Source of the DNA: a virus
Strand: one strand, 5' to 3'
DNA: 64,000 bases
IMG/VR virus record: IMGVR_UViG_2927124413_000004
Location: 4,417-68,416 of that record
In this document: piece by piece, positions 1 to 64,000 of the stretch
How positions within the stretch are numbered: position 1 is the stretch's first letter
How the letters are laid out: each line of letters starts with the position of its first letter
Made by a program: the position numbers and the translations under genes
The notes under the pieces: model-generated
Databases searched by the model: none
What the model was told of the DNA's origin: nothing
What the model saw: the letters and a program-made list of their open reading frames with translations, nothing else

Positions 1-185
1 CGCTCGAAATAAGTATATCCTTTCCTGACTTCTCGTAACTCCCGACGTTCTTCGAAATCGACAAAGCCCTCTTCGGATACTGCTGCCATGGGAAGAAACG
101 AGACCACGGCATCATCCGGCAGCGTCTTCGGCATGCGCGGGTTGATCTCGCAAATGTCATCAAGTCGAACGATCCGGGTGCTCAC
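1..185 (-). CDS. hsdS: Type I restriction-modification specificity subunit, N-terminal part (runs off window)
   Basis: Manual translation from GTG at 185, overlapping the hsdM stop: MSTRIVRLDDICEINPRMPKTLPDDAVVSFLPMAAVSEEG...EVRKGYTYFER. This is a typical HsdS start and lies directly after hsdM. Confidence 0.8.
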   Translation of the reverse strand, partial: MSTRIVRLDDICEINPRMPKTLPDDAVVSFLPMAAVSEEGFVDFEERRELREVRKGYTYFE

Positions 186-1723
186 AGCATGGCCTCAAGC
201 TCGTCCAGTCCTTCTGCGATCTCCTCCTCCAGCGCCTTCAATTCCGCGATGATCTTCTTCGGAGGACGATGCTCGGATGCCTCGTGCACCACTTCCTTGT
301 AACGGTTGATAGAGAGATCATACCCCGCCGCCGCAATCTCCGCCTTGGGCACGCAAAAACTTTGCGCCGTACGCGGACGTTCACGCTCGACGCCGCCGCG
401 CTTCGTCCAGCGCGCGGCAATGTCAGGCAGGTTGTTTTTCGCATGCTCGTCGTCGCTGAGCTTCGCCTTCGGGCCGATCTTTTCCGCCGGCAATAGCGCG
501 TTGCGCTTGTCGTCCAGCGAAAGCCCATCGGCCTGACAATCGTAGAACCAGACGTTGTCGGTGCCGCCGGAATTGGTCTTGGTGAACAGCACGATCGCGG
601 TCGAAACGCCGGCATAGGGCCGGAACACGCCGGACGGTAGCTTGACGATGCCGTCGAGCTTATGGTCCTCAACCAACATCCTGCGGATCGCCTTGTGGGC
701 GGTAGATGAGCCGAACAAGACGCCATCCGGAACGATCACCGCCGCGCGTCCGCCAGGCTTCAACAGCTTTAGGAACAGCGCCATGAACAGGAGCTCGGTC
801 TTTTTGGTCTTGACGATGGCAAGCAGATCCTTCGCCGTAGTCTCGTAATCGAGCGAGCCAGCAAACGGCGGATTGGCGAGCACGAGACTGTAGCGGTCTG
901 AATCGCCCGCATGTTCTTGTGCGAGCGAATCCTTGTAGCGGATGTCCGGATCGTCGACGCCGTGCAGCGTCATGTTCATCGAGCCGATGCGCAACATCGT
1001 GCCGTCGAAGTCGAAGCCGTGAAACATTTCCTCGTGAAAATGGCCGCGCGTTGCCTTCTCCTGAAAGAGCTTTGGATGATTGTCGCGCAGATATTCGCCG
1101 GCCGCGACCAGGAAGCCACAGGTGCCGCAGGCCGGATCGCAGATCACGTCCTTCGGGCCCGGCGCCGTCATCTCGACCATCAGCGCGATGATATGGCGCG
1201 GGGTGCGGAACTGGCCGTTCTGGCCCGCCGTCGCGATCTTCGACAGCATGTATTCATAGAGGTCGCCCTTGGTGTCGCGATCCTCCATCGGGATCTCGGC
1301 CAGCAGGTCGACCACCTTGGCCAGCAGCGCGGGCGTGGGAATGGTGAAGCGCGCCCCTCTCATATGCGTGGCGTGCGCGGTGCCGGCCTCGGCCATGTTG
1401 CGCAGGAAGGGAAAGACATGTTCGGAAACGATCTCGAACATCGTCGCGGGATCGCGGTTTTTCAACCGGGACCACCGCATGTCCTCGTAGGCGACGCCGC
1501 CGTTCTTCCCGATCTTGTCCTTGCCTGTCGGAAAAATGCGCCGTTCGATCGGCTTGCCGAGGCGGTTGGCTTTATTCTCCTCGCGCGTATGCGCCTCGTC
1601 GAGGCCGCGCATGAACAGGAGGTAGGTGATCTGCTCGATCACTTCGAGCGGGTTGGCAATGCCTCCCGCCCAGAACGCATTCCAAACCCCATCGATCTTG
1701 GAGCGAAGTTCCCCTGTCAGCAT
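182..1723 (-). CDS. hsdM: Type I restriction-modification N6-adenine methyltransferase subunit
   Basis: 513 aa. Starts MLTGELRSKIDGVWNAFW; has GQFRTPRHII, the DPACGTCGFL SAM motif and the NPPF catalytic motif. Confidence 0.96.
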   Translation of the reverse strand: MLTGELRSKIDGVWNAFWAGGIANPLEVIEQITYLLFMRGLDEAHTREENKANRLGKPIERRIFPTGKDKIGKNGGVAYEDMRWSRLKNRDPATMFEIVSEHVFPFLRNMAEAGTAHATHMRGARFTIPTPALLAKVVDLLAEIPMEDRDTKGDLYEYMLSKIATAGQNGQFRTPRHIIALMVEMTAPGPKDVICDPACGTCGFLVAAGEYLRDNHPKLFQEKATRGHFHEEMFHGFDFDGTMLRIGSMNMTLHGVDDPDIRYKDSLAQEHAGDSDRYSLVLANPPFAGSLDYETTAKDLLAIVKTKKTELLFMALFLKLLKPGGRAAVIVPDGVLFGSSTAHKAIRRMLVEDHKLDGIVKLPSGVFRPYAGVSTAIVLFTKTNSGGTDNVWFYDCQADGLSLDDKRNALLPAEKIGPKAKLSDDEHAKNNLPDIAARWTKRGGVERERPRTAQSFCVPKAEIAAAGYDLSINRYKEVVHEASEHRPPKKIIAELKALEEEIAEGLDELEAML

Positions 1724-1913
1724 GTCACCCCCACTGCGCGATTCGCATAGTAATAGCTGACGGGAAAGGTTTCAATCTTATGACGAAGCAGGGGGCGCCC
1801 TGCTTCGGAACGATGAGAGCACCTGCATATAGCCCCGGTTCCTTGCCCAGTGCCGGCATTAGCCGACATGCAAAGCACTGATGCCGAGGTCCGCTTCTCC
1901 CTGCAATGTGGCC

Positions 1914-2339
1914 TCACCGCTCCTCGTCCGGATGTACCCACTTGTACGGTGTAATCTCCCGCTGCTCGGTCAACTTAATCATCCGAACCGGCGGCTTGTA
2001 ACGGCGTGTGCCGCAAGACCGACATCGGAAGGAAGGCTCTAGCTTCCAGATCGGCGTGTCACGCGCCCTGCGGATAGCATCCAACGGCAAGCTCGCCCTT
2101 GTCTTACATCGGCAGCATTCGATCTCCAGCCAGCCGTAACCGCCGTTCAGGCACTGGCCGATGGTTGGGCTCGGCTGTGCTGGTCCGCCATAGCCTTCCA
2201 TGCGGACCAACCACGCTTCTGCCTCAGCTCGATCCGCCGCACGGGCGGCCTTCCTAGCCTCTTGGCGAGCCGTCTCGGCGCGCATCTTTGCGCCCATGAT
2301 CCGGCCACCCCAGATGACCTCGCGTGTCTTGGTGCTCAT
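1914..2339 (-). CDS. Conserved hypothetical Zn-ribbon protein next to the SRAP gene
   Basis: CCRC and CRSC cysteine pairs. Start placed at MSTKTREV. Confidence 0.7.
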   Translation of the reverse strand: MSTKTREVIWGGRIMGAKMRAETARQEARKAARAADRAEAEAWLVRMEGYGGPAQPSPTIGQCLNGGYGWLEIECCRCKTRASLPLDAIRRARDTPIWKLEPSFRCRSCGTRRYKPPVRMIKLTEQREITPYKWVHPDEER

Positions 2340-2552
2340 GCTGATATTACAGCGGGCCGCGATGCCCTTGCGCAATCCACGACATCTAGCTGCTCGCCCG
2401 GCCTGTATCGCTTTAGCTTGGTCAAGCGTCTCGCTGCGCTCCTGCGAGCGGTAAATTAGGAGGGCACACAACAACGGCTCGGTGTTGCCTTTGGGTAACC
2501 CTTGCTCTGCTCACTAAGCGATAAGGTCAGCCGTTTTGAGGGAGGCAGGATT

Positions 2553-2780
2553 ATGGATGTGTATTTGAACACCAGACGCGATTTGCTCGTTGTGAAGAAA
2601 GGATGTCCGATCCCTCCCGTTGCGAGGCCGGGAAGCTGGCGCAAGAGTAAAAAACGGGTTGTCCAAGTCAGCGAGGAGATTAGGTCAGCGATTCAGGCGC
2701 ACGGCTACTACATGCGCAAGCTGAGAGACCTCCAACACACCGTTTCGACAAATGTGCAACCTCTACAGCATCACGACTAA
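2553..2780 (+). CDS. Small basic hypothetical protein
   Basis: GGAGG/AGGA RBS before ATG 2553; overlaps the SRAP start. Confidence 0.6.
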
Positions 2781-3414
2781 CCAAGAAGCCATTCGCGCGC
2801 TGTTCCGCGTGGTGAACCGCTATGTCGGCAACCTCGCACCGATGCCAGGCGTGTTTCCTGATTATCCCGCGCCGGTCGTTCGCAATGCGGGCACCGAACG
2901 GGAGTTAGTCCTGATGCGCTGGGGCATGCCGCCACCGCCTCGCACAGGCGGGCCGCCGGTGACCAACATTCGTAACACGTCCTCGCCGCACTGGCGTGGC
3001 TGGCTGAAGCCAGAAAGCCGTTGTCTGGTGCCGTTCAACAGCTTCGCCGAGTACTCGCCGGAGCCGAACCCCGAGACCAAGAAAAAGGACGTCGTCTGGT
3101 TCGCAATCAATGATGATCGGCCGCTGACCTGCTTCGCGGGCATCTGGACGGAGTTCAAGGGAGACCGAGGCACGAAATCGAAGCCTGTTCCGGGGCCGCA
3201 TAACGTCTACGGCTTCCTCACTACGTCACCGAACGCCGTCGTCGAGCCGATTCACCCGAAAGCCATGCCTGTCATCCTGATGACCGATGAAGAGCGCGAT
3301 GTTTGGATGCGTGCCCCATGGGATGAGGCCAAGGCGCTGCAGCGGCCGTTGTCGGACGATGCGATCAGGATCGTCGCCCGAGGTGCGGACAAGGAAGACA
3401 AGCCCGCCGCATGA
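2752..3414 (+). CDS. SOS response-associated peptidase (SRAP/YedK/HMCES family, abasic-site protection)
   Basis: N-terminal MCNLY (catalytic Cys2), [30 protein letters not shown]. Confidence 0.92.
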
Positions 3415-3490
3415 AATACATACGGCCGCTCCGCGCTAACGGTGGGTTGACGGGGGCTTCGAGGACTTGGCTGAGCTGGGAGCCCAAGGG

Positions 3491-3826
3491 ATGCACGACC
3501 CCCATGCGGTGGCTAAGATCGTTGAAGCCTTGCGACAGGCTCATGGCGATTCCGCAACGCGGCTGATGCTGGATGTTGGAATGACCCTTGAGACGTTGAT
3601 TGACGCCCTGCTGAATGCGCCGCTCAGCCACGGTGATGCGGTACGGCTGATGACCACTGCGCTCGAAGCGGGCGACTTCGACATCACGCCGGACTTCACA
3701 ACCCGCCCGTCGCATCTCAAGTTCGTCTACGACCCGCCCGGATCACTTCGGGTGGTCGATATCGTAATGCTTACAGAACAACGCGCGTTTTCGAGCGCCG
3801 AGATTCGGCTGCGTCTTCGCTATTAA
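3491..3826 (+). CDS. Hypothetical protein
   Basis: Well-formed ORF following SRAP; no recognised motif. Confidence 0.55.
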   Translation: MHDPHAVAKIVEALRQAHGDSATRLMLDVGMTLETLIDALLNAPLSHGDAVRLMTTALEAGDFDITPDFTTRPSHLKFVYDPPGSLRVVDIVMLTEQRAFSSAEIRLRLRY

Positions 3827-3871
3827 CGAGAATGGCTGCCCTAGAACTGCTCATCGTCGGAAGACGCGAAG

Positions 3872-4060
3872 CTAATGGCGGGTTGGCCAACCTTCGAGGA
3901 CCCGACTGAAGTCCGGCTCCTCAAGCCCGTCAGCAGTAACGCATTCGCAAGGCATGCCCGCCCCACACTGACAACCCAGCTCTTCGCTCCAAGCCCGCTT
4001 CGGATGATTTTCACACACCCATCCCAGTCCGAAGCAGACAGGGCAATCAGGGTTTATCAT
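3872..4060 (-). CDS. Small Cys-rich hypothetical protein
   Basis: MINPDCPVCFGLGWVCENHP...CQCGAGMPCEC; start overlaps the end of the ligase C-terminal fragment. Confidence 0.6.
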   Translation of the reverse strand: MINPDCPVCFGLGWVCENHPKRAWSEELGCQCGAGMPCECVTADGLEEPDFSRVLEGWPTRH

Positions 4061-4150
4061 TCCGCGAAAGCCCTTTGAACGAACTGGCACGTAGTAAGCC
4101 CTCCGACGTGATGTCTCGGTATTCAACATCGGCAATGAATTTCGGTTCAA
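4047..4150 (-). pseudogene. Orphaned C-terminal fragment of the ATP-dependent DNA ligase
   Basis: Manual translation (V)EPKFIADVEYRDITSEGLLRASSFKGLSRNDKP*. Joins in frame to ...KPKATWVEP at 6964-6970 once the insertion is removed. Confidence 0.88.
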
Positions 4151-4433
4151 CCCCGCGGGTCACTTCAAATTCCTCCGGGTGTGGTCAGTCAAATTCCTCC
4201 ACCCGCGAGGCAGGACAAGGGACTGTTAGTTTGAGTTTGTTTCCCGGGCAAGAGCTTCAGCGGCTTCTTTGAGCCGATAGCTGCGTCCGTCGAACTCAAG
4301 CAGATGGCAATGATGCATAAGTGTGTTTCGGCATGGAATAAGGACCCCGTTTTCGGGGTGATCGGCATCCAATCGGGACCCCGGGATAAGGGTCCACAGT
4401 GGCTTCCATCGAGTCATGGAAGCCGAGGTTGGG

Positions 4434-5933
4434 ATGCTGGTGGTGGAGACGATTGGTAAGATCCGTCGCGCCTACTTTGTTGATGGTCGTCCGATCAAGG
4501 CGATCTGCCGAGAACTTGGCGTATCGCGGAAGGTGGTTCGCAAGGTCATTCGTTCTCAAGCGACGGAGTTCCGGTACGAGCGCGAGACGCAGCCGCTCCC
4601 GAAGATGGGTGCCTGGAGTGCCGAGCTTGATCGGTTGCTGGCAGGGAATGAGAGCAAGGCGGCGCGGGAACGGCTGACGCTGATCCGGCTATTCGAGGAG
4701 CTTCGCGGCCTGGGTTATGCCGGCGGCTATGATGCGGTTCGTCGATACGCACGACGGTGGAGCAAGGAACGCGGCACCTCGACAGCGTCGGCTTATGTGC
4801 CGCTGAGCTTTGCACCCGGCGAAGCCTACCAGTTCGACTGGAGCCACGAGGTCGTCCTGCTGAGCGGCACCACGGTGATGGTGAAGGCTGCTCATGTCCG
4901 GCTCTGTCACAGCCGCATGCTGTTCGTGCGGGCCTATCCGCGGGAGACGCAGGAGATGGTGTTCGACGCCCACGACCGGGCATTCGCCTTGTTCAAAGGC
5001 ACCTGCACCCGCGGCATCTACGACAACATGAAGACCGCGGTGGAGACGATCTTTGTCGGTAAAGGCCGTCTCTACAATCGCCGCTTCCTGCAGATGTGCA
5101 GCCACTATCTGGTCGATCCGGTCGCCTGTACGCCAGCGTCGGGCTGGGAGAAGGGGCAAGTCGAGAACCAGGTCGGGCTGGTCCGGGAACGCTTCTTCAC
5201 GCCGCGGCTGCGGTTCAAAACCCTCGACGAGTTAAACGCCTGGCTGCTCGACAAATGCATCGCCTACGCCAAGGCTCATCGCCATCCGGAGCTGACCGAT
5301 CAGACGATCTGGGACGTGTTCGAAGCCGAACGCCCCAAACTCGTTCCCTATGCCGGCCGCTTCGACGGCTTCCATGCGGTGACGGCATCGGTCTCGAAGA
5401 CCTGCCTGGTGCGCTTCGACAACAACAAGTACTCGGTCGCAGCCAGCGCAGTCGGACGACCGGTCGAGGTTCAAGCCTATGCCGATCGCATCGTGATCCG
5501 TCAGGATGGACGTATCGTTGCCGAGCACCCGCGATCATTCGGTCGCGGCGAGACGGTCTACGACCCTTGGCACTATGTGCCCGTGCTGGTGCGCAAGCCC
5601 GGTGCCTTGCGTAATGGCGCTCCCTTCAAGGACTGGGTGCTGCCCGCAGCGATTGAGCGTGTACGGCGCAAACTCGCCGGTGCCGACGATGGCAATCGAC
5701 AGATGGTCGACATCCTCAATGCGGTGCTGACAGACGGATTGCCCGCGGTGGAAGCCGCCTGCGCCGAGGCGGTCGCTCATGGCGTTCATTCCGCCGATGT
5801 CGTTCTCAATATCCTGGCCCGTCAACGTGAACCCGCCTCACCGGCCAACATCATGACGCCGGCCGCACTGACGCTCCGTCATGCACCGATCGCCGATTGT
5901 GCCCGCTACGACAACCTCCGGAGGACCATCTGA
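4434..5933 (+). CDS. istA: IS21 transposase IstA
   Basis: N-terminal HTH; [13 protein letters not shown] and [11 protein letters not shown] motifs. Confidence 0.96.
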
Positions 5934-6796
5934 TGGAACGAACCCAAATCTTCGACCTCATGGGCGAACTCAAGCTCTACGGCATGAAGGCTGCCTTCGA
6001 CGAGATCATGGCAACTGCCGTTAAGCGCCAGCACGAACCTCAGCGCATTGTCGGCGACCTGCTCAACGCCGAGATCAACGAGAAGCAAGCCAGGTCGATC
6101 AAATACCAGCTAACCATTGCCAAGCTGCCGCTCGCCAAGGACATCGCCGACTTCCAGTTCGACGGCACGCCGATCAATCAGACTCTCGTCAATGATCTCG
6201 CTGACGGCGGCTTCATCGCCCAACAACGCAACGTCGTGCTGGTTGGCGGCACCGGTACAGGCAAAACACACCTGGCCATTGCCGTCGCCAGAAGTTGCAT
6301 CCGCAATGGCGCTAGAGGACGCTTCTACAACGTCGTCGACCTCGTCAACCGGCTCGAGACCGAAACCCGCAACGGTCGGCAGGGACGGCTCGCCGAGCAT
6401 CTGACCCGCATGGACTTCATCGTCCTCGACGAGCTGGGCTATCTGCCGTTCGCGCAATCCGGCGGTCAGCTCTTGTTCCATCTCATCAGTCGGCTCTACG
6501 AGCGCACCTCAGTCATTGTCACCACAAATCTTGCGTTCGGCGAATGGCCGAGCGTGTTCGGCGATGCCAAAATGACCACCGCGCTACTCGACCGATTGAC
6601 CCATCACTGCGACATCGTCGAGACCGGCAACGACAGCTGGCGATTCAAAAGCCGCGACGATGTTCAAACAACCCGCGCTCGCGCCGTCTCCGCAACCCCG
6701 ACCAGCTCCGACGACCCGAGCGCTACCAGCAGAGCACGCCGATCAAAGGGGTCCCTTTTGGAGGCCGATAGGGGGTCCCAGTCAAACGCCGATTGA
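5933..6796 (+). CDS. istB: IS21 helper ATPase IstB
   Basis: GGTGTGKT Walker A, IVLDELGY Walker B, LLDRLTHH. Confidence 0.96.
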
Positions 6797-6963
6797 CAGA
6801 TGTCGCTTCAAGACGTTCAACTCCCCGGCCCCTTGCTGGCTAAAGGGGTCGAACATAAACGTCCTGCCTGACCGGCTACTGCTGTTCAGCGGCGCTGACG
6901 GCGATCATCAGGTGGGGGAGTTTCAAGTGACCATACCCGGGGGATTTTGACCGACCCACGGGG

Positions 6964-7772
6964 GGTTCAACCCACGTCGCCTTCGGCTTCCTGATGGCTT
7001 TGGTGAGCTTTGACTTGGGGCTGACCACCGTGTCGAGCTGCTTCCTAATCTGGCTGGAAACAGTGCGAGACCAGCCTGTTCCGACCTTGCCCATGTAAAC
7101 GAGTTCGTTGCCTTCGTTCTTGCCAAGGTATAGGGCCGCGACACCGCTAGGGTCTTTGACGAACCCGATGACCGGAAACTTGCCCTTGTGAACGGCCTTG
7201 ATCTTCAACCAGTTCTCATTTCGCTCGGACCGATACGGCGCATCTGCTCGTTTGGAAATAATGCCTTCCCAATTCAGCTTGGCCGCATGCTCAAACATCT
7301 TCTGCCCATCGCCGACGAGATGCTCGGAAAACAGCACCGGCAGCTCGATGTCGTTTTCGCCGAGCAGGTCTAACAAGAGCTGTTTCCGCTCGATCTGCGG
7401 CAGCCTGCGGAGGTCGCCATTGCGCCAGAGAATATCGAATGCATAGTAGATGAGGCGGCCCTGCCTGCCCGCAGCCAGCTCTGCCTGAAGCTCAGAGAAG
7501 TTGGTACGCCCTTCGTGGACGACCACTACCTCGCCGTCGATGATGGCCTCGCCTTGGATTGCCAGCGCACCCGCAATCTCGGTGAAGCGCTTGGTCCAGT
7601 CCAGCCCCGTGCGGGTGAAGACTTTCTTCCTTCCCCGGTTGAGATGGACCTGAATGCGGTAGCCGTCGTACTTGATCTCATGAAGCCACTGGTCGCCCTT
7701 CGGCGCCCTGGACTTCAATGTTGCAAGCTGGGGCTTAATGAACCCCGGCATGGTTTGAATATGCTTCGTCAA
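6964..7772 (-). pseudogene. ATP-dependent DNA ligase (stand-alone LigD/LigC-type ligase domain), interrupted by IS
   Basis: HEIKYDGYR adenylation motif, IIDGEVV, YYAFDIL, WEGIISK, WLKIK. Reading frame runs into the IS end after TWVEP. Confidence 0.9.
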
Positions 7773-8092
7773 TAACGCAACTCACAAAAAGCCCGCCCCA
7801 CCTGGATGGGCAACGGCGGGCATTTTACTGAATTCCAGGGATTCCCGAACAATCAGGGGACGTGATCCTTCCTGCCACCACCAACACTATTGCTTGTTCA
7901 GGGCTAATCCCGATTGCCCGTAGCGGCGAGCCTTTGAGTTTGCTCTCAACAGGCGGAATCGCGACCTTGCGGCGGACCGCCTCGTCGCCCCGGAGTGGTC
8001 ATCTGCCCGCATGCAAAAAATGAGAGTCCAAAAGCCGGCCTCGCGGTGTAGCCTTCGGCCCGTACCAGTGGAGTTGCGTGATGGGTATATTG

Positions 8093-8422
8093 ATGCCGTC
8101 GATCGTTCCGGGCGCACCAGAGGATTATTATATCGTTCTCAACCACTACGGCGTGTACGGACCAGCGTTTGCGGAAACCGATCTTTACCGCGCCGACTAT
8201 GAGACCACCATCAGCGATCTGCTCAGCGGACAGCATTCCGATCCGCTGCGGGTGATCATGTTCAACCCCGAGACCAATCGCTCGGAAGATGTCTCGCATG
8301 CCGTGGCTCAGGAGCTGCTCCGCCGCCTCGGGCTGAAGGGCGATCCGGTGCCGCGCGCCCTCGAAGACTTCATCGATCGCCACGCCGGATCCGACCGCCA
8401 GCTCACGCTGCGGCTGGCTTAA
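8093..8422 (+). CDS. Hypothetical protein
   Basis: Well-formed ORF; resembles small rhizobial conserved hypotheticals. Confidence 0.65.
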   Translation: MPSIVPGAPEDYYIVLNHYGVYGPAFAETDLYRADYETTISDLLSGQHSDPLRVIMFNPETNRSEDVSHAVAQELLRRLGLKGDPVPRALEDFIDRHAGSDRQLTLRLA

Positions 8423-8430
8423 AGGGGGCG

Positions 8431-8640
8431 ATGAACCGCGACGCCATCGAGACTGAACTCGCCGTGATCGAGCTGATCCTGCAGGATGATCAGCTCAAGG
8501 ACGAGGACCGCGCCGCGCTGCATGGCGCCAGCCAGGCGTTGCGTCATGTGCTCGGTCCAGACACCTGGCACCCGGCAAGCCAGACGTTCTATCGTGTCGA
8601 TGACCGGCCGATCGAGTCGCCGAGCCGCAAGCGGCACTGA
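8431..8640 (+). CDS. Small hypothetical protein
   Basis: AGGGGG RBS; follows the preceding gene directly. Confidence 0.55.
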   Translation: MNRDAIETELAVIELILQDDQLKDEDRAALHGASQALRHVLGPDTWHPASQTFYRVDDRPIESPSRKRH

Positions 8641-8655
8641 TCTCGACGCTGTTGG

Positions 8656-9222
8656 TCATTCGGTCACCACCATCCTTGCCTCGCCGCCCAGCGCCTGCAC
8701 GATGTCGGTCAGCGAATGCTGCTTCTCCTGCTTCGTCGGCATCACCTGGGAATCGATCTCATGCCATTGGCCGTCCGGTGCCATCTGCGGCGGAATGATC
8801 GTCACCGCTTCTCGCGCGATCCCGTAGCGCACCAGCCCGATGATGCCCTGCTCGGCGCGGCGGCTCAGATAGCGGCGCAGCGCCGGATCGCGGTGGGCAT
8901 CGGCATGTCTCGGATCGCACCAGATCTGCACGACCTGGATATTCTGCCGCGCGCCGCTGTCGTCGTTCTGGATCGAGATGAAGTCGGGCATGAGGTCGAC
9001 GACGTAATGCGAGCGATCAGGCCGCGACAGATCGGCGGTGTCGTCATTGACCAGCCAGCGACAATTCCAGATCGCACATTCCGGCGGCATCCGCGCGGTG
9101 TGATAGACCGAGCAACCCTTGTGGAATTTCTGGAAGCGGCAGCTCTCGCCGGCCTTCTTGCCCAGCGGCGGCACCGGCAGCAGCCTGCAGCACAGCTGGC
9201 AGTCACCGCATTGCCGCATCAT
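8656..9222 (-). CDS. Cys-cluster protein (YkgJ-like CxxCxxCC)
   Basis: CGDCQLCC, then C..., CSVY...P.EC..W.C.W. Confidence 0.65.
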   Translation of the reverse strand: MMRQCGDCQLCCRLLPVPPLGKKAGESCRFQKFHKGCSVYHTARMPPECAIWNCRWLVNDDTADLSRPDRSHYVVDLMPDFISIQNDDSGARQNIQVVQIWCDPRHADAHRDPALRRYLSRRAEQGIIGLVRYGIAREAVTIIPPQMAPDGQWHEIDSQVMPTKQEKQHSLTDIVQALGGEARMVVTE

Positions 9223-9521
9223 CGTTGGTACCGATCTGGTCGATTGGCGTGGTTCATCGTGTCATAGGCCTTCGTCAGTGCCTCGGGGGTCTGCTTCGCC
9301 TTGAATGCAAACCATGCCGTCTTGAAGCGCTCCTTGGCTTCGCCGATCGACTTCGCGTCACCGAACGGCGGGCCAGGAATGTGAACGGTGACGTTCCACA
9401 GCCAGATGCCGGGGCTGCGTTCCTTGGCATAGCGGATGCGGCCGATCAGCTGGCCGTCCTCAAAGACGCTGTAGTCATTGACGCCGATCAGACGCATGGT
9501 CAGAAGTGCCATCCCGTGCAA
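9219..9521 (-). CDS. Hypothetical protein
   Basis: ORF tightly coupled between luxR and the Cys-cluster gene. Confidence 0.6.
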   Translation of the reverse strand: MHGMALLTMRLIGVNDYSVFEDGQLIGRIRYAKERSPGIWLWNVTVHIPGPPFGDAKSIGEAKERFKTAWFAFKAKQTPEALTKAYDTMNHANRPDRYQR

Positions 9522-9534
9522 ACCTTTTCCTTAT

Positions 9535-10314
9535 TCATGGCTGAATGATCCCGTTCTTCATGGCGAGCACGACGGCATGGGTACGGGTCGCGGCACCGAG
9601 CTTGTGGCATGCATTCTTGATGTGCTCCGCCACCGTCCGCAGGCTGATGTGCAGCATTTCGCTGATCTCGCCGCCGGTTTTGCCTACCGCCGCCAGCGTC
9701 AGTACCTCGCGTTCGCGCGGCGTCAGCGCCGGCTGTGGCAGGTCGGTTCTGCCGCTCAGCTCAAGCACCCGCTCGAACGCATAGAGCGCCATGAAATGCA
9801 GCGCAGGAAATTCGTCCATCGGCAGGTCAATCTCGCTCTCGCGCCCGCCGAACCATACCTGTCCAATCCGACCGTTGCTAGAATGAGCCGGAATTACAAG
9901 ACCATCCTGCAAACCCCAGTCACGCGCCCGCTGCACCATCTCGACGAAATGCGGCTCGCGCCGCGGATCATAGGGCGCGTCCGCGACCCATCGATAGGGG
10001 CGGATCGTCCGCTTGGTGTGACGCACAGCCGGATCGGCGTGAACGAAGTCACGCTCGATATAGTGTTTCACCCAGCCGTCCGGGAATTTGTCGGCCAGGA
10101 TAAGGTCTTGCGTGCCCTCGCCTGGCGCCAAGGTGACGAAGCTGGCGCAGAAGTTATCGAACCCGTGTAAGCCGACCGCTTTGATCATGGCCTCCATGAC
10201 CTTTGCTGGATCAGAAATGCGCTGAACTTCATCAGCGAACCGGAACGCATTGCGTCGGACGCGGCTACGTCGATCCATGGTGATGGCCTCCGCTTCATTG
10301 CCGGCCATCGGCAA
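9535..10314 (-). CDS. luxR: LuxR-family quorum-sensing receptor (autoinducer-binding domain plus HTH), LuxR solo
   Basis: W-x3-Y-x8-DP-x13-W spacing matches TraR W57/Y61/D70/P71/W85; a downstream G equivalent to G113; LTPREREVL..G..I...L.IS..TV..H HTH. No luxI in the window. Confidence 0.93.
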   Translation of the reverse strand: MPMAGNEAEAITMDRRSRVRRNAFRFADEVQRISDPAKVMEAMIKAVGLHGFDNFCASFVTLAPGEGTQDLILADKFPDGWVKHYIERDFVHADPAVRHTKRTIRPYRWVADAPYDPRREPHFVEMVQRARDWGLQDGLVIPAHSSNGRIGQVWFGGRESEIDLPMDEFPALHFMALYAFERVLELSGRTDLPQPALTPREREVLTLAAVGKTGGEISEMLHISLRTVAEHIKNACHKLGAATRTHAVVLAMKNGIIQP

Positions 10315-10415
10315 AACAGCCTAACCGCGCGCGCCCCAGATCGAATAACACCGCCGCAGCGAAAATTCCGTCTGCTTGCGATGAACAGCTATGATCTTCT
10401 CCTTTCGAAAATTCA

Positions 10416-10434
10416 TTTGTCCGTTTTGGACAAA
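10416..10434. promoter_or_regulatory. Palindromic operator candidate upstream of luxR
   Basis: TTTGTCC-N5-GGACAAA in an AT-rich intergenic region. Confidence 0.45.
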
Positions 10435-10607
10435 ATCGGAAACGCCAGGGTCAGCTCGATATACATCTGAGCGAGCGCACGACGACCCTCCGCTATCGCG
10501 AGCGGAATAGGCAAGGCTGGCATTGGTTGCGTCCCTTAACTCGCGCGAATCGTCAATAATGATCTACTTACGTGAGCCTATCGTTAACGTTTCGATGTCA
10601 GATAGGA

Positions 10608-10871
10608 TCACGGTTCGATCTCCATCACTTCCGATCGCGTCGTGAACTTGATCAGCTTGATCTTCTTGCCGGTGATCCGCGCGACCTCGCGCGCCCACGG
10701 CTTCAGGGCTTCCACGCGTTTCTTGTCTGCGGCCATCAACGGCACGAGGCTGCCTTCGCCCATCAGCGGCGCCGCGCAGACGCCCTCGCCGGCCTCGTCG
10801 ACCGATACGAACAGATAGACCTCATCAATGCGCAGCTGCTCGTTGGCCGGACTGTGGACGACAGTGATCAT
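10608..10871 (-). CDS. Hypothetical protein
   Basis: Coupled to the XRE gene by an ATGA overlap. Confidence 0.6.
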   Translation of the reverse strand: MITVVHSPANEQLRIDEVYLFVSVDEAGEGVCAAPLMGEGSLVPLMAADKKRVEALKPWAREVARITGKKIKLIKFTTRSEVMEIEP

Positions 10872-11278
10872 GCCCCGGCCTCGCCATAGACGTTGCCGAG
10901 CTTGCGGACGAAGTCGATCACGCTGCGGCGCAGCTCCGGATTGTCCAGCTTGATCATTGCCTCGTTGATGTCGATGCCGTCTTTCGTCGCCAGGAAGGCA
11001 TGGATCGGTGACGTCTTCATCTTGCCATCCGTGTCGTCGAGGAAATAGGCGAAGTTGGTTTCGAGCGCATCCGCGATTTGCTTCAGCCGTGCCGATCCGA
11101 CTCGATTGACGCCCTTCTCATATTTCTGCACTTGCTGGAAGCTGACGCCGAGCTTGTCGCCCAGTTCGCCTTGGCTCATGTGCTGTTCCAGCCGGCGCGC
11201 CTTCAGCCGTTGGCCGATCAGGCGATCACCCGGCGTAACCGCCCGCGGGTGTGCTTTCTTCCCACTGGGTTTCTTCAT
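10868..11278 (-). CDS. XRE-family HTH transcriptional regulator
   Basis: IGQRLKARR...MSQGELGDKLGVSFQQVQKYEKGVNRV. Confidence 0.92.
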   Translation of the reverse strand: MKKPSGKKAHPRAVTPGDRLIGQRLKARRLEQHMSQGELGDKLGVSFQQVQKYEKGVNRVGSARLKQIADALETNFAYFLDDTDGKMKTSPIHAFLATKDGIDINEAMIKLDNPELRRSVIDFVRKLGNVYGEAGA

Positions 11279-11635
11279 CTATCTTCCCTTCCTGGCGTGA
11301 CCATTGCTGCGCTTCTTCTTGCTGTTCGCCGCCTCCTGCTTCGCCCACCAGTCCGCTGCGGCCTTGCGCTCCTTTTCGACGTCGATCTCCTTGACCTTCT
11401 GGAACGTCTCCTCGTAGCCGAGCGACGTCATGATCCCGGCGACCGTGCGGTGTTGTGGATTCCGGGTGCCACCGTGGAAAAGACCGTGCAAACAGCTGGT
11501 CGAGATTCCGGACAGCTCGTGGACGATCGTCAGCTTTTTGAACAGGCCCTCGTCCTGCAGGACCGTTCGCATTTTGTCGATGACCGGATTTTTATCGACG
11601 TACCGGTACGTCCTTAGCACACGTAGCTCAGCCAT
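11279..11635 (-). CDS. Probable XRE-like HTH protein
   Basis: LSGISTSCLHGLFHGGTRNPQHRTVAGIMTSLGY resembles an HTH recognition segment. Confidence 0.55.
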   Translation of the reverse strand: MAELRVLRTYRYVDKNPVIDKMRTVLQDEGLFKKLTIVHELSGISTSCLHGLFHGGTRNPQHRTVAGIMTSLGYEETFQKVKEIDVEKERKAAADWWAKQEAANSKKKRSNGHARKGR

Positions 11636-12281
11636 GGGCAGCCTCCATCGCCGGCTGCTCGATCTTCTGACCCTTCGCCGTCAACGCGTAGCCCGAGCCG
11701 TTCTTCTTGACCAGACCGTCGCGCTTCGCGCGCTCGAGCACGCCGGAGATCGACTTCGGCGACATGCCTTTGCTCGCCATCCGCGCCCGCAGATCGGAAG
11801 GCCGCACCGGTCCAGCCTCCAGCGCGGCACGCAGCACGATATTGCCGCTGCCAGGTGCGGCGCGACCGGCCGGCCCTCTCTTGACGACGGCAGGCGCCGG
11901 CAGCGCCGGCACGTGCGGCTGCTGCGGATTGACTTCAGCCATCGCCTTGTCGGTGACCTGCCAGACGCCCTTGCCGGCGGATTTGGCCAGCTTCTTTTTC
12001 AGCAGATAGTTCACCGTGCCATAGACGCGGGATTTAGCACCACCGATCGCCGCACCCAATTCGCCGATTGTCTTCGGCCCGGTCATCAGCATCGCCACGA
12101 CCTGCGCCCGCGCGGTCTCGCCGTTGCTATAGCTGCGCCCGTTGGCGGGTTGTAACGCCGGCTTAGGACCGCCGAGCATCAGGTCAATCTTCGCGACCCC
12201 CGGCATTTCATCGAGCCGCCGCAACACTGTGCCAAGCGCAATCTCTTCTACTTCCAACCTGATTGGAAATGTCTTTGGCAT
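11628..12281 (-). CDS. Probable DNA-binding protein with two winged-helix-like segments
   Basis: GPKTIGELGAAIGGAKSRVYGTVNYLLKKKL and ISGVLERAKRDGLVKKNGSGYALT; GAGGGA RBS before 12281. Confidence 0.55.
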   Translation of the reverse strand: MPKTFPIRLEVEEIALGTVLRRLDEMPGVAKIDLMLGGPKPALQPANGRSYSNGETARAQVVAMLMTGPKTIGELGAAIGGAKSRVYGTVNYLLKKKLAKSAGKGVWQVTDKAMAEVNPQQPHVPALPAPAVVKRGPAGRAAPGSGNIVLRAALEAGPVRPSDLRARMASKGMSPKSISGVLERAKRDGLVKKNGSGYALTAKGQKIEQPAMEAAHG

Positions 12282-12409
12282 CGCGTCCCTCTGTTTTGTT
12301 TTTTCCAAGATGTGTGCACGTCGGCAACACACACTTTTGCCGGATTTTCCCGGAGTAGTACCGTCTTACGCCTAGCCGCGGCAGTTGTGTAGAAGGAACT
12401 GCTCGCGCG

Positions 12410-12484
12410 TAGTAAAATTATATTTGAAGCAGCACACACTGCTTCATTAGCGTTCCAACTTCGGACCTGTACAAATGCACAGTG
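12410..12484 (-). promoter_or_regulatory. Moron promoter: perfect -10 TATAAT (12417-12422), no clear -35, upstream lux-box-like site (12465-12484)
   Basis: ACCTGTACAAATGCACAGTG fits CTG-N10-CAG and matches 13 of 20 positions of the V. fischeri lux box. Confidence 0.5.
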
Positions 12485-12516
12485 TCTTTTTGGACAGGTC
12501 CGGCCTTTTTGCGGAC

Positions 12517-12542
12517 AAAAAAATTCCCCGCCGAAGCGGGGA
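12517..12542 (-). terminator. Rho-independent terminator ending the late (tail) operon
   Basis: Minus strand TCCCCGC-TTCG-GCGGGGA followed by ATTTTTTT. Confidence 0.85.
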
Positions 12543-12571
12543 CACGAGCGCTTTGTTTTCTAACTCGTCGA

Positions 12572-12901
12572 TCAGGCGGCAGCAAACGCCAGCGCCCGCG
12601 CCGTCCAGATCGAGGACAACGCGAACTCGATATCGGCGTCGGGCACGTTCGCGCCCTTCTGCTCGGGCGCACTCTCAATGGTTGCACCAATCGTCGGGTT
12701 GGAAGAGATGACGTGCGCCGCGACATTCTGCGGCTGTTCCTGACCGCGAAAGATGCGCTGCGAATATGACACCCGCGCATCGTGATTGGGCTCAGTCGTA
12801 GCCTCGCTGGCGACCGCCTGCGCCACCTTGAACATCAGCATCATGACGCGACCGGCGAACGTCGGATCTGAAGCGGTCGAGATCAGATCGAGTGCGGACA
12901 T
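12572..12901 (-). CDS. Phage hypothetical protein (last late gene)
   Basis: Co-oriented with and coupled to the fibre module. Confidence 0.65.
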   Translation of the reverse strand: MSALDLISTASDPTFAGRVMMLMFKVAQAVASEATTEPNHDARVSYSQRIFRGQEQPQNVAAHVISSNPTIGATIESAPEQKGANVPDADIEFALSSIWTARALAFAAA

Positions 12902-12903
12902 GG

Positions 12904-13188
12904 TTAAAAACCTCCAAGAATTTGCGACATGTTTTTCAAGTTCATGCTGTTCAGTGTCGGGTTGATGGCCCGTTCTGGCGGCACGAGCGGCCCGGCGTTG
13001 TCGACATAGATTTGAAATGGCGCGAAGTCGTCGATCGTTTCGTTATGATCGCCATACTCGACTTCGCCATGATCGTCGAACCACTGCACGGCGTGAATGT
13101 CCTGCACGCCGAGTTCGGCGCAATCGCTTTTCATCGGCGTGCCGTCCACCACCAAAATATTGTCAGGGACGACTATTGAGACGCGCAT
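12904..13188 (-). CDS. Putative tail-fibre assembly/accessory protein
   Basis: Small acidic protein directly after the fibre genes. Confidence 0.5.
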   Translation of the reverse strand: MRVSIVVPDNILVVDGTPMKSDCAELGVQDIHAVQWFDDHGEVEYGDHNETIDDFAPFQIYVDNAGPLVPPERAINPTLNSMNLKNMSQILGGF

Positions 13189-13489
13189 CGGTCAGTCTCC
13201 TGTTTGCAACCCCATTGGCAGCGGCGTCGACCGCTTCGATCACACCGCTGATCATGCCGTTGCGAAAGGTTTCCACGGCAGCGGCGGTACCGCGCGACAC
13301 CTGTGCATTCTCGATCAACAGCATCGGCAACAGAGTGATGGCGCATTGCCAGTTGTCGATCATCTCTTCGCTTTGTGGGTTCTTGCCGATCACGCGACAC
13401 CACCACGGGCATTTGTGGCAGACTTTGGAGACGTCCACTTTGTGCAGCGGACAGATCGTGCCTTGCTCGGCGTGCGGAATTTGCGCCAT
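13163..13489 (-). CDS. Cys-rich phage protein adjacent to the tail fibre
   Basis: CPL..VCHKCPWW..W.CAITLLPMLLIEN, a motif I recognise from fibre-adjacent phage genes. Confidence 0.6.
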   Translation of the reverse strand: MAQIPHAEQGTICPLHKVDVSKVCHKCPWWCRVIGKNPQSEEMIDNWQCAITLLPMLLIENAQVSRGTAAAVETFRNGMISGVIEAVDAAANGVANRRLTDARLNSRP

Positions 13490-14586
13490 CAGGTTTTACT
13501 CGCGATGATGATGTCGATGTACTGCATCGCCATGGTGATCGGATGATTGTGGCCAGCGCCGCTGACGTTGTTGACGGCGGTGTTGATGTTCTGGACGCCC
13601 TGATGATAGCCAATGTCCCCCAGATTGGCGTACGGGCAACCCATCATGTAAAGATTAGTCGCACCGGTCTGGAATTGCTGAGCAGCGTACCCCCCGGACA
13701 CACCAGTGAGATGATAGCCGGAATTGTTGTGCGGATAGACCGTAATAGTGTTGCTGCCACTGCAGGTTTGCCCGGCGGGAATCTCAGCGAGCGATAGCGT
13801 GTGATAGCCGACGTTGGTCTGCGCCATCACCGTCGAGAAGGTATTGGTGCCGCCTGCACCGCCGCCGGCACCAGAGACCACCCGCAGCACCTTGTCGTTA
13901 TGCGTCGTGACTTGGGTCCAACCGACCGGCGCGGCGGCCTGATAGAACAACATCCGCGTGCCAGCCGGGAACGAAGTCGGTATAACAACTTCTGACCACG
14001 CCGCCGATTGCCGCGCGTACTGCTTTCCGTCAACAGGCGCTTCCGGCACAGGGCCGGGCGGACCCTGAATGCCTTGAATGCCTTGCGCACCTTGCGGACC
14101 GGTGTCGCCCTTGCTCGCGACGAGCGCCCATTTCCCAGCGGCAAGATCGGTAGCGAAGACGCCAGAGGTGTGACTGACTGCGCAGACGTAGGTCGAGCCA
14201 CCGGTCGTCACCACGCTCTTGGGGCTGACCGTTGTGTATGCCGTAGCTGTTGCCCATGCGACCGGCAGCAGCCATGCTTCAGGACCGACCGGACCAATCG
14301 GACCTTGAATACCTTGAATGCCTTGTGGGCCGGTGGCGCCGGTCTCGCCTTTCGGACCTTGCGGACCAGTGTCGCCTGTATCGCCCTTGTCGCCCTTGTA
14401 TCCGCGCGGACCTTGCGGGCCGACCGGTCCGGGCACGCCCTGCGGACCAATCGGACCTGGAATGCCCTGCGGGCCTTGTCCCGGCACCTCAATCAAGACG
14501 GTGTCATCGGGCTCAGCGGTGATGATTACTGGGGCGATCGGCTCCGCAAACACGTCGATGTTGGTGAGACCGGTGGTATCGGTCAT
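13489..14586 (-). CDS. Collagen-like tail fibre with carbohydrate-binding-like module
   Basis: About 20 GXY triplets; W...TAY...V...G.TY.C..SHTS.....W module; FPAGTRMLFYQAAAPVGWT collar-like motif. Confidence 0.8.
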   Translation of the reverse strand: MTDTTGLTNIDVFAEPIAPVIITAEPDDTVLIEVPGQGPQGIPGPIGPQGVPGPVGPQGPRGYKGDKGDTGDTGPQGPKGETGATGPQGIQGIQGPIGPVGPEAWLLPVAWATATAYTTVSPKSVVTTGGSTYVCAVSHTSGVFATDLAAGKWALVASKGDTGPQGAQGIQGIQGPPGPVPEAPVDGKQYARQSAAWSEVVIPTSFPAGTRMLFYQAAAPVGWTQVTTHNDKVLRVVSGAGGGAGGTNTFSTVMAQTNVGYHTLSLAEIPAGQTCSGSNTITVYPHNNSGYHLTGVSGGYAAQQFQTGATNLYMMGCPYANLGDIGYHQGVQNINTAVNNVSGAGHNHPITMAMQYIDIIIASKT

Positions 14587-14930
14587 CGCGTCGGACCCAT
14601 CGAGTGAGCCAGCGTGCCGTGCCAGATCTCTTCATGCATCTTGTCCGGCCGCGTCCTGATCAGCGAGTGGACGTATTCGCCGGGATAGAGCTTCTGCTCA
14701 AAATCCTCGATCAGGATCGTTAGCTTGAACTCTCCGGTCGTGCCGGGCTTCAGCTCGATCCTGCCGTTGTCTGTATTCAGGTCGAGGAAGACGGTAGGCG
14801 ATTCCGGATGCTGGCGCAGCATCATCGCCAGCTTCGACCCGGTCAGGTCGATCGCCACGCCAGCGATCGTCTTGTAAAGAAACGACCTAACGAAGTCGCT
14901 GTCACTTCGCGTGGTGATATTGCAGATCAT
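14583..14930 (-). CDS. Phage baseplate/fibre-associated hypothetical protein
   Basis: Position and coupling within the tail operon. Confidence 0.6.
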   Translation of the reverse strand: MICNITTRSDSDFVRSFLYKTIAGVAIDLTGSKLAMMLRQHPESPTVFLDLNTDNGRIELKPGTTGEFKLTILIEDFEQKLYPGEYVHSLIRTRPDKMHEEIWHGTLAHSMGPTR

Positions 14931-15526
14931 TCGCGACCCTCACCGCCGAGGTCGTCCTGATAGCCGGCCACTTTGCCCATGATGACGGCGTCGACTTGCT
15001 TTCTGGTGGTCATGGCGCCCGTGGCGATCGAGCCGGCAGCCTTGGCCTCTGCGGCGTAGCTGTCGGTGACGTGCTTGCCCACGGCCGTCGCGATCTTGAT
15101 GATGGCTGGCGCATCGAGCGGGACAAAGTGACCAGGCCCGACCTTGTAGAAGGTCTTAAACGACTTGTCGTTGATCGCTAGATTGAACAGGAAGTTGATC
15201 CTGGCAACACTGTCCCTGTCGGTTGCGATCTGGACCCCGTTGACGGTGACCCCGGCGACTTCCCTATCGAAGCGAGCGCCGGCCGCCATCGTCATCAGCT
15301 CATCCTTCGATGGTTTGAGACCAGCGTCGAAAACCTCCTGGGCCAGCTTTGCGGATTCCTTGGGGATGATAACTTTGGCGCCGTCATACAGCGGTGTGCA
15401 CTTCGGATCTCGCGCAAGCAGGCGAGCAGAGAAGATCCCGGCCTGCTCGACGTCGACCTTCAGGTCGAGCGTATCCGACTTTGATTTGGGCGGCGGCTCG
15501 GGTTTTAGTTCGGGAAATTCGGGCAT
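14927..15526 (-). CDS. DUF4376-like tail-fibre chaperone
   Basis: RFDREVAGVTVNGVQIATDRDS motif; start at MPEFPE overlaps the fibre stop. Confidence 0.7.
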   Translation of the reverse strand: MPEFPELKPEPPPKSKSDTLDLKVDVEQAGIFSARLLARDPKCTPLYDGAKVIIPKESAKLAQEVFDAGLKPSKDELMTMAAGARFDREVAGVTVNGVQIATDRDSVARINFLFNLAINDKSFKTFYKVGPGHFVPLDAPAIIKIATAVGKHVTDSYAAEAKAAGSIATGAMTTRKQVDAVIMGKVAGYQDDLGGEGRE

Positions 15527-16773
15527 TATCTGACCCTCGAAATAGAGAGACCGACACTGTTGTCTAAGTAGTAGGCGGCCATCGCGCCGTTGACTTGCTG
15601 GGAGGCGAGCTGAAGGTAGTCGCCGGCAACCAGCTCCAGCACCGCGCCACCGCCGCCATAGTCTTCCTTGATGTAGGTCGTGCCGCCAGTCGATTGCCAA
15701 CCAGCCGCACCCAATAGCCAACCGCCATTCTTGAACAACATGGCGCAAGTCAGACCCGTGAAGGGCTCGTTGCCATTGGCGCCGGAGGCGATGTGATTCC
15801 AGGTCAGGACGTATCGACCCGTCTGTAAGATGTAGCAGGCTCCACTTGAGATCGTGACGTTGTTCTGCGTGTTGCCGGACCACGCGCTAAATGGCACCGA
15901 CATCTTGGTATAGTACGGACTATAGATTCGAGAGCTTCCGCTGAATCCCACTGTTTCCAAGAACGGAACGACCACGCCTGCTGCTGGCGTCGGATAATTC
16001 ACAGCGACCAATTGCCATTTGGTGCCGTCGTACACCATCAAGGCGACTCCGCCGGCCGGGATATCTCCGGCTTTCAATGCAGAGCCGTCCGGCCTGCTGA
16101 CCGTTTTCCAAACGTTATCTGGCGTGCATCTGAATTGCGTGGCGCCGGTTGTGGTGTAGGCGACCTTGACCAGCACCACCAGCCCGGCACTGAGCGCGAC
16201 AATGCCCGGCGTGAACGAGCCGATGATCTGGTTCACGGAGCCGATGTCTGTCGTGTACGGAATGTTGGTGGTGTAGGTGATGTTCGTCTCTGCGACGCCA
16301 GTGCCCTGGAAGTTAGCCATTTGCCAGTGAGAGCCGTCCCAGATCAGCTCGGTGACGATGCCCGCCGGAAGATCGTTGTCCGCGAGATCTGCGCCGGAGG
16401 CCCGCTTGATCAGGTTGACGCCAGTGCCGACGTCGATCGTCGCCGGTCCGGTGTTCTTCGCCCCGCTCTTCTTGATGCGAAGCGTGAGACCGGGGATCAG
16501 CGCCGTGATCGGCGGCGCGATGACGGCGATCATCGCGTTGGCGGTGCCGGTGTCTATTCCGTAGATGACCTGGCCATTCTGCACCGCTTTGCTGAGCTGG
16601 CGAAGATCATCGTTGGTTGGCACCAGACCACTGTCTGTAAAGAACTGGACCAGCTCCCTCTGCGGAAACTCGATCGCCGCCGCCGGCGGGATCGATCCGC
16701 GCCGGCCAATGCTGGGATCGCCGTTGATGTATGGAGAGTCCGGCAAATCGCCGTAAGGTTCATTGTATTTCAT
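15526..16773 (-). CDS. Tail fibre / receptor-binding protein, C1q/TNF-like C-terminus suspected
   Basis: Mu-like fibre N-terminus after gp48-like gene; two internal repeats (NTGPATIDVG...W; TTGATQF...YDGTKWQL); C-terminal GRYVL...LFKNG...LELVAGDYLQL. Confidence 0.8.
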   Translation of the reverse strand: MKYNEPYGDLPDSPYINGDPSIGRRGSIPPAAAIEFPQRELVQFFTDSGLVPTNDDLRQLSKAVQNGQVIYGIDTGTANAMIAVIAPPITALIPGLTLRIKKSGAKNTGPATIDVGTGVNLIKRASGADLADNDLPAGIVTELIWDGSHWQMANFQGTGVAETNITYTTNIPYTTDIGSVNQIIGSFTPGIVALSAGLVVLVKVAYTTTGATQFRCTPDNVWKTVSRPDGSALKAGDIPAGGVALMVYDGTKWQLVAVNYPTPAAGVVVPFLETVGFSGSSRIYSPYYTKMSVPFSAWSGNTQNNVTISSGACYILQTGRYVLTWNHIASGANGNEPFTGLTCAMLFKNGGWLLGAAGWQSTGGTTYIKEDYGGGGAVLELVAGDYLQLASQQVNGAMAAYYLDNSVGLSISRVR

Positions 16774-16783
16774 AGCGTAAACC

Positions 16784-17560
16784 TCATGGTGTTCCGGCCA
16801 TGGAGCTGGCTTCCATCAGATTGGAGTAATCGAAGATGATCTCGGTGTGCGCCGGCTTCCACCTGCGCAGCAGGCACTCAAGGTCGTCGGCCAGGCCGAT
16901 TTCGAGATGATGATGAACCCCAACCTCTCCGCCACTGGGACCGACCCTGAACCACTCCAGGCGCGCGATGTGAACGTGGACGGTCCAAAAGAAGCGGTTC
17001 TCCGGCGGGCCGAGCATGTAGGGATATTCGGAATACTCGCCCAGCTGAACCGGCCGACCGTCCGGATTGAGGATCGGCATCGGAACGACAGGGTTATCCT
17101 CATTCCGCATGAATGAGCCGCTGCCGATCGTTCGGTTATCGCCGCAGCGATCCATCCCAACGATGAAGGGACGATATTCCGTGATGCTGATGTCGTAGCC
17201 AATATAGGCCGCAGCATCGATGTAGAATTGCCGCGACTGTCCGCCGAGCAGCGTCATCCGCATCACCAGCTCGCGCTGGCGTTCAGCGATGGTCAGCGGA
17301 TGGGCGTAGCACGGGTCCGGCAAGCCCCAATTGCGTTCCCAGTCGGGAAGCAGCTCGAGCGTCTTGCGCGGGTCGCTCTCTATCTCCAGCAGATCTGCGG
17401 CGCGGCTGTCGACATAGCCCCAGTATTTGCACAGCCCGTCGACGGCCTGCCATAGCACGCTGTCGATCGAATGTTTCGGCCAGGCCTGACCTTGCGGCAA
17501 CAGCTCCAGGAAGGCATCGCGGTATTCATCACCGGCCCTGCGAATGTGCCGGTCGCTCAT
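16784..17560 (-). CDS. Mu gp48-like (YmfQ/DUF2313) baseplate wedge protein
   Basis: LLPQGQAWP, LLPDWERNWGLPD, LECLLRRWKPAHT. Confidence 0.88.
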   Translation of the reverse strand: MSDRHIRRAGDEYRDAFLELLPQGQAWPKHSIDSVLWQAVDGLCKYWGYVDSRAADLLEIESDPRKTLELLPDWERNWGLPDPCYAHPLTIAERQRELVMRMTLLGGQSRQFYIDAAAYIGYDISITEYRPFIVGMDRCGDNRTIGSGSFMRNEDNPVVPMPILNPDGRPVQLGEYSEYPYMLGPPENRFFWTVHVHIARLEWFRVGPSGGEVGVHHHLEIGLADDLECLLRRWKPAHTEIIFDYSNLMEASSMAGTP

Positions 17561-17563
17561 CGC

Positions 17564-18688
17564 TTAGCCCACGGGATAATGGATAGAACCGAGCACGGCC
17601 ATGTGGCCGGGGGTTTCCATCAAATAATCGCCATCCGTCACCAGCCGGAACGACACCACATGCGGCGCGCTCATGATCGCGTAGCTGACCCAGGAGGCGT
17701 AGATGGTCGCTCCCGGCGCCGCCTGGGCCCGCAGCATGGTGCGAATGCTGGCCTCGATCTCCGCCTTGGCTTCCTCGGTCTCCGGCGTCAGCTGGCTGAT
17801 AACAACGTCGATGAACTGCTTGATCGGCGCCACCACGTAGCAGTCCTTGACCGTGACCGGCCGCCTGTAATCGATGTAGTCGGCGACCGCGATGATGTCT
17901 TCCGGCTCCGGCCAGCCATCATTGTCAGCGCGCAGATCGTCCATCAGGAAGCGGACGACGACGGTGCCGATGCCCATCTGGTTGGGTGCGGCCCAGGCCC
18001 GCGTCACACCTGGCACCGCGAGCGCCCAAGCCTCGTAGTCATAGGCGGCGCCGCCCATCGGCGGCTGCTGAATCCGGCGCAGGATCCGGTCGCGCAATTC
18101 CTCGTCGGTTTCAGTGTCGGTGCCGCCGGTCAGCCCGACGATGGTTGCAGTCGTATCGATGCCAGGAACGGGCGGGAAAATCGACAGTGTACTACCCGCC
18201 GGCAGATTGCCGATCGAGCCCGGATCGAGGGCGCGGATTTGGCCGGTGACCAGCATGCCGGCCCAGGTCGTGATGTCCTCCAGCGTCTCGAAGGTCACCA
18301 CATTGTACGGCGACCCCGATCCGATCGGCATCGGAACGCCGCTCTGCATCTGGGTGCCGGTCGGCATCACGGCGCCGTCGACCGTGGCCGTGAACTCCGC
18401 CGTGCCGTGGGACAGGCTCGCCACCTTGCGGCCCTTGGAGCCGTCGGCGTTGACGAGCCAGATCTGGCCGTGACGATCCAGCCACTCGGTCTCGGCGGTG
18501 TCGGGCAACAGCTGCAGCGCCAGCCAGTCGATGTATTGCAGCGTCAGGTGACAGAGCGCGCCCTGGTTATCTGACAGCACGCGCAGCACGCTGTTCGGCA
18601 CATTGGCATCGGCGCCAGGCAGCGAGCCGCGGACGCTATCGCGGACCAGCGAACGGACGTCTCTAAGGGTTGGGGTGGACCAGGGGAT
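17564..18688 (-). CDS. Baseplate J-like protein (Mu gp47); predicted start codon is ATC
   Basis: GGTDTETDEELRDRIL, PMGGAAYDYEAWALAVPGVTRAW. GGAGG RBS 6 nt before ATC-CCC-TGG. Confidence 0.9.
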   Translation of the reverse strand: MPWSTPTLRDVRSLVRDSVRGSLPGADANVPNSVLRVLSDNQGALCHLTLQYIDWLALQLLPDTAETEWLDRHGQIWLVNADGSKGRKVASLSHGTAEFTATVDGAVMPTGTQMQSGVPMPIGSGSPYNVVTFETLEDITTWAGMLVTGQIRALDPGSIGNLPAGSTLSIFPPVPGIDTTATIVGLTGGTDTETDEELRDRILRRIQQPPMGGAAYDYEAWALAVPGVTRAWAAPNQMGIGTVVVRFLMDDLRADNDGWPEPEDIIAVADYIDYRRPVTVKDCYVVAPIKQFIDVVISQLTPETEEAKAEIEASIRTMLRAQAAPGATIYASWVSYAIMSAPHVVSFRLVTDGDYLMETPGHMAVLGSIHYPVG

Positions 18689-18727
18689 AGGCCGCCTCCC
18701 TCTTACGCTTGGTTTCAGCACTCATTT

Positions 18728-19249
18728 CTATGACCCCGCCATTGCTTCCCAGAGCACCGCGTAGCGCAGCTCGATCTCACGTTCCGGACCGCGGTAGATC
18801 CGGATCAGGGCGTCGATGCGCTGCTTGTCGACCCGGCTCACCCAGACATCGAAACCCGAGCAGATCTTGCGATCGACGAATGGCTGCATCGCCGCGCGGA
18901 TGTATTCCTTGACCCGCACCAGCGTCGAACCCTCGCGCGAGGCCGGCGAATCGATCTTGTTGCGGCGCAATAGCCAGAGCTTCGACCCGATCGGCCAACC
19001 CTTCCAGATTAGCTCGGCATCGAGATCGCCCCACCAGCCGCAGCGGTCGGTGGAATCAGGATCCGGCAGGATGTCGTCTTTATCGGCCAGCGCATCGGTG
19101 CCCAGCGCGACGATCACCGCAGTGGCCAGCGCCTGGGTGTCGTCGAGCGTGCCGTTCGGCAATAGCGACCAATCCACCGTCACCGAGTATTTCGGAAAGA
19201 CGTTGTTCTGGACCAGCCGGATGTCGGGGACGTTGAGCTCGCCCGCCAT
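18728..19249 (-). CDS. Mu gp46-like baseplate protein
   Basis: LATAVIVALGTD, RCGWWGD, GSKLWLLRR. Confidence 0.9.
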   Translation of the reverse strand: MAGELNVPDIRLVQNNVFPKYSVTVDWSLLPNGTLDDTQALATAVIVALGTDALADKDDILPDPDSTDRCGWWGDLDAELIWKGWPIGSKLWLLRRNKIDSPASREGSTLVRVKEYIRAAMQPFVDRKICSGFDVWVSRVDKQRIDALIRIYRGPEREIELRYAVLWEAMAGS

Positions 19250-19252
19250 CGC

Positions 19253-20062
19253 TCAGCCGATCTTGCCCTTGGAGTTCACGCACGGCCCTGACAGCGTCAC
19301 CAGGAAGTCGAATGAGCCCTTGCCGGCTTCGGCGCCGAGATAGACGTTCTTGTCGGAATGGGCGTGGACGTAGGTCTTCTCGTCATCGAGAACCATGTGG
19401 CACTGCGCGCCGCCCATCCGCGTCTTGTCCTTGGTGACCTCGACGAAGCGCTTGGATTTCTGGCCATCCTTGTACAGCGCCTCCTGGCCGCGCTTTTGCT
19501 TCTTGCCATCCTCCGTGGTGGATTCCTGGCCGCCCTCGGCGAGCGGCGCGATCCTGATGCCACGCTTGGCCAGCTCAGCTATCTCTTCTTCAGTATGCTG
19601 CTGCACACTGTCGTTTTTCTCGCTGTCCTTTTCCACTAGGTGCATGCGCACCGTTTTGTCCTGCGGCGCGGTCCAGAAGCCGCCGTCCTTGGTCATGTGA
19701 AATTGCTGCTTGTCGCCGCGACCCCTGAACATCGCGGTGTCGCCCTTCTCGAGCTTGAACATGCGATGGCGGCGATCGTCCATGTTGCCGGCCGACGGGA
19801 ACGAGCGGTTGCCGCCGTTGAAGTTCATGAACGTCTCGGCCGATCCCTGGATCTTGCCGTCCTTGCCTTTCTCGGCGTCGAACACTACCGATGAGAAGCC
19901 ATAATTCTGCGCGGCCTCGATCGCCTGGCGGGTCTCGTTGGCCATGAAGTTGCCGCCCATCTCCTGCATCAGCTTGGTGTCATCGACCTTGTCGACGACG
20001 CTGCGGGCGCCGCCGGAGACGTAGCCAACGAACGATGAATTGAGCGGTGTGGCGCGATGCAT
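19253..20062 (-). CDS. Mu gp45-like baseplate assembly/spike protein
   Basis: QNYGFSS, DDRRHR..LEKGDTAM; position after gp44. Confidence 0.8.
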   Translation of the reverse strand: MHRATPLNSSFVGYVSGGARSVVDKVDDTKLMQEMGGNFMANETRQAIEAAQNYGFSSVVFDAEKGKDGKIQGSAETFMNFNGGNRSFPSAGNMDDRRHRMFKLEKGDTAMFRGRGDKQQFHMTKDGGFWTAPQDKTVRMHLVEKDSEKNDSVQQHTEEEIAELAKRGIRIAPLAEGGQESTTEDGKKQKRGQEALYKDGQKSKRFVEVTKDKTRMGGAQCHMVLDDEKTYVHAHSDKNVYLGAEAGKGSFDFLVTLSGPCVNSKGKIG

Positions 20063-20075
20063 GGTTAGTTCTCCG

Positions 20076-21203
20076 TTACAGTGATGTTGGCGTCGCTTCG
20101 CTCCTGACCTGGCCACCGGGCTGATTGGGATGGCGGACATCCCAGCCAAGATTGTCCCGCAAGCCCCAGGGTGCGACGACGTCGAGCTTGGTCAGCGTGC
20201 CGCTCTGCCGGTCCTGGGTGAAGGTGGCGCGCTGGATCTTCATCGGCATGTCGAGCATCGCCATCGGCGAATAGACATGAACGTCGTCGCCGGGCTCCCA
20301 CAGCGCCTGGTTATCGCGCAGCCAGCCGTAGACGGTGATGGTCGCCGTGACATTGGTGCCGTTGTGCCAGATCGCCTCGTACTTGGCGCGGTTGCAGACC
20401 TCGCCCTGCGTCTTCACGGGCTGCTCGGCCGGCGTGATCAGCTTGGAGAACATCCGCGATGACATGCCGTTGACGATGCATTTCAGCTCGCTGGCGTTGG
20501 TGCCGGAATTGTCGTCACTGGCGGCGTGCTGGCCCCTGACGTCGTGCTCGCTGTAGACGTGCTCATGGTTGATGGTGCACTGGCACGACTTGATGTTGAC
20601 GCCTTCGACCAACTCGGTGACGACGGCCCCGGTGTGCTCGCCGATCAGCAGGAAGTTGCCGAAGGCATCCGAGCCCATCACCACGCCGCGCGGCCGGGCG
20701 ATGCGCTCGAGGAAATCCCAGACCAATTCACCGGGATTGTTCTGCAGCTTCGGGAATGGCGTCAGGTCTGGCGAGCCGACCACCTTGATGCCGACGCCAT
20801 AGGGCGCGACCACTTCGTTGGCGACCTGCACGATGTTCTTGTTATCGAAATTGCCGGTCTTGGTGTCGACGCTCGACTTGGCCGCATTCGCGGTCAGGCT
20901 CTTGCCGATCAGCATCACGCCGTGCTGATAGGCATCGTAGGCGACCTGCCGGGTTTCGATGAAACCGGTGATGGCGAGCTGGCCACCGAGCGTGATCGAG
21001 CAGGCATCATCGGGCTTGAACTGCAGCTTTTGCCATAACGGCACCTTGCCGGCCGCCGTCGTCACCAGGGTGTCGCGCTCGGCCGCGGTGAACTGGAAAT
21101 GGCTGAAGGATTCAGCCCAGTCCTTCCAGACCTGGACCGTTTCCCAGTCGTCGAACTTCAGCCCATTGAACTCGAGGACGGCGATCTCCTGCGGCCGCGG
21201 CAT
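20076..21203 (-). CDS. Mu gp44-like baseplate hub protein
   Basis: W.TVQV...., VITGFIE, GKSLT, PGELVWDFLERIAR. Confidence 0.88.
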   Translation of the reverse strand: MPRPQEIAVLEFNGLKFDDWETVQVWKDWAESFSHFQFTAAERDTLVTTAAGKVPLWQKLQFKPDDACSITLGGQLAITGFIETRQVAYDAYQHGVMLIGKSLTANAAKSSVDTKTGNFDNKNIVQVANEVVAPYGVGIKVVGSPDLTPFPKLQNNPGELVWDFLERIARPRGVVMGSDAFGNFLLIGEHTGAVVTELVEGVNIKSCQCTINHEHVYSEHDVRGQHAASDDNSGTNASELKCIVNGMSSRMFSKLITPAEQPVKTQGEVCNRAKYEAIWHNGTNVTATITVYGWLRDNQALWEPGDDVHVYSPMAMLDMPMKIQRATFTQDRQSGTLTKLDVVAPWGLRDNLGWDVRHPNQPGGQVRSEATPTSL

Positions 21204-21206
21204 GGA

Positions 21207-21689
21207 TCAGGCTTCCTGCTCCGGGTGCGGCGCGATCGGCTGCGGCTCGCCGAGCGGTTGGATCGAGCCGGCGACCGCTTCGCCCGCCACCACCTCAATG
21301 TCGCAGACGGTGATCAGCTGCCGCGTGCCTTGGCCGAGATCGGCGTCCGCTGTGGCGGTCACCTGAGCCTGGCCGACTTGTCCGCCTGGCGTCACCGAGC
21401 AGATCGTGGAATCGGCGGGATCGGTGGTGACCACGAGGATGTCGTCATCCGAAGATGCCCATACCACCTCGCCATCGATCTCTGCCGGGTTGTTCTGGGC
21501 ATCGACATAGCTCACCTGCATGCTGGTCATCTTATCGACTGGCAATGTGTACATGACCTTGTCCCCGTCTGCTCTGATGATGAAGTCGCCGTACTTGATA
21601 GTCAGCAGTGCATGGATCTTCGGCGGCTCGCTGACCTCCATGATCCAGAGCGGGCCGGCGAATACGATCTCGATGCGCTGCTCGTTCAT
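21207..21689 (-). CDS. Hypothetical virion protein with Ig-like segment
   Basis: VVWASSDDDILVV...GQAQVTATAD resembles a bacterial Ig-like fold. Confidence 0.55.
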   Translation of the reverse strand: MNEQRIEIVFAGPLWIMEVSEPPKIHALLTIKYGDFIIRADGDKVMYTLPVDKMTSMQVSYVDAQNNPAEIDGEVVWASSDDDILVVTTDPADSTICSVTPGGQVGQAQVTATADADLGQGTRQLITVCDIEVVAGEAVAGSIQPLGEPQPIAPHPEQEA

Positions 21690-21771
21690 GGCCACAAGAA
21701 CACGGCCAGTGCGATGGCGATGATCAGCGTCATCCCGATGAGAAAAAACATGTCGTTGCGCTGCTGTGAGG

Positions 21772-22440
21772 TCATTGCGATAGCGCCCGTCCCTCGATCG
21801 GGCAGAACGCCGGATGCACGATCTTGTTTTCTTGGCGCACTTCGTCACAGCGCGCAGCGTCGTCATAGAGCTTGTAGGCCAACACCAGCGACGGCAGGAT
21901 ATCGGCGAATTCGTAGCGCAGCATTCGTGGCAACGGCCGCGCCGATTCGACCAGGTGATTGGTGATCGCGGCGTGCAGCCGGATCAGCGCTTGGTAGCTC
22001 ATCGAATCCATGTCGTCGGCGGCGATCTCCTCGGCTTCGCCGAACGGCTCGACCATCGCGCTCTTGAGCGCGGCGACATCCTGCCGGCTGACGAATTCCA
22101 CCGTCGCAATGATCGCGCCCATGGTGGCGAGGCAGAACCGCACACTGGCATTCTTCACCAGCATGCCACCCAATGTCGCCGTCGGCTCGGCATCAAGCTG
22201 CCGCCGCACACCCTCGATCTGCTTCAGCGTGGTGCCGGCCTGCCGCGCCAGATCGAAGCACTCGTCGAGCTCCGGCCCGATCGTGTCGGTGATCAGCAGC
22301 TTGAACGCATGGACACGGGTGTCGTTGATCTTGGTACGCACATCGGATCCGGCGCGGCCCTTCGCCGGCACGGTCGCAATCAGGTTCGCCAGCATGCGGT
22401 CGACGATGCCGAGGGCCTCGCGCGCGTCTAGCCGTTTCAC
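21772..22440 (-). CDS. Mu-like DNA circulation protein, C-terminal half as a separate gene
   Basis: LPSLVLAYKLYDDAARCDEVRQENKIVHPAF motif. Confidence 0.75.
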   Translation of the reverse strand: MKRLDAREALGIVDRMLANLIATVPAKGRAGSDVRTKINDTRVHAFKLLITDTIGPELDECFDLARQAGTTLKQIEGVRRQLDAEPTATLGGMLVKNASVRFCLATMGAIIATVEFVSRQDVAALKSAMVEPFGEAEEIAADDMDSMSYQALIRLHAAITNHLVESARPLPRMLRYEFADILPSLVLAYKLYDDAARCDEVRQENKIVHPAFCPIEGRALSQ

Positions 22441-22982
22441 ACATTGACCCCGGGTGGCGGATTGGCGAGCATGCGCTTGGCTTCGTTGCGCGTGTTCTGG
22501 CTTTCCTTCAACAGCGCCCCTGCGGTGTCGATCGCCGGTACCCAGCGCTGTGGATCCAGGCCCTGCTCCTGAAACTGCATATCGAACACGCAGAAGCCGC
22601 CGACTTTTTCTTCCTCACTGACCCGATAACGCGGACAGACCACGATCTTGTCGCCGAGGGTCGGCAGCCGCAGCGTGCCCGGGCCCTCCTCCTCGAGCGC
22701 CAGGATCAGCCGATTGCGCGCCAGCTGATAGTCGCGGCGATACAGGATGTCGTTGGCGTCGTCGTCATAGGGATAGACGATGCAGTAGCCGCGAACGCTG
22801 AACGCGCGCGCGACCCGGCCCATATCCTCGGCGTAGGGGTAATCCTTCTTGGGGTATTCGTGCAGGACGATGCGGCGGCCGCTCTCCTGGCTGTTGACCT
22901 CGCAGTGAAAGCGCGCATTGCGAAACGATGCCGGCATCAGCCGATCGCGCCATGCTGTCGGCAGATCGAACATCGTAGCCAT
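22437..22982 (-). CDS. Mu-like DNA circulation protein, N-terminal domain
   Basis: WRDRLMPASFRNARF...GRRIVLHEYP...EDMGR...GPGTLRLPTLG. Confidence 0.88.
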   Translation of the reverse strand: MATMFDLPTAWRDRLMPASFRNARFHCEVNSQESGRRIVLHEYPKKDYPYAEDMGRVARAFSVRGYCIVYPYDDDANDILYRRDYQLARNRLILALEEEGPGTLRLPTLGDKIVVCPRYRVSEEEKVGGFCVFDMQFQEQGLDPQRWVPAIDTAGALLKESQNTRNEAKRMLANPPPGVNV

Positions 22983-22992
22983 TATGATCCCC

Positions 22993-25674
22993 TCAGATGT
23001 TCATCGGTTCTTCTTCGGCAACCGAGCGCTTCGCCGGCTCCATCTGGGTCTGCCGGTTGACCTCGACGTCCTTGAACAGGCCCTTGGCGCCGGCCGTGAC
23101 GTTGGTGCCTTTCGGTGCGTTGACGTCGACGCGGATCTGGCCGCTTCCTTCGACCTTGGTGGTGGCGGATTGCGAGCGATCGACCTGGTTGCGGTCTGCA
23201 GCGATGGCTTGCTGCTGGCGTGCGGCAAAGTCAGCGCTCGAGCGGACGCCGAATTCACGGCCGCCACGGCGGCCTTCCCAATAATTGTAAACCTCCTTTG
23301 AGCCAGGTGCGGCAACGCGACCCGGCAAGTTCGCGCCAGGATCCGACGCCATGCCCTGGTTGGTGCGGCCCTGGGTGATGTTGCTGCCGCCGGCAACAAC
23401 CGAATCCAGGATCTTGTCATATTGCGCCGACTGCTTGGCGCCGATCTCGGTTTGCTGCGCGATGCCCTTTTTGATCGGACCGTAGAAGCCGCTGCGCAAT
23501 TCCTGCGCGATCAAATAGCCCGGCACTTTCTCGCGGACCATCGCGGTGCGGTTGAACAGCGCCTCGACGGTCGCGGCGCCGCCACCCTCAGTCGCCATCA
23601 TCTGCTTCAGCAGCTGCTTGGTGCCTGGATCTCTATTGACTTCGTCCATCAGCGGCTGGCGCTGCTGTTGCAGGACGCCGCCGGCACCGCCACCGCCAGT
23701 GCCAATGCCGCCCTGCTCGCCGCCGCCTGCGCCCGTGGCCGGCGTTTCGCCGGCACCCGCGCCGACGCCTGGGCCCGCGGTCGACTTGCCGCCGCGGAAA
23801 TATTCGTATTGGCCGACGCCGAAGCTCGAGCCCTTGGCCTGGTTGCCCTGGTTGCCACCGATGCCGATGAAGCGGCCGGTCTTCGGATCGACGCTCGACA
23901 CCACGGTGACGTGGCTGCCGGTCTCTCCGGTCTTCACATAGCCGCCGCCGAACCGGCTCGCCTTCTTGACCGCGATGTCGCCAGGCTGCGGGCTCTCCAC
24001 CTGCTCACCCCAATTGCGCCAGTTGGACGCGACGCCAGGATTCTGCGGCGGCGTGCCGCCGACCGACTTGACCACCGAGGCCGCGAACTGGCCGCACCAG
24101 GCACCCTGCTTCGGATAGCCCTGAGACGCCATGAACCGCTCGACGCCACCGGGGCCGCTCTCCAGCGCCACCCGCTTGGCTTGCCCAAGGATATCGGACG
24201 GCACCGCGCCAGGATCTGGCTCGCCACCTGGCGCGCGCTGGCCGCCTGGGCCACTACCTGGACGGCCGCCACCTTGACGACCGCTTGCGTTCGGAAACGC
24301 GCCAGCGCCGCCGCCACCGCCATCACCGCCGCCATAGCCAAACGCGCCGCCGCCGCCGACGCCGCCAGCTCCGCTGTAATCGGCGCCGCCACCGCCGCCA
24401 CCGCCGCCGAAACCAGCCGGACCGCCACCGCCGCCCCAGGTGCCGCCACCGCCGCCGAACATCGGCGCGCCGCTGGGCGGCCGGAACGAGGCCTGCTGGA
24501 CCATGTCGCGGAAGGCGGCCTGCTGGACCAGGCCGCCGCCTGGCATGGCGCCGCCGCCCGTGAATGAGGACGGTGACGCTTTCGGCGCCCAGTATTCATT
24601 CCAGCGATCGAGCCAGTTTTTCTCGCTCTCCGGCTTCGACGGCAGCGGTCCGATCTCCGCCGGCTTGCCCCCTTCGCCCTCGATCACGCTCGGCACATTG
24701 AAGCGTTTGAACCAGGCACTTTCCTGGATCCGGATGATGGTGCGCTCGAGCGCCTGGAATGCACCGAGAATCGACTCCGAGATCTTGTTCAAGTTGACGA
24801 GCACGTTGGTGAGCGGCCCAACCTTCAATGTCGCGATCTGGTCGCCGATGCTCTTCCAGGTGCCATCGAATTTATTGAGCTGCTTGTCGTACTCCTCGCC
24901 GAGCGCCAGCCGCCGCTGTTCTGCCGCGTACCACTCCTTCGATTTGACGGTGATCTTGTCGAGCGCCTGCATGCTGTTGTCCCAGAATCTCTCCTGGAAC
25001 TTGCTGCGTGCGTCGGCCGCCTCCTGCTCGCTCTTGCCCATCGCGAGACGATTTTTGTAGATGTTGTCGCCGGCCTCGCGGACGATGTTGTATTGCTCCT
25101 CCTCGGTCCTGGCGTTCTTCAGTCGGTCGAGCAGCTGATCCATCGCGCGCGCGGCCGCGCCTCCAGCCGCACCGGCATCCTTGAGAATATCGAACCGGAG
25201 CTTGCTGCCCTCGCGCTGCAGATCGGCGATCGCGCCCGACATCTTGCCGACGTTCTTCACCACGGTGTCAGCGCTGATGCCGACGACCGCGAACTGCTCG
25301 ATCATGTTCTTGAGATGACCGCCGCTGACCCCCAACGTCCGCGCCACTTGCTGGATCTCGCGCAAGCCGGCGGCCCAACCCTGCAGATCCCGGATCTGTT
25401 TTTGGATCTCAAAACCGAACGCCGCGGTGTAGCCCGCAACGCCGACCATGGTCTTGCCGAACGTACCGAAGCCGGCGACCAGGACGGAGATGGTGGACTG
25501 CAGGCCCTTGGCATTCTCCCGGACGCTGCTCTGATCGCGCTTGAACTTCTCCATGCCCTGCGCGGTTGCTCCACTGCCAAGGTTCTGCAGCTCGTCGCGC
25601 AGCTTAGCGATGCCTGCCGACGCATTGTCGATCAGGCTAACGGTTAAGCGTAGCTCTTCCTCTTGGGTGGGCAT
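22993..25674 (-). CDS. Tape measure protein with C-terminal muralytic domains
   Basis: Helical N-terminus, Gly-rich linker, TIGR02594/CHAP-like AWCGQF...ASNW..WG...PGDIAV...HV, then a SleB-like E...V.A.FNR segment. Confidence 0.85.
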   Translation of the reverse strand: MPTQEEELRLTVSLIDNASAGIAKLRDELQNLGSGATAQGMEKFKRDQSSVRENAKGLQSTISVLVAGFGTFGKTMVGVAGYTAAFGFEIQKQIRDLQGWAAGLREIQQVARTLGVSGGHLKNMIEQFAVVGISADTVVKNVGKMSGAIADLQREGSKLRFDILKDAGAAGGAAARAMDQLLDRLKNARTEEEQYNIVREAGDNIYKNRLAMGKSEQEAADARSKFQERFWDNSMQALDKITVKSKEWYAAEQRRLALGEEYDKQLNKFDGTWKSIGDQIATLKVGPLTNVLVNLNKISESILGAFQALERTIIRIQESAWFKRFNVPSVIEGEGGKPAEIGPLPSKPESEKNWLDRWNEYWAPKASPSSFTGGGAMPGGGLVQQAAFRDMVQQASFRPPSGAPMFGGGGGTWGGGGGPAGFGGGGGGGGADYSGAGGVGGGGAFGYGGGDGGGGGAGAFPNASGRQGGGRPGSGPGGQRAPGGEPDPGAVPSDILGQAKRVALESGPGGVERFMASQGYPKQGAWCGQFAASVVKSVGGTPPQNPGVASNWRNWGEQVESPQPGDIAVKKASRFGGGYVKTGETGSHVTVVSSVDPKTGRFIGIGGNQGNQAKGSSFGVGQYEYFRGGKSTAGPGVGAGAGETPATGAGGGEQGGIGTGGGGAGGVLQQQRQPLMDEVNRDPGTKQLLKQMMATEGGGAATVEALFNRTAMVREKVPGYLIAQELRSGFYGPIKKGIAQQTEIGAKQSAQYDKILDSVVAGGSNITQGRTNQGMASDPGANLPGRVAAPGSKEVYNYWEGRRGGREFGVRSSADFAARQQQAIAADRNQVDRSQSATTKVEGSGQIRVDVNAPKGTNVTAGAKGLFKDVEVNRQTQMEPAKRSVAEEEPMNI

Positions 25675-25874
25675 TAGTCGTCGTCATCCTTCTTGTTTAC
25701 CGCCTGCTGCTCACGGTCGAGCTGCGCCGTTCGATGCAGATGCATCGCGACTTCGGTCACCGTCATGGACAAGAAGATCTCGGGATTGACGTGATACCAG
25801 CGCGCCAACCGATAGCAGTCGAGGATGATGTCGTCCTCGCTGCCTACCAGGCCGCTGGATCGGGTAAGAAAAAA
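25674..25874 (-). CDS. Tail assembly chaperone -1 frameshift extension (GT/E-prime-like)
   Basis: Slippery T-TTT-TTC at 25868-25874 in the chaperone frame; the -1 frame is open to the TMP start. Confidence 0.75.
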   Translation of the reverse strand, partial: FFLTRSSGLVGSEDDIILDCYRLARWYHVNPEIFLSMTVTEVAMHLHRTAQLDREQQAVNKKDDDD

Positions 25875-26299
25875 CGCTGCAGACGAAACGCAACGCTGTT
25901 CCAGTCGCGCGGATGCATATCCTCGATGAACGGCGGCAGGATGTCGGACAGCGCAGCGATGATGAATGTCATCTTGCGCTCCTCGATTCTGACCTCGCCC
26001 TCCTGGTCGATACGGACCGGGTTGCCATAGCGGTTGATGTCGCCGGCCCGCGGCTCGCGCAAGGTGATCTCTTTGATCATCTCGCCCTTGTTGTTGCGGA
26101 TCGGTCTGTTCAGCAGCTTGATGGTGATCGGCCATTCCGGTTCGGTCGAGCCGAGATCTGCTGACGGCGGATCCTCGATGACAGGGTCTGGCGTTGGTCG
26201 CGGTTTCTTCTCGGCTGCCGGCGGCGTGACGTCGACCATCGGTCGCTCACGCGTCGGTTCGTCGTTGATGAAGCCTTCACGCTTCGGGGTAACATTCAT
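25844..26299 (-). CDS. Tail assembly chaperone (Mu gp41-like)
   Basis: IKEITLREPRAGDI...IEDMHPRDW; located between tube and TMP. Confidence 0.85.
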   Translation of the reverse strand: MNVTPKREGFINDEPTRERPMVDVTPPAAEKKPRPTPDPVIEDPPSADLGSTEPEWPITIKLLNRPIRNNKGEMIKEITLREPRAGDINRYGNPVRIDQEGEVRIEERKMTFIIAALSDILPPFIEDMHPRDWNSVAFRLQRFFLPDPAAW

Positions 26300-26661
26300 A
26301 TGGCGACCTCCTCACAGGTCACGCCTTCCCAGCGTACCCGCACCTGGCCGTCACGAGTGTTGTTCTCGAAACCGCCTTTGCAGGTCGCCGCGATCAGCGT
26401 GTATTGCATGTTGTTGGCGAGCTGCGCCACCACTGTGACATCAGTCTCGTTCATCAGGTCTTCCAGATAGAAGCCCGGCATCGTCGAGAGGTCGGCTTCT
26501 ATGTAGGGCACGCGCGGCAGCTCTTGAAATCCGTGGACGCCGTCCTGACCAGCCAACATGGTTCGCTCGACCGGCGACGGGCTGACAGTGAAGTTGCCGC
26601 GCAGTGCCATCTGCGTGCCGTCCACCGTCAAGAAAGCAATGCCAGCAATTCTCTGGGCCAT
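26296..26661 (-). CDS. Tail tube protein (Mu-like)
   Basis: RIAGIAFLTVDG...GQDGVHGFQELPRVPYIE. Confidence 0.92.
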   Translation of the reverse strand: MAQRIAGIAFLTVDGTQMALRGNFTVSPSPVERTMLAGQDGVHGFQELPRVPYIEADLSTMPGFYLEDLMNETDVTVVAQLANNMQYTLIAATCKGGFENNTRDGQVRVRWEGVTCEEVAI

Positions 26662-26673
26662 CTTGGTCTCCCT

Positions 26674-26769
26674 TCATTTGTAGAAATAGGCGAAAGCGCC
26701 AATGAGCAGGAACGCGATGACGGCGACACCGATCAGGTACGGCAGGTCTCGCCGCTCACGCCAGTTCAT
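26674..26769 (-). CDS. 31-aa single-pass membrane peptide (not in the ORF track)
   Basis: MNWRERRDLPYLIGVAVIAFLLIGAFAYFYK*; fills the gap between sheath and tube exactly. Confidence 0.55.
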   Translation of the reverse strand: MNWRERRDLPYLIGVAVIAFLLIGAFAYFYK

Positions 26770-26771
26770 GA

Positions 26772-28334
26772 TCAGGCGCCCGATGCTGCGTTGTACGGCG
26801 GCTGGTTGGAGCCGATGATCTGGTTGTCAATTCCGCGGTCGTACTGCAGCCGGAATTGCGCCAGCACGGCGAAGATGCGGAGCTGGTTGATCAGATCCGG
26901 GGGATAGAGCACGTTGACCCGGTTCGGATTATCGGGATCGCGCTCGACCAGCAGATGACGCTTGAAGTTGCGCAGATCCTCGACCAGGCCGCTCCACATG
27001 TCCTGCTGATATTGCGCGATCAGCTCGCCCTTGATGATGCCGGGCGTGACGATCGCCTGGCCAGGTCCGAACCTCGTCCCATCATTCGCGAGCTTATGAC
27101 GGGGGAATTTCGAGGTGATGGCGTGCCGCTGATTGCGCAGCAGCTTTGCCAACGTCGCCAGCGTCGTCACCAGCTCATACGCGTCGTCAGTCTGCCCGTA
27201 GAGATTCAATTGATAGGTCGTTTGCTCTCGGGCGATCATCGGTTGCTTGTCGCCGCCGATCTTCTGGATCGCGAGACCATTCGATGCCAGCGAGTTGAGC
27301 TCGACGAAATCGAACCGTTCGTGGATCGGTGCCGCGCGGATCTTGTTCAAGGTCAGTGCCTGCAATGGCCTGGCCGGGTCGTTGACCAAGGCGCGCTGCG
27401 CCTTCGCCGCGTAAGCCGCCGCCCATTCGAACACCGGAGATTGCGACGCCATCTCGACAGACATGATCGATTCGACGCCGGAATTCTGCGTGACACCGAA
27501 CAGGATCAGGTCGGCATAGGCGCCACGCTTGGCACTGAGGACGTGGCCAAAAAGCTGACGATTCCAGCCCCACCTGCCTTGATCGCTGAAGCCGAATTCC
27601 TGGTCCCAATCGAACAGCGAATTGGAGTCGGTGTACGGCATCGCAACATATTCGAACGGCTCTTCGCCCATGTTCGAGATCGCGTTGCCGAAATCAGGCG
27701 TACCGACGCCGCCGGTCAACATTCCAGTGGCCGGCAAGGTGATCTCGAGACCAACCGGCAGTTTCTCGCCGCCGCGGGCGCCGAAATAATTCAGCGAAAC
27801 CGTGATGTCGTTGCCGAGAATGCCCTTCCACATCGCCGTCAGCGTCACACCCATGCCGCCCGTCGCCGTCACCGGCAGCGTGTCATCCTCGTTGATCGCC
27901 GCGGCAATGGCGTCGGCGATATTCGTCGGCGTGTCGGTGGTCGCGACGTTGACCGGCACATGGGTGCCGCCGATGTAGAGATGGATGGTGCCGGCCTCAT
28001 CCGGCGCCTTCTCTACGGTGATGGTCCCGGTCGCCGCGGCCGCGCCAACCGGCTCTGCCAGCGGCAGGCCCCAGACCTCATTGGCGAAGTTGTTGTTGAA
28101 GTAGGCGTGGAACATCCGGGACAGCTCGCTGCCCTGGCCGAACCGCATGTCGGCTTGCGCCTGGCTGCCGATCGGAATCGGCACGTCCGGCTCGGCATCG
28201 CCATCGGCCGTCATGATGCCGACCATCAGCGCGCGCAGATTGATCGACGGGAGCCCCGCCATGCTCGGGTCGACTTCCACCCAGTACAGCGGCACCTTGA
28301 TGTTGGCAGGAATATTGGCAAAGCTGATCGGCAT
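26772..28334 (-). CDS. Contractile tail sheath protein (Mu gpL-like)
   Basis: ISFANIP..I.VPL..VE, FGQGSELSRM, ARPLQ.L, DPDNPNRVNVLYPPDLINQLR. Confidence 0.95.
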   Translation of the reverse strand: MPISFANIPANIKVPLYWVEVDPSMAGLPSINLRALMVGIMTADGDAEPDVPIPIGSQAQADMRFGQGSELSRMFHAYFNNNFANEVWGLPLAEPVGAAAATGTITVEKAPDEAGTIHLYIGGTHVPVNVATTDTPTNIADAIAAAINEDDTLPVTATGGMGVTLTAMWKGILGNDITVSLNYFGARGGEKLPVGLEITLPATGMLTGGVGTPDFGNAISNMGEEPFEYVAMPYTDSNSLFDWDQEFGFSDQGRWGWNRQLFGHVLSAKRGAYADLILFGVTQNSGVESIMSVEMASQSPVFEWAAAYAAKAQRALVNDPARPLQALTLNKIRAAPIHERFDFVELNSLASNGLAIQKIGGDKQPMIAREQTTYQLNLYGQTDDAYELVTTLATLAKLLRNQRHAITSKFPRHKLANDGTRFGPGQAIVTPGIIKGELIAQYQQDMWSGLVEDLRNFKRHLLVERDPDNPNRVNVLYPPDLINQLRIFAVLAQFRLQYDRGIDNQIIGSNQPPYNAASGA

Positions 28335-28367
28335 GGCCGTCTCCTTTCAGGAAAAAGAAAGGGCGCC

Positions 28368-28691
28368 TTAAGCGCCCTGGTTGTCTTGATCGGATCTCGT
28401 TCGCTCTCGCCGTTTGGGGTTTTCTCCCTGGCGTTGTTGCTCCTCGGTCTGCTCTTTGCTCTCCTCGAGCGTGACGACGCCTTCCTTGAGCCGCCGCTTG
28501 GTAAAGCGATCGTTCGGCCATTCGACCGAGCCCTCAGGTCGGAAGCCCATGCCGTTCGGATGCTTGATCCGCTTGCGAATCTCATCGTTCGCCGGCACCA
28601 CCCGCACCGGCTTTGGCCGGAACGAATGGACCAATGCCATGCGCTCGTTCTGGCGCTGTTTACGTTCCGAGATCTGTTTTTTGTCAGCCAT
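28368..28691 (-). CDS. Mu gp38/DUF2635-like small protein
   Basis: VEWPNDRFTKRRLKEGVV; directly upstream of the sheath. Confidence 0.6.
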   Translation of the reverse strand: MADKKQISERKQRQNERMALVHSFRPKPVRVVPANDEIRKRIKHPNGMGFRPEGSVEWPNDRFTKRRLKEGVVTLEESKEQTEEQQRQGENPKRRERTRSDQDNQGA

Positions 28692-29358
28692 CTTCCTTCT
28701 CCTCTTCCTTTTCAGGTACGGGCATGACGGTCGCGAAGATGTAGTTCGCGCCGACCTGCTGACGCTGCGCCATTTCTTCCTCGGTCTCGCCGATCTTGAT
28801 GCCCGTCCTGACGTGGATCTCGAGCAGTTCGTCGGTGATCTCCGGCTCCCAAATCGTCCGGTAGAAACACGAGACGTCGTACTGCAGCTCGGCGACTGGG
28901 GTTTCGTTGTTGAACTGGGCGTTGCCGAACACATGCCGGCGAGTGCCGCGGGTGATGCCTTCGATCCGGGTATTGTCGGGGTTGCCGACACCGCCGGGAT
29001 AGGCGCGGGTGTCGATCATGTTCATTAGATACTGATCGGTCCACAGCCGCTTCATGATGTGCCAGAACGCGGCGTCGATGGTCGCCTCTGCGATCACCTG
29101 GTCGTTGTGCGCGACCATCACCGAGAAGCCGATCCGCAGCGTATGCGAGAAGCCGATGTAGCCGGCGTTGGCGTCGCCATCGGGCAGCATGGTCTCGTCG
29201 ATGATGTAGACGCCGAGATAGGGCAGCATCTCGGGCTGCACCTGCAGCATCTTGTTCTTGCGCTTGGTGTAGTTCGCGAAGAACGGGTCCGCCGCCAGCA
29301 CGTCATAGAAAACGTCACGGATCACCAGCGAGTAACTTTGGGTATCGGTGATGCCCAC
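28684..29358 (-). CDS. Putative tail terminator/neck protein
   Basis: Position upstream of the sheath; size about 220 aa. Confidence 0.55.
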   Translation of the reverse strand: MGITDTQSYSLVIRDVFYDVLAADPFFANYTKRKNKMLQVQPEMLPYLGVYIIDETMLPDGDANAGYIGFSHTLRIGFSVMVAHNDQVIAEATIDAAFWHIMKRLWTDQYLMNMIDTRAYPGGVGNPDNTRIEGITRGTRRHVFGNAQFNNETPVAELQYDVSCFYRTIWEPEITDELLEIHVRTGIKIGETEEEMAQRQQVGANYIFATVMPVPEKEEEKEDG

Positions 29359-29718
29359 CTAGCCGATCCTCGTATCGATCTTGCGGATCTCAAGCATGGT
29401 CTGGCCGCCGCCGTCGCTGTTGGAATCGGTGATCTGATAAGTGCCCTTGGGGACGCCGTTGCTGTCGAACGGAATGATGACCTGATCGTTCTGCAGCGGC
29501 ATCACGGCGAATTCGCTGTCGCGAATATCGAGGATGGTGCGCTGGTCGGAATAGACCGAGCTGTCCATCGCGTTGACGTCGGTCGGATAGGTGTTGAGGA
29601 TTCCGCGCGCGGCATAGTTGCCGGCACCTGGCTGCGATACCAGCGGCACGAACGTCACGGGTATGGCGAACACGTTGAACACAGAAGGCTGCAACAGCAC
29701 GTCCATGTTCACGGCCAT
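29359..29718 (-). CDS. Head-tail joining (head closure) protein
   Basis: Beta-rich, about 119 aa, in neck position. Confidence 0.6.
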   Translation of the reverse strand: MAVNMDVLLQPSVFNVFAIPVTFVPLVSQPGAGNYAARGILNTYPTDVNAMDSSVYSDQRTILDIRDSEFAVMPLQNDQVIIPFDSNGVPKGTYQITDSNSDGGGQTMLEIRKIDTRIG

Positions 29719-30095
29719 TTCATCGCCTCTTCCATCAGGTTGACCATCCGCTCATCGAGCTTGTCCTTCAGCACCTCGCGCAGGACCGGCCGGTCCGATG
29801 CCACCTGCCGGCCAGGTGCAAAGCGCCGCGGTTGAACATTTTTCGGCTCTGCCACGCGCGGCTGCCGCGTCTGCCGCGATAATTCCTCGCGCCCGCGCGG
29901 CCAGATCCTGGTCGCGGCCACGGTCTGGTTCGTTTGCGATCTGGCTTCGGTGTGGGGAATTTGCGGCGCATATCTTCGCGCTGCCACGCGGTCAGCTCTT
30001 CCGGCACCTGTTTATGCAGCTCGGCGACCTGTTGCCCCAGCGTGGTAAACTTAATCAGCAGGTTCGCGACGTCGCCGGGGTCGACGCTAAACATA
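29709..30095 (-). pseudogene. Neck-region hypothetical gene broken by a 1-nt deletion
   Basis: MFSVDPG...WQREDMRRKFP continues as (H)TEARSQTNQTVAATRIWPRGR...MEEAMKWP only in the -1 frame; junction at about 29951-29960. Confidence 0.6.
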
Positions 30096-30746
30096 GAATC
30101 GCATGTAGTGGTACAGCAGCTGCTCGACGGTGTTGCCAGCGACGCCGAGCGCGCCACTACCGGCGCCGCTCTTGGCGGCCGCGGCGGTGACGTCGAAGAA
30201 TTGCACGCGGCTTTCACGGTGTGAGATCGACCGGATCCCGCTCGTCAGCTGCTGCGCGACTTGCGTGCGCGCGGCGCCGACCATGACTGCCAGCGCCTGC
30301 TTCAAGGCCGGCGGGGCTTCGTCGGGCAAATGGTAACCGCCGGAATAGATGACGCGGATCGGCTCCGACCACGGGCCGCCGAAGAATTGCAGTTTGCCGC
30401 TGCGGTTCTCGAGCTCGTAACTGTCCGGATCAATCAGCGCATCGCTCGGCGACGTCACGGTCAGGATGTCTTCATCCTTCACCGGATAATGCGTCAAAAA
30501 GATTCGCCCGTTCTGGGTGTCGAACGGCGGCAGGTCACCGCGCCAGGTTTCCTGCACCTTCTCGTAGGCAAACACCCGATTGCACATCGTGGCGATGACG
30601 TCGGAATACTGCGAGATCCAGAGCTGGAGCATGGCATCGTCGGTGGTGTTGGCCGGATCGATGCCGAGCATCACCTTGAGCTCGTTGAGCGTCGCAAGAT
30701 CGTAGCTCTCGGCCGGCTCCAGCACCTTGACTGTGATGTCGGCCAT
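30087..30746 (-). CDS. Head-tail connector (gp6-like)
   Basis: LATLNELKVML...I..MCNR..., YSGGY..P.EAPPALKQA. Confidence 0.75.
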   Translation of the reverse strand: MADITVKVLEPAESYDLATLNELKVMLGIDPANTTDDAMLQLWISQYSDVIATMCNRVFAYEKVQETWRGDLPPFDTQNGRIFLTHYPVKDEDILTVTSPSDALIDPDSYELENRSGKLQFFGGPWSEPIRVIYSGGYHLPDEAPPALKQALAVMVGAARTQVAQQLTSGIRSISHRESRVQFFDVTAAAAKSGAGSGALGVAGNTVEQLLYHYMRFYV

Positions 30747-32179
30747 CAGCGCGTCTCGATGTTGAATTGCTCGAAGATGCTGCGCAGCCGCAGCGGCTCG
30801 ATCTCGGTGCCGTCGGATAACACCAGCGTCACTGCATAGCCTTCGGGGTCGACCTTCCAGCCGGCGACGGTCAGGCCTGGTAGCCCGCGCTCGCCGCGCG
30901 CGCCCGGATCACCCTTCGGCCCCGGCTTACCAGGACGGCCAGCAGATGCGATCAGCTGCCAGCCGTCCCCAGGGCAAGGACCGGGAGCATCGTGCCGTGC
31001 CATGAAACTCGAACCGTTCAGCGCGACGATGTTGAAGGCGGCATAGCTCTCGCCATCGCGATAGGTGCCGCGCACCACCGGAGTCGTGGCATCGCGTCCG
31101 CACATGGCCAAAGGCATCCAGTCGCGGTGCGGCGGTTTCTGCGCGGTATCTTTCTTCGCTTGCCAGGTGCCGCCATCGCAGAACACCACATCGCCGTGAT
31201 AGGACACGTCGTCTTCGCTCCAGGCGCGGACGATCGGCAGCGCGCCGGTTTCGCCCTTCTCGCCGCGCTGGCCTATCGGCCCCGGCTCGCCCTGCGGACC
31301 GGGCTCTCCCTTTTCACCGGGCTTCCCTTGCTCGCCGCGAGGGCCTTGCTGCCCTGGCTCGCCTTTGTCGCCTTTTTCCCCTTGCTCACCTTGTTCGCCT
31401 TGTTCGCCATGTTCGCCTCGCTCTCCTGGTTCGCCCCGCTCGCCCTTCCCGCCCTGCGGTCCGGGTTCACCCCGCTCACCGGGTTCACCTGGTTCGCCCT
31501 GGGGCCCTGGTTCGCCGCGGTCACCGATCTTGCCCGGCTCTCCCGGCTCACCTGCCGGCCCCTGCTCGCCACGCTCACCGGGCTCGCCAACGACACCGGG
31601 AATGCCTTGCTCGCCTTGCTCGCCGGCAGGCCCCGGCTCGCCGCGCTCACCTGCCGGCCCCTGCTCGCCACGCTCACCGGGCTCGCCAACGAAACCGGGA
31701 ATGCCTTGCTCGCCATGCTCGCCGGCAGGCCCCGGCTCGCCGCGCTCACCCGCCGGCCCCTGCTCGCCACGCTCACCGGGCTCGCCAACGACACCGGGAA
31801 TGCCTTGCTCGCCATGCTCACCGGCAGGCCCCGGCTCGCCGCGCTCACCTGCCGGCCCCGGATCACCCTTCTCGCCGACGGCCCCGATCGGCCCAGGCTC
31901 ACCGTCCTTGAGCTCACCAAGCCGGACGCGGACCATCTCCGAAAGCTCGGCACGGCAAGCGACCACCTCGGCCCGCAATCCCGCGATCACCACCTCGGTT
32001 TTCGCGATCGTGGCCTGGGTCTGCGCCGTCATCAGCTCGCGATCGCGCTTCCATTGCTTGCGCTCATCAGCCAGCGCGCGGCCCAGCACCTCGCGCCAGG
32101 CGTCGAGCAGCGTCTCACTCGCTTCCGATTCGATCGGCGGCTCTAAAAAGGTTTCGGACTTCCCGTTGTAGTTCATCAC
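30746..32179 (-). CDS. Collagen-like virion protein
   Basis: Long acidic GXY tract between an N-terminal coiled coil and a C-terminal globular part. Confidence 0.8.
31555..31860. repeat. Three tandem 99-bp (33-aa) repeats inside the collagen-like gene
   Basis: Unit [14 protein letters not shown](H/Q)GEQGIPG(V/F)[10 protein letters not shown], three copies; ends approximate. Confidence 0.85.
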
Positions 32180-33533
32180 GGTTGCCCTTTTTCGGTGGAG
32201 GTGGTGCCGCCGGCTTCGCGGATGGTTGTGCGGGTGATGGTGGCGCGGCTGGAATCGCCGCCGCCGCCGACAGCGGCACCACCTGCTGCTGGACGCGCGG
32301 TTCGTCGCCGAATTCGGTGGCGTCGAGACCTTCGGTTTGACGGGCTTCGTTCGGCGCGTAGATGCCGCCTTGCACGCCTCGAGCCAGCGCTTCGATCCGA
32401 TCCTTCAGCGCCGACCGGAGCAGCGCCGCGGTGTCGAATTCAACGTATTCGTCCGGCTGGCCCTTCAGCAGAAACAGGACGCCGAAGGCTTCCTCGATGT
32501 GGTTGAGGCAGAAGCCGAGACCGGACGCGATCCATGACTGCATCAATAGCTCGGTGGAATTGTAGGTCGCGCCGCCGAGGCCGAGGATCTGCAGCGGGAT
32601 CCGAAACGCCAGCGCGATGTGCTCATTCGAGAGCTTGAGGATGTCCGCGGTGGCGGCGTCGCGGCCGCCGACGGACCACGGCTGCACTTTCAGCCCGGCG
32701 GTCAGGATCGGCGTGCCGCCCTTGTGCAGATCGCGCGCCTGGTCGTTCCAGCGATCACGCAGCGCCTGGACCTGGTCCTTGTCGAGCTTCAGATCGGTCG
32801 ACAGCACCGCGCTGGGCCGTGCCTCGTTCATGTAGAACGCCATCTGCTGCCGGGCGATCGAGGCGTTGACGCCGATGTCGTCATAGGCAGCGACGATCGG
32901 GCTCTCACCAATCAGCGGCACCGGGTAGCGATGCCGCACGGTGTGCAGGCGGACGTGCAGCACATCGCGCGCGGGGACGATCAGCTGCTGGCCGCCGAGC
33001 CGTTGCTCGATCACGTCGTTGCCGGCCAGTTGATAAAAGATCTCGCCGTTCTCCGCCAACCGCGGAAACGACTCCATCGGGCTCATCAGGTGCAGCTGGT
33101 CGATCTCAAACCGATCGTTGCGCAAGCCCAGCGCGTAGGCGTTGCCGTCGAGATAGAGCGAACGCGTCGTGTTCAGCATGAAGTCGGAGATCGATTGATA
33201 GTCGTTCGGATGCCGCAGCAAACGCGAGACCGCCGAATTTTTCACCCGGTCGCGACCGCCCTTGCTGTTGAGCCGCCGATGGTCGCCGGGGCACATCGCG
33301 ACGGTTTGGCTGTATGCACTAACGCAAGCCTCGACCATCGCGGACTGGCTCGAGGGCCCGACGACGTCGTAGCCGTTTTGCCACCAGTTCAAACTGTCGC
33401 CGATCCCGGCGGGCAACCACCCGCCAGTGATCGGCAAATGCCAGGGTCCGGGGCGATATTCGCCCTCGACACTTTTGCCAACAATGCGGCTAGCGATGCG
33501 CGCCAGCGGCGCCAGCCAGTTGGGCTTGGCCAT
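32115..33533 (-). CDS. Portal protein, HK97 family
   Basis: [46 protein letters not shown]. Confidence 0.93.
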
Positions 33534-33928
33534 TAGGTCGCGGTCGACCGACCGCCGCTTTGGCTGCCGCTGGTGTGACTGCCGGCGCCACCGCTCGAGC
33601 CCGATCGCTGTGAGCCCGACGCGCCGCTCCGCTCCCGCTCCGACCTATCCGATCGATCCGACCTATGCGGCGGAAGGATCCGTTGATCCTGTTCCGGACT
33701 GCCGTCCGGCTCATGCTCCTGCAGATAAACGCCGAGCCTCGCCAGGTCGTTTTCCTCTTGTGTCGGCGTGGGCTTCGTCTTGGCTTCGGCCTCGGCCTCT
33801 TTCGCACGAGCCTCCCGATCTTCGGTGATCTGCTTTTTTGCCGCCTCGCGTTGCTTCTCGGTCGCCTGTTGCCTGTCGGTCGCCTGCTGCCGCTGCGCGG
33901 CTGCCCTGTCATCGGTTCGGTCGGTCAT
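33533..33928 (-). CDS. Low-complexity hypothetical protein
   Basis: Shares a KPTPTQ.END motif with the upstream gene (QPTPTQFEND). Confidence 0.55.
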   Translation of the reverse strand: MTDRTDDRAAAQRQQATDRQQATEKQREAAKKQITEDREARAKEAEAEAKTKPTPTQEENDLARLGVYLQEHEPDGSPEQDQRILPPHRSDRSDRSERERSGASGSQRSGSSGGAGSHTSGSQSGGRSTAT

Positions 33929-34424
33929 CGCTTACTCCTTCTGGTTTCTTGGCAGCAGTGACGGTGAATGGCAGGGCGCTGCTGTCGCCCTTATTGCCGC
34001 GGACCAAGACGTCCACGGTCGCTGCAGCGGCGCCGTCGACTGCGCAGGTCAGCACGTTTCTTGAGACGACGGTGGTGGCCTTCTCCGCGCCGTCGAAGAC
34101 GACCTTGCAGTCGGGGCCGAAATTGTCGCCGTTCGCGGTTAGCGTCATCCCCGTCACCGGGGCGACCGCGGTGTTCGGGTCGAGGCTCGACAGCGTCGGC
34201 GCCGGCAGCTCCGGCGGGTTCGGCTCGGTCGGATCCGGGGAGCTCGGATCGATCGGGCTGCCGTCATATTGCTTTTCCAGCGGGTAGTGGATGACGGCTG
34301 CCATGTCGTTTTCGAATTGCGTCGGAGTCGGTTGAACATCCGCCGCATCAAGATCGACTTGCATCACATATTCTCGCCAGGCCTTGTCTTCGGCCAACTG
34401 CTTCTGTGCCTGTTCGCGATCCAT
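33909..34424 (-). CDS. IPT/TIG (Ig-like) domain protein, possible capsid decoration
   Basis: PTLSSLDPNTA..., LTANGDNF...VVFDG...LTC.V. Confidence 0.7.
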   Translation of the reverse strand: MDREQAQKQLAEDKAWREYVMQVDLDAADVQPTPTQFENDMAAVIHYPLEKQYDGSPIDPSSPDPTEPNPPELPAPTLSSLDPNTAVAPVTGMTLTANGDNFGPDCKVVFDGAEKATTVVSRNVLTCAVDGAAAATVDVLVRGNKGDSSALPFTVTAAKKPEGVSDDRPNR

Positions 34425-34441
34425 GCTCGATCCTCCAAAAT

Positions 34442-34469
34442 AAAAGGGGTCGCACGCTGCGACCCCTTT
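34442..34469 (-). terminator. Rho-independent terminator after the capsid gene
   Basis: AAAGGGGTCGCA-(3 nt)-TGCGACCCCTTT followed by a T-rich tract on the minus strand. Confidence 0.8.
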
Positions 34470-34475
34470 GCTTGC

Positions 34476-36734
34476 TTACCAGAGGACGCCCTGAACCCAG
34501 GCCACCACACCGGCCCGGCGCAGGGTCCAGTTGATCGGCAGGATCAGCCGCAGCGCCATGCTGTCGGTCTGCCACATCGACTTGACCGGAGTGGCCGGCG
34601 TGCCCGGCGCCGCCCCGCTGATGATGTCAGCCGGCGCGGTGTCTTCCATATGCAGCGTGGCCTGGTCCGAGATCTCGAACCGTGGGCCCTCGCCGCCGAC
34701 GGTGACGAAGTCGGCGCAATCGACCGCGATCACTGTGCCCATCGGCACCGTACCGGAATCGATGATCGGCCAACCCTGCAGATTGCCGGCAGCAATCTGA
34801 GCCTGGAAGGGGAAGGCTCCCACACCAGGCGCTGCCGTCAGGCCAGCGCTCATGACCTGTTGCGGGTTCATCAGCCAGGCGGGGTTGCGGATATTGCCCA
34901 TCGTTGCGGTGAGCAATGCGCCCGCCACCTGCTTGATGTCGCCGACCAGGGCATCAAAGCGTGAGCCTCCGGCCGGTATCGGTGTCGGCGTCAACGCCGC
35001 CACGCCGTTGAGAATGCCCGCCGGCCGGATCTGGGTCGCCGGGTTGGTGTCGAGCAACACGCTGTCAAGCGAGACCGCGGTGTCCTCCTGGATCGCATTG
35101 CGGAGCAAGCCCTCGATGGCGGGCACGCTGTGCTCATCAATCTCGCGGGTCCAGGTGGTGATGACCGCCATCTTCTTCGGGGTCAGGGTCGCCGCCGTGA
35201 ATGCACCCTGCCGCACCGGGATCGGCATGCCTTCACCGACGAACGAGCCGGCGATGGTCGGCGTGCGCGAGCGGGTCGGAATGACGATGCGGCCGTTGCG
35301 ACCGAAGGTCAGTCCGAGGCCTCGGGCCGACAGCCGCGGATAGACGGCCTTGGCCTGCAGCAGCTCCATGAAGTCAGCGTTGATCTGCTGCACCAGCTCC
35401 GCCGCCCAGCCGGTGACCGTGGTCTTGGCCGGCGCGGTGGCGGCCTTGACGGCCCAGTCCAGTACCGCCTTGGTCATCTCGTCTTCGCCGTAGATCATGC
35501 GCCGAACCTGATCGATCGGTTCGTGGCGGAGGTGCGAGAACATCTGCACGGTGCCGGCGCGGACCAACAGGTCGAGCGGATCGAGCTTCTTCTTCGGCAT
35601 GTTGAACGGCCGCCGGCTGGTCGGCGGGTCGTCGTCGTTCGTCTTGATGACGTGGTTGTGGATGACGGTGGTGCGGCCGTCGCTGCTGCCTTCCGCCATG
35701 TTGGCCTCGGATTCGCGCAGCGTGGTGAGCGTCTTGTTCTCCTGCGCGATCTTGGCGTTGAGGTCAGTGGCCGTGGCAAGCTGTGCGTCGCTGACATTGG
35801 TGTCGTCGACACTGGCGAAATGCTCGGCCAGCTGGTCGCGGAGATCGACTAACCGCTTCTCCGAATCTTGAATACGTTTGGAAAATTGCTGAGCAAGCGA
35901 CATCGTCGTGCCCTTCCGTTCCGCAGATGATCGTTTGGCTTGCCCGCCGTTGAACCCGCGTCGCTGGATGCCGTCTTTTGCGCCTTGCCCGGCGAAGACG
36001 AGATCGATGGTTGCGGGAGAACTCTTCAGTGACTTGGCCACCGCCAACGCATTGGGGTTGGCCGGCACGGCGACCAGCGAGGTCTCCACCAGTTCGCTCT
36101 TGGTGAAGATCTGACCGCCGAATCCATATTCGTCGTTGGCATTGCGCGACTGCCGCTCGATCGGCCGGAAACCGACCGAGACCGCGCACAGGATGCCCTG
36201 CTCGACCAAGCTCAGGATCTCATCGATCCGCGCCGAGGTGCCCTTCCTGGCGAGCTCGAGGTGGCCGCGCAGCGCGCGATCCTTGACGCGCAGATTTTTC
36301 CATTTGCCGATCGGGAAATCGCTCTTGTGGTTGAACAGCGCGACCGGGTTCTTCTTGAAATTCTCCAGATCCCAACCGTCCGACCTGACGATGTCGTCCA
36401 TGCGGTCCGGCGTCTCATCGGACAGCACGAACTCCATGCCGCTGACGGTCTCGGCGTGAGTCTTGTGCACGACGCCATCGACGGCGCGGTTTTCCCAGAT
36501 CAGCTCGCAGGCGTCCTCATCGCCGAGCTCGTCAACGCAACGGTCGATGAAGTCCGCGCGGCTCTCATCTTCTTCCGGCTCGAGCTGCTTTGCGGACTTG
36601 TCCTTGTTGCGCCAGATGTTGAGGCAGGCAGCGACCGCCTGGTCGTTCTCGCGCTTGCCGTCGCCCATCATGTCGGGGACGCACCTGGACATGAACTCGC
36701 TCTGGCTTTCGCCTTTGTGCGGCTTCATCGGCAT
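34476..36734 (-). CDS. Fused prohead protease (U35/S78) and HK97-fold major capsid protein
   Basis: DRMDDIV...F.KNPV.LFNH...PIG, LCAVSVGF..., ELVETSLVAVPANPNA, followed by a capsid domain (FVGEG..IP, LTPKKM). Confidence 0.93.
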   Translation of the reverse strand: MPMKPHKGESQSEFMSRCVPDMMGDGKRENDQAVAACLNIWRNKDKSAKQLEPEEDESRADFIDRCVDELGDEDACELIWENRAVDGVVHKTHAETVSGMEFVLSDETPDRMDDIVRSDGWDLENFKKNPVALFNHKSDFPIGKWKNLRVKDRALRGHLELARKGTSARIDEILSLVEQGILCAVSVGFRPIERQSRNANDEYGFGGQIFTKSELVETSLVAVPANPNALAVAKSLKSSPATIDLVFAGQGAKDGIQRRGFNGGQAKRSSAERKGTTMSLAQQFSKRIQDSEKRLVDLRDQLAEHFASVDDTNVSDAQLATATDLNAKIAQENKTLTTLRESEANMAEGSSDGRTTVIHNHVIKTNDDDPPTSRRPFNMPKKKLDPLDLLVRAGTVQMFSHLRHEPIDQVRRMIYGEDEMTKAVLDWAVKAATAPAKTTVTGWAAELVQQINADFMELLQAKAVYPRLSARGLGLTFGRNGRIVIPTRSRTPTIAGSFVGEGMPIPVRQGAFTAATLTPKKMAVITTWTREIDEHSVPAIEGLLRNAIQEDTAVSLDSVLLDTNPATQIRPAGILNGVAALTPTPIPAGGSRFDALVGDIKQVAGALLTATMGNIRNPAWLMNPQQVMSAGLTAAPGVGAFPFQAQIAAGNLQGWPIIDSGTVPMGTVIAVDCADFVTVGGEGPRFEISDQATLHMEDTAPADIISGAAPGTPATPVKSMWQTDSMALRLILPINWTLRRAGVVAWVQGVLW

Positions 36735-36797
36735 AGCTCGACCTCCCGCCGAAGCCGAGACTCCGGACGTCAAGACTTCCGCTACAGATTTTGAGGA

Positions 36798-36995
36798 TTA
36801 CGGCGTCGGCTTCTTACGTAGCGCCTTGGCCTTGACCTGGTGGCGCCTCCGATGCTTCGCTCGGATCGGCGCCATGATCTTCTCGTCGATCGGATAGTCG
36901 ACCGGGTTCAGAATCGCGTTGTGCAGCTCGGCATCCTGCTTGCTGCCGTCGTCATCGGTGTAGAAGAATTCGTTGGCCTCGCGCTTCGGCATCAT
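36798..36995 (-). CDS. Small hypothetical protein (possible cognate inhibitor of the upstream domain)
   Basis: ATGA overlap with the 1076-aa ORF stop. Confidence 0.55.
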   Translation of the reverse strand: MMPKREANEFFYTDDDGSKQDAELHNAILNPVDYPIDEKIMAPIRAKHRRRHQVKAKALRKKPTP

Positions 36996-39900
36996 TTGGC
37001 CTTTCCGACGTAGGCCTTGAACCGCGCCATCGATTCCCGGTCTTTCAGGTTGAGCACGCCGGCCCAGCTCGAATTGAGCAACATCTCCTTGCCGCGCGGA
37101 TGATCGGCGACCTTCCAGATCGATTTCGGATCGCTGGAGTGGATCGCCTGCAGCAGCTCATCTTCCTCGCGCTCCGGCAGCTCCAGCTGTGGCTCTTCAT
37201 CCTCGTCACGCTCGATCTCGATGTCGGCCATGCCGTAGCGGATTGCCTCGCGCAGTTTCTCGTCGTCGTCTTTCTGGTCCCAGTATTCCTCCTGGTACTC
37301 GCTGATGCTGTCGGCCAGGTACTCCGGCGGGTCCATCCGATCGGCCTTGTCCTCGGCCTCTTTGTTGAAGGCGTCGATCAACTCCTTTTGGATCTCGTCG
37401 CGGGCGTCCGCGCTCAGCATCTCGCTCGGTGTCAGCGGCTCGATCCCTGGCAAGGTCTGCTGCGCCGGGTCGTAGCCGGCCGGCGTCATGCGATCGAGCT
37501 CGTCGTCCATGAACTCGATCGACGGATCCTTGGTGCCGTCCCAGCCGCGCTCGTAATCGATCTTGATGGCGCCCAGGATCTCATCGTCGCTGAACGGGAT
37601 GTCCGGTTCGCCCTCGGCAATGCGGTTCTCGCGCCACTCCGCCACCGCGTTCTTGGCCCAGTCGTCCGACGGCCCGACGAAACTGTCGGCAAGCTCGCCC
37701 TTGGCGTCATCGAGCGCTTGGCCGCTCTCGCGCCAGTTCTGCTCCTCGCTGGAGAGAAATTCGCTGTAGCTGTCGTTCATCCAGCGCCGCTTCACGGCGT
37801 CTTGCATGTCCTCACCGAGCATCGACCAATCATCGGCCTCGTAGGTGTCGGTGCCACGGGATGGCGCGCCTCTGCCACCCAGCTTGCGCTCGAGCTCGCC
37901 GCGCAGCTCCGCCCATGACGAGGCTGTCGGCACATAACCGTATTTCGCCCAGGCATAACCGCCGACATCGATGTTGGCGCTGACCTTGAGCTTCTCGAGG
38001 CCGAGCGCCTCGTAAACCTCGACATTGCCGCCGAGCACCTTCTTGCCGATGTTGTGCTTGGTGGTGTTTTTGTTCAGCTTGAAGAAAGCCGAATAGGCGG
38101 ACTTATCGTCCGGCGAGATCTGGCGGTCGTACTCGCCGACGCGGTTGCCGCTGTCATCCAGGATGCCGCCGCCGATGTAGAACGTCGAACCCGACAGGCC
38201 GATGTTCATGGTGGCGTGTTCGAGGCCGCCGAGGAAACTTTTCTTGAACTCCTCCGGCTCGATGCCGATTTTCGCATTCCACTTTTCGACGAACGCCGCT
38301 TCCTCGCTGCTGGTGGCGTTGATCTTGATCTTGGCCTTGTCGAAATCGTCTTTCCTGGCCGGCTTCTTGCTTTTCTTCGGCTTGGCCTCCGCCGCCGGCT
38401 TGTCGGCCGCTGACGTCGCCGAGGATCCACCGCCACCGCCGGAAGTGAATTGTCCACCGGTCGACGTGCCGGCGGGATCGCGTGGATGCTGACTTTCGTC
38501 CCAGCGCTGATGGAATCTATGCTTGAGCAGCTGGAAGCGCTGGGCGTTTAGCTTTTCTTGAGCACCAGCTCGCCGTTGATCTCCTCGAAGTGGCTCCAGT
38601 CCTGCAGCTCTTCCGGCAGCTCCATCTCGAGCTCCGCCGTCCACTCCGGCCGTGGGTTGCCCCAGGCCATGTCGATGTAGCTCTCGCGCGTCACCGGGAC
38701 GCCGGCCTTTTTCATCATCTCGATAACTTCGTCGCTCATGCTTCAATCCTGCCAGCTCGGCGATCGTGGCTTGCGTCTGCCCGAGCGTTACGTTTGCGTC
38801 GTCATGGTACGCGCGCCAGGCGTCCTCGACCGCAGCGGCTTGTTTCTTGCTCAGATTGCCGAATGCTTCCCGTTTAACCACCCAGACCGCTGATTGCAAT
38901 TGCCGCGGCTGGATCCCGAGCTCCTTTGCCGCTTCACGGTAAGCATCGGCATAGACCGGATACAGCCCGCTCGAGCCGGTCTTGATCGAACTGCCGGCGG
39001 CTTCCCAGCCTTCCGGCTTGTCGGCCTTATCGGGCGTCAGGCCGAAATTGTGCAGTACCGGCACCGTCTTGTTGGAGAGCGGCCGCAGCAGCGCGGCGCC
39101 GACGGCGTGGGTGTCGATGGTGACGTCGCCATTGGCGGAATGCGGATCCAGAATATTGTTGTAGAATGAGCGCACCTTATGCGCGGTGCCCATCGCGGCT
39201 GAGATCTGCGCGGTGTCGCCGTTGGCCTCGAGCGCCTTCACCGCATTGGTGATCGAAGCCAACGATTGCCAGACCACCTTGGCGTTGCTGCCGTCCTTGT
39301 TCTTGACGATCGGACCGAGCGCGCCGTTCGGCAGCACGGTGCGGTAGATGGTCGAATTGTGGGTCTCATCGTAGGTCCGGATCCACAGCGCCTTCTCCGC
39401 CGGGCTGGTCAGTTCGCCGAGCGTCTTGCCGCGCACCAGGTCGACCACCGCCTGGTTCTTGTCGGACCACAGCGTCTTGGATTTCTCCTCCATCTTATCG
39501 TCCCAGCGGTGACCCTGCTGCTGCTTGTAAGTCTTCAGCAGCATGTCAGCGATGTGGACGTTCTGATCCCAGTCCTTGGTCGGCGACAGCGCAGCGTAGA
39601 CGCCCGCGATTGAGGCGTCGTTGAAGCCGTAGAGCTCGGCGCGGTCATCGACCAGGGCGCGGGCGCCGTCGTACCAGATCTCGGTGTGGTGGTCCGCGAA
39701 GCCGTAGAGGAATTTCAAATTTTCCTTCAGGTGGTCGACCACCGCGCGAGTCGCATCGTCGGTCGAGCCCTTCAGCTCTTGCGGCCGGAAGTTCGGGTAG
39801 AAATCGGTGTTCTTGAACAGGTTGATGTCATGCTCGTAGCGCTTCGGGTCGAGCTTCATCGAGGCGACGTCGGGCTGCCCGTAGGCGAGCGGCTTGTCCT

Positions 39901-40222
39901 TCGCGGTCGGCTGCCTCGAGCCGATCGTATTCGGATGCTGGCCCTTATTGCCAGGAAGCGGCTTCACGCCGGCGGCCTTGGCCTGCTCGCTGGCGGCGGC
40001 GACATTGGCGTGGGTCTTGGCTTCGACCTTGGCGGTATCGATCGCAGTCCCGGTGCCTCCGCCGTCCGACCCACCGGTATCTACCCAGCGACCGTGCTCG
40101 TCCCTGGGCTGACTGGGATCGAACTTCAGGTAAAGCTCGCCCAACAGCGCCAGCCCGCGCGTATACTGCCGCTGCCACCGATCACGCCGCAGCTCCGCCT
40201 GCTGTCGCTCAATGATCGACAT
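36992..40222 (-). CDS. 1076-aa multidomain head-region protein: HhH-glycosylase-like domain plus GNAT-like domain
   Basis: KFDPSQPRDEHGRW and RWDESQHPRDPAG..GGQFT motifs; WY..A, AALSP..W..N, KVRSFYNN, VTIDTHA, QLQSAVW; IGKKVL...Y..LG...V.ANIDVGGYAWAKYGY. Confidence 0.7.
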   Translation of the reverse strand: MSIIERQQAELRRDRWQRQYTRGLALLGELYLKFDPSQPRDEHGRWVDTGGSDGGGTGTAIDTAKVEAKTHANVAAASEQAKAAGVKPLPGNKGQHPNTIGSRQPTAKDKPLAYGQPDVASMKLDPKRYEHDINLFKNTDFYPNFRPQELKGSTDDATRAVVDHLKENLKFLYGFADHHTEIWYDGARALVDDRAELYGFNDASIAGVYAALSPTKDWDQNVHIADMLLKTYKQQQGHRWDDKMEEKSKTLWSDKNQAVVDLVRGKTLGELTSPAEKALWIRTYDETHNSTIYRTVLPNGALGPIVKNKDGSNAKVVWQSLASITNAVKALEANGDTAQISAAMGTAHKVRSFYNNILDPHSANGDVTIDTHAVGAALLRPLSNKTVPVLHNFGLTPDKADKPEGWEAAGSSIKTGSSGLYPVYADAYREAAKELGIQPRQLQSAVWVVKREAFGNLSKKQAAAVEDAWRAYHDDANVTLGQTQATIAELAGLKHERRSYRDDEKGRRPGDARELHRHGLGQPTAGVDGGARDGAAGRAAGLEPLRGDQRRAGAQEKLNAQRFQLLKHRFHQRWDESQHPRDPAGTSTGGQFTSGGGGGSSATSAADKPAAEAKPKKSKKPARKDDFDKAKIKINATSSEEAAFVEKWNAKIGIEPEEFKKSFLGGLEHATMNIGLSGSTFYIGGGILDDSGNRVGEYDRQISPDDKSAYSAFFKLNKNTTKHNIGKKVLGGNVEVYEALGLEKLKVSANIDVGGYAWAKYGYVPTASSWAELRGELERKLGGRGAPSRGTDTYEADDWSMLGEDMQDAVKRRWMNDSYSEFLSSEEQNWRESGQALDDAKGELADSFVGPSDDWAKNAVAEWRENRIAEGEPDIPFSDDEILGAIKIDYERGWDGTKDPSIEFMDDELDRMTPAGYDPAQQTLPGIEPLTPSEMLSADARDEIQKELIDAFNKEAEDKADRMDPPEYLADSISEYQEEYWDQKDDDEKLREAIRYGMADIEIERDEDEEPQLELPEREEDELLQAIHSSDPKSIWKVADHPRGKEMLLNSSWAGVLNLKDRESMARFKAYVGKAK
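38548..38739 (-). CDS. 63-aa acidic protein overprinted inside the 1076-aa ORF
   Basis: AGGA RBS 7 nt upstream; protein-like sequence, whereas the overlapping frame reads as Arg/Gly-rich shadow sequence. Confidence 0.7.
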   Translation of the reverse strand: MSDEVIEMMKKAGVPVTRESYIDMAWGNPRPEWTAELEMELPEELQDWSHFEEINGELVLKKS

Positions 40223-40679
40223 CGCGCCGCTCCAGCCAATCCAGCCGTTCTAGTTTCTCGTCGATCTGCTGCAGCCGTTGCTCGATCGCTCCGAGTCGCC
40301 GGCCTATCTCGGCTTCGCCGGTCGCGCTGAAATGAAGTTCAATCCAGGCGCCATCGCCGTTGCAGCGATAGATGCCGATCGCAGGCTGATCCAGCACGCG
40401 GTCGCATAGAGCCAGCAGCTTCAGCCGCTCGGAATGCTTCAGCGTGATGCCGGCGTCGAGGAGGACGGTTTTGGTGACGGCGACGCCGTGGGCGCGTCCG
40501 CCTTCGTCGAAGCAGCCGGCTGGACCGTTGCCGAACGATTCGATGGTGCCTTCGCCCTTGATGCAGACGGTGTTGCTTTTGACGCCGCCATCTTCCGGCG
40601 AAAGATCGACGAGCCGCGCGCACGCCAAATCGACAATTGGCGGCTCACCGTGCTCGCAGCGCCATGGCAGAATCGGCAA
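40209..40679 (-). CDS. Hypothetical protein resembling a tail-fibre beta module
   Basis: SNTV.IKGEGTIESFG...ITLKHS..L.L...GDGAW pattern. Confidence 0.5.
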   Translation of the reverse strand: MPILPWRCEHGEPPIVDLACARLVDLSPEDGGVKSNTVCIKGEGTIESFGNGPAGCFDEGGRAHGVAVTKTVLLDAGITLKHSERLKLLALCDRVLDQPAIGIYRCNGDGAWIELHFSATGEAEIGRRLGAIEQRLQQIDEKLERLDWLERRDVDH

Positions 40680-40683
40680 GCCA

Positions 40684-41007
40684 TCACCTCACCTTGTTGG
40701 CGGGATGGCGCGGATCGATTGGCCACCCATCATCGTCGATGTCGTTGGAGTAGCCGTGCAGCTCGAGCCGCCGCTTCTGCCGATCGTGGCAATCGAAGCA
40801 GAGCGATTGCAGCTTGCCGAGCCGAAACTTATTCCAATCGCCGCGGTGCTCCTCGACATGATCGGCGACCCTGGCCGGCGTGACGATGCCGCGGTCCAGG
40901 CACATCTTGCACAGCGGCTCGTGCTTGAGCTGCAGCCGGCGCATCCGCTTCCAGACGCCAGTGTCGTAGAAATGCTGCCACTGGGTCCGGGTCGAGCTTT
41001 CATCCAT
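40684..41007 (-). CDS. HNH endonuclease (HK97 gp74-like terminase cofactor)
   Basis: W...R...L..EPLCKMC...VADH..H......LQSLC..CH. Confidence 0.9.
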   Translation of the reverse strand: MDESSTRTQWQHFYDTGVWKRMRRLQLKHEPLCKMCLDRGIVTPARVADHVEEHRGDWNKFRLGKLQSLCFDCHDRQKRRLELHGYSNDIDDDGWPIDPRHPANKVR

Positions 41008-41167
41008 GGTCGAGCGGTCGGGCGAGCCAAGCCGCCAGCGCCTGACAGCCGGCGGCCCATGCGTAGAGCGCGACCACCTGCCATTGCACCGCCGCCCGCA
41101 GCCAGACCGTCGCCAGATCGTCCGGCGGGTTCGATGGTTTGCTCGTGACCAGTCTGAGCTTGGGCAT
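41000..41167 (-). CDS. Small hypothetical protein
   Basis: GAGGAGG RBS; hydrophobic C-terminus. Confidence 0.5.
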   Translation of the reverse strand: MPKLRLVTSKPSNPPDDLATVWLRAAVQWQVVALYAWAAGCQALAAWLARPLDHG

Positions 41168-41181
41168 GTCACCCTCCTCGA

Positions 41182-41961
41182 TCATCGCAGATCAGGCCCG
41201 CGCGGGACCAGCAAGCGATGCTGGCGGCGGCGCCGGGTGCGAATCTCGTCGCCGTTGACGGTGACCAGCACCGGGACGTCCTCCGGCGCCATGATGTCGA
41301 TGGTCACGGCCTCGTCCGGCTCCGGCTCCGGCGGCTTCGGCGGCGCGACGCCGGCCGGGCTGATCCACTTCACCAGCTCTTCGTCGGTGCCATCGAATCT
41401 GTTCAAGTCGACGTTGGTGTCGTTGATGCCGTCGAGCTCGCCGCTTTCGCTGAACTGCCACAAGGTCCACTTGTCATAGGTGCCGCTCGGCCAGCTCGGA
41501 TCGCCGCTGGTGTATTGCGCAAGCCACAAATCGGTGTTGTCGCGCAGATAATCGTCACATTGATCGCCGAGCTGCTCTTTCAACAAATGACCGGAATAGA
41601 CCGTCACCTGCAGTCCGCGCGGATCGGCCTTCAGCGCTTCGATCGCCTTGTGCAGATCGTCGAGCGTGCAGCCGTCCTCCTCATAATCGATGACCATCCG
41701 TTCGCCGTTGACCGGATCGACCACTTCCAGGAAAAACTCCATCTGCGATTTGGCGTCGCCGGGTTTAATCCAGTGGTAGGTGCAACACGCAATGCCCGCG
41801 GCGTTGGCGTTGACGAAGTTGGTGGCGCGGTTCGGATCGATGTAGCTGGTGCCCTCGGTCGCCTTCATGATGGCCGCGACCACGCCTTGCGCGGCGACCT
41901 CCTCGAAATCCGGAAAACCTTGCCAGTGGCTGATGTCGATGCAGCTGCAATGCTCGCTCAT
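41182..41961 (-). CDS. Endolysin, glycoside hydrolase family 25 (muramidase)
   Basis: IDISHWQG, KATEG, YHW, DYEE, LWLAQY, WTLWQFS, VDLN. Confidence 0.93.
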   Translation of the reverse strand: MSEHCSCIDISHWQGFPDFEEVAAQGVVAAIMKATEGTSYIDPNRATNFVNANAAGIACCTYHWIKPGDAKSQMEFFLEVVDPVNGERMVIDYEEDGCTLDDLHKAIEALKADPRGLQVTVYSGHLLKEQLGDQCDDYLRDNTDLWLAQYTSGDPSWPSGTYDKWTLWQFSESGELDGINDTNVDLNRFDGTDEELVKWISPAGVAPPKPPEPEPDEAVTIDIMAPEDVPVLVTVNGDEIRTRRRRQHRLLVPRGPDLR

Positions 41962-41972
41962 GAGGTCGGCTC

Positions 41973-42203
41973 CTATCGCTGGTTCTTCGCCGCTTCGATC
42001 AACTCCCGAATTTTGTCACAGTCCTCAGTCGCCGTGATGTACTTGCCATCGGTGGTGTGGATCAGGCACTTGATGCCTTTTTGCAGGTATCCTTGATCAG
42101 GCGGCGCCTTGCGCACGCTGACCACTTCGTCCGGATTTACATGGATAGGGTGATTGTCCGGTCCATGGACCAGGACCAGCTGAAACAGGATTTCGGCGAT
42201 CAT
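41973..42203 (-). CDS. Small hypothetical protein, FlbD-like pattern
   Basis: L.....I.VNPD.V.SV....LIHTTDG..I...E....I. Confidence 0.55.
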   Translation of the reverse strand: MIAEILFQLVLVHGPDNHPIHVNPDEVVSVRKAPPDQGYLQKGIKCLIHTTDGKYITATEDCDKIRELIEAAKNQR

Positions 42204-42215
42204 CGCCTGTAGCTT

Positions 42216-42467
42216 TCAGGTTCGCATGAACACGTCGCACGCGGTGACGGCAAAATCGTCGGCGTCAAAGCCGAGACGCTCCTGGGCGATGCGGGCGGCG
42301 GCCTCGAGCAGTGCGGAGATCTCGACCGAGGCACGTTTGTCCGGGCTCAGCACCACTTCGATGCTGCGGAGCTCGCTGAGGATATGACGCAGCACGCTGT
42401 CGCAGGTGGTGGCGTAGCCTTCGGCCTCCATCAGCTCGCGCTGGCTCCAGTCATCGCGGTCGATCAT
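42216..42467 (-). CDS. Hypothetical protein
   Basis: Coupled to its neighbours by overlaps. Confidence 0.55.
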   Translation of the reverse strand: MIDRDDWSQRELMEAEGYATTCDSVLRHILSELRSIEVVLSPDKRASVEISALLEAAARIAQERLGFDADDFAVTACDVFMRT

Positions 42468-42667
42468 CGCCGATCGCCGCGCCAGGCCGGCTTCGACAAC
42501 AATGCAAGGTGCCACCCATGGCGGCGGCTGCAATACTCGCGCACCCAATCCAGCGTATGGCCCTTCATGAAGCGCAGGATCGGCGCCGTTTCGGTGACGC
42601 GACCGTCGACCAGGGTGATGCCGGCGGTGAAGCGGCGGTTGGTGATCTGGGCACGCACTTCTTCCAT
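42464..42667 (-). CDS. Small conserved phage hypothetical protein
   Basis: FTAGI...GRV...APILRFMKG..L..V..YC motif; overlaps the terL stop. Confidence 0.6.
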   Translation of the reverse strand: MEEVRAQITNRRFTAGITLVDGRVTETAPILRFMKGHTLDWVREYCSRRHGWHLALLSKPAWRGDRR

Positions 42668-44250
42668 CAGCCGATCAAACTCTCGATGTCCACCGGCACG
42701 TCGGCGAGCCGATCGCGCGATCGTAAGCCGAGCAGCATCGAGAGCGCAACGGCGCCGTCGATCCGAAACCGGGCCTTGTCCTTGTCGAGCTTGCGGTTGC
42801 CGGCGGGATCCATCGTCACCACCGCATTAGCGACGTTCCAGTTCAGGCACGGGTTGTTGGGATGGATCAGGTTGCGCTCCATCACCGCTTTTTCGAACGC
42901 ATCGATCGCCGGCCCCATCGAAACGTAGCCTTGGCCCCACGGCACCAGGCGCATGCCATCGTCATGGGCTTTGTCGCTGCCCTTGTCTTCCCAGGTCTGC
43001 AGCCCGATCCGATCGAGCTCGCGCTGCAGGTCGGCGATGCGGTAGCGATCGTAGGCGAAGCCGACGACGTTGTAGCGCATCACCAGGTCGCCGATCAGCA
43101 GCGCGATCGCTTCATGGTTGATGGTGCGGCCCGCCGAGGCCAACAAATGGCCCTGGTCGCGCCATTGCTCATAGCGGTAGGAGCCGGCGCCGAAGTCGCG
43201 CAAACTATGCTCGCCGAGATGATCTTCCGGCTTCCAGAAATACGGCTGGATCCGGACCGGCTCCTCGGCCGAGCCGGCGATCAGCGCGGTGAGGTCGGCG
43301 ACGCTGGAGAGATCGAGCGCCAGGTAGACGTCTTCGCCATCTTTCAGCGCCGCTTCCTCCGGCGTGCCGGCGCAGGCCATCCAGTCGGCGCGCGCGATCA
43401 AGGTTGCCGTTGGATTGATCCGTTGGTTCAGAAACAGGTTGCGAACCTTGGGTTCTTCCGCCGGCAGCCGTACCGCCTTGCGCACCGCGGCCACGAGATC
43501 CTCGCGGTTGCGGAAGACGCCGAGCGCCGGGTTGGCCTTCAGCCACTGCTTCTGGTCCTGGAGGTCGCAATCCTCGTCCGCGGCGTGGAGGTGGCAGACG
43601 ATCGAGGGGTCGACCTTCGACAGGCCGTCGTCGATCAGCTTCGACAGCACATGCTCGGGGTCGTTGCTCTGCGTCGAGATGACGATGAACAGCGGCTCCT
43701 CGCGCGCGCCAAACGCGGTGACCATCACGTCATAGAGGTCGCGGTTGCGGGCCTGGGCGAGCTCGTCATAGATCACGACGCTCGGCAGGTAGCCATGTTT
43801 GGTGCCGACTTCGCTCGACAGCGCGCGGTACACCGAACCGGTGCGCCGCGCGACCATGGTTTTGGTCGACGGAATGATATCGACCTTCGCCAGCAGCTCG
43901 GGCTCCATCTCGACGATCTGGCGCGCGAACTTGAACACGATGGCGGCCTGATCGCGGTCGTTGGCGCAGCTGTAGATCTCGCCGTTGACGATCGCCTCGG
44001 GGCCGACCAGATGCGCCAGCGCAATCGCGGCGATCAGTGCGGTCTTGCCGTTTTTCCTGGCCATCGAGAGAATGGCGCGACGCACCGCGCGGTTGAGGCC
44101 GAGGTGCGGGGTGTAGATGTCGCGGATGAACAACTTCTGGAACGGCAGCAGCTTGAACGGTTTGCCGGCGCCGATGCCGGACGGCACCGTCAGCTTTTCG
44201 ATGAACCGGATCACGCGCTCGGCGCGGTCCGGCTTTTGCGTGATGCTCAC
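42667..44250 (-). CDS. terL: Terminase large subunit (Terminase_1, cos-type)
   Basis: LLPFQ, MARKNGKT, CANDRDQA, VIYDE, ISTQ, ANPALG, LALDLS, RIDGAVA. Confidence 0.96.
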   Translation of the reverse strand: MSITQKPDRAERVIRFIEKLTVPSGIGAGKPFKLLPFQKLFIRDIYTPHLGLNRAVRRAILSMARKNGKTALIAAIALAHLVGPEAIVNGEIYSCANDRDQAAIVFKFARQIVEMEPELLAKVDIIPSTKTMVARRTGSVYRALSSEVGTKHGYLPSVVIYDELAQARNRDLYDVMVTAFGAREEPLFIVISTQSNDPEHVLSKLIDDGLSKVDPSIVCHLHAADEDCDLQDQKQWLKANPALGVFRNREDLVAAVRKAVRLPAEEPKVRNLFLNQRINPTATLIARADWMACAGTPEEAALKDGEDVYLALDLSSVADLTALIAGSAEEPVRIQPYFWKPEDHLGEHSLRDFGAGSYRYEQWRDQGHLLASAGRTINHEAIALLIGDLVMRYNVVGFAYDRYRIADLQRELDRIGLQTWEDKGSDKAHDDGMRLVPWGQGYVSMGPAIDAFEKAVMERNLIHPNNPCLNWNVANAVVTMDPAGNRKLDKDKARFRIDGAVALSMLLGLRSRDRLADVPVDIESLIG

Positions 44251-44756
44251 GAGGCCAGCAGGTCGTCGAACTTGCTTTCCGGCTGCTCACCGTCGGCGGC
44301 GATCCTGGAGCGGCTGGCCGGCGTGAAGCCGAATTCCTGGGCGTAGCGCAGCAGGTCGTGGGCGGCGTCGCGCGCGATCTTGATCAGCGCATTGGCAGCC
44401 ATGCCGCGCTCGGTCCTGGTGAGCAGACCGAAATGGTGCGGGTCATCGGCCTTGACCGCGGTCATCGCGTCCTGGGCTTCGCACCAGGTGCTGTAGGCGT
44501 CGCAGTACAGCATCAGCGGCGCCAGGTCGGCGACCGTCAGCAAACCGAGCCGGTGCAGCTCGGGCGCCAGGCGGAGCCACTCCTCGCGCGCTTCGTCCTT
44601 GAGCCGGACCGGCGGCGGCGGCACTCTGTCGAAACGCGAAGGCTTCACCTCGCCGTGCAGCCGGGCCTTCGATTGATGGCCGGGGTTGCCGCGCAGGATC
44701 TTGAGCGCAGCGGGGGTGGCGGGCCGTCCGGCGGGCATGGCGACAACTCCTTTCAT
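44247..44756 (-). CDS. terS: Terminase small subunit, P27 family
   Basis: GRPATPAALKILRGNPG, W..LAPEL..LGLL, FGFTPASRSRI. Confidence 0.93.
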   Translation of the reverse strand: MKGVVAMPAGRPATPAALKILRGNPGHQSKARLHGEVKPSRFDRVPPPPVRLKDEAREEWLRLAPELHRLGLLTVADLAPLMLYCDAYSTWCEAQDAMTAVKADDPHHFGLLTRTERGMAANALIKIARDAAHDLLRYAQEFGFTPASRSRIAADGEQPESKFDDLLAS

Positions 44757-44942
44757 CCTGGCGCGAAACGGGGCTAACCCCCTGGGATCCCTGTGGTGAC
44801 CGTCCCGCATGTATGAAGAGCCCACTAACGCGTTCGAACCTCGGCCGGTGTTGGTAGCGGCGACGTCGAACAGCGCATGGGCGCGGGGCACTGCTTGTGC
44901 CCTGGGTCGAAAACAACACCGAAAATGGAGCCGTTGCGCGCT

Positions 44943-47900
44943 CTATCGTAAGCGGCGCCTAATCCTCGCTGCCGTATCTTCTCGGGTCGCTTGGTGATCG
45001 TAGGTTTTGGCTATCACCATCAAAAGCTGCGATGAGACGAACGGATGCGAAGTCTGAAGGGCCAATCCCCACTTGCGATACTTTTCCGCCAGATTACGCT
45101 CTTGGTCGCCGCCTTCGCCGCGCCCGTGAACGCCTCGTGAGTTGTACACGCCAGTATGGGCACCCCGCATCATAGCCTCGGACTGAATGTCCTCCATCAC
45201 ATCGCGCACCGGCTCACACGGCCACACGCCGTCCTTCCCGGTCGGCGCGCCAGACAGCACCTTGCCGACACAGTTATCGGCAATGTCTGCTCGGTCTAGC
45301 TCGGCGCACGATTGGCGTACAGTCGCGAGCCACTTCGCAAGACGTTCAGTCTCCAGTTCCCCAAGGTCGTTGTGACCCGGAATCCTCTCTATGGCTTCGA
45401 GCAACTTGTAGCCGCGCTCAGCCATCGTTGTGACGCGCTCCGGCGGGACTTGGAATTCGGCCGGGTCATTGGCGCCGTCCTTGCGCTTGTACGTCCACGC
45501 GATCGCCTGAACAAAAAGCTCGGGGTGCAATTCGACGTACCGCTCCAGATTAGGGATCCCATAGTGGTTCCGCCTATCCCAACGACGTGCGAGCACCTCG
45601 ATGTAGGCGAACTCAAGACCCGCCTTTTCGTCCATCGTGAGCACGTGGCTACTGTTCAAGTGCTTGAAGCCCTCTTCAATGCTGTGGTGATCGAGCATGT
45701 AGTGACCGGGCTGCTCTTCGCCGCCCAGCGCCATCGCGGACAGCAAATTGAACAGAACCTGCGCGTCAAGCTTGCTGGGTTCATGCCGGATGCACGAAAA
45801 CGCCGCGCGGGGCCGTTTGGCCTTCAACAACCGCTCGACGCTTTCATTGTTCTCTGCATCCGAATTGCGAATCCAATCCGGCGTGACATCGCTCCAATAC
45901 CTGGCATGGGCCACTTCGCTAAGCGCGTCTACCAGCTGCCAGATCCTCTTGCCATACGGCGCAAGAACAAACAGCCGGACGATTTCTTGTTCGGACAATC
46001 CCGCCGCGACGCCACGGAGAACCGCTTCAAGCTTCTCGCTATTTCCTATGAAGCTGTGCAGTGCGCCGCCGATAAGATTCCTGTAGGCGTGAACCTCTTC
46101 CCTGCCTGCGAGGACCGAATCGAGGGCAAGCCGGAGCAATTCTCGAAGTTCTTGCTCGCTCAGCACGAGGGTAGCTAGTATCACTCCGATCATCCATGAT
46201 GCTTTTCCCCGCTTGGAAAGCTCCAGAATCCCGGCAAACCCCCGCTGCTCTATGACTTCGCGTAACGCCTCGGCTCTCAAGCTCTTGATTCGCTCTTCAC
46301 GAGCGTTGTAGTCGTATCTTTCGACATCCTCGATCTCGTCGGCGGATTCTTCGATCCAAGTGTCACGGAAGAGCCACGCATGCTTGTTTAGAAGGTCAAT
46401 CGGCTCGAGCGCCCTATAAGCGGTCTTGCCCGCTGTTGCGAAGCTTGTCGGTTTGCCGCCCTTCTTCGCGCGAACCGCAGCACGCCGCGATAACGTGGCA
46501 ACCCGAATTTTTTCGCGCATTGCGGCCTTATCGCCATCGCTAGCCTTATTCTTTGCCCAATCTTCGATCAAGGTCCAAACGCGGTTCTGATCGGCCTCGA
46601 TGAGACTCTGAAGACGGTCCACCAAGTCGCACAGCATGCTGAGCGAATGGTCTCGCCAGGTGAGAGCCATTTCGATCATCTCACGAACGAACTCGTCAAT
46701 CGGTCCCCGCGTCGAGAATGGTTCGCCGAACCCATATCCGTCGGCACGCCAGCGCGGTTTGTGGCTGTAATCGCCTACTCCGCTATGCGTGCTGAATTGC
46801 GATACGCAAATTTTCCAAGCTACGTCCGGAAATTTTTGCGCCAGCTTCTGCATCAACTCCACCCGCTCTCGATGGCTTGCAGCTGTCTGCGGCATCCAGG
46901 CTCGGAAGATTGATTCCAAAGAGTGCGTCGGCTTGTTGACCCAATTATCGTTGATCTCGACCTGTGCGAGGCGGGCCAGGATGGCGGCGGCGCGCGGCAA
47001 CGTTACCGGGTTCCACGAAAGGCCCTCCAATGCCCACAGGAGACCCGTGCGACTCGGGCTACGCCCGAATACACCTGCATCCGCCGGACGTAGAAGGCCG
47101 AAAACTGCAGGTTCTTTGGACCTGAGATCGCGCTCGATGATCGAAAGGAATTCGTTAGGCGCTGCTTCCGCGTAGGTCGGAAGATCTCTGTCGTGGGCCT
47201 CCAATATCCGCGTGGTCAACGGCGTCGGGAGCAAATCACGCACAACGCGCATCGCCTCAAATTCGGTATCAACGCCGAGATGGCGCTTGAACAAGTTCTC
47301 GCCATGCACAGCCAGCAAGACCAGGGTTTCCGAGATGCCTTCGCGGAAAGCGGCGGAAAATTCGCGCGTCTTTCCATGGAGCGACGCTGCCCAGCGCTGA
47401 TCGTCGTCTAGATCGAGCGCGGGGTCGTCTTCGCCGAGCACCATTCGTGCGATAGCGAAATAGAGGCTTAGGTGTTCAGGCGTCACCGCGCCAGCGATGG
47501 CGTATAGCAGATCAATTTTCGATATCACACCTCTGTAGTGGCCAAGGGACCACATCGGCGCATCGTTCAGCCGAGTAAGGCTCTGACACTCCTTCTCAAG
47601 ATCGTCATAAAGCCTGTCTCCGGCGAGGAGCGATAGACCTAGCTTGTCTGTCTCGTTCTGGCTATTCCACGCACCCACGAAAAGGAAGGGCACGAGGCTC
47701 GCTGCTGTCGGACGGTCCGCCGCCCATTCTGGTGTCCGCACCGCAGGCACCGTCGAAAGTTGACGGCGCAAAACGGTAAGCGACCGGCCGGAAGCGTTCG
47801 TCAGCCGCGAGATCTCATCGCGGTCCTTGCCCATCGCTTCGAGCGCCTTGTTGAAAGTGTCGTAGTTCGCAGGTTCGAGAACAATGTCGGCTTCGGTGGT

Positions 47901-49073
47901 CGCCGCATTGCGCGGGTAAACAACAACGGAGTGCATCGAATTCGCATAGGGGGCGAGTTCGCGCTCGACCTCTCGCGTGAACACGACCGGTATGAAGGTC
48001 TGCGCGCCTGCTGCCAAGCGCGGCAGGACGCCAGGCTTGTCGAACACGAGAACGCTATCTCGGTACGAGGCCAGTTCTTCGCCACCGCGTTCGCCAAGCA
48101 GTTGGGCGAGAAAGGCAAGCGCCTCTTCCGTCGAGTCCGCCGCGACCAAGGTTGGCCGGTCAGCGGGATTCGCCAGGCGCGAGAGCATTGTGCGTTTGGT
48201 CGCCTCGATGGCCGAGCTGAACAGCGCGCCCGTCAAGGGCGGTCTCGAGGCGTCGGCCCAGTCAGCCCAGCACTTGTCTAGCGAACGAACGTGCTGCGCG
48301 GGTATGCCCGCTTCATTGGCGAACCACGCTTGTCCGGGCAGAGACTGCTCCAGCCATTGCTCAAGATCGCTAGCGTCGTATGCGCGAACGTCTTTCCAAA
48401 GTCCTTTTGCCTGTTTTGCTGCAACCCAATCAGCCTTCCCGGGCCAGCGGCGCGGTGTGACGAAAACGAACGTGATCTCCGTGCGCTCCTCCGCACTAAG
48501 GGCCTTAACGCTTTTCTCAAAGTCGCCTTCGGCCTTCGCCTTGGGATTCTCGTTGGTGCCAAATTCCCAGCCGGAGGATCCAGCAGGGACCCAGGGCGTC
48601 CCGTCGCTCGCTTCCGCGATTCCGTCCCATCCAGGACGTTCGGCATCGTCGTTGCCGGGAAAGTCCACCTTAGTCAGCCCACTGCCGGTCGAGTGGACCA
48701 GCGTACGTAAAAAAACTGCCAACCGGCTCCGCGCGGGGATGTTGTGCGCAACCCAACCTTCGATGTCATTGGCCTTGATAGCCAGAAAGGGCGGTACGTA
48801 TGCCTTGGTTTCAGTCGGCGGGTCTATGTGCTTCGCTTGCGCCTCTTCGTACCTCGCTTGCATCGCCATCAGGTCGTTGCGAGGGTAATTGAATGCTTTT
48901 TCTAGGCGCGCTGCCATGTCAGCGGACAAAGCGGCTTTGCCGTTGAGCAGATTCGACAACGCCGGGCGGCCCACACCCATCAACTGGGCGGCTTTCGTGA
49001 CTGACATACCAGGGGGAATAACGTCAGATTTGATGCGGGCTCCCGGATGAGCAGCATCTGCGCGAGCGTCCAT
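44943..49073 (-). CDS. 1376-aa putative anti-phage protein: HigA-type HTH, PD-(D/E)xK-like nuclease, degenerate STAND-like region, helical sensor
   Basis: HPG.RI...MSVT.AA..MGV.R..LS.LLNGKA.LSADMA.RL (HigA antidote HTH); FPG.D...PGWDG...WEFGT...K.KA..D..K; TFVFVTPRRW; VRAYDA.DLEQWL. No canonical Walker A seen. Confidence 0.7.
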   Translation of the reverse strand: MDARADAAHPGARIKSDVIPPGMSVTKAAQLMGVGRPALSNLLNGKAALSADMAARLEKAFNYPRNDLMAMQARYEEAQAKHIDPPTETKAYVPPFLAIKANDIEGWVAHNIPARSRLAVFLRTLVHSTGSGLTKVDFPGNDDAERPGWDGIAEASDGTPWVPAGSSGWEFGTNENPKAKAEGDFEKSVKALSAEERTEITFVFVTPRRWPGKADWVAAKQAKGLWKDVRAYDASDLEQWLEQSLPGQAWFANEAGIPAQHVRSLDKCWADWADASRPPLTGALFSSAIEATKRTMLSRLANPADRPTLVAADSTEEALAFLAQLLGERGGEELASYRDSVLVFDKPGVLPRLAAGAQTFIPVVFTREVERELAPYANSMHSVVVYPRNAATTEADIVLEPANYDTFNKALEAMGKDRDEISRLTNASGRSLTVLRRQLSTVPAVRTPEWAADRPTAASLVPFLFVGAWNSQNETDKLGLSLLAGDRLYDDLEKECQSLTRLNDAPMWSLGHYRGVISKIDLLYAIAGAVTPEHLSLYFAIARMVLGEDDPALDLDDDQRWAASLHGKTREFSAAFREGISETLVLLAVHGENLFKRHLGVDTEFEAMRVVRDLLPTPLTTRILEAHDRDLPTYAEAAPNEFLSIIERDLRSKEPAVFGLLRPADAGVFGRSPSRTGLLWALEGLSWNPVTLPRAAAILARLAQVEINDNWVNKPTHSLESIFRAWMPQTAASHRERVELMQKLAQKFPDVAWKICVSQFSTHSGVGDYSHKPRWRADGYGFGEPFSTRGPIDEFVREMIEMALTWRDHSLSMLCDLVDRLQSLIEADQNRVWTLIEDWAKNKASDGDKAAMREKIRVATLSRRAAVRAKKGGKPTSFATAGKTAYRALEPIDLLNKHAWLFRDTWIEESADEIEDVERYDYNAREERIKSLRAEALREVIEQRGFAGILELSKRGKASWMIGVILATLVLSEQELRELLRLALDSVLAGREEVHAYRNLIGGALHSFIGNSEKLEAVLRGVAAGLSEQEIVRLFVLAPYGKRIWQLVDALSEVAHARYWSDVTPDWIRNSDAENNESVERLLKAKRPRAAFSCIRHEPSKLDAQVLFNLLSAMALGGEEQPGHYMLDHHSIEEGFKHLNSSHVLTMDEKAGLEFAYIEVLARRWDRRNHYGIPNLERYVELHPELFVQAIAWTYKRKDGANDPAEFQVPPERVTTMAERGYKLLEAIERIPGHNDLGELETERLAKWLATVRQSCAELDRADIADNCVGKVLSGAPTGKDGVWPCEPVRDVMEDIQSEAMMRGAHTGVYNSRGVHGRGEGGDQERNLAEKYRKWGLALQTSHPFVSSQLLMVIAKTYDHQATREDTAARIRRRLR

Positions 49074-49164
49074 AAGCAATTCCTCTCAAAGGCGGCCTAG
49101 AATCGGCCGACCGCATCGTGTCGCGCTACACAATACAATCCGCACAGTTGCCTGAAGGAGAGAA

Positions 49165-49266
49165 TAATTTTTCGTGGGAAGATCGCAATTTCCCGGGCAC
49201 CAAGGCGGAAGCGCCGCCGCGCTGGAACATATGGAACCTTCGGATTTTCAGAAGCCCCCCCTCCCC
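49165..49266 (-). other. Candidate cos/packaging-signal region
   Basis: Minus strand GGGGAGGGGGGG...AAAAT, then AGCGC-GGCG-GCGCT, then CACGAAAAATT. Resembles pre-terS regions of cos phages; inference only. Confidence 0.4.
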
Positions 49267-49581
49267 TTGGAAGATTATTCCTAAATTATTTCAGATGTTT
49301 ACCCCACTATCCCATGTCAATGCATAGGTATTTCTGCGCAATCACGTGTTCTCGTTGCATTCCTCACGAGAACAACTGGGAACCCTAGCTCGGCCAGGTA
49401 GCATATGCTGCTACCCATGCAACCCATTGATCGAACTATGCTATTCCATCTCCACCAGACCCTACCCACCCTACCCCATGCAAACGCAACTAATAATCGT
49501 GATTTCAATAGCTTCGGAGGGGCTTCCCTCATCCTCCCCAGGGTGCATCGCGACACCCTCCCAAAAAAAGCTGGAACCTTC

Positions 49582-49614
49582 TTTACACTTATTTCATTTG
49601 CTGCATATATTGCA
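49582..49614 (+). promoter_or_regulatory. Sigma70-like promoter with overlapping palindrome for the TA-like pair
   Basis: TTTACA-N18-TATATT; TGCA-TATAT-TGCA overlaps the -10. Confidence 0.45.
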
Positions 49615-49641
49615 CTTAACTAGAAAACGGGAGTGTGTGCC

Positions 49642-50100
49642 ATGTTAGCGTTGTTGGATCAGGTCAAAGAACCGCTTGTCGCAACCGACGAGGAAGCGGT
49701 GATTGCCAGAGAAGCCGCCGAGAAGCTGAGTTCGGCGGCGCTGGCGGGCGTCGATGTGCGGCTGCGGGTGGCCGAGAAGGCTGACATCGTGGTGCCACTG
49801 CCGGCGCGGGCGGTGGCGATGATTGTCGAGGTGCTCACGGCGATGGCGCAGCGCAAGCCGGTCTCCGTGCTGCCGCACACCGCTGAACTGACGACCAACC
49901 AGGCGGCGGATTTTCTCAACGTGTCGCGGCCGTATCTGGTGGGCCTGCTCGAAAAAGAGCAGATCCCGTACCGTAAGGTTGGCACCCATCGTCGCATCCG
50001 CGTTGCGGATCTCCAGGCCTTCAAGGACTCCTCGAGCAAGACTCGGCGGGAAGCGATTGCTTCCATGGTGGCGGAAGCCCAGAGGCTTAAGCTGCCATGA
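49642..50100 (+). CDS. Excisionase-family HTH protein (VapB50-like antitoxin)
   Basis: ELTTNQAADFLNVSRPYLVGLLEKEQIPYRKVGTHRRI; N-terminal VPLPARAV. Confidence 0.85.
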   Translation: MLALLDQVKEPLVATDEEAVIAREAAEKLSSAALAGVDVRLRVAEKADIVVPLPARAVAMIVEVLTAMAQRKPVSVLPHTAELTTNQAADFLNVSRPYLVGLLEKEQIPYRKVGTHRRIRVADLQAFKDSSSKTRREAIASMVAEAQRLKLP

Positions 50101-50672
50101 TCTCCACGTTTACGGTGGTGTTCGACGCTAACGTTCTCTACGGATCGCGCATCCGAAGCCTGCTCATGGAACTGACCATGAGCGGGCTTTTTCGCGCCAA
50201 GTGGACCGCCGACATCCACCGCGAATGGATGACCGCCATCAACCGCAACACCGGCATCGAGATCGCCCGCCTGCAAAAGATCAAAGACGATATGGATCGC
50301 GCCGTCCCGGATGCATTGGTGACCGGCTACGAGGGCTTGATCCCGGCGCTCGACCTGCCTGATCCGGATGACCGCCACGTGCTGGCGGCGGCCATTCGTT
50401 GCGGCGCCAGCGCCATTGTGACCTTCAACGAAACCGACTTTCCGCCGGCCGCGCTGACCAGCTACGGCATCCACACCAAGCATCCGGACCACTTCATCCA
50501 GGACGTCGACGGCCTGGATCCCGGCGTTGTTGCCGAAGCCGCCAAGGCCGATCGCCTGCATTATCAAAATCCGCCGCTGAGCGTCGGCGAATACATCGAC
50601 GGAATCCGCAGCGCCAATCTCCCGCGGCTGGCATATCACCTCGATAAGGTCCGCGTGTTGCTGGAAGATTGA
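50097..50672 (+). CDS. PIN-domain protein (VapC50-like)
   Basis: VVFDANVL, EW, LPDPDDRHVLAAA, IVTFN..DF, HPD.F. Confidence 0.88.
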   Translation: MISTFTVVFDANVLYGSRIRSLLMELTMSGLFRAKWTADIHREWMTAINRNTGIEIARLQKIKDDMDRAVPDALVTGYEGLIPALDLPDPDDRHVLAAAIRCGASAIVTFNETDFPPAALTSYGIHTKHPDHFIQDVDGLDPGVVAEAAKADRLHYQNPPLSVGEYIDGIRSANLPRLAYHLDKVRVLLED

Positions 50673-50876
50673 GACTCGCAAGCGCCAGGACACCCTACTG
50701 TTAAGCCAGTCGCAGGGTTAAATTGGCGATCGATCCGACATGGCGGTCAATGAGAACTGGTGGGGATAATCAGCGCTCCCTGAACCGTTTGCGTGAGCGC
50801 GTTGTTGACAGCCCCAAATCTGACGAACAACGTCGATCACTCAGTAAAGTCAAAACAAATGAGAGCAGTTGAGCCA

Positions 50877-51245
50877 ATGCGAACAATCGTGCTGACATTA
50901 GTCGCTTCGCTATTGACGTTCGCTTTGTGCACGCACGCGCAGGCTGTCCCGCTAGACGCGGTCATGAAGGACTGTCAACAGAAGACAATCGTTATGGGAC
51001 GAACTGAAGATGGCAAGATGGTAAAAGTCGGTGAACGCATCAGCGGCTATTGCCAAGGCATTTTGGAGGGAGTGTTCGCAGTGCTTCTTCGCGCCGGCAC
51101 GATTTGCGCGAAAGATAAGGCTGTTTCTGCGGATTTCTTGCTGTCCGCCATTCTGACTTATCAGACAGAGACGAAATCGAAAGACAATGATGCGGCTGGC
51201 GTGGCCGAGGCCGCTTTCAAACGAGCCTTCAACTGCTCGAATTAA
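50877..51245 (+). CDS. Secreted Rap1a-like (T6SS amidase immunity fold) protein
   Basis: Signal peptide ending AQA; C...GYCQG..EGV....IC......Y....A.A..AF.C cysteine pattern. Confidence 0.6.
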   Translation: MRTIVLTLVASLLTFALCTHAQAVPLDAVMKDCQQKTIVMGRTEDGKMVKVGERISGYCQGILEGVFAVLLRAGTICAKDKAVSADFLLSAILTYQTETKSKDNDAAGVAEAAFKRAFNCSN

Positions 51246-51326
51246 CCTCCATTTGCCTGAGCAGTCTCAGGTGGGCGCAAAACAGAGAGCGGCTTGTATC
51301 GCCGCGCCGGCTGTGAAGGATTACGC

Positions 51327-51773
51327 ATGACGTGGGCAAGTGGTTTTTTGAGGCTGTGGATTTTACTGGCCCTTCTTTGGTGCGGGGCGATCGTTGCAGT
51401 GTTAGGGAAAGACGAATTCAAGGGGCTTTGGCAGCCGCGGGGCAGAATCGAAGTCGAGTACAAGGGAGACAATAAGGACCTTCTAGATGGCTCGCGCCCG
51501 GTCGAAGAGCTTAGACGGCAGATCATCAACGGAGTGACCAAGGGCGCGTCGACCCTTGCGCAAAGGGGGGATACCGCAGAGGCCAAAAAACGAATCGCCG
51601 AAGCAAACAATTCGGCCGATGAACTGCTCAAGGTCATCGACGACGAAAGTGCAAAGAGGACTGACCAGCTTCACCGGGCGCTGACCATCTTGCTCGTTCC
51701 GCCGATTGCACTCCTCATTTTTGGCGTTGCCATTACTTGGGTGGCAAGTGGCTTCCGCAGGCGAGCGATCTGA
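51327..51773 (+). CDS. Membrane protein, two TM segments flanking a helical loop
   Basis: GFLRLWILLALLW... and LTILLVPPIALLIFGVAITWVASGFRR. Confidence 0.7.
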   Translation: MTWASGFLRLWILLALLWCGAIVAVLGKDEFKGLWQPRGRIEVEYKGDNKDLLDGSRPVEELRRQIINGVTKGASTLAQRGDTAEAKKRIAEANNSADELLKVIDDESAKRTDQLHRALTILLVPPIALLIFGVAITWVASGFRRRAI

Positions 51774-52047
51774 CGCCTTTAGCTCGGCCGTTGGCACGCG
51801 ATCGGTAACGTGGAGATTGGCGAATAGCGGCCGCTGCCCGCGCCATGGTGCCTTCATTATGCCCTCGTGGCGGATTGCGGAACTGGTCAAAGCCCAGGGT
51901 TAGCTGGCGATCGGATCCGACACGGCGGTCAATGAAGTCTTCTACCCACAGGGCACAGGGTGTGCTCGCACAATGGGCCTAGCCGCTCAGCATCCCTTGC
52001 AGTTCGAGGGTGGTGCGGGTGGCACAGGTGGCAGAGGCTCGACTTGG

Positions 52048-52293
52048 CTACCTGGCCCGTGGAAAGCCGAGTGTGCCTGTCCCTCCGAACAGGCAGGACA
52101 GCAGCCCGAAGATGACCACCACGATGGCTATGGCTACGATGGTCCACAGCACGATGACCAGGATCCTCCCGATAATCGGCATGCCGGTGATGTTGTCGAG
52201 GAAGGGAATCAGCAGCTTGATAATCGCAACGATCGCACCGACCACGATCAGCCAGACGATGAGTTGCTCGAGCCATCCGAGGGTGAAGCACAT
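52048..52293 (-). CDS. Small two-TM membrane protein, holin candidate
   Basis: Two long hydrophobic helices and a basic C-terminus; first gene after the late-control region. Confidence 0.55.
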   Translation of the reverse strand: MCFTLGWLEQLIVWLIVVGAIVAIIKLLIPFLDNITGMPIIGRILVIVLWTIVAIAIVVVIFGLLSCLFGGTGTLGFPRAR

Positions 52294-52307
52294 GGCAACT
52301 CCCCATG

Positions 52308-52337
52308 AAAAAACCGGCCTCGAGGACGAAGCCGGTT
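52308..52337 (-). terminator. Terminator hairpin upstream of the late genes
   Basis: Minus strand AACCGGC...GCCGGTT followed by TTTT. Confidence 0.6.
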
Positions 52338-52442
52338 AAGAACGTTGCGTAGTTGGGGTTGCAGGTGCCGTGCGCCGGTCCACCGGATTTAAAGCGCACA
52401 CTTCTGGCCGCGCCTGCGCGCGCGAAGAGAGCACCAGTCAAA

Positions 52443-53045
52443 TCAGCCGTCAATCCAAAATTTAATTTTAGGCGAGCGCTCGAGCCCTGGAAACACCGCC
52501 GGCAACAGCTCGCTGATCGTTTGCTCGGACAAGCCGCGTTCGATCACTGCGCGCCGCAACCGCGCGCGCGCTTCCTTGTACGTCATCACGCGACCGCGTG
52601 ACCTAGCTTCAAGCCGCCATTGCCGGAATGCACGATTGAACCAGATCAATTCGCCGTTGCGATGCGCCTGCTCGATCTTGGCTTCGACCTGCTGCACCAC
52701 GGCGGCGACGCGCTCCATCACGATCGCATGCGGTGTGGTCGGCACATTGAGCGTTTCCGCCGCCGCCTCGATCGCGCTTTGCAGCCTCAACACTGAATTG
52801 CTCGGCAGCATGGTGGCGTTGACCTGCCGCCTGATCATTTCCGCCGCGGCGCGGTCTTTCACCCATAATGCGAAAGCGATCTCGGCGCTGAACCAGCGAC
52901 GCTGCAACGAGATCAAGCTCTGGTGCAGATCCCGCGAGATGCCCACGAACGCCATGCCGACCGGCAACGATGCGACGTAGACCGCGGCGATGCCCAGCGT
53001 CGCTAGATATTCGCGCTCAGCTCGGCGTGGGATCTGGATGCTCAT
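52443..53045 (-). CDS. Phage hypothetical protein
   Basis: Starts MSIQIP with an ATGA overlap. Confidence 0.65.
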   Translation of the reverse strand: MSIQIPRRAEREYLATLGIAAVYVASLPVGMAFVGISRDLHQSLISLQRRWFSAEIAFALWVKDRAAAEMIRRQVNATMLPSNSVLRLQSAIEAAAETLNVPTTPHAIVMERVAAVVQQVEAKIEQAHRNGELIWFNRAFRQWRLEARSRGRVMTYKEARARLRRAVIERGLSEQTISELLPAVFPGLERSPKIKFWIDG

Positions 53046-53209
53046 CGCTCGTCCCTGGTTTTCTCCTCCGCATAGCCCAGCCGCACGCGCTCCTTCCACT
53101 CGGCCATCTCGACGTAGAACTCGGCCCACGCTTGCGGCGTGATCTTGTCGTAGCCGCCGTGTTGTTCGACCAGCGCCTGCAGAGCTGGCGGTGGCATCAG
53201 CTTTCGCAT
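53042..53209 (-). CDS. Small hypothetical protein
   Basis: Coupled overlaps on both sides. Confidence 0.55.
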   Translation of the reverse strand: MRKLMPPPALQALVEQHGGYDKITPQAWAEFYVEMAEWKERVRLGYAEEKTRDER

Positions 53210-53685
53210 CAGAACACCGGCACCTTGCCCTGCCGTAACTGGCTGGCGATGATCTCGCAGCCCTGATCGTGCCGCGCGCGCCAGGTGTCGCCATAGCCGC
53301 CGCGTTTCGCGGCCACCCATCCCGAATCGCGATCGAGCGCATGCGCCAGCGCCACCGCGTTGACGGCGACCAGGAGATTCGGGGATCGCAGCAAAAATTC
53401 CGCCGGCCAGTAGATCGCGATCTCCATCCGCGACACCTCGGCGAGACTGGGCAGCAGCCTGGTCCGGTTCTGCAGCTGCTGGGTTCGCTCCAGCTCGCCC
53501 TGCTCATGCTGCGCTAGGAGATCTTCCCATTCGTAGACATAGGCTGGCCAGCCCGGCCGATAGCCGGCGATCGTCGCCACCGGGAGCATCCGCAACACCC
53601 GCATCGCTTCGCTCAGCCGCCGGCCAACATGCGGTCCATCCCAGGACGCTGGCGCCTCATCGATCACGGTCAGACTGAGCTGCAT
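53209..53685 (-). CDS. Putative late-gene regulator (DUF6362-like)
   Basis: W....V..RL.EA..VL..LP...P..AE+SRME.A..W; Q-like position after the replication genes. Confidence 0.55.
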   Translation of the reverse strand: MQLSLTVIDEAPASWDGPHVGRRLSEAMRVLRMLPVATIAGYRPGWPAYVYEWEDLLAQHEQGELERTQQLQNRTRLLPSLAEVSRMEIAIYWPAEFLLRSPNLLVAVNAVALAHALDRDSGWVAAKRGGYGDTWRARHDQGCEIIASQLRQGKVPVF

Positions 53686-53976
53686 GTCGACCTCCCCAAA
53701 TTTCCGCGTTTGGAGGAGGCTCGGGAGGATGGGGGACTGTAACCATCTATATCCATAGAAGAGATATAGATGTTACGTCCCCATCCATTATCCTCCACGT
53801 AACAGTACGTAATTGTGCGCCGTAACTGTTCCGGCGCGCGCGTTTCTTGCAATGCGATCAGGGCATTCTGCATTTTCATCGATCCGAGTTGCCCGCCTTC
53901 AAAACAGTTTCACCTGGGGCCGAAAGGCCGCCATAACAGACCCCAGAAAAAGTCGAAGTTCCCGTAACACCCTTTC

Positions 53977-55075
53977 TCACCCAGCATCCTCCGCAATTTC
54001 CTGCGCACCCTGGCCGGTCAGGGCGTAGCGTCCGCCGCGCTTTTTCACGACCAGCTTCTGACCGATCAGGGATTTCAGCATGCGCTGCACCAGCACCTTG
54101 TAGGGCTGCCCGTCGCTCATGAACCATTTGCAGGCCCGCGCCAGATCCGCCAGCGAGGCCGCCCGGTTGGCTGGATCGGCCAGCGCGACCAGCAGCTCGT
54201 TCTCGCGGAAGTGCACCGTCTTGGCGATCTCCTCGCGCCCGACCTCCGACAGCGGCGAGGCCACCACGGTCGGGATCAGCCGACCCTTCGAGTCCTTGAG
54301 ATCCTGGTGCGTGACCGTGCGCAGCTGGAAGGTGACCGGCGCGAAATCCGGCCCGCGAAACTTGCCTTGGGCGGAAATCTCGATCGAACCGTCATGGGCC
54401 TTAGCCGCCAGGTTGCCGTCGACTTCAGCCAGGAAGGCGCCGCCACCGCGCGGAACCAGGTTGTCGTCGGTCGCATTCTTGACCGGATGACAGGCGGCGA
54501 TCACGCACGGCCGGCCCGGCATCTCGGTAAAGCGGCGCAACAAGCGGGCATGATCGCCGGACTGCTTGTTGTAGGTTCTCATCGACGCCTTCGAAGAACG
54601 CCGCGCTGGTGTCGATGAAGATCGCGACCACGTCGCCCAGCAGCACGATCTCGGCGCGAACCCGTTCATACATCTCGGTGATCTTGAACACGCCGGGGAT
54701 GAAGTTGACATCGATCGAACTGATGTCGAAGTCCATCTGCTGCGCCATCGCGATCCAGCGCATGCGGACATCGTCGGCGTTCTCACCCGCCAGATACAAC
54801 ACCTTGCCACCGTCGACCTCGCGCTCGAGCAGCGGCTGACCGAGCGCGCTATGGGCCGCCAGCAACAGCATGATGGCGGTCTTGCCGGCGCCGGTCTTGC
54901 CCGTGAGGCTGTAAAAGAACCGGCGCTGCAACATGCCATCGAGCAGATAATCCGGCGGCACGAAGCCACGCACGAACTGTTCACTGGTCAGGATCCGCGG
55001 CAGCCGCGCCCGAAGCGGCACCACCTTGGTGTTGTCTTCGTCCTCAAAGTCGGCCACAGCGCGCACTCCAGACAT
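53977..55075 (-). pseudogene. AAA_25/RepA-type replicative helicase with a 1-nt insertion
   Basis: GKTGAGKT, VLYLAGEN and IFIDT are in one frame; NKQ.G.HAR, HPVK and PRGGGAF.AEVDG are in another. Switch at about 54571-54576. Confidence 0.85.
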
Positions 55076-55961
55076 CGGCTTGATCCCAGCCCTCGGTGCG
55101 TGATTGATAGATCTCGACCGCCTTGCCGGCGGCGCTCCAGCGTCCCTCGCAGACCAGCGCGGCATCCGTACCTGGACGCTTGCCGGTCCTGGGGTCGATC
55201 GGGTCGTGGTCCGCCCAAATGAACAGCTCGCGGACGTCGGCGAGCACCGGAAACGACCGCATCAGGCTGGTCGAGCCGAGCGCCCAGGTCGGGCCATGGT
55301 CCATCGCGATGGTCGCGAGGCCGGTCTCCAGGCCCTCGGTGATGTGCAACCGGCCGTCCTGCAGCTGCTGCAGCTTCATCGCGCTGCCGCCGGCTGAGCC
55401 GAGCATCATCGGCACACCATCCTTGCGCGCGTCACGGGTCAGGAAGATCCGCTGCACCGCCATCACGGCGTTGGTCGTGAAGCTCCGCATCGCCACCACG
55501 ACGGCCGGCTGCCGGAATTGCTCGTGCGGACAGCGCGGGTGGAAACGAATATCGCTGATCATCCGCGCCACCGAGAGCAGGTCGCGGCGCTCGAAATAGC
55601 GTTCGGCCAGCGTGCCCTCGATTCCCACCGCTGCATCGAAGGTCTCGCGCGCGATGCCGCGTAACCGCAACAGCGCGCGCTCGCGTTGTTGCGTTTCATG
55701 TGAAACCTTGGGCAGCTCTGCTGTCGAAACTTTTCTTGAGGTGTCGTCCTGATGCTCGGAGCCTTCCCACAGCCCGCGGCTCTTCAGCACCGCGATGATG
55801 TCGGCCGGCTCGCAGCCGCTCATGCAGCGGACCTGCACCGCAGATCGACCGTCGAAAATTAACATGCTCGGATTCTTGTCCTCATGCGCGACGCAACGGC
55901 ATTTGAATTGCCGGCCACTTCGGCGCGCACCCAGGGCGATGGCGAGCTGCTCGGCGGTCAT
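55044..55961 (-). CDS. Toprim-domain primase-like protein with N-terminal Zn finger
   Basis: CRCVAHEDKNPS..C.SGC, RFHPRCP, AVQRIFL, EGLETGL, IWADHD. Confidence 0.85.
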   Translation of the reverse strand: MTAEQLAIALGARRSGRQFKCRCVAHEDKNPSMLIFDGRSAVQVRCMSGCEPADIIAVLKSRGLWEGSEHQDDTSRKVSTAELPKVSHETQQRERALLRLRGIARETFDAAVGIEGTLAERYFERRDLLSVARMISDIRFHPRCPHEQFRQPAVVVAMRSFTTNAVMAVQRIFLTRDARKDGVPMMLGSAGGSAMKLQQLQDGRLHITEGLETGLATIAMDHGPTWALGSTSLMRSFPVLADVRELFIWADHDPIDPRTGKRPGTDAALVCEGRWSAAGKAVEIYQSRTEGWDQADVWSARCGRL

Positions 55962-55963
55962 GC

Positions 55964-56188
55964 TCAGTGCCTCTCCAGCGTCTTCCTGGTCTCGATGAAC
56001 AACTCAAATTCCGGCTCCTCGGCCGCGACCGCGCCGCGGTAGTCCTCGACGATCGCCTCCATCGCCGAGATCTCGTGCTGGGCCTGGTGCGGCGTCATCT
56101 TGCCGCGCACTTCCAGGCGCGCGTAAACCCGGCGGCGGAACGCTAACTCGCGCTCGACACATTCCAACTTTTGTTTGGTGGTGATCAT
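55964..56188 (-). CDS. Small phage hypothetical protein
   Basis: KLECVERELAFRRRVY motif. Confidence 0.65.
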   Translation of the reverse strand: MITTKQKLECVERELAFRRRVYARLEVRGKMTPHQAQHEISAMEAIVEDYRGAVAAEEPEFELFIETRKTLERH

Positions 56189-56676
56189 CAGGCGATCTCC
56201 TCTAGAGCGCCTCGCAGAACCTGCATGTCGGCAACCGCGATCTCGATCACTGGCTCAATATCGCTTTGGCTCTTTACGATCTGAGCACAGCCGCCGATCC
56301 TCTGATTGCAGGCGTCGATCTTTGAAAGCGTCACCCAGCGGACTTCGTCAGTAAAGCGCACCACGAACAATGCCGGGCATCCGAGTCCCACCGATCCCAG
56401 GCTCATCGCGAGCCACTTCCGCACGTTGAGAAACGGGGTGGCATATTGGTTGCTGGCGTGTCGGCGAGATTTCAGCTCCAGCAAGCCAACGACGCGGCCG
56501 TGACGCTCGGCGAACCAGTCGATAGGCGCCAGCATGCCGAAGCGAACAATTCTGCATTTCCAATGCTTCTCAATGATCGCGGCGACATCGGCCTCGCTGT
56601 CGCGATCTGCCTCGTTCTGAAAAATCTTAGTGCCGTCCAGATGTGTGATCTCATCACGCGCGTCGTAGCTCATCAC
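56188..56676 (-). CDS. PD-(D/E)xK nuclease-like protein
   Basis: PIDW...LLELKSR. Confidence 0.55.
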   Translation of the reverse strand: MMSYDARDEITHLDGTKIFQNEADRDSEADVAAIIEKHWKCRIVRFGMLAPIDWFAERHGRVVGLLELKSRRHASNQYATPFLNVRKWLAMSLGSVGLGCPALFVVRFTDEVRWVTLSKIDACNQRIGGCAQIVKSQSDIEPVIEIAVADMQVLRGALEEIA

Positions 56677-56990
56677 TGCCTCTCTTCGCGCAGCTGATCG
56701 ACTACGGCGCCGATGATCGACGACGGTTCGCCCTGGCTGTCACGGGTAATCGCGTGCTTGATGGTATCGAGCGCCACACCCGACTGCAGCGCCATCGATA
56801 AGATCACCGCGCCATCGCGGGCGATCGCCTCGACGACTTCGCCACTCTTGCCACCGTTGATGAAGACCTCGCCAATCGTGCCGTCGTCATAGTAGCCAAG
56901 CGTCACGGTGTGCGTGCGCGAGAGGCCGCCGAAGGCGACCTCGAACGTCTCGGCGCGACGGCGCTGCGGCAGCGTGCGGCGCTCGTTCAT
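56673..56990 (-). CDS. Stand-alone TSCPD/NrdJ-associated domain protein
   Basis: R.LP.RR..ETF...TLGYY.DG.IGEVFI....ARDGA...S.ALQ.GV.L. Confidence 0.7.
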   Translation of the reverse strand: MNERRTLPQRRRAETFEVAFGGLSRTHTVTLGYYDDGTIGEVFINGGKSGEVVEAIARDGAVILSMALQSGVALDTIKHAITRDSQGEPSSIIGAVVDQLREERQ

Positions 56991-56992
56991 GG

Positions 56993-57268
56993 CTAAAACC
57001 GAAACTGTTCGGGCTTCTCCCGCGGCGTGAAGGCGGTCTCGATGTCGATCGCCATCTGCCGCAGCTCGTTGATGATCCTTCGCGCCTGGTCCTCGGTGTG
57101 CGGGTAGCGCGCCAGGTTCTTGACCTGCCGGATCTTGCTCTGCACCGCATTCATGCGCTGGATCGCCAGTCGCACGAACTTGTCTTCCCGTTTCTCGCCT
57201 TCCGGAATTCGCGCGCGTGGCGCCCTTCCCTTGCCGTTGTTGGTCGTCGTCTCTGCAGCCGTCGTCAT
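56993..57268 (-). CDS. Hypothetical protein
   Basis: GGAG RBS; KF.RLA..R motif. Confidence 0.6.
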   Translation of the reverse strand: MTTAAETTTNNGKGRAPRARIPEGEKREDKFVRLAIQRMNAVQSKIRQVKNLARYPHTEDQARRIINELRQMAIDIETAFTPREKPEQFRF

Positions 57269-57497
57269 GCTTCACTCCCTTGCGCTTGTATTTGCCCCTC
57301 AGCAATTCTCGCCCCGTTGTCGTCAGCTCGAACCGGCGATGATCGAACGAGCCGACCTTGATCGGCTCGAGCTGTCCCTCGCGCACCATCAGCCGGCGCA
57401 TCCTGCCGCTCGGCTGCTTCCGCCCCATCACCGCGTTGATGTCGGCGGCGTGATCGGCGAACCAGCGCAGCGCGCGCCATCGGGCGGTCGTGGTCAT
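57265..57497 (-). CDS. Small hypothetical protein (3-prime end uncertain)
   Basis: MTTTARW... reads on past the next start without an early stop. Confidence 0.4.
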
Positions 57498-57822
57498 GCA
57501 CCTTCCTCTTCGTCATGCGATAGGGTTGACGGCGACCTTGACCGGAGCGGACCTCCGCATCGGTCTCCGACAGTTTCGTGTTGAGATGAAAAATGTTGAC
57601 GGCGACGGCCCGTCGCGCCGCGTGTTCCGATTTGCCGGGATAGAACACGCCGGCCAGCACCTCTGGCTCGACGCCACGCGGACCGGCTCGCCAGACGATG
57701 TCGAACAGGTCGGCGAGCACAGGCGACAAGGCGACGCCGTGCCGGACCAGCAAGCGCTGCCCGCAGCACGGGCAGACAGCGTGATTCAATCGTGATTTCC
57801 CGTTGGTCTGGGGCGCGACCAT
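57494..57822 (-). CDS. Zn-finger/winged-helix-like protein (ends uncertain)
   Basis: CPCCG followed by L.V.IFHLN.KL, an OmpR-like wHTH pattern. Confidence 0.45.
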
Positions 57823-57896
57823 TTATCTCACCGTGCAAAACCACATTGTCGAAAATGACAATGTGCAAAATGACAATGATGCGGGATCGCAACACA

Positions 57897-58346
57897 TCAC
57901 TGCACCTGGATGTTTGGGCGCAGGATGCCGAGCTGCTTCAGCGTCGCGACGGCGTCGTCGAGCGACGACGTGCAAAGGTAGGCGAAACCGCAAGCCACCA
58001 GGTGGGCGGCGATGTCGGACTGCTCTTCTGACATGCGGCCGCGCTTCAACCGCTTCAGCTCGAGCCAAAAAATTGAGCAGCCTGGGCCGGCAAAGACGAA
58101 ATCTGGCCAGCCAGGATTGACGCCCATACGTTGCAAACGTTGTCCCGTCAGCGAATAGCGCTTGCCCGTCTTGGGATTAATCCGGTGTTCGCGGTGTTCA
58201 CCGAGCGGGAGATGGGTCCAGCGCCATTGCGGGTTGCCCCAGCGCTTCAAGAGATCGGCGAGAACGACGTGGGTGTTAAACTCTGGCGGCGGCGGCGGGC
58301 TTATTCCGCGCTGTCGTTTGCCTTTGAACAACGACATCTGCCGCAT
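57897..58346 (-). CDS. VRR-NUC-like nuclease (resolvase candidate)
   Basis: GV.PGWPDF...WLELKR..G.+S.EQ. Confidence 0.75.
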   Translation of the reverse strand: MRQMSLFKGKRQRGISPPPPPEFNTHVVLADLLKRWGNPQWRWTHLPLGEHREHRINPKTGKRYSLTGQRLQRMGVNPGWPDFVFAGPGCSIFWLELKRLKRGRMSEEQSDIAAHLVACGFAYLCTSSLDDAVATLKQLGILRPNIQVQ

Positions 58347-58361
58347 GGGCCACCCGCTCGA

Positions 58362-58595
58362 TCATGCCGACTTCCGCAAATCTGCCGCCGAGGTGAATCC
58401 CCACAAGTCGATCGGCGCCCAGTATCCCTTGTCAGCCAGAGCGCATTTCATGATGAAGTAGTGTTTCGGCGGGAACCGCCTGCGCTGATTCTTCCAGGTC
58501 GTCGCGGCTTGAGGCACGTTGCCGGTCAGTCGACCAACGGCGGTTGGTCCACCGAGCACTGTCACCACACCATCGAAATCCCAGACAGGCCGCAT
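58362..58595 (-). CDS. Cro-like HTH repressor
   Basis: V..LGGPTAVGRLTG...A.TTW..R..FP; first gene of the leftward early operon. Confidence 0.75.
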   Translation of the reverse strand: MRPVWDFDGVVTVLGGPTAVGRLTGNVPQAATTWKNQRRRFPPKHYFIMKCALADKGYWAPIDLWGFTSAADLRKSA

Positions 58596-58658
58596 GCGCA
58601 AACTACGACCGCAAAAATTTGCTGTCGTCAAACCGTTATAAAATTTGATTGAGTGTCA

Positions 58659-58694
58659 GATGGTGCATGTTAGTGCAGGTGGACATGCACCATC
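58659..58694. promoter_or_regulatory. Perfect 12-bp inverted repeat in the divergent switch region (operator candidate)
   Basis: GATGGTGCATGT-N12-ACATGCACCATC. Confidence 0.65.
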
Positions 58695-58941
58695 GTGAAC
58701 CAAGGTGAACTATTCTGAACAATAACACGTTGGTGTGAGGACGAAAAATTTTCTGCGACAGACTCACGACGCTTGCCAACACTAAAAATTCGGCGTTGAA
58801 ATTATCACGACAAACGTTTGTTGAGCGACCGGCGCTTGGACTCAACGAGCGGTAGAGTTCCTACCAAGGGCTCCTGACACCTAGTTTTCAAAAGCTGAAC
58901 CGGCAAAGCCTGCAGGCATAGTGTTTTTGCAGGGGTGGACG

Positions 58942-59757
58942 ATGTTGTCTGCGGAATATAGCGAGTATCGCCGCGATAAATTCACCGGTTCGCTCGCCGG
59001 CAAGGTGATGACGGTGACTGACCCTGTCATTTTGAACAGGGTCGCGCGTCAGAAGGGTGGGCTCGAGCCGCCCGATCCCGAAACCTACGCGATGCGGATC
59101 GGCACGCACAACGAGCCATTCGTCCGCGCCGAACATGAACAGGATTGCGGGCATCCGATCACCCGCGTCGGCGAGATCGTCAACCTGCCGGCGCGCTATG
59201 GTTTTCCTGGCTGTGTCCTGCTCGATGGTTATCGCGCCTTCGATGACACCGTGTGCGAGTACAAGTTTCTGTCGTCTTGGTCGAAGCGAGAAGACTATTT
59301 CCCGTACCACTACTGGCAGGTGCTGTGGGAGATGCTGTGCACGGGCGCCAGCCGCGGCGCGCTGATCGTCGCCCAGGGCACTTCTCCGCCGATCGAGAAC
59401 GAGGTCATCTACGATCAGCCCTGCGCGGAGGCGCTGCTGGAGCGTGCAGCTGCGTTCATGCTCTGTGTCAAGACCGGCACGCCGCCCTGCCCGCTGCCGC
59501 CGATCGTGCCGCCGGATCGCATGCGGGTCATTGATCTGACCAAAGAACCCACGAACTGGGGCGACGAGCTGCTGGCCTATCTGACCCAGTACAGCGCCAC
59601 CAAGAAATTCCACGAGATTCACGAGGAAGCCGGCAAGGCCATTCGCCTGTTGATCCCGGACGACGTCAACCGGGTGCGCGCCGGCCGCTGGAATCTGAAC
59701 CGCGACAAGCGCGGCGCCATTCGCATCACCGCCAACAATCAGGAGATGGCCGCATGA
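58942..59757 (+). CDS. YqaJ/lambda-exonuclease-like recombination nuclease
   Basis: R..KFTGS, G..NE, LDG..., CEYK, Y.WQV...M..TG. Confidence 0.8.
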   Translation: MLSAEYSEYRRDKFTGSLAGKVMTVTDPVILNRVARQKGGLEPPDPETYAMRIGTHNEPFVRAEHEQDCGHPITRVGEIVNLPARYGFPGCVLLDGYRAFDDTVCEYKFLSSWSKREDYFPYHYWQVLWEMLCTGASRGALIVAQGTSPPIENEVIYDQPCAEALLERAAAFMLCVKTGTPPCPLPPIVPPDRMRVIDLTKEPTNWGDELLAYLTQYSATKKFHEIHEEAGKAIRLLIPDDVNRVRAGRWNLNRDKRGAIRITANNQEMAA

Positions 59758-60617
59758 CCAGCACCGAACTCGTCGTTCAACGTCCGGCCTGGCTGCCGCA
59801 GAGCTACGCCGAGGTCGAGCGCATGGCGATCGACATGGCCGAGGCCAAAATGGTGCCGACGCATTTCCAGAAGTCGCGCGGCGACTGCATGCAGGTGATC
59901 CGGCTCGGACTGGTGTGGGAGATGGACCCCTTCATGCTGGCGCAGGAATGCTACTCGATCAATGGCCGGCTGATGCCGTCGGGCAAGCTCGCCGCCGCGG
60001 TGATCAACGCACGCGGCAACCTCGCGGAGCGGCTGAACTACGAATATTCCGGCGAAGGCGACAGCCGCGCCATCAAGGTGATCGGCCGGCTGCAGGGCGA
60101 GGACAAGCCGCGCGAGGTCGAGGTCAAGCTCAAAAGCGTTCTAACAAAAAACGAACAATGGCAAAAGCAGCCTGATCAGCAGCTGATGTATGCCGGCGCC
60201 CGGACCTGGGGCCGCCGTCATGTCCCGGAGCTGTTGCTCGGCGTCACCTTCTACGAGGAAACCGACGCGTTTCCGCCGCAGGCGCCGCGGCTGATCAACG
60301 ACCTGCCGAAGATCGCGACACCGCCGCTCGCCCGCTCGATGGATGAGCTGGTCGACCCAGAGACCGGCGAGGTCCTCGAATCCGAGACGCCCCGCAAGAT
60401 CGAAGGCGTCAAGACCTGGGCCGATTTCCTCGAGCCGATGACGGCCGCGATCCTGCAATGCGCCGACATCAACGAATACGACCGCTGGATCATGCTCAAC
60501 CAGGACACGCTGTTGAAGCTGAAGGAAAGCAAGCCCGAGCTCTACAAGCTGTTCGACGACAATATCGACGCCAAGCGCGCCGAGCTCACCGCGAAGATGG
60601 AAGAGGCTCGCACATGA
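59754..60617 (+). CDS. recT: RecT-family single-strand annealing protein
   Basis: P.HF....GDC..V......W.MDPF..AQ.....NG.L, W..QP.QQL.Y...R.W.RR..PE.LLGV. Confidence 0.85.
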   Translation: MTSTELVVQRPAWLPQSYAEVERMAIDMAEAKMVPTHFQKSRGDCMQVIRLGLVWEMDPFMLAQECYSINGRLMPSGKLAAAVINARGNLAERLNYEYSGEGDSRAIKVIGRLQGEDKPREVEVKLKSVLTKNEQWQKQPDQQLMYAGARTWGRRHVPELLLGVTFYEETDAFPPQAPRLINDLPKIATPPLARSMDELVDPETGEVLESETPRKIEGVKTWADFLEPMTAAILQCADINEYDRWIMLNQDTLLKLKESKPELYKLFDDNIDAKRAELTAKMEEART

Positions 60618-61051
60618 AATTCCGTCTGGATCTTTCGAAGACCGGCCGGCTCGTGCTGGCGCCGTTCGACGAGGCGGCGGTGCGCTTTCTCGACGAGCAA
60701 ATTGATGGCGAGCCGCTCGAGGTCGAGGTGCTGCACCCGCGCGACATGGTTGAGCACCGCCGGATCATGGCGCAGATCGGCGACGTGGCGAAGGCGCTGC
60801 ATCGCACCCACGACCAGGTTCGCGCCGAGTTGCTCTACGCCACCGGCAACTTCGCCCTGGTCGGCGAACTCACCGGCATGCCGCCCGCGATCGCGGTGAA
60901 CTCGATGTCACGCCATTCGATGACCGATCGCGAGCTCCACATTTTCTGGAACGAAGCCAGGGAGGTGATCGAAACCAGATTACTGCCGCGCGTGGAGGAT
61001 GACGCCGAGCGTACCCGCTTGGCGGAGCTGTTGTCGCCGCAGCCTGCGTAA
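60614..61051 (+). CDS. NinB/DUF1367-like hypothetical protein
   Basis: Follows recT; pattern R..VEHRR..A...SMSR.SM.D.E...F. Confidence 0.5.
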   Translation: MKFRLDLSKTGRLVLAPFDEAAVRFLDEQIDGEPLEVEVLHPRDMVEHRRIMAQIGDVAKALHRTHDQVRAELLYATGNFALVGELTGMPPAIAVNSMSRHSMTDRELHIFWNEAREVIETRLLPRVEDDAERTRLAELLSPQPA

Positions 61052-61159
61052 CCGCGCAGCTGCCCGGCAAACCGGAGGCCCGTCGTTCCGACCTCTGCCC
61101 CCAGCCCTCGGGGCGGCGGGCCGAAGGAATGAGAATCTCGAACTTAAGGGGAATAAGTC

Positions 61160-61612
61160 ATGGTCGATAGCTACCAGGAAACGCCGGCCTTCAACGGATC
61201 GCAGAGTGATGACGTGGAGCTGGCGATCCGCAGCATCCGCCGCGTGCAGGCGGGCGAGCCGATGCTCGAGGAGATCGCCGATATCGTCAGACGCAGCAAG
61301 GAACGCGAAGCGGCGCGGCCGACGATGGCGATTGCCGACGTCGCGGCGCCGTTCTCTCAGCGCGAGCACGACCTGTTGCTGGAACGCATCGATCATGTCG
61401 CCAGCGACTGGGTGCAGCAGCTGCAGAGCAACCGCCACAACTCCGAGCAGCTCGAACAACTGGTGATCCAACGCCTCAGCAAGCTGAAGGCCGATCTGAC
61501 CCAGCTGTTCCTGCTCGGCCACGCGGTGACGATCGAGGCCAAGCGCGGCGATGACGTCAACAGCAAGCTGACGGACGAGATCGCAAAACTTGCTGAGGAG
61601 CTGCAGCCCTGA
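61160..61612 (+). CDS. Coiled-coil hypothetical protein
   Basis: AAGGGG RBS; helical composition. Confidence 0.65.
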   Translation: MVDSYQETPAFNGSQSDDVELAIRSIRRVQAGEPMLEEIADIVRRSKEREAARPTMAIADVAAPFSQREHDLLLERIDHVASDWVQQLQSNRHNSEQLEQLVIQRLSKLKADLTQLFLLGHAVTIEAKRGDDVNSKLTDEIAKLAEELQP

Positions 61613-61624
61613 AGGAGTGCCACC

Positions 61625-62272
61625 ATGGCAGTCGAAGCACGACGCGGTTGCGGGTATCGAAAAGTCGGCGGGCTCTACATCGTCAGCGGCAAGCTGGGTG
61701 AATCCTGCTGCAAGCTGCCGATTCCGCTGCACATCTGCCCGACGTGCGCGCAAGGCGTCAAGCAAACGCGCGGCTGGTCCTGGATCGATCCGCAACCGTG
61801 GTTGGCCCAGCCATGCATCGAACGCCGGCCATGGTGCCCGGCGGCCAGACCGGAGCTGCTCGGCGAACGTGTCGGCCTGTTGTGGATCGGTCGGCAATTC
61901 TATCCGACGCCGGGCGCTTTCACGCATGAAGCGGCACTGCACGGCGTCAGCCGCCGCATCACCGCGATTCCGCGCGGCTTCGTGCTCGGCGAACACTGGG
62001 TATTCCTGGCGCACCCGGAAGCGGTGGTGATCGAAGGCGAGAAACGCCCCGGCATCTTTTCGATCTTCAAGCCGACTGCATTCGAAAAGCTCGTCACCGA
62101 GACGCAAAGCCACGACGCCGACCTGATGGCCGACCTGGCCAAGCGCGGCATCGATGCCGTGGTCGTACCGGACACCGACCAGGACCATCAGGGCACGGTC
62201 TATGACGAGGCCGACGACCAGGAATTGCCGCTGACAGGCCAACCGGACTCCAACGAAGGAGATCGCGCATGA
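61625..62272 (+). CDS. Cys-containing phage hypothetical protein
   Basis: AAGGAG RBS; RRGCGYRKVGGLY and CPTC motifs. Confidence 0.7.
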   Translation: MAVEARRGCGYRKVGGLYIVSGKLGESCCKLPIPLHICPTCAQGVKQTRGWSWIDPQPWLAQPCIERRPWCPAARPELLGERVGLLWIGRQFYPTPGAFTHEAALHGVSRRITAIPRGFVLGEHWVFLAHPEAVVIEGEKRPGIFSIFKPTAFEKLVTETQSHDADLMADLAKRGIDAVVVPDTDQDHQGTVYDEADDQELPLTGQPDSNEGDRA

Positions 62273-62517
62273 CATCGTTCTGGATCGGACTCCTGATCGG
62301 AGTTTTCGCCGGAGGCACGCTCGGCGCGCTGACCATGGCAATCATGGCGGTGGGCAAGGACTCCAATTTCTGGCCGCCGCGCGCCGACGAGATCATCGAC
62401 CTCAATGAGAACGACCACGGCATTGCGCCGGGGAGCGAGGACCATCCTCGCCGCTATGTCGCTGATCGCTTCTACCGGGAGAAGGATCATAGCGATCACC
62501 AAACCTACCGACGCTAA
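62269..62517 (+). CDS. Small protein with N-terminal TM helix
   Basis: FWIGLLIGVFAGGTLGALTMAIM. Confidence 0.55.
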   Translation: MTSFWIGLLIGVFAGGTLGALTMAIMAVGKDSNFWPPRADEIIDLNENDHGIAPGSEDHPRRYVADRFYREKDHSDHQTYRR

Positions 62518-62529
62518 CGAGCAAGAAGG

Positions 62530-63138
62530 ATGCTAACCGTGGAAACCCAGAACGTCGTGATGGATCCCCGCGAGGCGCGGGAGCTCTATCGCAAATATAA
62601 GACCCACGTTCACTGGTCATGCCCGCTCGACCGCGAAGTGATGCGGGCTTATCAGCTGATCGGCCAGCAGAAGCTGGTGATCAAGGCGCTGGAATCGATC
62701 GTCGCCGCCGGCCTCGATGCCGACGGTCATCCCAAATTGGCGATCGCGCCGGCCGATGCGAAGGCGGTGACGTGTCGGATTCGCGCCGACGGCTCGGCCA
62801 TCATGGATGGTCGCGCCCCACGGAGCCAGAGCTTCAAGAGCAACAACGACAACAAGCTGATCAGCGAGCGCTCATACATCGCCTGGCCGCGCGGCTCGTT
62901 CGCCAACGTGCCGAAAGAAGTCTGGCATGCCCAGGCCCAGGTGCCGTCGATTCCGCTGCACCTCAAGCCGAAGCGCGGCCTCGCAAACTATCACATTCTT
63001 TGGGAGGCGGTCTGGACCAAGGCGCCGCCGCTCGATCCGTTCCTGCTGCGCCGGATCGGCAAGGCGGATTTGTGGGTCGTGGTCGCGATGTGGGAATTGA
63101 CCGAGGTGGAACGCGGCGCCCTGGCGACGCGGATGTAA
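62530..63138 (+). CDS. Phage hypothetical protein
   Basis: GAAGGA RBS; conserved-looking ILWEA.W...P.DP.LL...G..W.V...W.LT..E. Confidence 0.7.
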   Translation: MLTVETQNVVMDPREARELYRKYKTHVHWSCPLDREVMRAYQLIGQQKLVIKALESIVAAGLDADGHPKLAIAPADAKAVTCRIRADGSAIMDGRAPRSQSFKSNNDNKLISERSYIAWPRGSFANVPKEVWHAQAQVPSIPLHLKPKRGLANYHILWEAVWTKAPPLDPFLLRRIGKADLWVVVAMWELTEVERGALATRM

Positions 63139-63151
63139 AGGAGGCCTGCCC

Positions 63152-63400
63152 ATGAACACCGAACCGATCCGCGACGGCTGGGCCCGCTACCGCTACATGG
63201 TGTTGGCGCCCGGATTCAAATCCGGCGAAGTGCTCGACGAGGCGCGCTTGGCGTTTTTCGCGGGCGCCTTTCATCTCTGGTACATGCTGGCGACGTCGGA
63301 GCCCAAAGATCAGGCGCAGCTGATCGACGCGATCGGCCATGAGATGCGCAGCTTCGCCACCTTCGTCAACGAGCTGCGGCCGATGGGGACGATGCAATGA
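63152..63400 (+). CDS. Small phage hypothetical protein
   Basis: AAGGAGG RBS; AFFAGA motif. Confidence 0.65.
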   Translation: MNTEPIRDGWARYRYMVLAPGFKSGEVLDEARLAFFAGAFHLWYMLATSEPKDQAQLIDAIGHEMRSFATFVNELRPMGTMQ

Positions 63401-64000
63401 GTGCGCCCGCCAGCAACGTCGTCTCCATCGGCCATAACCGGATCGATTTTCTCAAGCGCCAGATCCTCGACGGCCATCAACGTCTCGAATCCAACAGCGC
63501 GGACTGGGTCGAGGCGAGCATGCAAGTCGCCACGGCCTTGCGCGAGGCCCGCGACGCGATCCCGGCGGATGTTTCGTTCAGCGCCTGGCTGAAGCGAAAC
63601 GGCCTGGATTTTTTCACTCATCAAAACCGGGCGGCTCTGATTGGCATGGCGAACGATCCGGACCTGGCGCGCGTCATCCTCGCGGAAACCGAGAGCCGTT
63701 CCTACCGGCAGATCTGGGAGCAACATCGCAAGCGGTTTACCAGCACCGGTAAACCACCGGCAGGTTCGAAGCGCCCGATCACACGCAACCGCACCCGTAA
63801 CATGAATTGGCGGATTATGAAGCTCGGACAGAAAGTGGTCGACCGGATCAAAGGCACCTCGCTCGACAGCCAGCGCGAGATGGATGAGCTGGTGATGCTC
63901 AACCGCGGCGTCCCGGAGGGCGAATTGACCGAGGTAGTCGAGCGGCTGGTGGACGATGCCGCCGCCGGCAAGCCGGTGAGCGCCGTCGCTGAAGGCGCCC
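63397..64000 (+). CDS. Hypothetical protein (DUF3102-like), truncated by the window edge
   Basis: MSAPASNVVSIGHNRIDFLKRQ...F..WLK; open to the end of the window. Confidence 0.6.
   Translation, partial: MSAPASNVVSIGHNRIDFLKRQILDGHQRLESNSADWVEASMQVATALREARDAIPADVSFSAWLKRNGLDFFTHQNRAALIGMANDPDLARVILAETESRSYRQIWEQHRKRFTSTGKPPAGSKRPITRNRTRNMNWRIMKLGQKVVDRIKGTSLDSQREMDELVMLNRGVPEGELTEVVERLVDDAAAGKPVSAVAEGA

Follow-up and report, generated by a model that had tools for sequence, protein, structure and literature searches.

A temperate myovirus of approximately 85 kb, integrated in the soil and soybean bacterium Bradyrhizobium, carries a gene that is truly phage-borne and is predicted to encode a full-length LuxR-type receptor with a canonical AHL-type pocket motif. 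The carriage of quorum receptors by phages is already known from a few phages, and this luxR gene adds another case. We consider it reasonably likely that the protein is a signal receptor and transcription factor that supplies phage control with an input from a host signal, and the prophage can probably listen to host chemical signals; we infer which class of ligand it binds, what it targets and in which direction it acts. The analysis concerned a stretch of 64,000 nucleotides (the window), the 71,566-bp provirus record from which it is taken, and the flanks of that record.

The integrated element

The element lies between 13-bp att repeats at the 5' end of a core MFS (transporter) gene of Bradyrhizobium. 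A search for exact common substrings of at least 11 nt returned nothing, and the imperfect 13-bp core was instead read from the junctions; the sequence CCCT(C/G)TTCATGGA is present solely at the two ends of the element, and no third copy was found. That core was confirmed by empty sites in 10 other Bradyrhizobium species, in which the flanks are contiguous with an overlap of about 11 bp. Searches of the provirus record for tyrosine and serine recombinases found none; a P4-type integrase is located next to guaB, just outside that record, and cargo rich in defence genes and IS elements, about 22 kb in length, separates it from luxR. The main features outside the luxR region are as follows.

182..1723, minus strand: hsdM, type I restriction-modification cargo (Pfam)
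4154..6963, plus strand: recent IS21-family insertion (Pfam; istA 4416-5933, istB 5897-6796)
6876..7772, minus strand: ATP-dependent DNA ligase domain protein (Pfam DNA_ligase_A_M, DNA_ligase_A_C)
12572..44891, minus strand: late region with terS, terL, endolysin, capsid/protease, portal, sheath, tube, Mu-like baseplate and tail fibres (PHROG)
58921..60617, plus strand: YqaJ-like exonuclease and RecT, early recombination (Pfam and the gene tables of L071-L073)

The packaging, head, contractile-tail and lysis gene sets are complete (PHROG), and the early recombination genes lead on to AlpA-like genes at attR. The integrase, att repeats, empty site, and virion and lysis genes expected of an integrated temperate tailed phage are therefore all present, and the description of the element in a first-pass annotation as an integrated alphaproteobacterial myovirus was borne out by the att pair, the empty sites and the contractile tail genes, with Bradyrhizobium as the host. 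The att-proximal accessory region carries type I restriction-modification, SRAP and ligase genes; hsdS and hsdR lie to the left of the window, and a type I system is also found at the corresponding end of a B. japonicum relative (L064). The ligase gene, which has homologues in the relatives and in ppBeUSDA76-1, is broken at its 3' end by the IS21-family insertion, and a metagenome contig that is 100% identical (L005) lacks exactly positions 4154-6963.

The LuxR-type receptor

The minus-strand segment 9535-10314 is an open frame of 259 codons with a TTG start, within which gene callers and the N-termini of homologues favor the ATG at 10278, yielding a protein of 247 residues and a probable coding sequence of 9535-10278.

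9535..10278, minus strand: luxR, LuxR-type receptor, 247 aa (Pfam, PDB sequence matches, AF2/Foldseek, residue checks)

Its product matches, in Pfam, both Autoind_bind (PF03472; E = 2.1e-27, residues 37-183, profile positions 3-149 of 149) and the GerE, or LuxR-type HTH, domain (PF00196; E = 4.5e-15, residues 196-251), and its nearest solved relatives by sequence in the PDB are LasR (1.6e-19), RhlR, QscR and TraR. An AF2 model (pLDDT 90.7, pTM 0.87) displays the two-domain fold of solved LuxR-type receptors; Foldseek matched it at a probability of 1.00 to TraR, LasR, SdiA, RhlR, QscR and CviR, and the ligand-binding domain superimposed on that of LasR with a TM of about 0.76-0.79.

Residue positions below follow the numbering of the 259-residue frame, and were mapped through a LasR alignment and a family alignment onto what we take to be the TraR residue numbers. 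W81, Y85, D94, P95 and W109 are spaced by 4, 9, 1 and 14 residues, exactly as are TraR W57, Y61, D70, P71 and W85; G138 is the equivalent of TraR G113; and E201, L205 and G211 (spacing 4 and 6) correspond to TraR E178, L182 and G188. All nine hallmark residues (six of the WYDPWG pocket and three of the HTH) are thus kept, and the LasR alignment and residue checks confirmed the TraR spacing, the G113 equivalent and the E/L/G residues that had been recognized in the first-pass annotation. At other positions the protein carries F77 (LasR Y56, TraR Y53), V82 (LasR R61) and W154 (LasR S129, TraR T129). In the alignments, W154 is typical of the Bradyrhizobium solo clade while BjaR1-like proteins have S there, and the TraR W57 position is occupied by Y, F or L in sister phage LuxRs; because of W154, F77 and this variation among the sisters, the ligand may be no classical AHL. 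The solos of plant-associated bacteria (OryR/XccR type) have the pocket substitutions W57M and Y61W. Assignment to that type was ruled out, as the phage protein retains W81 and Y85.

A solo receptor and its chromosomal relatives

A Pfam profile search of the whole 71,566-bp provirus record gave no match to Autoind_synth (PF00765), and the gene tables of both flanks contain no luxI, such that an absence previously stated for 64 kb holds over a larger span. The same search does detect LuxI in Bradyrhizobium genomes, and two sister prophage lineages reside in hosts that have LuxI synthases. None of the 20 nearest homologues of the phage LuxR has a LuxI within about 9 kb. With cognate luxI absent nearby (across the 71.6-kb record and the flank tables), the phage protein is a solo, and the Pfam matches, the hallmark residues and the missing luxI together support its original designation as a LuxR solo with an AHL-type pocket motif.

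The phage LuxR and Bradyrhizobium chromosomal solos fall in one clade (support 97/91); phage LuxRs as a whole do not form a single clade. Five prophage-borne LuxRs make up a sister clade, and a large sister group consists of chromosomal solos that share a syntenic host locus across 11 species. The closest homologue, from Bradyrhizobium sp. Ec3.3 (60% identity), is a chromosomal solo with no phage genes within 10 kb; it was the only return from a scan of GTDB genomes, and a scan of IMG/VR for close relatives returned none. The first-pass annotation had proposed to ask whether close homologues are restricted to prophages, and the answer is divided: the closest is chromosomal, while P0006, among the next closest (55%), resides in the same XRE-p87-luxR module, and the sister clade of five is prophage-borne. 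With a chromosomal closest homologue and phage LuxRs that do not form one clade, luxR is a gene that moves between phages and chromosomes, and it may or may not be of use to the phage.

The regulator cluster

The luxR gene belongs to a cluster, in the order p234, p118, XRE, p87, luxR, p100, p188, that is located behind the terminator of the late operon.

12525..12542, minus strand: intrinsic terminator ending the late (tail) operon (GC-rich stem, UUCG loop, T-run)
12462..12502, minus strand: 41-bp palindrome, 14-nt arms, ACCTGT and ACAGGT (repeat search and sequence)
11628..12332, minus strand: p234, winged-helix (TrmB/HVO_A0261-like), first gene of the cluster (weak Pfam)
11279..11635, minus strand: p118, weak likeness to a phage transcriptional regulator family (phrog_18104, 5.9e-5)
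10868..11278, minus strand: XRE-family (HTH_3) regulator, 136 aa (Pfam HTH_3, 5e-13)
10608..10871, minus strand: p87, small protein (ORF list)
10413..10523, minus strand: 36-aa ORF between p87 and luxR (sequence; gene call on metagenome contigs)
9219..9521, minus strand: p100, 13 nt downstream of luxR (weak phrog_12188 match)
8656..9222, minus strand: p188, CxxCxxCC cysteine-cluster protein, last gene of the luxR-p100-p188 unit
8078..8640, plus strand: p114 and p69, two small genes convergent on p188 (ORF list; L005 gene calls)

The late-operon terminator is kept in three relatives (L091, L093 and L095), and this conserved terminator ahead of the cluster indicates that the regulators are transcribed separately. 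The Pfam matches of p234 are below threshold (HVO_A0261_N at 6.6e-7 and 29.6 bits, against a cut-off of 35 bits; MarR_2 at 5e-4), and its homologues in relatives are 35-63% identical; p118 is also kept in relatives. The XRE protein matches PHROG families of transcriptional regulators and repressors, and is the sole small XRE protein of the provirus record, which holds two HTH_3 matches only and in which a profile search found no Peptidase_S24 or S24-type repressor. Coupled to its gene by a 4-nt overlap is p87, for which Pfam and PHROG gave no family match; homologues of p87 (58-71%) adjoin XRE in related prophages. The 36-aa ORF, whose 3' end overlaps a terminator-like hairpin with 7-bp arms (10416-10434), is not conserved in L066. 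Homologues of p100 (58-62% amino acid identity) directly follow the integrase in the Bradyrhizobium phages ppBdUSDA122-1 and ppBeUSDA76-1. For p188 there are at least 949 homologues and a match to phrog_9155 (5e-5); the Atlas clusters nearest to it are 88-97% viral, and one of them has PF03692. Its homologues in related prophages are 59-68% identical; such a homologue directly adjoins luxR in G044a and G044b, and in L066 some 1.4 kb lies between the two. The p114 and p69 genes are conserved together with the ligase in relatives. Pfam searches with E relaxed to 10 found no family for p188, p87, p118 or p114, and only chance-level matches for p100 and p69.

Candidate operators were sought as well. 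The 41-bp palindrome lies upstream of the p234 operon and overlaps a 20-mer that matches 13 of 20 lux-box positions; it is missing in three LuxR-less relatives and partly present in LuxR-bearing L066. Exact copies of the motif CCTGT-N8-ACAGG are present at 52076 and 59023, and a copy with a single mismatch at 12466; this count is not significant, with three found against 1.02 expected and three reached in 10 of 100 shuffles, and two of these sites fall within coding sequence (that at 59023 inside the YqaJ gene). A 22-bp palindrome between luxR and p188 in G044b was dismissed as an operator, being equally likely a terminator hairpin, and no palindrome is common to all of the LuxR-bearing prophages that were compared.

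An interchangeable position among related prophages

A LuxR homologue occupies the cluster in six other diverged relatives, five of which have it visibly just past the tail genes, at a distance of a few kb (G044a, G044b, G139, B. japonicum L064 and L065 from strain S3.9.1); the sixth, metagenome contig L066, has an identical gene order with no tail genes in view. An XRE homologue is found within about 2.2 kb of luxR in six of these seven loci (the window, L066, G044a, G139, L064 and L065), and none was detected near luxR in G044b. Across a sample of 301 species, LuxR is present in only three of 18 related prophage loci, and portions of the cluster persist in most of the 15 LuxR-less loci (12 have XRE and seven have p188). 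Six of seven LuxR-less loci that were inspected have, beside p188, either an AraC-type regulator (recognized by Pfam in L084 and by sequence likeness in L090) or a small winged-helix regulator (L085-L087 and L096). An integrase follows in L084, L090 and L096, and in the simpler relatives the regulator cluster directly abuts the integrase.

Judged from these gene orders, the position beside p188 is swappable among related prophages, and may hold a LuxR, an AraC-type or a small winged-helix protein. The earlier placement of luxR after the tail operon was correct, in that the gene lies just beyond the late region and its terminator; its description as a 'moron slot' needs revision, since the position is not random and belongs to a regulator cluster that is conserved, is transcribed on its own and lies toward the integrase end.

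Proposed function and alternative explanations

A density input is proposed for the phage LuxR, on a logic shared with the XRE-LuxR modules of the Aeromonas phages ARM81ld/Apop and the xre-luxR-luxI modules of Roseobacter prophages, under which: (i) in the lysogen, the receptor would bind an acyl- or aryl-homoserine lactone (a presumed ligand class) from the host or its neighbors; (ii) the ligand-bound protein would fold, dimerize and bind DNA; (iii) LuxR, possibly with the adjacent XRE protein, would alter the transcription of phage genes; and (iv) cell density would thereby enter into prophage induction, lysogeny maintenance or superinfection control. A broader and distinctly tentative extension is that Bradyrhizobium myoviruses maintain lysogeny control beside the integrase with interchangeable sensors (LuxR, AraC-type, winged-helix or Crp-like), and that this LuxR might eavesdrop on the unusual branched or aryl-HSLs of bradyrhizobia and so set the 'spontaneous', density-linked phage release observed in soybean inoculant strains.

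The same gene could, somewhat improbably, act in lysogenic conversion, with an extra LuxR solo rewiring host quorum genes or titrating host signal to the lysogen's advantage and playing no role in the lysis-lysogeny decision. Its location in an att-proximal accessory region beside type I restriction-modification, SRAP and ligase cargo, its transcription apart from the late genes, and the chromosomal status of its nearest relative and large sister group would suit such a role, as the solos at a syntenic host locus suggest that LuxR proteins of this kind act on host promoters; furthermore, in the first study of phage LuxRs, added AHL did not lyse an A. popoffii lysogen (PMC6456758). However, sister phages fill the slot with other regulators, a cluster of DNA-binding proteins by the integrase has the appearance of phage control, and XRE accompanies luxR in six of seven LuxR-bearing loci, as it does where XRE and LuxR drive induction (PMC10432266).

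That the protein no longer senses AHLs, and works without a ligand or responds to some different small molecule (a compound from plants or soil, for example) with an inherited but unused pocket, is unlikely. Members of the clade carry W, F or Y where LasR has S129 and lack the tyrosine of Y56, the W57 position is F in chromosomal sister solos and Y, F or L in some phage sisters, and the nearest homologues uniformly lack a neighboring LuxI; yet the phage LuxR keeps all six WYDPWG residues, D94 included, is not of the plant-associated type, and resides in a genus whose members encode LuxI synthases. Finally, the notion that luxR is host or island DNA wrongly taken into the provirus call, for which one might cite the missing integrase of the record itself, the long cargo between luxR and the integrase and the chromosomal closest homologue, was rejected as scarcely credible: the element is delimited in full by a single att pair and by the empty sites of 10 species, the same cluster recurs after the tail genes in many diverged relatives, with the integrase immediately next in some, and the flanking p100 and p188 belong to phage families.

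Bradyrhizobium signals are chemically unusual, and the ligand specificity of a phage receptor would therefore be informative. Bradyrhizobium cultures shed temperate phages spontaneously, and quorum sensing has been proposed as the cause without a candidate gene (PMC11599138); the prophage luxR is a concrete, testable candidate for such release. The related prophages also form a natural comparison set, in which one phage backbone has a slot for LuxR, AraC-type or winged-helix proteins.

Comparison with known systems

Only a handful of phage-borne quorum receptors are understood in detail, namely those of Vibrio VP882, Aeromonas ARM81ld/Apop and the Roseobacter prophages, and the present case extends them to rhizobia and to a family of integrated myoviruses with Mu-like tails. 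Among cellular proteins, the Bradyrhizobium chromosomal solos (Ec3.3, 60%; the syntenic 'locA' solos, 48-53%) are of the same family and lineage and likewise lack an adjacent luxI, but they occupy ordinary chromosomal neighborhoods rather than a prophage cluster, and in the locA solos the W57 position, at which the phage LuxR keeps W, is F. BjaR1-type receptors are 36-39% identical and are paired with LuxI, whereas the phage LuxR is a solo. VqmA-Phi belongs to an unrelated, PAS-type receptor family with DPO as its ligand, and its likeness to the phage LuxR is one of analogy only. It is, similarly, a phage copy of a host quorum receptor, carried by vibriophage VP882, and times lysis (PMC6456758).

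The Aeromonas phages ARM81ld/Apop provide a closer parallel, in that they encode a LuxR without a phage luxI and with an xre gene close by (PMC6456758, PMC10432266). Their LuxRs bind the host's C4-HSL (PMC6456758), and XRE and LuxR together activate an antirepressor smORF, leading to SOS-independent induction (PMC10432266; Silpe et al. 2023). The proteins are, however, only 28% identical to the Bradyrhizobium phage LuxR, and ARM81ld/Apop are linear and plasmid-like, whereas the present phage is an integrated myovirus with a Mu-like tail and an alphaproteobacterial host. The Bradyrhizobium prophage also has p87 and the 36-aa ORF between xre and luxR, and no counterpart of the counter-oriented smORF was seen upstream of XRE-luxR, where only the late terminator and the palindrome lie; the opposite-strand small genes p114 and p69 are convergent, not divergent, and the 36-aa ORF before luxR is on the same strand.

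The prophages of Roseobacter (Phaeobacter) encode a luxI themselves and communicate with one another, which the Bradyrhizobium prophage, having no luxI, does not share. A luxI-based screen reported such modules in the Roseobacter clade only (bioRxiv 10.64898/2026.07.02.736140), and, being based on luxI, could not have detected a Bradyrhizobium solo. Both are nevertheless integrated alphaproteobacterial prophages with an exchangeable XRE-LuxR cassette, and the quorum-sensing cassettes of the Roseobacter prophages are exchangeable among related phages and replaceable by regulators unrelated to quorum sensing (bioRxiv 10.64898/2026.07.02.736140).

The luxR gene product

The provirus carries an intact gene for an AHL-type receptor, housed in a regulator cluster that includes an adjacent XRE gene and is transcribed apart from the late genes. 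The luxR frame (9535-10314, minus strand) comprises 259 open codons counted from a TTG, and gene calls from identical metagenome contigs, like the N-termini of homologues, place its start at the ATG at 10278, giving a protein of 247 residues (numbered here in the 259-codon frame). Pfam searches identified a complete autoinducer-binding domain (PF03472, E 2.1e-27) and a GerE/LuxR helix-turn-helix domain (PF00196, E 4.5e-15). Named receptors in NCBIfam (the PA1136 family, TraR, SdiA and others) matched below threshold only; the product is therefore of LuxR type but not the orthologue of a characterised receptor.

The first-pass annotation had reported hallmark pocket and helix-turn-helix residues at TraR spacing, and alignment to LasR together with residue checks located all nine. 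W81, Y85, D94, P95 and W109 reproduce the 4/9/1/14 spacing of TraR W57/Y61/D70/P71/W85, G138 corresponds to TraR G113, and E201, L205 and G211 correspond to E178, L182 and G188 in TraR numbering. The solved structures closest in sequence are LasR, RhlR, QscR, TraR, CviR and SdiA, and a confident AlphaFold2 model (pLDDT 90.7, pTM 0.87; input of 32 homologues) matched all solved AHL receptors in Foldseek. The pocket differs from those of LasR and TraR at three positions: F77 (Y56/Y53), V82 (R61) and W154 (S129/T129). The last position is usually W, F or Y in the Bradyrhizobium solo clade to which the protein belongs, and S in BjaR1-like proteins. The reported absence of luxI also extends beyond the window, in that no LuxI-family synthase was encoded in the whole 71,566-bp provirus record, in a search that recovers LuxI from Bradyrhizobium genomes. 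In every feature of sequence and fold that was checked, the product conforms to a LuxR-type AHL receptor and to a solo, which confirms the initial observation.

Carriage by an integrated prophage

The provirus record (CheckV completeness 96%) encodes, on its minus strand from ~49 kb down to 12.6 kb, the small and large terminase, an endolysin, a capsid/protease fusion, the portal, the tail sheath and tube, a Mu-like baseplate and tail fibres, with YqaJ/RecT and a Toprim protein in its right part. Just upstream of terS, a 1378-aa protein with an N-terminal HTH_3 domain (44943-49079) matches phrog_18693 across nearly its whole length (E 1.8e-131).

No integrase lies inside the record itself, both ends of which fall exactly at gene stops. 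Flanks obtained by exact-protein look-ups in two complete genomes and the source assembly (GCA_018130595.1) contain, to the left, cargo (RR/HATPase-like, Mrr, IS elements and small ORFs), a 461-aa P4-type integrase and then host guaB, and, to the right, a second AlpA-like gene followed by a host MFS transporter. The element is integrated within the first ~19 codons of the core MFS-transporter gene adjoining guaB (left flank locus L067; right flank, L072:11846-11900); the original first 19 codons are retained at the left junction, and a phage-borne substitute N-terminus is found at the right. The att core CCCT(C/G)TTCATGGA is present at both junctions, with no third copy in the element. Ten other Bradyrhizobium species have the two flanks joined with nothing between them, overlapping by ~11 bp, and the whole ~85 kb is therefore a single insertion, with luxR ~24 kb inside attL. 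The att repeats and empty sites exclude a provirus miscall for the luxR region and, with the contractile-tail, packaging and lysis genes, uphold the earlier description of an integrated myovirus.

An IS21-family element (istA/istB, 4154-6963), inserted in the 3' end of a ligase gene, was acquired recently: in a metagenome contig of 100% identity the element is missing, and 6964 is joined straight to 4153. The att-proximal end of these prophages looks like a hotspot for defence cargo, with a type I restriction-modification system (hsdR, hsdS, hsdM) in the present prophage (locus L050 and 182-1723), another at the same end in a B. japonicum relative (L064:13696-19725), and a SIR2-domain gene instead in the S3.9.1 relative. 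An SRAP (SOS-response-associated peptidase) gene at 2752-3414 has counterparts of 85-87% identity near that end in three related prophage loci (L085, L091 and L097), and fragments of homologues in L064 and L093.

The regulator cluster

Past the late operon, on its strand, lies a further series of genes.

The regulator cluster in order of transcription
12525-12542, strong terminator ending the late operon, kept in relatives
p234, minus strand, winged-helix protein
p118, minus strand
10868-11278, minus strand, XRE regulator (HTH_3, 136 aa)
p87, minus strand
36-aa ORF, minus strand, between p87 and luxR, with a hairpin at its end
9535-10278, minus strand, luxR
p100, minus strand, 13 nt downstream of luxR
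8656-9222, minus strand, p188, overlapping p100 by 4 nt

In ppBdUSDA122-1 and ppBeUSDA76-1, two Bradyrhizobium phages that have been isolated, a homologue of p100 lies directly past the integrase. The p188 protein, with an N-terminal cysteine cluster (CGDCQLCC; CxxCxxCC), belongs to a family of >900 homologues with no Pfam family and a weak PHROG match, its nearest ESM-Atlas clusters being 88-97% viral. No S24-type (Peptidase_S24, LexA/CI-type) repressor was found in the 71.6-kb record, which contains only two HTH_3 domains and a sole small XRE protein, that beside luxR. The phage immunity repressor is not obvious, and may be this XRE protein.

Homologues and phylogeny

The closest protein (60% identity) is a chromosomal solo surrounded by metabolic genes, present in Bradyrhizobium sp. 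Ec3.3 and in one further assembly. Homologues at 48-60% identity occur in ~18 of 301 Bradyrhizobium species; the BjaR1-type receptors common in the genus are 36-39% identical. Of the 20 nearest loci, 11 occupy one syntenic chromosomal site and three lie in prophages, and none has a LuxI within ~9 kb. The prophage-borne three (two in genome G044, at 49% and 42%, and one in G139, at 43.5%) lie a few kb beyond tail genes, in phages that have the terminase-to-baseplate operon in common with the window phage (50-89% identity) and carry homologues of p188, XRE, p87 or p118 near LuxR. The G044 genome (G044:C3) holds three related prophages (~2.91-2.95, 3.95-3.97 and 6.91-6.95 Mb), two with the different LuxR homologues (49%, 42%) and one with a small winged-helix regulator in the slot.

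Gene order in further LuxR-bearing relatives
L064, B. japonicum GCA_041261505: baseplate, fibres, XRE, LuxR, Crp-like gene, type I restriction-modification
L065, strain S3.9.1: XRE-LuxR pair from ~200 bp past the last late gene, luxR itself from ~800 bp
L066, 5.6-kb metagenome contig: p234-p118-XRE-p87-luxR as in the window, p188 further on, no tail genes in view

In a maximum-likelihood tree the closest companions of the product are the Ec3.3 solo and two metagenome proteins (support 100/97); of these two, P0006 comes from the phage module. The sister of this group is formed by the syntenic solos of the chromosome. The remaining five phage LuxRs make up a clade of their own (99/95), and both lineages fall within one clade (97/91). 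Phage LuxRs are therefore not monophyletic, and the gene has crossed between phages and chromosomes on more than one occasion. The comparison with chromosomal LuxRs proposed by the first-pass annotation thus gave a divided answer: the single closest homologue is chromosomal, and phage kinship is seen in P0006 and in the prophage-borne clade of five.

A variable position in related prophages

Related prophages, defined by a baseplate-protein search, comprised 18 loci in 11 of the 301 species. Only the two G044 loci and the G139 locus contain LuxR; none was found in the remaining 15 by tblastn at E 1e-5. Parts of the cluster persist in most of those 15 (XRE in 12, p118 in 11, p188 in seven, and each of p234, p87, ligase and SRAP in 5-7). 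The best-conserved neighbour of the slot is p188. Inspection of the seven that retain p188 revealed beside it an AraC-type HTH_18 regulator in L084 (Pfam) and a similar protein, by sequence likeness, in L090; small winged-helix regulators in L085-L087 and L096 (weak Pfam support, and sequence likeness only for L085); and unrelated ORFs without family matches in L091, whose gene order is that of the window. A P4-type integrase follows immediately in L084, L090 and L096 (by Pfam for L084 and L096). The cluster is therefore, in this phage family, a regulatory region near the integrase that is conserved for the most part and has a variable sensor-regulator position. The earlier placement of luxR just past the tail operon stands; its description as a plain moron slot does not, since the regulatory cluster recurs in relatives.

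Candidate operators and proposed mechanism

Several palindromes and lux-box cores may serve as operators, and are offered as leads only. A 41-bp palindrome (ACCTGT...ACAGGT) upstream of the cluster is present in the window and not in three LuxR-less relatives. Exact CCTGT-N8-ACAGG sites at 52076-52093 and 59023-59040 agree with the lux box of V. fischeri in its invariant arms, the count with one mismatch allowed being statistically not significant; the second lies 80 nt inside a YqaJ-like coding sequence, beside the divergent early region. In the sister-clade prophages L064 and L065 the intergenic region between the divergent XRE and luxR genes contains, ~38 nt from the luxR start, a tra-box-like palindrome TGTGCA-N4-TGCACA (one mismatch in L065), which may be autoregulatory. 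A conserved palindrome, GAGTAAC-N4-GTTACTC, occurs in variant forms ~160 nt past luxR in L064, L065 and G139, before the next gene, which is Crp-like in L064 and L065.

Hosts of the sister prophages encode LuxI. In the mechanism that we favour, LuxR would bind a homoserine-lactone signal from host or community and then, perhaps jointly with XRE, regulate phage promoters, towards either lysis or lysogeny. The main rival explanation is a role in lysogenic conversion, in which the solo would act on promoters of the host; the chromosomal setting of the nearest homologue speaks for it, and the phage regulatory cluster around luxR speaks against it. A lesser rival is that the protein has stopped sensing AHL; the altered pocket positions F77 and W154 speak for it, and the retained WYDPWG residues speak against it.

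Comparison with known systems

Phage-borne LuxR as such is already known. Aeromonas phages offer a direct precedent: host C4-HSL solubilises their LuxRs (PMC6456758), which with a partner XRE protein activate a small antirepressor that leads to phage induction (PMC10432266). The window module resembles these XRE-LuxR modules in logic, but its LuxR is only 28% identical, belongs to another type of phage and is accompanied by no visible smORF, a counter-oriented equivalent of the antirepressor not having been found here. In soybean bradyrhizobia, quorum sensing was merely suggested as one possible cause of spontaneous phage release (PMC11599138), and a full-text literature search found no report of LuxR in any Bradyrhizobium phage. 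The Roseobacter prophage modules are defined by the luxI that the window phage lacks, and the luxI-based screen that described them reported none outside Roseobacters (bioRxiv 10.64898/2026.07.02.736140). The variable slot of the Bradyrhizobium phage family matches the "exchangeable regulatory cassette" described for those Roseobacter prophages (bioRxiv 10.64898/2026.07.02.736140), and this swappable position is a useful twist at the level of the phage family.

Follow-up and report, generated by a model that had tools for sequence, protein, structure and literature searches.

A two-cassette head-region protein of a Bradyrhizobium-type provirus as a probable polyvalent enzyme cargo

P0001 is encoded on the minus strand at 36992-40222 of the window (the whole stretch of 64,000 nucleotides that was analysed), in a frame open over 1076 aa (coordinates with the stop codon), and it is probably a phage polyvalent head-cargo protein composed of two plug-in cassettes, with packaging, cleavage and enzyme cargo as outlined here. 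Two units, each led by a leader and paired with a companion gene, suggest that phage heads are loaded with enzymes by a plug-in arrangement. In the proposed course of events, P0001 would be made late, along with a protease-capsid fusion encoded two genes downstream, and would be enclosed in the procapsid; the prohead protease would then cut it at or beside the leaders, and the freed modules would exit with the DNA at the next infection. In the producing cell, the companions would restrain or escort the enzymes, ORF63 serving module A and ORF65 module B. From context, we infer that P0001 is packaged into virions and cut at the motif, that its modules excise bases and acetylate, and that they act against defence; the targets of both enzyme activities and the role of the companions are likewise proposed. 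A sequence-only reading had described the frame as a polyprotein with two effector-like domains, each led by a similar short motif, and had interpreted it as a virion-packaged, base-excising and acetylating payload; the observation is confirmed, and the interpretation is partly supported.

The argument is built on what computation gave directly, namely the anatomy of P0001 (Table 1), its folds, the mobility of its cassettes, the breakpoints at the motif, the fusions to head proteins and the pairing with companion genes. The host element is a 71.5 kb Bradyrhizobium-type myovirus provirus, in which P0001 is flanked by HNH/terminase genes on one side and by the protease-capsid fusion on the other. 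The gene order is TerS, TerL, lysin, HNH, P0001, ORF65, S78 protease-MCP and portal, with a tail sheath gene farther downstream. The S78 protease-capsid fusion is the presumed candidate for loading and processing P0001. No MuF domain was found in P0001 or elsewhere in the provirus, in line with the earlier statement that this protein lacks one. The limits of the two globular domains (A, aa 85-495; B, aa 626-1076) lie near those proposed before (120-490 and 610-1076).

Table 1. Features of P0001 and its neighbourhood, with positions in the window
Feature	Coordinates	Strand	Basis or remark
P0001, two-cassette polyvalent head-region protein	36992..40222	(-)	open ORF; full- or half-length homologues
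Leader 1, aa 1-46: basic amphipathic helix and motif KFDPSQPRDEHGRW (aa 33-46)	40085..40222	(-)	
Linker 1, aa 47-84, Gly/Ala/Thr-rich	39971..40084	(-)	composition; outside folded model
Module A, aa 85-495, DUF7178, HhH-GPD glycosylase-like fold	38738..39970	(-)	Pfam, model, structural matches
A-B linker in the giant frame, aa 496-549, Arg/Gly/Ala-rich, weakly constrained	38576..38737	(-)	overprinted by ORF63
ORF63, 63-aa acidic companion gene of module A, in another frame within P0001	38548..38739	(-)	
Leader 2, aa 550-593: helix and motif RWDESQHPRDPAGTSTGGQFT (aa 573-593)	38444..38575	(-)	
Linker 2, aa 594-625, Gly/Ser- then Lys-rich	38348..38443	(-)	pLDDT <50; composition
Module B, N-terminal part of GNAT fold, aa 626-784	37871..38347	(-)	Foldseek, VIA-align
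Acidic helical domain inserted in GNAT, aa 785-1017	37172..37870	(-)	model; composition; homologue comparison
Module B, C-terminal part, supplying the last strand and helices of the GNAT fold, aa 1018-1076	36995..37171	(-)	
ORF65, 65-aa companion gene of module B	36798..36995	(-)	homologues downstream of module B
Prohead protease (S78) fused to HK97-type major capsid protein	34476..36773	(-)	Pfam PF04586 and PF05065; phrog_617

Each cassette opens with a leader unit of about 45 aa, consisting of a basic helix and the motif [FW]D[EP]SQ(H)PRD..G..[WF], after which come a Gly-rich linker and a globular domain. The wider form of the motif across cassettes is [FWY][DN][EP]x[QEK](H)PRDxxG[RK][WF]T. 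In the six frames of the 71.5 kb provirus, the pattern PR[DNE]x1-9G[RKQ][WFY] has only two in-gene matches, both in P0001. As judged by sequence comparison, the likeness of these two motifs exceeds chance; local alignment of aa 1-70 with aa 531-620 scored 56, against 26.8 +/- 5.0 and a maximum of 48 in 500 shuffles. The linkers after both motifs are Gly-rich and of low confidence in the model, with pLDDT <50 at aa 594-611 of linker 2. The earlier picture of two similar motifs, each preceding a flexible linker and a globular domain, is borne out, and the quoted strings lie at aa 33-46 (KFDPSQPRDEHGRW, nt 40085-40126) and aa 573-593 (RWDESQHPRDPAG..GGQFT, nt 38444-38506).

In homologues, the motif occurs in one to four copies per protein, at the starts of cassettes, and copies of the leader also stand inside proteins, between two modules, and before or after carriers. 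All of the IMG/VR ORFs found (51/51) have the motif in frame, with MuF, portal, protease and toxin proteins among them. The carriers of [QH]PRDEHGRW (n = 41 IMG/VR proteins) include seven with MuF and four with portal domains, while others are prohead protease, Zeta toxin, ART or InPase proteins, which agrees with the earlier statement that such motifs go along with MuF-type toxins and others tied to the phage head. An S78 protease was present in 7/8 near-complete viruses bearing the motif. Five S78-negative records were checked, of which three had S78_2 above the Pfam cut-off and a fourth had it below, none of these being near-complete. The motif-bearing phages were recovered by exact-peptide search, and the association with S78 may merely mirror their kinship. 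The motif scan of the provirus found no copy in the S78 protease-MCP fusion, which must itself be processed; the motif is therefore not a general cleavage sequence of the S78 protease, and a simple cleavage-site reading of it is weakened. On the explanation preferred here, the leader is probably a standard junction in S78-protease phages, joining cargo domains to each other and to portal, MuF and protease-capsid carriers.

Modules A and B are independent mobile cassettes, and the motif marks junctions and mosaic breakpoints. BLAST matches to P0001 span either aa 33-598 or aa 568-1076; the homology of module-A relatives stops at aa 588-598, and that of module-B relatives starts at aa 568-574. 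At the DNA level, homology to Bradyrhizobium prophages stops at aa 598, and that of locus L005 begins at nt 100 (aa 34), the start of the motif. Among the homologues listed, the modules share a polypeptide with head proteins, namely portals (PF06381, PF04860, PF05136) and protease-MCP, and with ART, Zeta toxin, ATLF, NUDIX, InPase and SLT domains. Three proteins (P0011, P0012, P0102) carry module A or B as an immediate upstream fusion to a protease-capsid-type protein.

Module A matches Pfam PF23802 (DUF7178) at 88.9 bits, and its predicted model has a pLDDT of 95. The guess of an HhH-GPD fold held up in structural comparison. VIA-align ranks 1-22 were all members of this superfamily, either HhH-GPD glycosylases or QNG1 (Z 8.9-4.6; rank 23, Z 3.9), including 3n0u (Z 8.9, 180 aa, rmsd 3.8) and 7ugk (Z 8.7 over 224 aa), and the Asp of VTIDTH takes the canonical position. 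Searches of AFDB clusters and BFVD added further HhH-GPD and N-glycosylase entries, plus stand-alone phage forms of about 200 aa. A Z of about 9 is modest for a helical protein. There was no match by Foldseek against the PDB, by the PF00730, PF22175 and PF09171 HMMs or by a profile search of PDB sequences, and hhalign against the Nth and Ogg2 families stayed below significance (E 0.11-0.28), its sole local match placing K349 on endonuclease III K120 and D370 on D138. On its predicted model, module A is HhH-GPD-like by fold alone, with no sequence method reaching significance. The strings quoted earlier for this domain are present (AALSP, aa 210-214; KVRSFYNN, aa 349-356; VTIDTHA, aa 367-373; QLQSAVW, aa 441-447). 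Across 62 module A sequences of 34-87% identity, about 27 columns are invariant and cluster on the HhH-Asp block HKVRSFYNNI..P..GDVTIDTH, among them H348, K349, R351, D366, D370, T371 and H372, with K349 and D370 in 62/62. Since the Lys349/Asp370 pair matches bifunctional glycosylase-lyases, module A most likely acts on DNA bases, and it would represent a very divergent HhH-GPD-type N-glycosidase.

The proposal of a GNAT fold split by an insert likewise proved apt for module B, the best 50 matches of both Foldseek and VIA-align being GNAT, the latter spanning model residues 95-490. VIA-align gave Z 7.2 for TacT2, 6.7 for AtaT and 6.7 for anti-CRISPR AcrVA5. The family has 3473 cluster representatives at E <= 1e-3 and no Pfam model, and Pfam acetyltransferase models gave no match to module B. 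Its invariant residues are G726, K727 and N750..Y763 (NIDVGGYAWAKYGY) in the N-part and P1032, K1033, W1036, D1040, G1044 and K1045 in the C-part; the previously quoted IGKKVL (aa 725-730) and ANIDVGGYAWAKYGY (aa 749-763) are both found. The canonical Q/RxxGxG/A acetyl-CoA loop is absent and xxIGKK stands instead, so that module B, judged by its residues, is not a canonical GNAT. It would act as a GNAT acyltransferase. The long acidic insert noticed earlier (aa 785-1017; D+E 69 vs K+R 23, net charge -46, pI 4.05) is confirmed; it is a well-folded helical domain with a pLDDT of about 90, not a floppy segment. It is an independent domain, missing from homologue P0102 and occurring without GNAT in P0005, P0006, P0071, P0074 and many library matches, and it probably engages basic, DNA-binding substrates.

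DUF7178 could be viewed instead as a minor head protein resembling MuF, whose HhH module would bind DNA or the portal and hold or guide the genome end, with module B as a non-catalytic GNAT-fold scaffold, both serving head assembly or DNA ejection with no host modification. HhH motifs bind DNA regardless of its sequence. In Roseobacter phage CRP-738, the DUF7178 gene immediately follows that of the portal, which is the usual MuF place, DUF7178 is often fused to the portal C-terminus, and MuF, absent from this provirus, is combined with DUF7178 in 0/120 homologues listed; the non-canonical acetyl-CoA loop of the GNAT module points the same way. Such a purely structural role is nevertheless unlikely, as the invariant columns on the HhH-Asp block form a typical active-site pattern, module A also occurs far from head domains within giant multi-enzyme proteins, and a dedicated small acidic companion better fits an enzyme inhibitor than a structural brick.

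A conserved small companion gene for each P0001 module is new here. The sequence-only reading contained neither ORF63 in the A-B linker, which accompanies DUF7178 across phyla, nor ORF65 as the module B companion, nor the independence of the acidic insert. ORF63 overprints aa 495-558 of P0001, has AGGA upstream of its ATG, and has a homologue directly after module A in 23/38 loci, across phyla. The ATG of ORF65 overlaps the P0001 stop codon (ATGA), and in six further loci (L006, L068, L073, L075, L086, L103) module B is followed at once by an ORF65 homologue, some of these homologues standing alone and some forming the N-terminus of a further motif-plus-cargo protein. Loci L004 and L005 combine a different C-terminal module with a different 73-aa ORF. 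The conserved companions and the independent acidic domain move the picture towards cargo plus cognate partner, in the style of toxin and immunity.

The overlap with ORF63 also bears on whether the 1076-aa polyprotein is the functional product. The ORF63 frame has 68-79% amino-acid identity, while the giant frame across it has 53-67% vs 58-69% in the non-coding frame. The giant frame appears to be without visible amino-acid constraint there, and selection may not be what maintains the P0001 fusion; a GC3 bias would be enough to leave the frame stop-free. The real genes might then be A (to about aa 495), ORF63 and B, with the giant frame open merely from GC3-rich DNA. In many taxa, the module A gene does end at the equivalent of aa 494-496, with a separate ORF63 overlapping it by 1-92 nt, and module B cassettes occur as 600-aa genes of their own (P0021, P0037-P0040). 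Separate genes are still very improbable, because, with no stop codon in the way, translation begun at aa 1 has to continue into module B, no ATG/GTG/TTG codon preceded by a ribosome-binding site was identified as a start of B, and in-frame fusion of A to the next cassette recurs in at least 10 homologues with varied downstream cassettes (P0003-P0010, P0013, P0014), as well as in L019.

The companions could alternatively act as immunity proteins, with the modules as candidate antibacterial toxins of the kind proposed for MuF proteins and released particles killing non-immune neighbours, favouring lysogens rather than infection. The anatomy is that of MuF toxins: the carrier or junction is conserved, the C-terminal module varies, and every module is followed by a small ORF that changes with it (L004, L005). 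The classical toxins Zeta, ART and ATLF are among the partner domains, the structural matches of module B include the GNAT toxins TacT and AtaT, and the literature documents immunity genes for MuF toxins (PMC5576092, PMC11699363). At the sequence level, this alternative is indistinguishable from an anti-defence or take-over payload, and both need packaging. ORF65-like segments at the N-terminal end of other cargo proteins (L006, L068, L086) would be unusual for an immunity protein, and a weapon against competitors is considered a doubtful explanation.

The preferred reading, a cassette-built head cargo, can be compared with several known systems. Iyer et al. 2017 (PMC5512222) predict that the polyvalent proteins of phages and conjugative elements are packaged and injected, and Phi24B gp47, a polyvalent protein, was found in virions by mass spectrometry (bioRxiv 10.64898/2026.04.10.717836). 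Like the proteins of Iyer et al., P0001 contains several unrelated enzyme domains, its gene lies amid late/structural genes of a portal-terminase phage, and its domain types recur in changing combinations with ART-PolyVal, InPase, NUDIX, lysozyme and LPD domains. In that paper, a glycosylase-type domain has 0 occurrences, the two GNAT families stand in other contexts, a leader/junction motif and per-module companion genes are not described in the passages searched, and processing is ascribed to zincin metallopeptidases, which are absent here.

With MuF polymorphic toxins (Jamet et al. 2017, PMC5576092; Bxa, PMC11699363; Apk2), which have adjacent immunity ORFs (PMC11699363), P0001 shares its place in the head-morphogenesis region, a conserved carrier ahead of C-terminal modules that are toxin-like and variable, small ORFs further downstream that change along with the module, and the PRDxxGRW junction motif (MuF in 7/41 carriers). 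Unlike them, it has a 32-aa helix as its only "carrier", no MuF domain, two tandem cargo modules and one companion gene overprinted inside the toxin gene.

Module A resembles HhH-GPD glycosylases (endonuclease III, Ogg2 Tm1821, AGOG, MagIII, MutY) and QNG1/DUF2419 in its helical two-lobe fold and in having a helix-hairpin-helix, then a loop, then an Asp that opens the following helix, and it shares with bifunctional glycosylase-lyases a Lys in the second HhH helix. In contrast to these enzymes, it is twice the size (about 410 vs about 210 aa), has a long ordered N-terminal arm and beta-hairpin insertions, lacks detectable sequence homology or an Fe-S cluster motif, and is encoded only in viruses/proviruses, linked to head proteins. 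Module B, for its part, has a GNAT core, a phage-borne gene and a small adjacent partner gene, as do conflict GNATs (the tRNA-acetylating toxins TacT/AtaT, anti-CRISPR AcrVA5). It differs in the 233-aa acidic helical domain inserted after helix alpha-4 and before the last strand, the non-canonical CoA loop, the unique invariant NIDVGGYAWAKYGY block, the lack of a Pfam acetyltransferase match and the leader that tethers it to head proteins.

A functional analogy is offered by T4 internal proteins and Alt, whose capsid-targeting sequence is removed by the prohead protease gp21 (PMC9026906, and general knowledge). There, a short N-terminal leader on enzymes packed in the head is trimmed by the prohead protease and the enzymes are injected. 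No sequence relation links the two systems, the protease is S78 rather than gp21, the motif is another one, and the P0001-type leader, unlike that of T4, can also separate modules within a protein and lie before or after a carrier.

P0001, the product of a 1076-codon gene, is probably a cargo polyprotein packaged into the phage head, as its gene neighbourhood and the domain partners of its relatives suggest. The provirus that carries it is an IMG/VR record of 71,566 bp with an estimated completeness of 96%, most closely related to prophages of Bradyrhizobium elkanii WSM2783, Bradyrhizobium sp. BRP22 and SRL28. Following transcription, a giant protein with a HigA-type HTH is followed by TerS, TerL and two small ORFs, then by a GH25 lysin, an HNH protein, a 156-aa ORF, P0001 and the small ORF65. 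These are followed by a fusion of an S78 prohead protease with an HK97-type major capsid protein (protease-MCP), two small ORFs, the portal and a collagen-like fibre, with the tail sheath gene and a gene for an 893-aa CHAP protein further downstream. As expected of polyvalent proteins, P0001 therefore sits among late and structural genes, flanked by TerS, TerL, the protease-MCP and the portal. The peptide strings quoted in the sequence-only reading were all located in P0001 where that reading had placed them. The region gave no megablast match in isolated phages, among which only three relatives of module A, the N-terminal domain, were found (32-36% identity). The sequencing runs containing this stretch are soil and plant metagenomes and some isolates from 11 studies, with no RNA run listed.

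Features of the locus (window coordinates) and of P0001 (aa)
Feature	Position	Strand	Length	Remark
P0001	36992-40222	-	1076 aa	
Motif 1	aa 33-46			
Module A	aa 85-495			DUF7178
Motif 2	aa 573-593			
Module B	aa 626-1076			GNAT-like
Acidic insert	aa 785-1017			69 acidic, 23 basic residues
ORF63	38548-38739	-	63 codons	frame differs from P0001; overlaps aa 495-558
ORF65	36798-36995	-	65 aa	ATGA overlap with P0001 stop
Upstream ORF	40209-40679	-	156 aa	14-nt overlap with P0001 start
Protease-MCP	34476-36773	-	765 aa	two N-terminal copies of a Cys-containing EFMxRCV...W repeat
Giant protein	44943-49079	-	1378 aa	N-terminal HigA-type HTH (TIGR02607)
Collagen-repeat protein	30746-32179	-		
Collagen-repeat protein	13489-14586	-		
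HsdM methylase, istA/istB, DNA ligase	182-1723, 4416-6796, 6876-7772			beside tail genes

Several neighbouring genes are worth recording in their own right. The 156-aa ORF is kept upstream of the polyvalent gene in five related loci (31-76% identity), is replaced by a different ORF of 131-136 aa in two others (L006 and L068), and has no Pfam, PHROG or NCBIfam family. The position of the portal gene downstream of the capsid gene is an unusual order. The body of the giant protein, encoded directly upstream of terS, is a long phrog_18693 region. The two collagen-repeat proteins, one of which directly follows the portal gene, are probably tail fibres. Additionally, the low-coordinate end of the window carries a type I HsdM methylase, an IS21-type istA/istB pair and an ATP-dependent DNA ligase.

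P0001 is a mosaic of two cassettes. In BLAST comparisons, its 120 best database relatives fell into two sets, aligning with aa 33-598 or aa 568-1076, and only three proteins spanned both; the overlap of the two sets coincides with motif 2. Modules A and B are independent of each other, and each was met together with ART-PolyVal, InPase, NUDIX, Zeta, SLT and LPD domains, in keeping with the multi-domain nature of polyvalent proteins. At the DNA level, homology to B. elkanii-type prophages runs from nt 1 of the gene (nt 100 in L005, one of these loci) to nt 1794 and then ends. The first of these breakpoints, nt 100, is the start of motif 1, and the second lies 15 nt beyond the end of motif 2. 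Recombination driven by long DNA identity at the motif was considered and rejected, as the copies in the window agree in peptide but have no long identical stretch of DNA in common.

The similar short motif that the sequence-only reading had placed before each domain is indeed present in two copies; the repeated element is longer than was described and forms a leader of three parts. The first part is a basic amphipathic helix with the consensus AEAQL..QRFRIARAR..RLLA where it is N-terminal. It is followed by the motif proper, [FWY][DN][EP]x[QEK](H)PRDxxG[RK][WF]T or the variant HPRDPAGxxxGGQF, and by a Gly-rich stretch. When the two P0001 leaders were aligned to each other, a score of 56 was obtained, versus 26.8 +/- 5 for shuffled sequences, and no in-gene copies besides these two were found in the provirus. 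An identity with the Rhs-type DPxGL autoproteolysis motif or the FlhB-type NPTH site was rejected because the residues do not match. NCBIfam and PHROGs provided no functional name for P0001, and a phmmer search of it against PDB sequences returned nothing relevant.

The motif is widespread beyond this provirus. An exact-peptide scan of IMG/VR for [QH]PRDEHGRW recovered 48 loci, with the peptide in frame in 51 ORFs, 93-2104 aa long. Among the 41 non-redundant motif ORFs, MuF was found in 7 and portal domains in 4, and the remaining domains include Phage_min_cap2, S78 or XkdF proteases, Zeta toxin, InPase, histidine phosphatase, ART and DUF7178; the earlier statement that the motif accompanies MuF-type and other head-associated toxins thus holds. 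Since it is found on both sides of head domains, the motif is best described, on these architectures, as a module junction and not solely an N-terminal signal. It follows the head domain in the orders portal, motif, Zeta toxin (L055), portal-MuF, motif, cargo (L076) and MuF, motif, cargo (L098), and precedes it in InPase, motif, MuF (L095); in L077 it stands between a phosphatase/ChaB part and an XkdF protease. Two copies occur in the homologue P0073 (lambda-type portal, motif, X, motif, module B) and in P0102 (motif, module B, motif, X, protease-MCP). A recurrent protein of 200-202 aa, present in ten of the loci and without a Pfam family, carries PRDEHGRW at residue 138, and its contigs, where long enough, also contain a protease-capsid fusion.

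The link between the motif and a protease is suggestive. S78 was detected in 19 of the 47 records with the motif; of the 8 with a completeness of 90% or more, 7 have it. In five S78-negative records that were checked, S78_2/XkdF exceeded the Pfam cut-off in three and matched more weakly in a fourth, and the one near-complete record among the five had neither; the Mu-like protease model PF10123 matched nowhere, controls included. This co-occurrence fits recognition of the motif by the S78 protease clan, though phages recovered by an exact peptide are related and hence do not offer independent proof. The protease-MCP of the provirus itself contains no copy of the motif, which counts against a simple cleavage-site reading. 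On this record, the S78 protease might cut P0001 near its leaders, with the balance tilting slightly against it. Jamet 2017 makes no mention of a junction motif, and literature searches for prohead protease cleavage sites in polyvalent proteins, and for HhH-GPD domains together with portals, gave nothing relevant.

Association with head proteins recurs among the relatives. Fusions to portal proteins (PF06381, PF04860, PF05136) were found repeatedly for both modules, and in P0102 and two further homologues (P0011 and P0012) a module lies in one polypeptide directly upstream of the protease-MCP. Moreover, a DUF7178 protein follows the portal gene in Roseobacter phage CRP-738, another is found among the structural genes of a marine podovirus-like contig, and in the locus L103 a gene for a leader plus module B comes after a 1159-aa portal. 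Such associations would also suit a purely structural, MuF-like role for P0001, one of the main rivals to the cargo reading. MuF itself (Phage_Mu_F, PF04233) is absent from P0001, as the sequence-only reading had stated, and from the entire provirus at E <= 10, and does not occur together with module A or B among the 120 best relatives listed. The domains that share polypeptides with the two modules, namely ART, ART-PolyVal, Zeta, ATLF, NUDIX, InPase and SLT, are typical conflict enzymes. A polyvalent protein has been detected by proteomics in phi24B virions (bioRxiv 10.64898/2026.04.10.717836).

Module A belongs to DUF7178 (PF23802; 88.9 bits against a cut-off of 27, E 5.3e-25) and matches the DUF7178 cluster of the ESM Atlas at TM 0.91; the Atlas shape search found nothing beyond this cluster, and no paper on DUF7178 was found in the literature searched. 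Its model, built from a 62-sequence alignment, is confident (pLDDT 95, pTM 0.92). In the exhaustive VIA-align search, ranks 1-22 all belong to the HhH-GPD superfamily (Z 8.9-4.6, 155-224 aligned residues), after which the score falls to Z 3.9 at rank 23; it is this clean break, and not the absolute Z, that argues for a shared fold. The top match is Thermotoga Ogg (Z 8.9, 180 residues), the queuosine-nucleotide glycosylase QNG1/DUF2419 scores Z 8.7 and 8.3 over 220-224 residues, and AGOG, endonuclease III, MagIII, MutY, OGG1, Mag1, AlkA and ROS1 are also included. AFDB clusters, BFVD and the Atlas feature search gave weak leads to HhH-GPD, N-glycosylase, Ogg-HhH and AGOG (the Ogg-HhH and AGOG clusters of the Atlas being sub-threshold, at 0.78), together with stand-alone phage versions of module A of roughly 200 aa.

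The most conserved block of module A, MGTAHKVRSFYNNILDPHSANGDVTIDTHAVGAALL, is predicted to form a helix-hairpin-helix, a loop and a helix, and H348, K349, R351, D366, D370, T371 and H372 are invariant in 62/62 sequences. In bifunctional glycosylase-lyases such as Nth and OGG1, a Lys/Asp pair is the hallmark. The sole local hhalign alignment to endonuclease III places K349 on the catalytic K120 and D370 on D138, but at E 0.12-0.28. The resemblance to the HhH-GPD fold that had been proposed from sequence was upheld by the predicted fold, with 22 of the 22 top VIA-align matches, whereas sequence methods and Foldseek against the PDB did not confirm it. Comparisons with E. coli Nth, a 7-sequence Nth family, a 14-sequence mixed HhH-GPD set and 25 Ogg2 proteins were non-significant (E 0.11-0.28, with 0.11 for Ogg2), the HhH-GPD, Ogg-HhH and AGOG models (PF00730, PF22175, PF09171) had no match in the provirus at E <= 10, and profile searches of both modules against PDB sequences gave nothing relevant. 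Foldseek against the PDB had no match at E <= 0.001, its best rows being unrelated membrane transporters at TM about 0.1. Module A probably works like, and descends from, HhH-GPD enzymes, and is placed short of proven membership because no sequence-based test was significant. Whether it would act as an N-glycosidase is evenly balanced. No report of a virion-carried DNA glycosylase was found in the literature searched.

Module B was modelled at pLDDT 84, and both structural searches agree with the proposal, made from sequence alone, of a GNAT-like domain interrupted by a long acidic insert. GNAT proteins account for 50 of the 50 top matches in Foldseek (probability about 1.0, best E 9.8e-4) and likewise in VIA-align (Z 8.8-6.6), and include the TacT and AtaT toxins and the anti-CRISPR AcrVA5. 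The alignments cover model residues about 95 to 490, on both sides of the insert, so the last strand and the helices after it complete the GNAT fold. Invariant in the family are G726-K727 at the start of helix alpha-3, the block N750-I-D-V-G-G-Y-A-W-A-K-Y-G-Y763 and the C-terminal cluster P1032-K..W..D....GK. At the acyl-CoA loop between beta-4 and alpha-3, canonically Q/R-x-x-G-x-G/A, module B reads H-N-I-G726-K727-K, so that the signature is half present and only G726 and K727 are invariant; no Pfam Acetyltransf family matched at E <= 0.01. An active acyltransferase is slightly favoured.

The acidic insert is modelled with confidence as a helical domain, and certain Trp, Gln and Arg positions are conserved within it. 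It is missing from P0102 and occurs without the GNAT part in four other homologues (P0005, P0006, P0071 and P0074) and in many library matches; an Atlas feature search with it found nothing. A module B profile run against 1.84 billion representatives retrieved 3473 relatives at E <= 1e-3, 400 of them at E <= 1e-30, in full, insert-less and insert-only forms. This family has no Pfam model.

Each module is accompanied by a small gene. ORF63, on the strand of P0001, encodes a product (MSDEVIEMMKKAGVPVTRESY...ELPEELQDW) with a net charge of about -9, and its homologues are found immediately after module A in 23/38 module-A loci. These loci come from Alpha-, Beta- and Gammaproteobacteria, Bacteriovoracaceae, Polyangia, Planctomycetes, Verrucomicrobia, Flavobacteriales, Spirochaetes, Actinobacteria and marine phage contigs. 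In some of them the homologue stands as its own gene and overlaps the end of the DUF7178 gene by 1-92 nt; where the DUF7178 frame continues past that point, as in the window, the homologue comes to lie inside it. Gene prediction usually overlooks ORF63, and only 7 called homologues exist in a set of 5.8 billion proteins. Across the overlap, comparison with three Bradyrhizobium prophages gave 68-79% identity in the ORF63 frame, 53-67% in the P0001 frame and 58-69% in the third, stop-filled frame. As the P0001 frame is no better conserved than the stop-filled one, the A-B linker appears to be free of constraint itself, its frame staying open across a small gene that is constrained. This bears on a second main rival, namely that the A-B fusion is not itself the functional product; the frame of P0001, for its part, runs through all its codons without interruption.

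ORF65, with an N-terminus EFFY..D..LH..IL and a basic tail, is, judged from the overlapping stop and start, translationally coupled to P0001. Its homologues directly follow module B in six other loci (7 with the window), where identity in module B is just 40-56%. Some are free-standing proteins of 65-73 aa, and others make up the N-terminal segment of a longer protein, in which the motif and a further cargo come next; prophages with a different C-terminal module have a different small ORF after it. Neither ORF63 nor ORF65 has a Pfam or PHROG family, and ORF65 is also unnamed by NCBIfam. The combination known from the MuF family, a variable C-terminal toxin with a small cognate ORF, is thus found here for ORF65 (7 loci) and ORF63 (23/38). 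A polymorphic-toxin role for P0001, the remaining main rival, would share this arrangement. By analogy, the odds that each companion inhibits or escorts its module are about even.

If P0001 is indeed packaged cargo, its payload may serve host take-over or anti-defence, interbacterial killing or, for module A, the repair of damaged phage DNA on entry. A joint reading, which is unlikely to hold in its entirety, would be that S78-protease phages share a universal plug-in system of head loading, in which leader-borne domains are enclosed in the procapsid and freed by the prohead protease, with a cognate small inhibitor gene for each cargo. The first cargo would be a virion-delivered glycosylase-lyase from a new HhH-GPD branch, checked by an overprinted acidic, possibly DNA-mimicking protein. 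The second would be an acetyltransferase with an acidic domain that resembles DNA and serves as bait, so that DNA-binding proteins of defence or of the nucleoid become acetylated on lysine. If the activities are true, phage-host conflict would gain a new class of weapon or repair tool that acts early, and the leader could be used for loading foreign proteins into capsids. The companion families may be inhibitors, useful as tools like Ugi.

Phage-packaged effectors are known from a few model systems, such as T4 Alt and internal proteins, P1 Dar, N4 vRNAP and the MuF toxins. To our knowledge, the loading and cutting of the thousands of predicted polyvalent proteins are largely unexplained. The short shared leader motif can be mutated and tracked by virion mass spectrometry, which makes this question directly testable. 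Polyvalent head-delivered effectors and MuF-type toxins as such are already known. What this locus adds is, first, a structural assignment for DUF7178, a family restricted to viruses but met across many bacterial phyla, which marks it as a glycosylase-like enzyme with a Lys/Asp pair. It also adds the delineation of a large split GNAT family (about 3,500 cluster representatives) with an inserted acidic domain. The leader/junction, as a widespread testable element tied to S78-type proteases and mosaic breakpoints, and the two companion gene families, one of them overprinted, are likewise new. In their co-resident conflict enzymes, the modules of P0001 match the polyvalent-protein concept (PMC5512222), and, like the MuF toxins with their immunity genes (PMC11699363), they pair each module with a small gene of its own.

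Follow-up and report, generated by a model that had tools for sequence, protein, structure and literature searches.

The window, a 64-kb stretch of viral DNA, is included in a 71.6-kb provirus with close relatives inside Bradyrhizobium genomes; near versions of this prophage are carried by Bradyrhizobium elkanii WSM2783 and by Bradyrhizobium sp. BRP22 and SRL28. Its minus strand carries, in this order, genes for terminase, a GH25 endolysin and an HNH protein, a 156-aa gene, a giant ORF of 1076 aa, a 65-aa gene (T), a protease-capsid fusion gene and a portal-like gene. The giant ORF comprises an N-terminal domain A, a linker and a C-terminal module B. A further gene of 63 aa, here called S, is situated entirely within the giant ORF, the frame of which is −1 relative to S (Table 1). 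A scan for promoters and terminators returned signals at chance level only.

Table 1. Features of the giant ORF and its surroundings (window coordinates)
Feature	Position	Strand	Basis or remark
Giant 1076-aa ORF (A, shadow linker, B)	36992..40222	minus	Head-gene region, protease-capsid and portal genes downstream
F-D-x-x-x-P-R module motif, ahead of domain A	40085..40123	minus	
Domain A, aa 81-494, DUF7178, HhH-GPD glycosylase-like fold (predicted)	38741..39982	minus	Pfam, model, invariant residues
AGGA, putative ribosome-binding site of S, within the final codons of domain A	38747..38750	minus	Modest strength
Shadow linker of the giant (aa 495-558, the stretch covered by S), −1 frame of S	38549..38740	minus	Stop-free, without detectable amino-acid selection
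S, acidic 63-aa partner gene, ATG..TAA	38548..38739	minus	Homologues, pN/pS, AlphaFold, codon score
Sole in-frame GTG for B, inside S, Glu-Trp codon junction	38642..38644	minus	
Module B, aa 559-1076, GNAT-like cargo with acidic insert	36992..38548	minus	Free-standing or otherwise fused in relatives
Remnant of B N-terminal leader and W-D-x-x-x-H-P-R motif (W at 38503)	38480..38548	minus	Comparison with free-standing B
Gene T, 65 aa, ATGA overlap with the stop of the giant	36798..36995	minus	Homologues adjoin B modules in L076, L021

An earlier sequence-only reading of this DNA had pointed to a 63-aa gene nested between A and B in another frame, and S is almost certainly a real gene under selection. 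Seven close homologues share 60–81% identity with it, the gene is found at ∼70 loci, and the family amounts to 686 representatives (50% clustering). In its own frame S has a pN/pS of 0.39, indicative of purifying selection. The codon score over S is 0.60 in the S frame and −0.76 in the giant frame, with respective GC3 values of 0.90 and 0.33; outside S, codon use favours the giant frame. The protein is acidic (pI 4.3; 15 D/E and 6 K/R) and is predicted by AlphaFold to adopt a confident fold (pLDDT 92.7). Profile searches of Pfam and PHROG gave no match, and no fold match was found among solved structures (best Z 2.9); structure searches retrieved a single viral structural relative, and the Atlas search gave only a match at 0.80. 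In some close pairs of loci S diverges faster than A (66% versus 93% at L004). The AGGA claimed as ribosome-binding site is indeed present 7 nt ahead of the ATG of S (38750–38747), but its strength is modest: its anti-SD pairing energy of −5.5 kcal/mol compares with a median of −3.0 for background sites, and since a quarter of these reach −5.5 it is a plausible site rather than strong evidence. Where S is nested, gene callers overlook it; neither the exact S protein of the window locus nor those of three Bradyrhizobium genomes are present in the protein collection.

Over the same stretch the giant frame displays a pN/pS of 1.7, compared with 1.8 for an ordinary gene read out of frame, and hydrophobic residues make up 11% of the linker versus 27% of A. 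The description of this part of the giant as shadow sequence therefore holds, and the pN/pS lends no support to an amino-acid function of the linker. The two frames share DNA, as the term overprinting implies; however, S is the older coding frame, and the overprinted product is the linker of the giant, not S.

Domain A belongs to DUF7178, a family for which a literature search found no paper mentioning it. Comparison of A with the PDB by sequence yielded nothing significant, and Foldseek returned nothing at E≤0.001. Folded alone, A gave a model with a pLDDT of 96.9, which matched 3n0u, the 8-oxoG glycosylase of T. maritima (VIA Z 9.0, rmsd 3.9, 180 aligned), and the queuine salvage enzyme (Z 8.5); the top 22 rows of structure matches were all HhH-type glycosylases or queuine-salvage-type relatives. 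For a helical domain a Z of ∼9 represents a moderate match, which gives no substrate. K349 (codon from 39178) and D370 (codon from 39115), the latter in a DTH motif 21 residues further on, are invariant in 114 sequences and, judged by motif and spacing, correspond to the catalytic Lys of the hairpin and the Asp ∼18–21 residues later. Bifunctional HhH enzymes have an Asp-Lys dyad (PMC13490550), which the pair in A resembles in motif and spacing. A is predicted to be a DNA-glycosylase/AP-lyase-like domain. It shares fold and Lys/Asp pair with OGG, AGOG, EndoIII and Dag1/Dag2, of which Dag1 is an HhH defence enzyme able to attack modified-guanine phage DNA (bioRxiv 10.1101/2025.10.29.685425), but differs from all of these in its size (∼410 aa with insertions), in identity (≤12%), in being phage-borne and in being paired with S.

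For module B, a GNAT relationship is only a lead (Atlas 0.91; Acetyltransf_1 on 20% of members). Its homologues are mostly encoded by free-standing genes of 520–540 aa with a leader of 25–30 residues that ends in the [WF]D..HPR..G.[FW] motif; the B of the window retains the second half of this leader and has lost the Met. Homologues of gene T also head other modules (P0292, P0367), and T is a probable partner of B. These ORFs appear to follow a grammar in which a module is succeeded by a small partner and then by the next module. This motif stands before every module, in relatives as often as four times in one ORF, and is a candidate packaging or protease signal. In addition, the protease-capsid protein (window 34476–36734, minus strand) carries a short repeated N-terminal segment, M..CV...AVAAC..W, which also stands ahead of cargo modules (L001, L038, L076) and is a candidate head-targeting element.

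The exact 1076-aa protein is present on seven public contigs, the longest of 10.9 Mb, and the giant layout recurs in three Bradyrhizobium genomes and in many phage contigs. The sequence-only reading had considered that raw reads might reveal an in-frame stop and a start for B. In contigs from four sequencing runs, of which X16 and X17 may be where this DNA came from and X18 and X19 are additional samples of two of the same studies, S and both of its junctions show no base change or indel, and one X17 contig covers positions 37178–38896 without any difference, which rules out an assembly error at the S junctions. Run X16 has an inserted C at ∼38209; a variant of 688 aa in public data (P0399) and a remainder of 405 aa (P0278) are consistent with a frameshift in B, so B is either dispensable or mis-sequenced there.

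In order to see how A and S are arranged in relatives, non-redundant loci were compared. In 78 of 79 loci S adjoins A, and in the remaining one it is found ∼1.1 kb further on; among the loci found by A alone, the two are adjacent in 54 of 55. The stop of A falls at or before S in 28 loci and inside S in five; A reads through S and stops soon after in 15, and in 26 it reads on for at least 50 aa or to the contig end (>200 aa in 19 of these). A and S are convergent in three loci (L015, L030, L046), 90–310 nt apart, and in one (L078:3001–4665; P0076, a cluster of three) they form an in-frame fusion upstream of an SU10-type portal gene. The expectation that A, the small gene and B would be separate in relatives is borne out: at five loci (L007, L009, L010, L012, L019) A terminates at a stop of its own and overlaps S by ATGA, and B occurs free-standing. 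In the cultured phage LS06-2018-MD07 a distant A nests a weak S-like ORF.

What follows in the frame of A varies within the clade of the window and may be a B-type module, an ART-domain ORF or the protease-capsid gene; ART-PolyVal is also found among the cargo. L003 was counted for the junction only because its downstream cargo, which becomes carboxyltransferase-like, may be a chimera. In L080 (775–6591), L081 and L082, A, the S-shadow and a whole protease-capsid protein constitute one ORF of up to 1938 aa, in which the capsid keeps its own ATG; possibly the capsid protein also exists with this N-terminal extension, by which it would load cargo. In loci of a distant clade, the frame of A ends 11–27 codons past S, and in 13 of 15 loci the stop abuts the start of the next gene, an internal virion protein of phrog_6651. 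In L111 a member of this family is joined in frame behind the linker; coupling and fusion are thus two outcomes of the passage over S. S is the only small gene recurrently nested in multi-module ORFs.

To evaluate whether the giant frame is kept open, S was recoded synonymously using the codon use of each locus. Where the frame of A enters the S core, it is stop-free in 44 of 45 loci versus 12.3 expected, compared with 10 of 28 versus 6.0 expected in control loci in which A has already stopped (Fisher p 4e-9, ignoring shared ancestry). For the window locus alone the probability of an open −1 frame is ∼0.29, within chance; the evidence for maintenance comes from the relatives. In L115, L126 and L135 the frame of A is open despite a GC content of 42–44% (P≤0.02 each). 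Nested S shows less synonymous divergence than the flanking A (0.41 versus 0.55; 0.57 versus 0.74), but in separated pairs the two values are equal (0.76 versus 0.76). On the A tree the open or closed state takes six changes, at least three of which are forced by well-supported branches. Within the clade of the window, ten of the 12 long-enough rows are nested; the two separated loci (L007, L010) lie inside the clade, and therefore the nested state can also revert. It thus appears that the relatives maintain an open giant frame over S and, therefore, that this DNA probably gives rise to both proteins. The sequence-only reading had seen here a fossil gene boundary. An old boundary it does appear to be, rather than an accident or an assembly error, because of the stop avoidance, the recurrent switching and the existence of free-standing B with a leader; but it is neither a one-off nor decaying, since it is kept up and has arisen at several places on the A tree.

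As a whole, the data are probably best explained by an A-linker-B polyprotein and by S being produced from a nested internal gene. A is normally followed by a small partner gene, S, whose start lies on the final codons of A or just within them. In the lineage of the window the −1 frame of A continues over S, and B, devoid of a start, is joined behind S in the frame of A, so that one stretch of mRNA would yield the 1076-aa polyprotein and, from an internal ribosome-binding site, S. That the giant is translated through S, as proposed earlier in the form of a read-through fusion that kept the nested gene, is likely in view of the stop avoidance. Judging from gene context, in which A neighbours or is fused with protease-capsid and phrog_6651 genes, the giant protein may be packaged in the head and injected, as a protein of the polyvalent type. 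A would then damage DNA, be it that of the host or the modified bases of a competitor, whereas S would bind and inhibit A during phage production, and orphan copies of S would protect other cells. Nesting would let A join a polyprotein, or pass ribosomes to the next virion gene, with the adjacent partner kept.

The linkage to A, the acidity and the orphan copies make an inhibitor the likelier role for S. DNA-mimic inhibitors such as Ugi are acidic as well. The two cultured phages that carry A but no detected S (see below) speak against this model, as does the faster divergence of S in some close pairs. Within the same architecture, S could instead assist A as a positive subunit, acting as its cofactor, chaperone or specificity partner, which we regard as unlikely. 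The near-constant linkage and the in-frame A-S fusion would agree with such a role, as would ∼10 proteins in which cargo modules begin with S as N-terminal domain, since this would place S in the head together with A. However, A folds confidently alone and occurs without S: in phages CRP-738 and zth2-2, whose A is 35–36% identical with K and D intact, no S was detected in the whole genome. S is, moreover, acidic like the DNA mimics, and there are many orphan S genes with kilobases of unrelated DNA upstream (as judged from the flanking DNA), some of them beside defence or repair genes, namely those for ADP-ribosylglycohydrolase, HD-domain/EcoEI and Mrr (L062:1118–2056, L022:4230–4415, L028:756–974).

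It is less probable still that most B is produced separately from A, by initiation at the GTG at 38644 or through a −1 shift out of S, with the long fusion a minor by-product. B had been said to lack a start codon of its own, and there is none between the S stop and the B motif, but the in-frame GTG inside S qualifies the claim. An ATG or GTG occupies this codon in 13 of 13 close loci; S::B in-frame fusions, which a −1 shift from S would mimic, exist (P0166, P0345), and other relatives fuse S in frame ahead of other modules; the protease-capsid of L080–L082 retains its ATG. Yet the start-like codon follows from a conserved x-Trp junction, its SD value of −4.7 is at background level, and inspection of the S end disclosed no conserved slippery site. 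Furthermore, at 13 window-type loci (12 near kin) the frame is open upstream of the GTG too, with no stops against 13.2 expected there and 9.1 expected downstream of it, and A lacks a stop, so that any A carries B. A neutral accident or artefact, that is, a faulty assembly or the loss of a stop as the prophage decayed, over the often open −1 frame of a GC3-rich gene, would agree with the chance-level openness of the window locus alone and with the frameshifted variant of the giant, but is very improbable given the identical sequence in several assemblies, the layout common to three Bradyrhizobium genomes and many phage contigs, and the stop deficit relative to controls.

More tentatively, and falling short of an even chance, the polyprotein reading may be extended to a widespread group of virion-delivered DUF7178 glycosylase/lyase effectors with a new HhH inhibitor of 50–60 aa, repeatedly kept nested for cargo chaining or for coupling to the next virion gene, with orphan inhibitors in bacteria. 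The analysis also assigns DUF7178 a partner and a predicted activity; S, for its part, would inhibit the HhH class in a Ugi-like manner.

A literature search for nested immunity genes gave no match to the A-S system and no paper on the A-S pair. In architecture, the two-component spanins Rz/Rz1 are comparable: they occur embedded, overlapped or separated, and the nested gene is usually missed by callers (Kongari et al. 2018, PMC6139136). A and S are likewise same-strand, out-of-frame partners in all three states, but the proteins and their role are unrelated; S and the giant matched no spanin family, the i-spanin/o-spanin lipoprotein pattern was not found, and inspection of S revealed neither a lipobox cysteine nor a signal peptide. 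In addition, no spanin family was found to combine the embedded with other architectures, and stop loss was only envisaged as a route (Kongari et al. 2018), whereas all states are seen within the A-S family and its host frame goes on to encode further domains. It is rare for a gene nested on the same strand to have both frames maintained, and how such pairs originate is debated. Since the A-S family includes all the intermediates (separate, overlapped, read-through, fully nested and fused) and has switched among them repeatedly, the loss of a stop over a downstream gene, as proposed for spanins, becomes testable.

MuF polymorphic toxins are encoded in the head-packaging region of temperate phages and are followed by an immunity ORF of <150 aa (Jamet et al. 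2017, PMC5576092). A similarly lies in a head region, an enzyme-like domain with a small ORF at once behind it (at 78 of 79 loci), and orphan copies of this small gene exist; A is, however, internal and S nested, and MuF1 (PF04233) is absent from the giant and from prophage G000. Polyvalent proteins are large phage ORFs that join disparate enzymes and are likely packaged in the capsid (Iyer et al. 2017, PMC5512222). The giant family also joins disparate enzyme domains near packaging genes (GNAT, ART-PolyVal and Nudix in relatives); the portions of Iyer et al. consulted contain nothing on nested partner genes, and the text makes no mention of glycosylase.

Several other genes of the window deserve mention. 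A 1378-aa ORF of lower GC content with an N-terminal HTH-like segment (44943–49079, minus strand) adjoins the terminase genes and, by reading, looks like a defence-type cargo gene. After the portal-like gene, a collagen-like protein with Gly-X-Y repeats is encoded (30746–32179, minus strand). By reading, the left end of the window holds a type I restriction methylase-like ORF (182–1723, minus strand) and an IS21-like transposase pair (4416–6796, plus strand).

What the first reader, a model, noticed from the sequence alone, without database searches (positions are those of the whole stretch)
44943..49073. Giant HigA-HTH/nuclease/sensor fusion inserted immediately upstream of terS
Seen: a textbook HigA antidote HTH fused to a PD-(D/E)xK-like segment (GWDG...WEFGT), then a STAND-like region whose P-loop looks degenerate (TLVAADSTEEALAF), then about 900 aa of helical sequence. 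Codon usage is visibly less GC3-rich than the structural genes, and there is no HigB partner. Known: large single-gene anti-phage proteins (Avs/STAND-type and related) use an effector-NTPase-sensor layout, and prophage morons often encode defence. Inference: a self-regulating prophage-encoded abortive-infection sensor, possibly NTPase-independent.
Basis: partly seen in the sequence, partly recalled or inferred. Interest (0 to 1): 0.8.

Follow-up and report, generated by a model that had tools for sequence, protein, structure and literature searches.

The report
Self-repressing, P-loop-less Avs8-like phage sensor
A 1376-residue prophage gene annotated everywhere as a "HigA antitoxin" is most likely a single-protein anti-phage receptor related to Avs8 (nuclease, STAND-like core without an ATP-binding loop, helical sensor) that carries its own repressor head and a conserved operator.

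Summary
Window 44946-49073 (minus strand) is one intact 1376-aa gene. It has a HigA-type HTH (residues 6-82), a PD-(D/E)xK-like fold (about 93-246), a STAND NBD-HD-WHD fold (about 259-530) and an 850-aa all-helical solenoid.

- **No P-loop:** the Walker A position reads ADSxxEAL in every relative examined.
- **Closest known system:** Avs8/PD-lambda-4, which senses the major capsid protein. The solenoid is remotely but collinearly homologous to the Avs8A sensor (hhalign 93.8%, E 1.7e-7). There is no Avs8B partner, no HigB and no full-length PADLOC match.
- **New here:** a 26-bp palindrome sits 40-80 nt upstream of almost every HTH-bearing family gene (70 of 78 loci). It is absent upstream of HTH-less members and reads as a -35/-10 promoter, so the HTH probably represses its own gene.
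- **Mobility:** the gene moves as a single-gene cassette. GC3 is 0.67 against 0.80-0.87 in the neighbouring genes. It lies in a variable slot upstream of terS that related phages fill with an HNH gene only.
- **Family size:** over 6000 50%-identity clusters, including E. coli HS and Klebsiella pneumoniae.

A published "KpAvs8" that naturally lacks nucleotide-binding residues may belong to this family; I could not check. The scan noted a relative before on other DNA (e1-2895091). Function is inferred, not shown.

The parts
44946..49073 (-). Coding sequence of the 1376-aa HTH-nuclease-pseudoSTAND-sensor protein (stop codon at 44943-44945)
   Evidence: ORF list and translation. Full-length match to phrog_18693 (E 1.8e-131). 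More than 1700 full-length homologues.
48828..49058 (-). HigA-type XRE helix-turn-helix, residues 6-82
   Evidence: TIGR02607 54.6 bits, above the cut-off. Pfam HTH_3. PDB HigA chains are the only sequence hits. 45-54% identity to small plasmid HigA antitoxins.
48336..48797 (-). PD-(D/E)xK-like (Mrr/FokI-like) nuclease-fold domain, residues about 93-246, with invariant D150, E170 and K180
   Evidence: AF2 model pLDDT 94.2. VIA-align hits: FokI Z 8.6, MspJI Z 8.4, EcoT38I Z 7.9. AFDB hits are named restriction endonuclease or Mrr. Invariant columns.
47484..48299 (-). STAND-type NBD-HD-WHD fold without nucleotide-binding motifs, residues about 259-530
   Evidence: CED-4 Z 12.1 (254 aligned, rmsd 4.4). 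Plant NLRs and EfAvs5 Z 10-10.6. Foldseek hits: Avs3 E 1.2e-6, Avs4 8e-5.
48117..48140 (-). ADSTEEAL, residues 312-319: the strand-to-helix turn that replaces Walker A
   Evidence: Secondary structure of the model. Family-wide ADSxxEAL signature and no GxxxxGK[ST] at this position in 270 relatives. The same holds in 30%-identical viral members. hhalign places it on Avs8A GLSGVGKT, at low confidence.
44946..47483 (-). All-helical solenoid, the putative ligand sensor, residues 531-1376
   Evidence: AF2 model pLDDT 90.8, helices only. PDB hits are generic alpha-solenoids. AFDB hits include an 'ATP-binding protein' with the same C-terminal fold (TM 0.70).
45324..47291 (-). Part of the sensor that is collinearly homologous to the Avs8A (PD-lambda-4A) sensor, residues 595-1250
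   Evidence: hhalign A2 vs A3: probability 93.8%, E 1.7e-7, 581 columns. BLASTP E 1e-7 over 614-817 vs 538-726. PADLOC PD-Lambda-4_A partial hits in the window protein and in 6 of 7 further diverse members.
49112..49137 (.). Palindromic operator-like site, 22 of 26 matches to TGTAWWGTGTWRCGYWACACWWTACA. It overlaps a -35/-10-like pair, and its promoter-proximal outer arm is degraded in this copy.
   Evidence: Alignment of upstream regions. 75 sites in 1.44 Mb of loci, all directly upstream of family genes. 70 of 78 HTH-bearing loci carry it. HTH-less members score at background. It is the only site in the 64-kb window.
44247..44891 (-). terS (context), followed by terL at 42667-44250
   Evidence: phrog_83 and phrog_9. 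Related phages have HNH-terS-terL with no large gene upstream.

Best explanation
The gene most likely encodes a single-polypeptide innate-immunity receptor of the Avs (antiviral STAND) kind, carried by the prophage as a moron. The steps below are marked shown or inferred.

1. **Autorepression.** Shown: an N-terminal HigA-type HTH, and a 26-bp palindrome 40-80 nt upstream of the gene that co-occurs with that HTH. Inferred: HTH dimers sit on the palindrome. It overlaps a -35 TTGTAT / 17 nt / -10 TACAAT-like promoter, so the protein would keep its own, potentially toxic, level low.
2. **Sensing.** Shown: an 850-aa helical solenoid remotely homologous to the sensor of Avs8A. Inferred: it binds a conserved protein of an infecting phage. 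By analogy with Avs8 this would be an HK97-fold major capsid protein; I put about 40% on that particular trigger.
3. **Activation without NTP.** Shown: the central module has the STAND NBD-HD-WHD fold but lacks Walker A and a conserved Walker B acid throughout the family. Inferred: ligand binding, not NTP binding, drives oligomerisation.
4. **Killing.** Shown: a PD-(D/E)xK-like fold with invariant D150, E170 and K180. Inferred: oligomerisation brings these domains together, and they cut DNA and abort the infection.
For: - **Architecture:** high-confidence models. Best PDB matches are Avs3, Avs4, Avs5, SAMD9, CED-4 and plant NLRs for the core, and FokI and MspJI for the head. AFDB neighbours are named Mrr, NACHT or STAND NTPase.
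- **Link to Avs8:** PADLOC PD-Lambda-4_A partial hits at collinear positions in the window protein and in 6 of 7 further diverse members. BLASTP gives E 1e-7 and hhalign 93.8% over 581 columns against Avs8A homologues fetched from Enterobacterales genomes. Avs8A is a Mrr-nuclease/P-loop/repeat protein activated by HK97-fold capsid proteins (10.1101/2025.07.02.662641; PMC13581612).
- **P-loop loss:**. PMC13581612 and its preprint supplement report a working KpAvs8 that naturally lacks nucleotide-binding residues.
- **Operator:**
- **Mobility and defence-type neighbourhoods:** a stand-alone gene at the edge of integrase islands. Neighbours include methyltransferase/HNH genes, an AAA_15/AAA_21/DUF3696 ATPase and a RelA_SpoT gene, and one copy lies between tail fibre and integrase. 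NERD, NOV_C and DUF4238 genes are nearby.
- **Cassette:** boundaries lie at the ORF ends, GC3 is low, and the slot is empty in related phages.
Against: - No experiment bears on this family under its own name, and no PADLOC model matches full length.
- Sensor similarity to Avs8A is remote (17% identity over the aligned columns). The nuclease and STAND parts do not align significantly with Avs8A (probability 3.8%).
- The canonical (D/E)xK lysine is missing: the sequence reads E170-F-G. The invariant lysine lies ten residues on, in the next helix, so catalysis is plausible but unproven.
- A prophage-borne capsid sensor would have to spare the prophage's own 765-aa protease-capsid fusion. This is unresolved.
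- In this copy the outer right arm of the palindrome, which is the putative -10, is degraded (TGCGGT). Expression from its own promoter is therefore uncertain.
Confidence: 0.7

Rival explanations
1. It is an Avs-type receptor as described, but its trigger is not the major capsid protein. The sensor has diverged from Avs8A enough to recognise a different phage protein or a host-derived signal.
For: Only 17% identity to the Avs8A sensor over 581 columns. The C-terminal 126 residues, among the best conserved in the family, fall outside the Avs8A alignment. Avs families with similar architectures sense many different phage proteins (PMC13581612).
Against: The motifs shared with Avs8A are among the most conserved in both families. 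PMC13581612 groups Avs families by sensor structure and places a P-loop-less Klebsiella protein in Avs8.
Confidence: 0.3
2. It is a fused toxin-antitoxin or addiction module that stabilises the mobile elements carrying it. The HigA head would neutralise or only repress the nuclease body, with no phage sensing.
For: The HTH is a genuine HigA relative. The gene always rides on mobile elements. Autorepression through an operator is typical of TA loci.
Against: About 15% of family representatives lack the HTH yet keep the whole body, so the head is not needed to hold the body in check. An 850-aa conserved solenoid and a STAND fold have no role in a simple addiction module. No HigB or ParE is present.
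Confidence: 0.08
3. It is a regulator of the prophage itself, for example the missing immunity repressor or an induction sensor, rather than a defence gene.
For: It has an XRE-type HTH. Another first-stage note reports a cro-type switch without cI in this prophage (e1-5357526).
Against: The operator motif occurs once in the 64-kb window, in front of the gene itself. The same gene with the same operator sits in non-phage islands, plasmids and chromosomes of many phyla. Phages related by terL lack it.
Confidence: 0.03
4. It is a restriction-like or DNA-processing enzyme whose solenoid recognises modified DNA or a DNA structure, not a protein.
For: The head resembles the cleavage domains of FokI and of the modification-dependent enzyme MspJI. 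Some copies lie next to methyltransferases.
Against: The effector-STAND-solenoid order and the Avs8A-like sensor point to protein sensing. No DNA-binding fold was found in the solenoid.
Confidence: 0.05

Closest known systems
Avs8 / PD-lambda-4 (Avs8A of E. coli ECOR07, WP_000963924.1)
   Same: N-terminal PD-(D/E)xK-type nuclease, STAND core and long helical repeat sensor, with a body of about 1280 aa. The sensors are collinearly homologous. Both are mobile and conserved across genera.
   Different: This protein has no Walker A or B (Avs8A has GLSGVGKT and ILDNCP) and no Avs8B partner gene. It has an extra HigA-type HTH and an upstream operator. Its nuclease and core are not detectably similar to Avs8A in sequence. 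It gives only a partial, sub-threshold PADLOC match.
KpAvs8 (Klebsiella pneumoniae protein tested in PMC13581612)
   Same: [quoted passage not shown] The family studied here occurs in K. pneumoniae.
   Different: Identity could not be established. No accession was found in the held text, and the family's motifs are absent from the stored part of the supplement, which is truncated. The paper does not mention an HTH or an operator.
Avs3 / Avs4 (PDB 8dgc, 8dgf)
   Same: Best Foldseek matches to the nuclease-plus-core model (E 1.2e-6 and 8e-5), with the same tripartite layout.
   Different: They have intact ATP-binding sites, TPR sensors for terminase or portal, and no HTH.
HigA antitoxins of HigBA modules
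   Same: The HTH matches the HigA equivalog model above its cut-off, and a palindromic operator lies upstream.
   Different: This protein is 1376 aa rather than about 100 aa. No HigB exists in the provirus. The RefSeq name 'HigA family addiction module antitoxin' describes 6% of the protein.

Membership tests
STAND / Avs (AVAST) receptors | NBD-HD-WHD fold of STAND NTPases | tested here: met
   CED-4 Z 12.1 (254 residues aligned, rmsd 4.4). NLRs and EfAvs5 Z 10-10.6. Foldseek Avs3 E 1.2e-6.
STAND / Avs (AVAST) receptors | Walker A GxxxxGK[ST] and Walker B hhhhD/E for NTP binding | tested here: not met
   ADSxxEAL occupies the strand-helix turn. None of 270 relatives has a P-loop at this position, nor do the 30%-identical members. 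The Walker B position is not conserved.
STAND / Avs (AVAST) receptors | Tripartite order: N-terminal effector, central core, C-terminal repeat sensor | tested here: met
   Models and fold searches.
STAND / Avs (AVAST) receptors | Anti-phage activity triggered by a phage protein | not testable with these tools
   This needs plating and co-expression assays.
Avs8 / PD-lambda-4 | Sensor homologous to the Avs8A sensor | tested here: met
   hhalign 93.8%, E 1.7e-7, 581 columns. BLASTP E 1e-7.
Avs8 / PD-lambda-4 | Full-length match to the PADLOC PD-Lambda-4_A model | tested here: not met
   Only 100-200 residue partial hits, E 4.5e-6 to 4e-3. Genome search with the model finds true Avs8A but not this family.
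Avs8 / PD-lambda-4 | Two-gene operon with Avs8B (PD-Lambda-4_B) | tested here: not met
   No PDLC03992 match in the provirus or in three genomes that carry the family. The positive control matched at E 8e-194. No neighbour is conserved across loci.
Avs8 / PD-lambda-4 | Activation by HK97-fold major capsid protein | not testable with these tools
   It cannot be assessed from sequence or single-chain fold comparisons.
HigA antitoxin (type II TA) | HigA-type HTH | tested here: met
   TIGR02607 54.6 bits vs cut-off 47.7.
HigA antitoxin (type II TA) | Small protein paired with a HigB toxin gene | tested here: not met
   The protein is 1376 aa. PF05015 and PF05016 are absent from the 71.6-kb provirus. 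No small conserved neighbour appears in other loci.
PD-(D/E)xK nucleases (Mrr/FokI-like) | Restriction-endonuclease-like alpha/beta core | tested here: met
   FokI Z 8.6 (139 aligned), MspJI Z 8.4, EcoT38I Z 7.9. AFDB hits are named restriction endonuclease or Mrr. The Z values are moderate.
PD-(D/E)xK nucleases (Mrr/FokI-like) | Catalytic D ... (D/E)-x-K | tested here: inconclusive
   D150 (before strand 2) and E170 (strand 3) are invariant. The residue at +2 is Gly or Ser, not Lys. Invariant K180 lies in the following helix.

The most novel reading that the evidence does not exclude
A very large, unnamed branch of bacterial STAND immunity has dispensed with nucleotide binding altogether and has built its own dosage control into the receptor. 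The HigA-derived head represses the promoter while the protein is idle. When ligand-induced oligomerisation pulls the protein off the operator, the gene would be derepressed. That would give a receptor whose activation feeds back on its own synthesis.
Probability: 0.3. Interest if true: 0.75.

Novelty: new variant of a known kind. Interest (0 to 1): 0.6.

Why it matters
**Annotation.** Thousands of RefSeq and metagenome proteins of about 1370 aa are named 'HigA family addiction module antitoxin', and 94% of each lacks any Pfam domain. Recognising them as Avs8-related receptors corrects the annotation. It also adds a widespread family to the defence catalogue, found in Alpha-, Beta- and Gammaproteobacteria, Desulfovibrio, Myxococcales, Bacteroidota, E. 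coli HS, Klebsiella and Salmonella.

**Mechanism.** Family-wide loss of the P-loop makes this a natural test case for how a STAND scaffold can be switched on without NTP.

**Regulation.** The strictly co-occurring HTH and palindrome give a directly testable example of a defence protein that represses its own promoter. This bears on how toxic immune effectors are kept safe on mobile elements.

Tried and rejected
- **PDB sequence and profile searches** found only HigA chains for the head and nothing for the body.
- **Pfam** found nothing in residues 90-530 of any of 72 members.
I scanned seven single members instead.
- **tblastn against deposited phage genomes** gave one weak partial hit.
- **Drawing relatives of the window's genome** is impossible because it is a virus record. 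I used a Serratia genome as the centre instead.
- **Looking for the KpAvs8 accession or this family's motifs** in the paper's held supplements found nothing. Searching papers for family accessions also found nothing. The stored file is truncated, so this is no evidence either way.
- **Literature searches** for HTH-bearing or autoregulated Avs proteins found nothing relevant.
- **Scattered GxxxxGK[ST] strings** in 10 relatives lie at unrelated positions and are chance matches.
Full report
**The gene.** Window 44946-49073 (minus strand) is a single open frame of 1376 codons. It starts at an ATG with a GAGAGG ribosome-binding site and ends 52 nt before terS. The window belongs to a 71.6-kb provirus record rated 96% complete. 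The provirus is a contractile-tailed phage with a portal, a 765-aa protease-capsid fusion, a tail sheath, terS/terL, an endolysin and an HNH gene.

**Domain by domain.**
- *HTH head.* Residues 6-82 match the HigA equivalog model above its cut-off and are about 50% identical to ordinary 100-aa plasmid HigA antitoxins. Pfam sees nothing else in the protein, nor in residues 90-530 of 72 relatives.
- *Nuclease-like head domain.* An AlphaFold2 model of residues 90-530, built on 72 diverse homologues, has pLDDT 94.2 and pTM 0.91. Its first domain (protein residues about 93-246) aligns with the cleavage domains of FokI, MspJI and EcoT38I (Z 8.6, 8.4, 7.9). D150 of GWDG, E170 of WEF and K180 are invariant in all 72 sequences. 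The lysine is not at the canonical +2 position but ten residues on, so I call the active site plausible, not established.
- *STAND core.* The second domain (about 259-530) aligns with the NBD-HD-WHD modules of CED-4 (Z 12.1), plant NLRs and EfAvs5 (Z about 10). Foldseek's best PDB hits for the whole model are Avs3 and Avs4 (E 1.2e-6 and 8e-5). AFDB neighbours carry Mrr, NACHT and STAND NTPase names.
- *Sensor.* Residues 520-1376 fold as an all-helical solenoid (pLDDT 90.8) with only generic solenoid matches in the PDB.

**The P-loop is gone in the whole family.** The strand-to-helix turn that should carry GxxxxGK[ST] reads ADSTEEAL. ADSxxEAL-type strings are the family signature, and none of 270 relatives has a P-loop at this position. 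Viral members only 30% identical also lack it. The Walker B position is not conserved either.

**Relation to Avs8.**
- The only PADLOC signal is a partial hit to PD-Lambda-4_A. It recurs at collinear positions in 6 of 7 further diverse members.
- PD-lambda-4 has been renamed Avs8. Avs8A is a Mrr-nuclease/P-loop/repeat protein that binds HK97-fold major capsid proteins and then degrades DNA (10.1101/2025.07.02.662641; PMC13581612).
- I fetched Avs8A homologues from Enterobacterales genomes using the PADLOC model and translated and aligned them.
- BLASTP between the window protein and Avs8A gives E 1e-7 over residues 614-817 vs 538-726. It joins motifs that are among the best conserved in both families.
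- Profile-profile comparison of the two sensors gives 93.8% probability, E 1.7e-7, over 581 collinear columns.
- The N-terminal halves do not align significantly (3.8%). The low-confidence alignment is nonetheless collinear and puts ADS on GLSGVGKT.
- Avs8B, the second gene of the Avs8 operon, is absent from the provirus and from three genomes that carry the family. No neighbour is conserved across loci.
[quoted passage not shown] The present family occurs in K. pneumoniae, so KpAvs8 may be a member. I could not obtain its accession.

**A conserved operator.**
- Nucleotide similarity between the window and other loci stops at the ORF ends plus about 65 nt upstream. That short upstream block contains a palindrome.
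- I scanned 1.44 Mb of fetched loci with TGTAWWGTGTWRCGYWACACWWTACA. This gives 75 sites with at least 21 of 26 matches. Every one lies directly upstream of a family gene.
- 70 of 78 HTH-bearing loci have such a site (75 of 78 at 19 or more matches), centred a median 82 nt before the HPG codon.
- Random 430-nt windows never exceed 18 matches. Five HTH-less members and one member with a different HTH score 14-17.
- The sequence varies by clade while staying palindromic.
- The consensus reads TTGTAT, 17 nt, TACAAT. By my inference this is a sigma-70-type promoter buried in the operator, which suggests autorepression.
- The window copy (49112-49137) scores 22 of 26 and has a degraded outer arm where the -10 would be. 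It is the only such site in the window. That argues against a role as the prophage's general repressor.

**Mobility and context.**
- *Family size and range.* The family is very large: 6278 50%-identity clusters at E up to 1e-3. At least 484 species genomes across several phyla carry it, as do 18 plasmid records with full-length copies, 10 of 5426 complete E. coli genomes including strain HS and 10 viral contigs.
- *Head variation.* About 15% of representatives lack the HTH, and some clusters carry HTH_17 or MerR heads instead.
- *Genomic setting.* The gene stands alone at the edge of integrase islands.
- *Neighbours.* These include methyltransferase/HNH genes, an AAA_15/AAA_21/DUF3696 ATPase, a RelA_SpoT gene, and NERD, NOV_C and DUF4238 proteins. 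In one contig the gene lies between tail fibre and integrase.
- *In this prophage.* Its GC3 is 0.67 against 0.80-0.87 for neighbouring genes. Phages with 67-68% identical terL have the order o53209-o52443-HNH-terS-terL with no such gene. The 7.5 kb between 44943 and 52443 is therefore an insertion-prone slot.

**Verdict.** The protein works like an Avs receptor and is a distant, P-loop-less, single-gene relative of Avs8 with a built-in repressor. It fails the membership tests for HigA antitoxin and for canonical Avs8. Defence, the trigger and nuclease activity are inferred. The scan had already flagged a relative on other DNA as an unexplained HigA-headed giant (e1-2895091).

Noticed in passing
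window 40684-41172 (-) versus L113, L117, L124: Related phages have the usual HNH-terS-terL order. In this prophage the HNH endonuclease gene lies downstream of terL and the endolysin, and the slot upstream of terS holds about 7.5 kb of other genes.
   Followed up: partly
window 34476-36773 (-): The major capsid protein is a 765-aa fusion with an N-terminal prohead protease (phrog_617, phrog_80). If the neighbouring receptor senses capsid proteins, how the prophage avoids self-triggering is an open question.
   Followed up: no
L100 and L101 (proteins P0276, P0274): Two Enterobacterales Avs8A homologues (1376 aa) carry what looks by eye like an alpha/beta-hydrolase N-terminus (HGLGG...GHSLGG) in place of the Mrr nuclease. 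This appears to be an effector swap within Avs8.
   Followed up: no
L102 10122-11838 (E. coli HS): Directly upstream of the E. coli HS family gene lie a 185-aa 'HigA family' protein and a PIN-domain protein, at the end of a decayed integrative conjugative element next to guaA.
   Followed up: no
AFDB A0A355YGP1: A 1065-aa protein named 'DUF4132 domain-containing' shares the nuclease-plus-pseudoSTAND module (TM 0.80, 31% identity) and most of the sensor. Part of this family may therefore be indexed under DUF4132.
   Followed up: no
L006 and L011, about 250 nt upstream of the gene: In two close relatives the palindrome lies about 250 nt further upstream, and a long GC-rich hairpin (GGAGGCGTGAGCCGCCACGCATG...CATGCGTGGCGG) sits between it and the start codon.
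   Followed up: no
window 36992-40222 (-): A 1076-aa ORF between the HNH gene and the capsid gene has three separate stretches matching phrog_3842 (unknown function).
   Followed up: no
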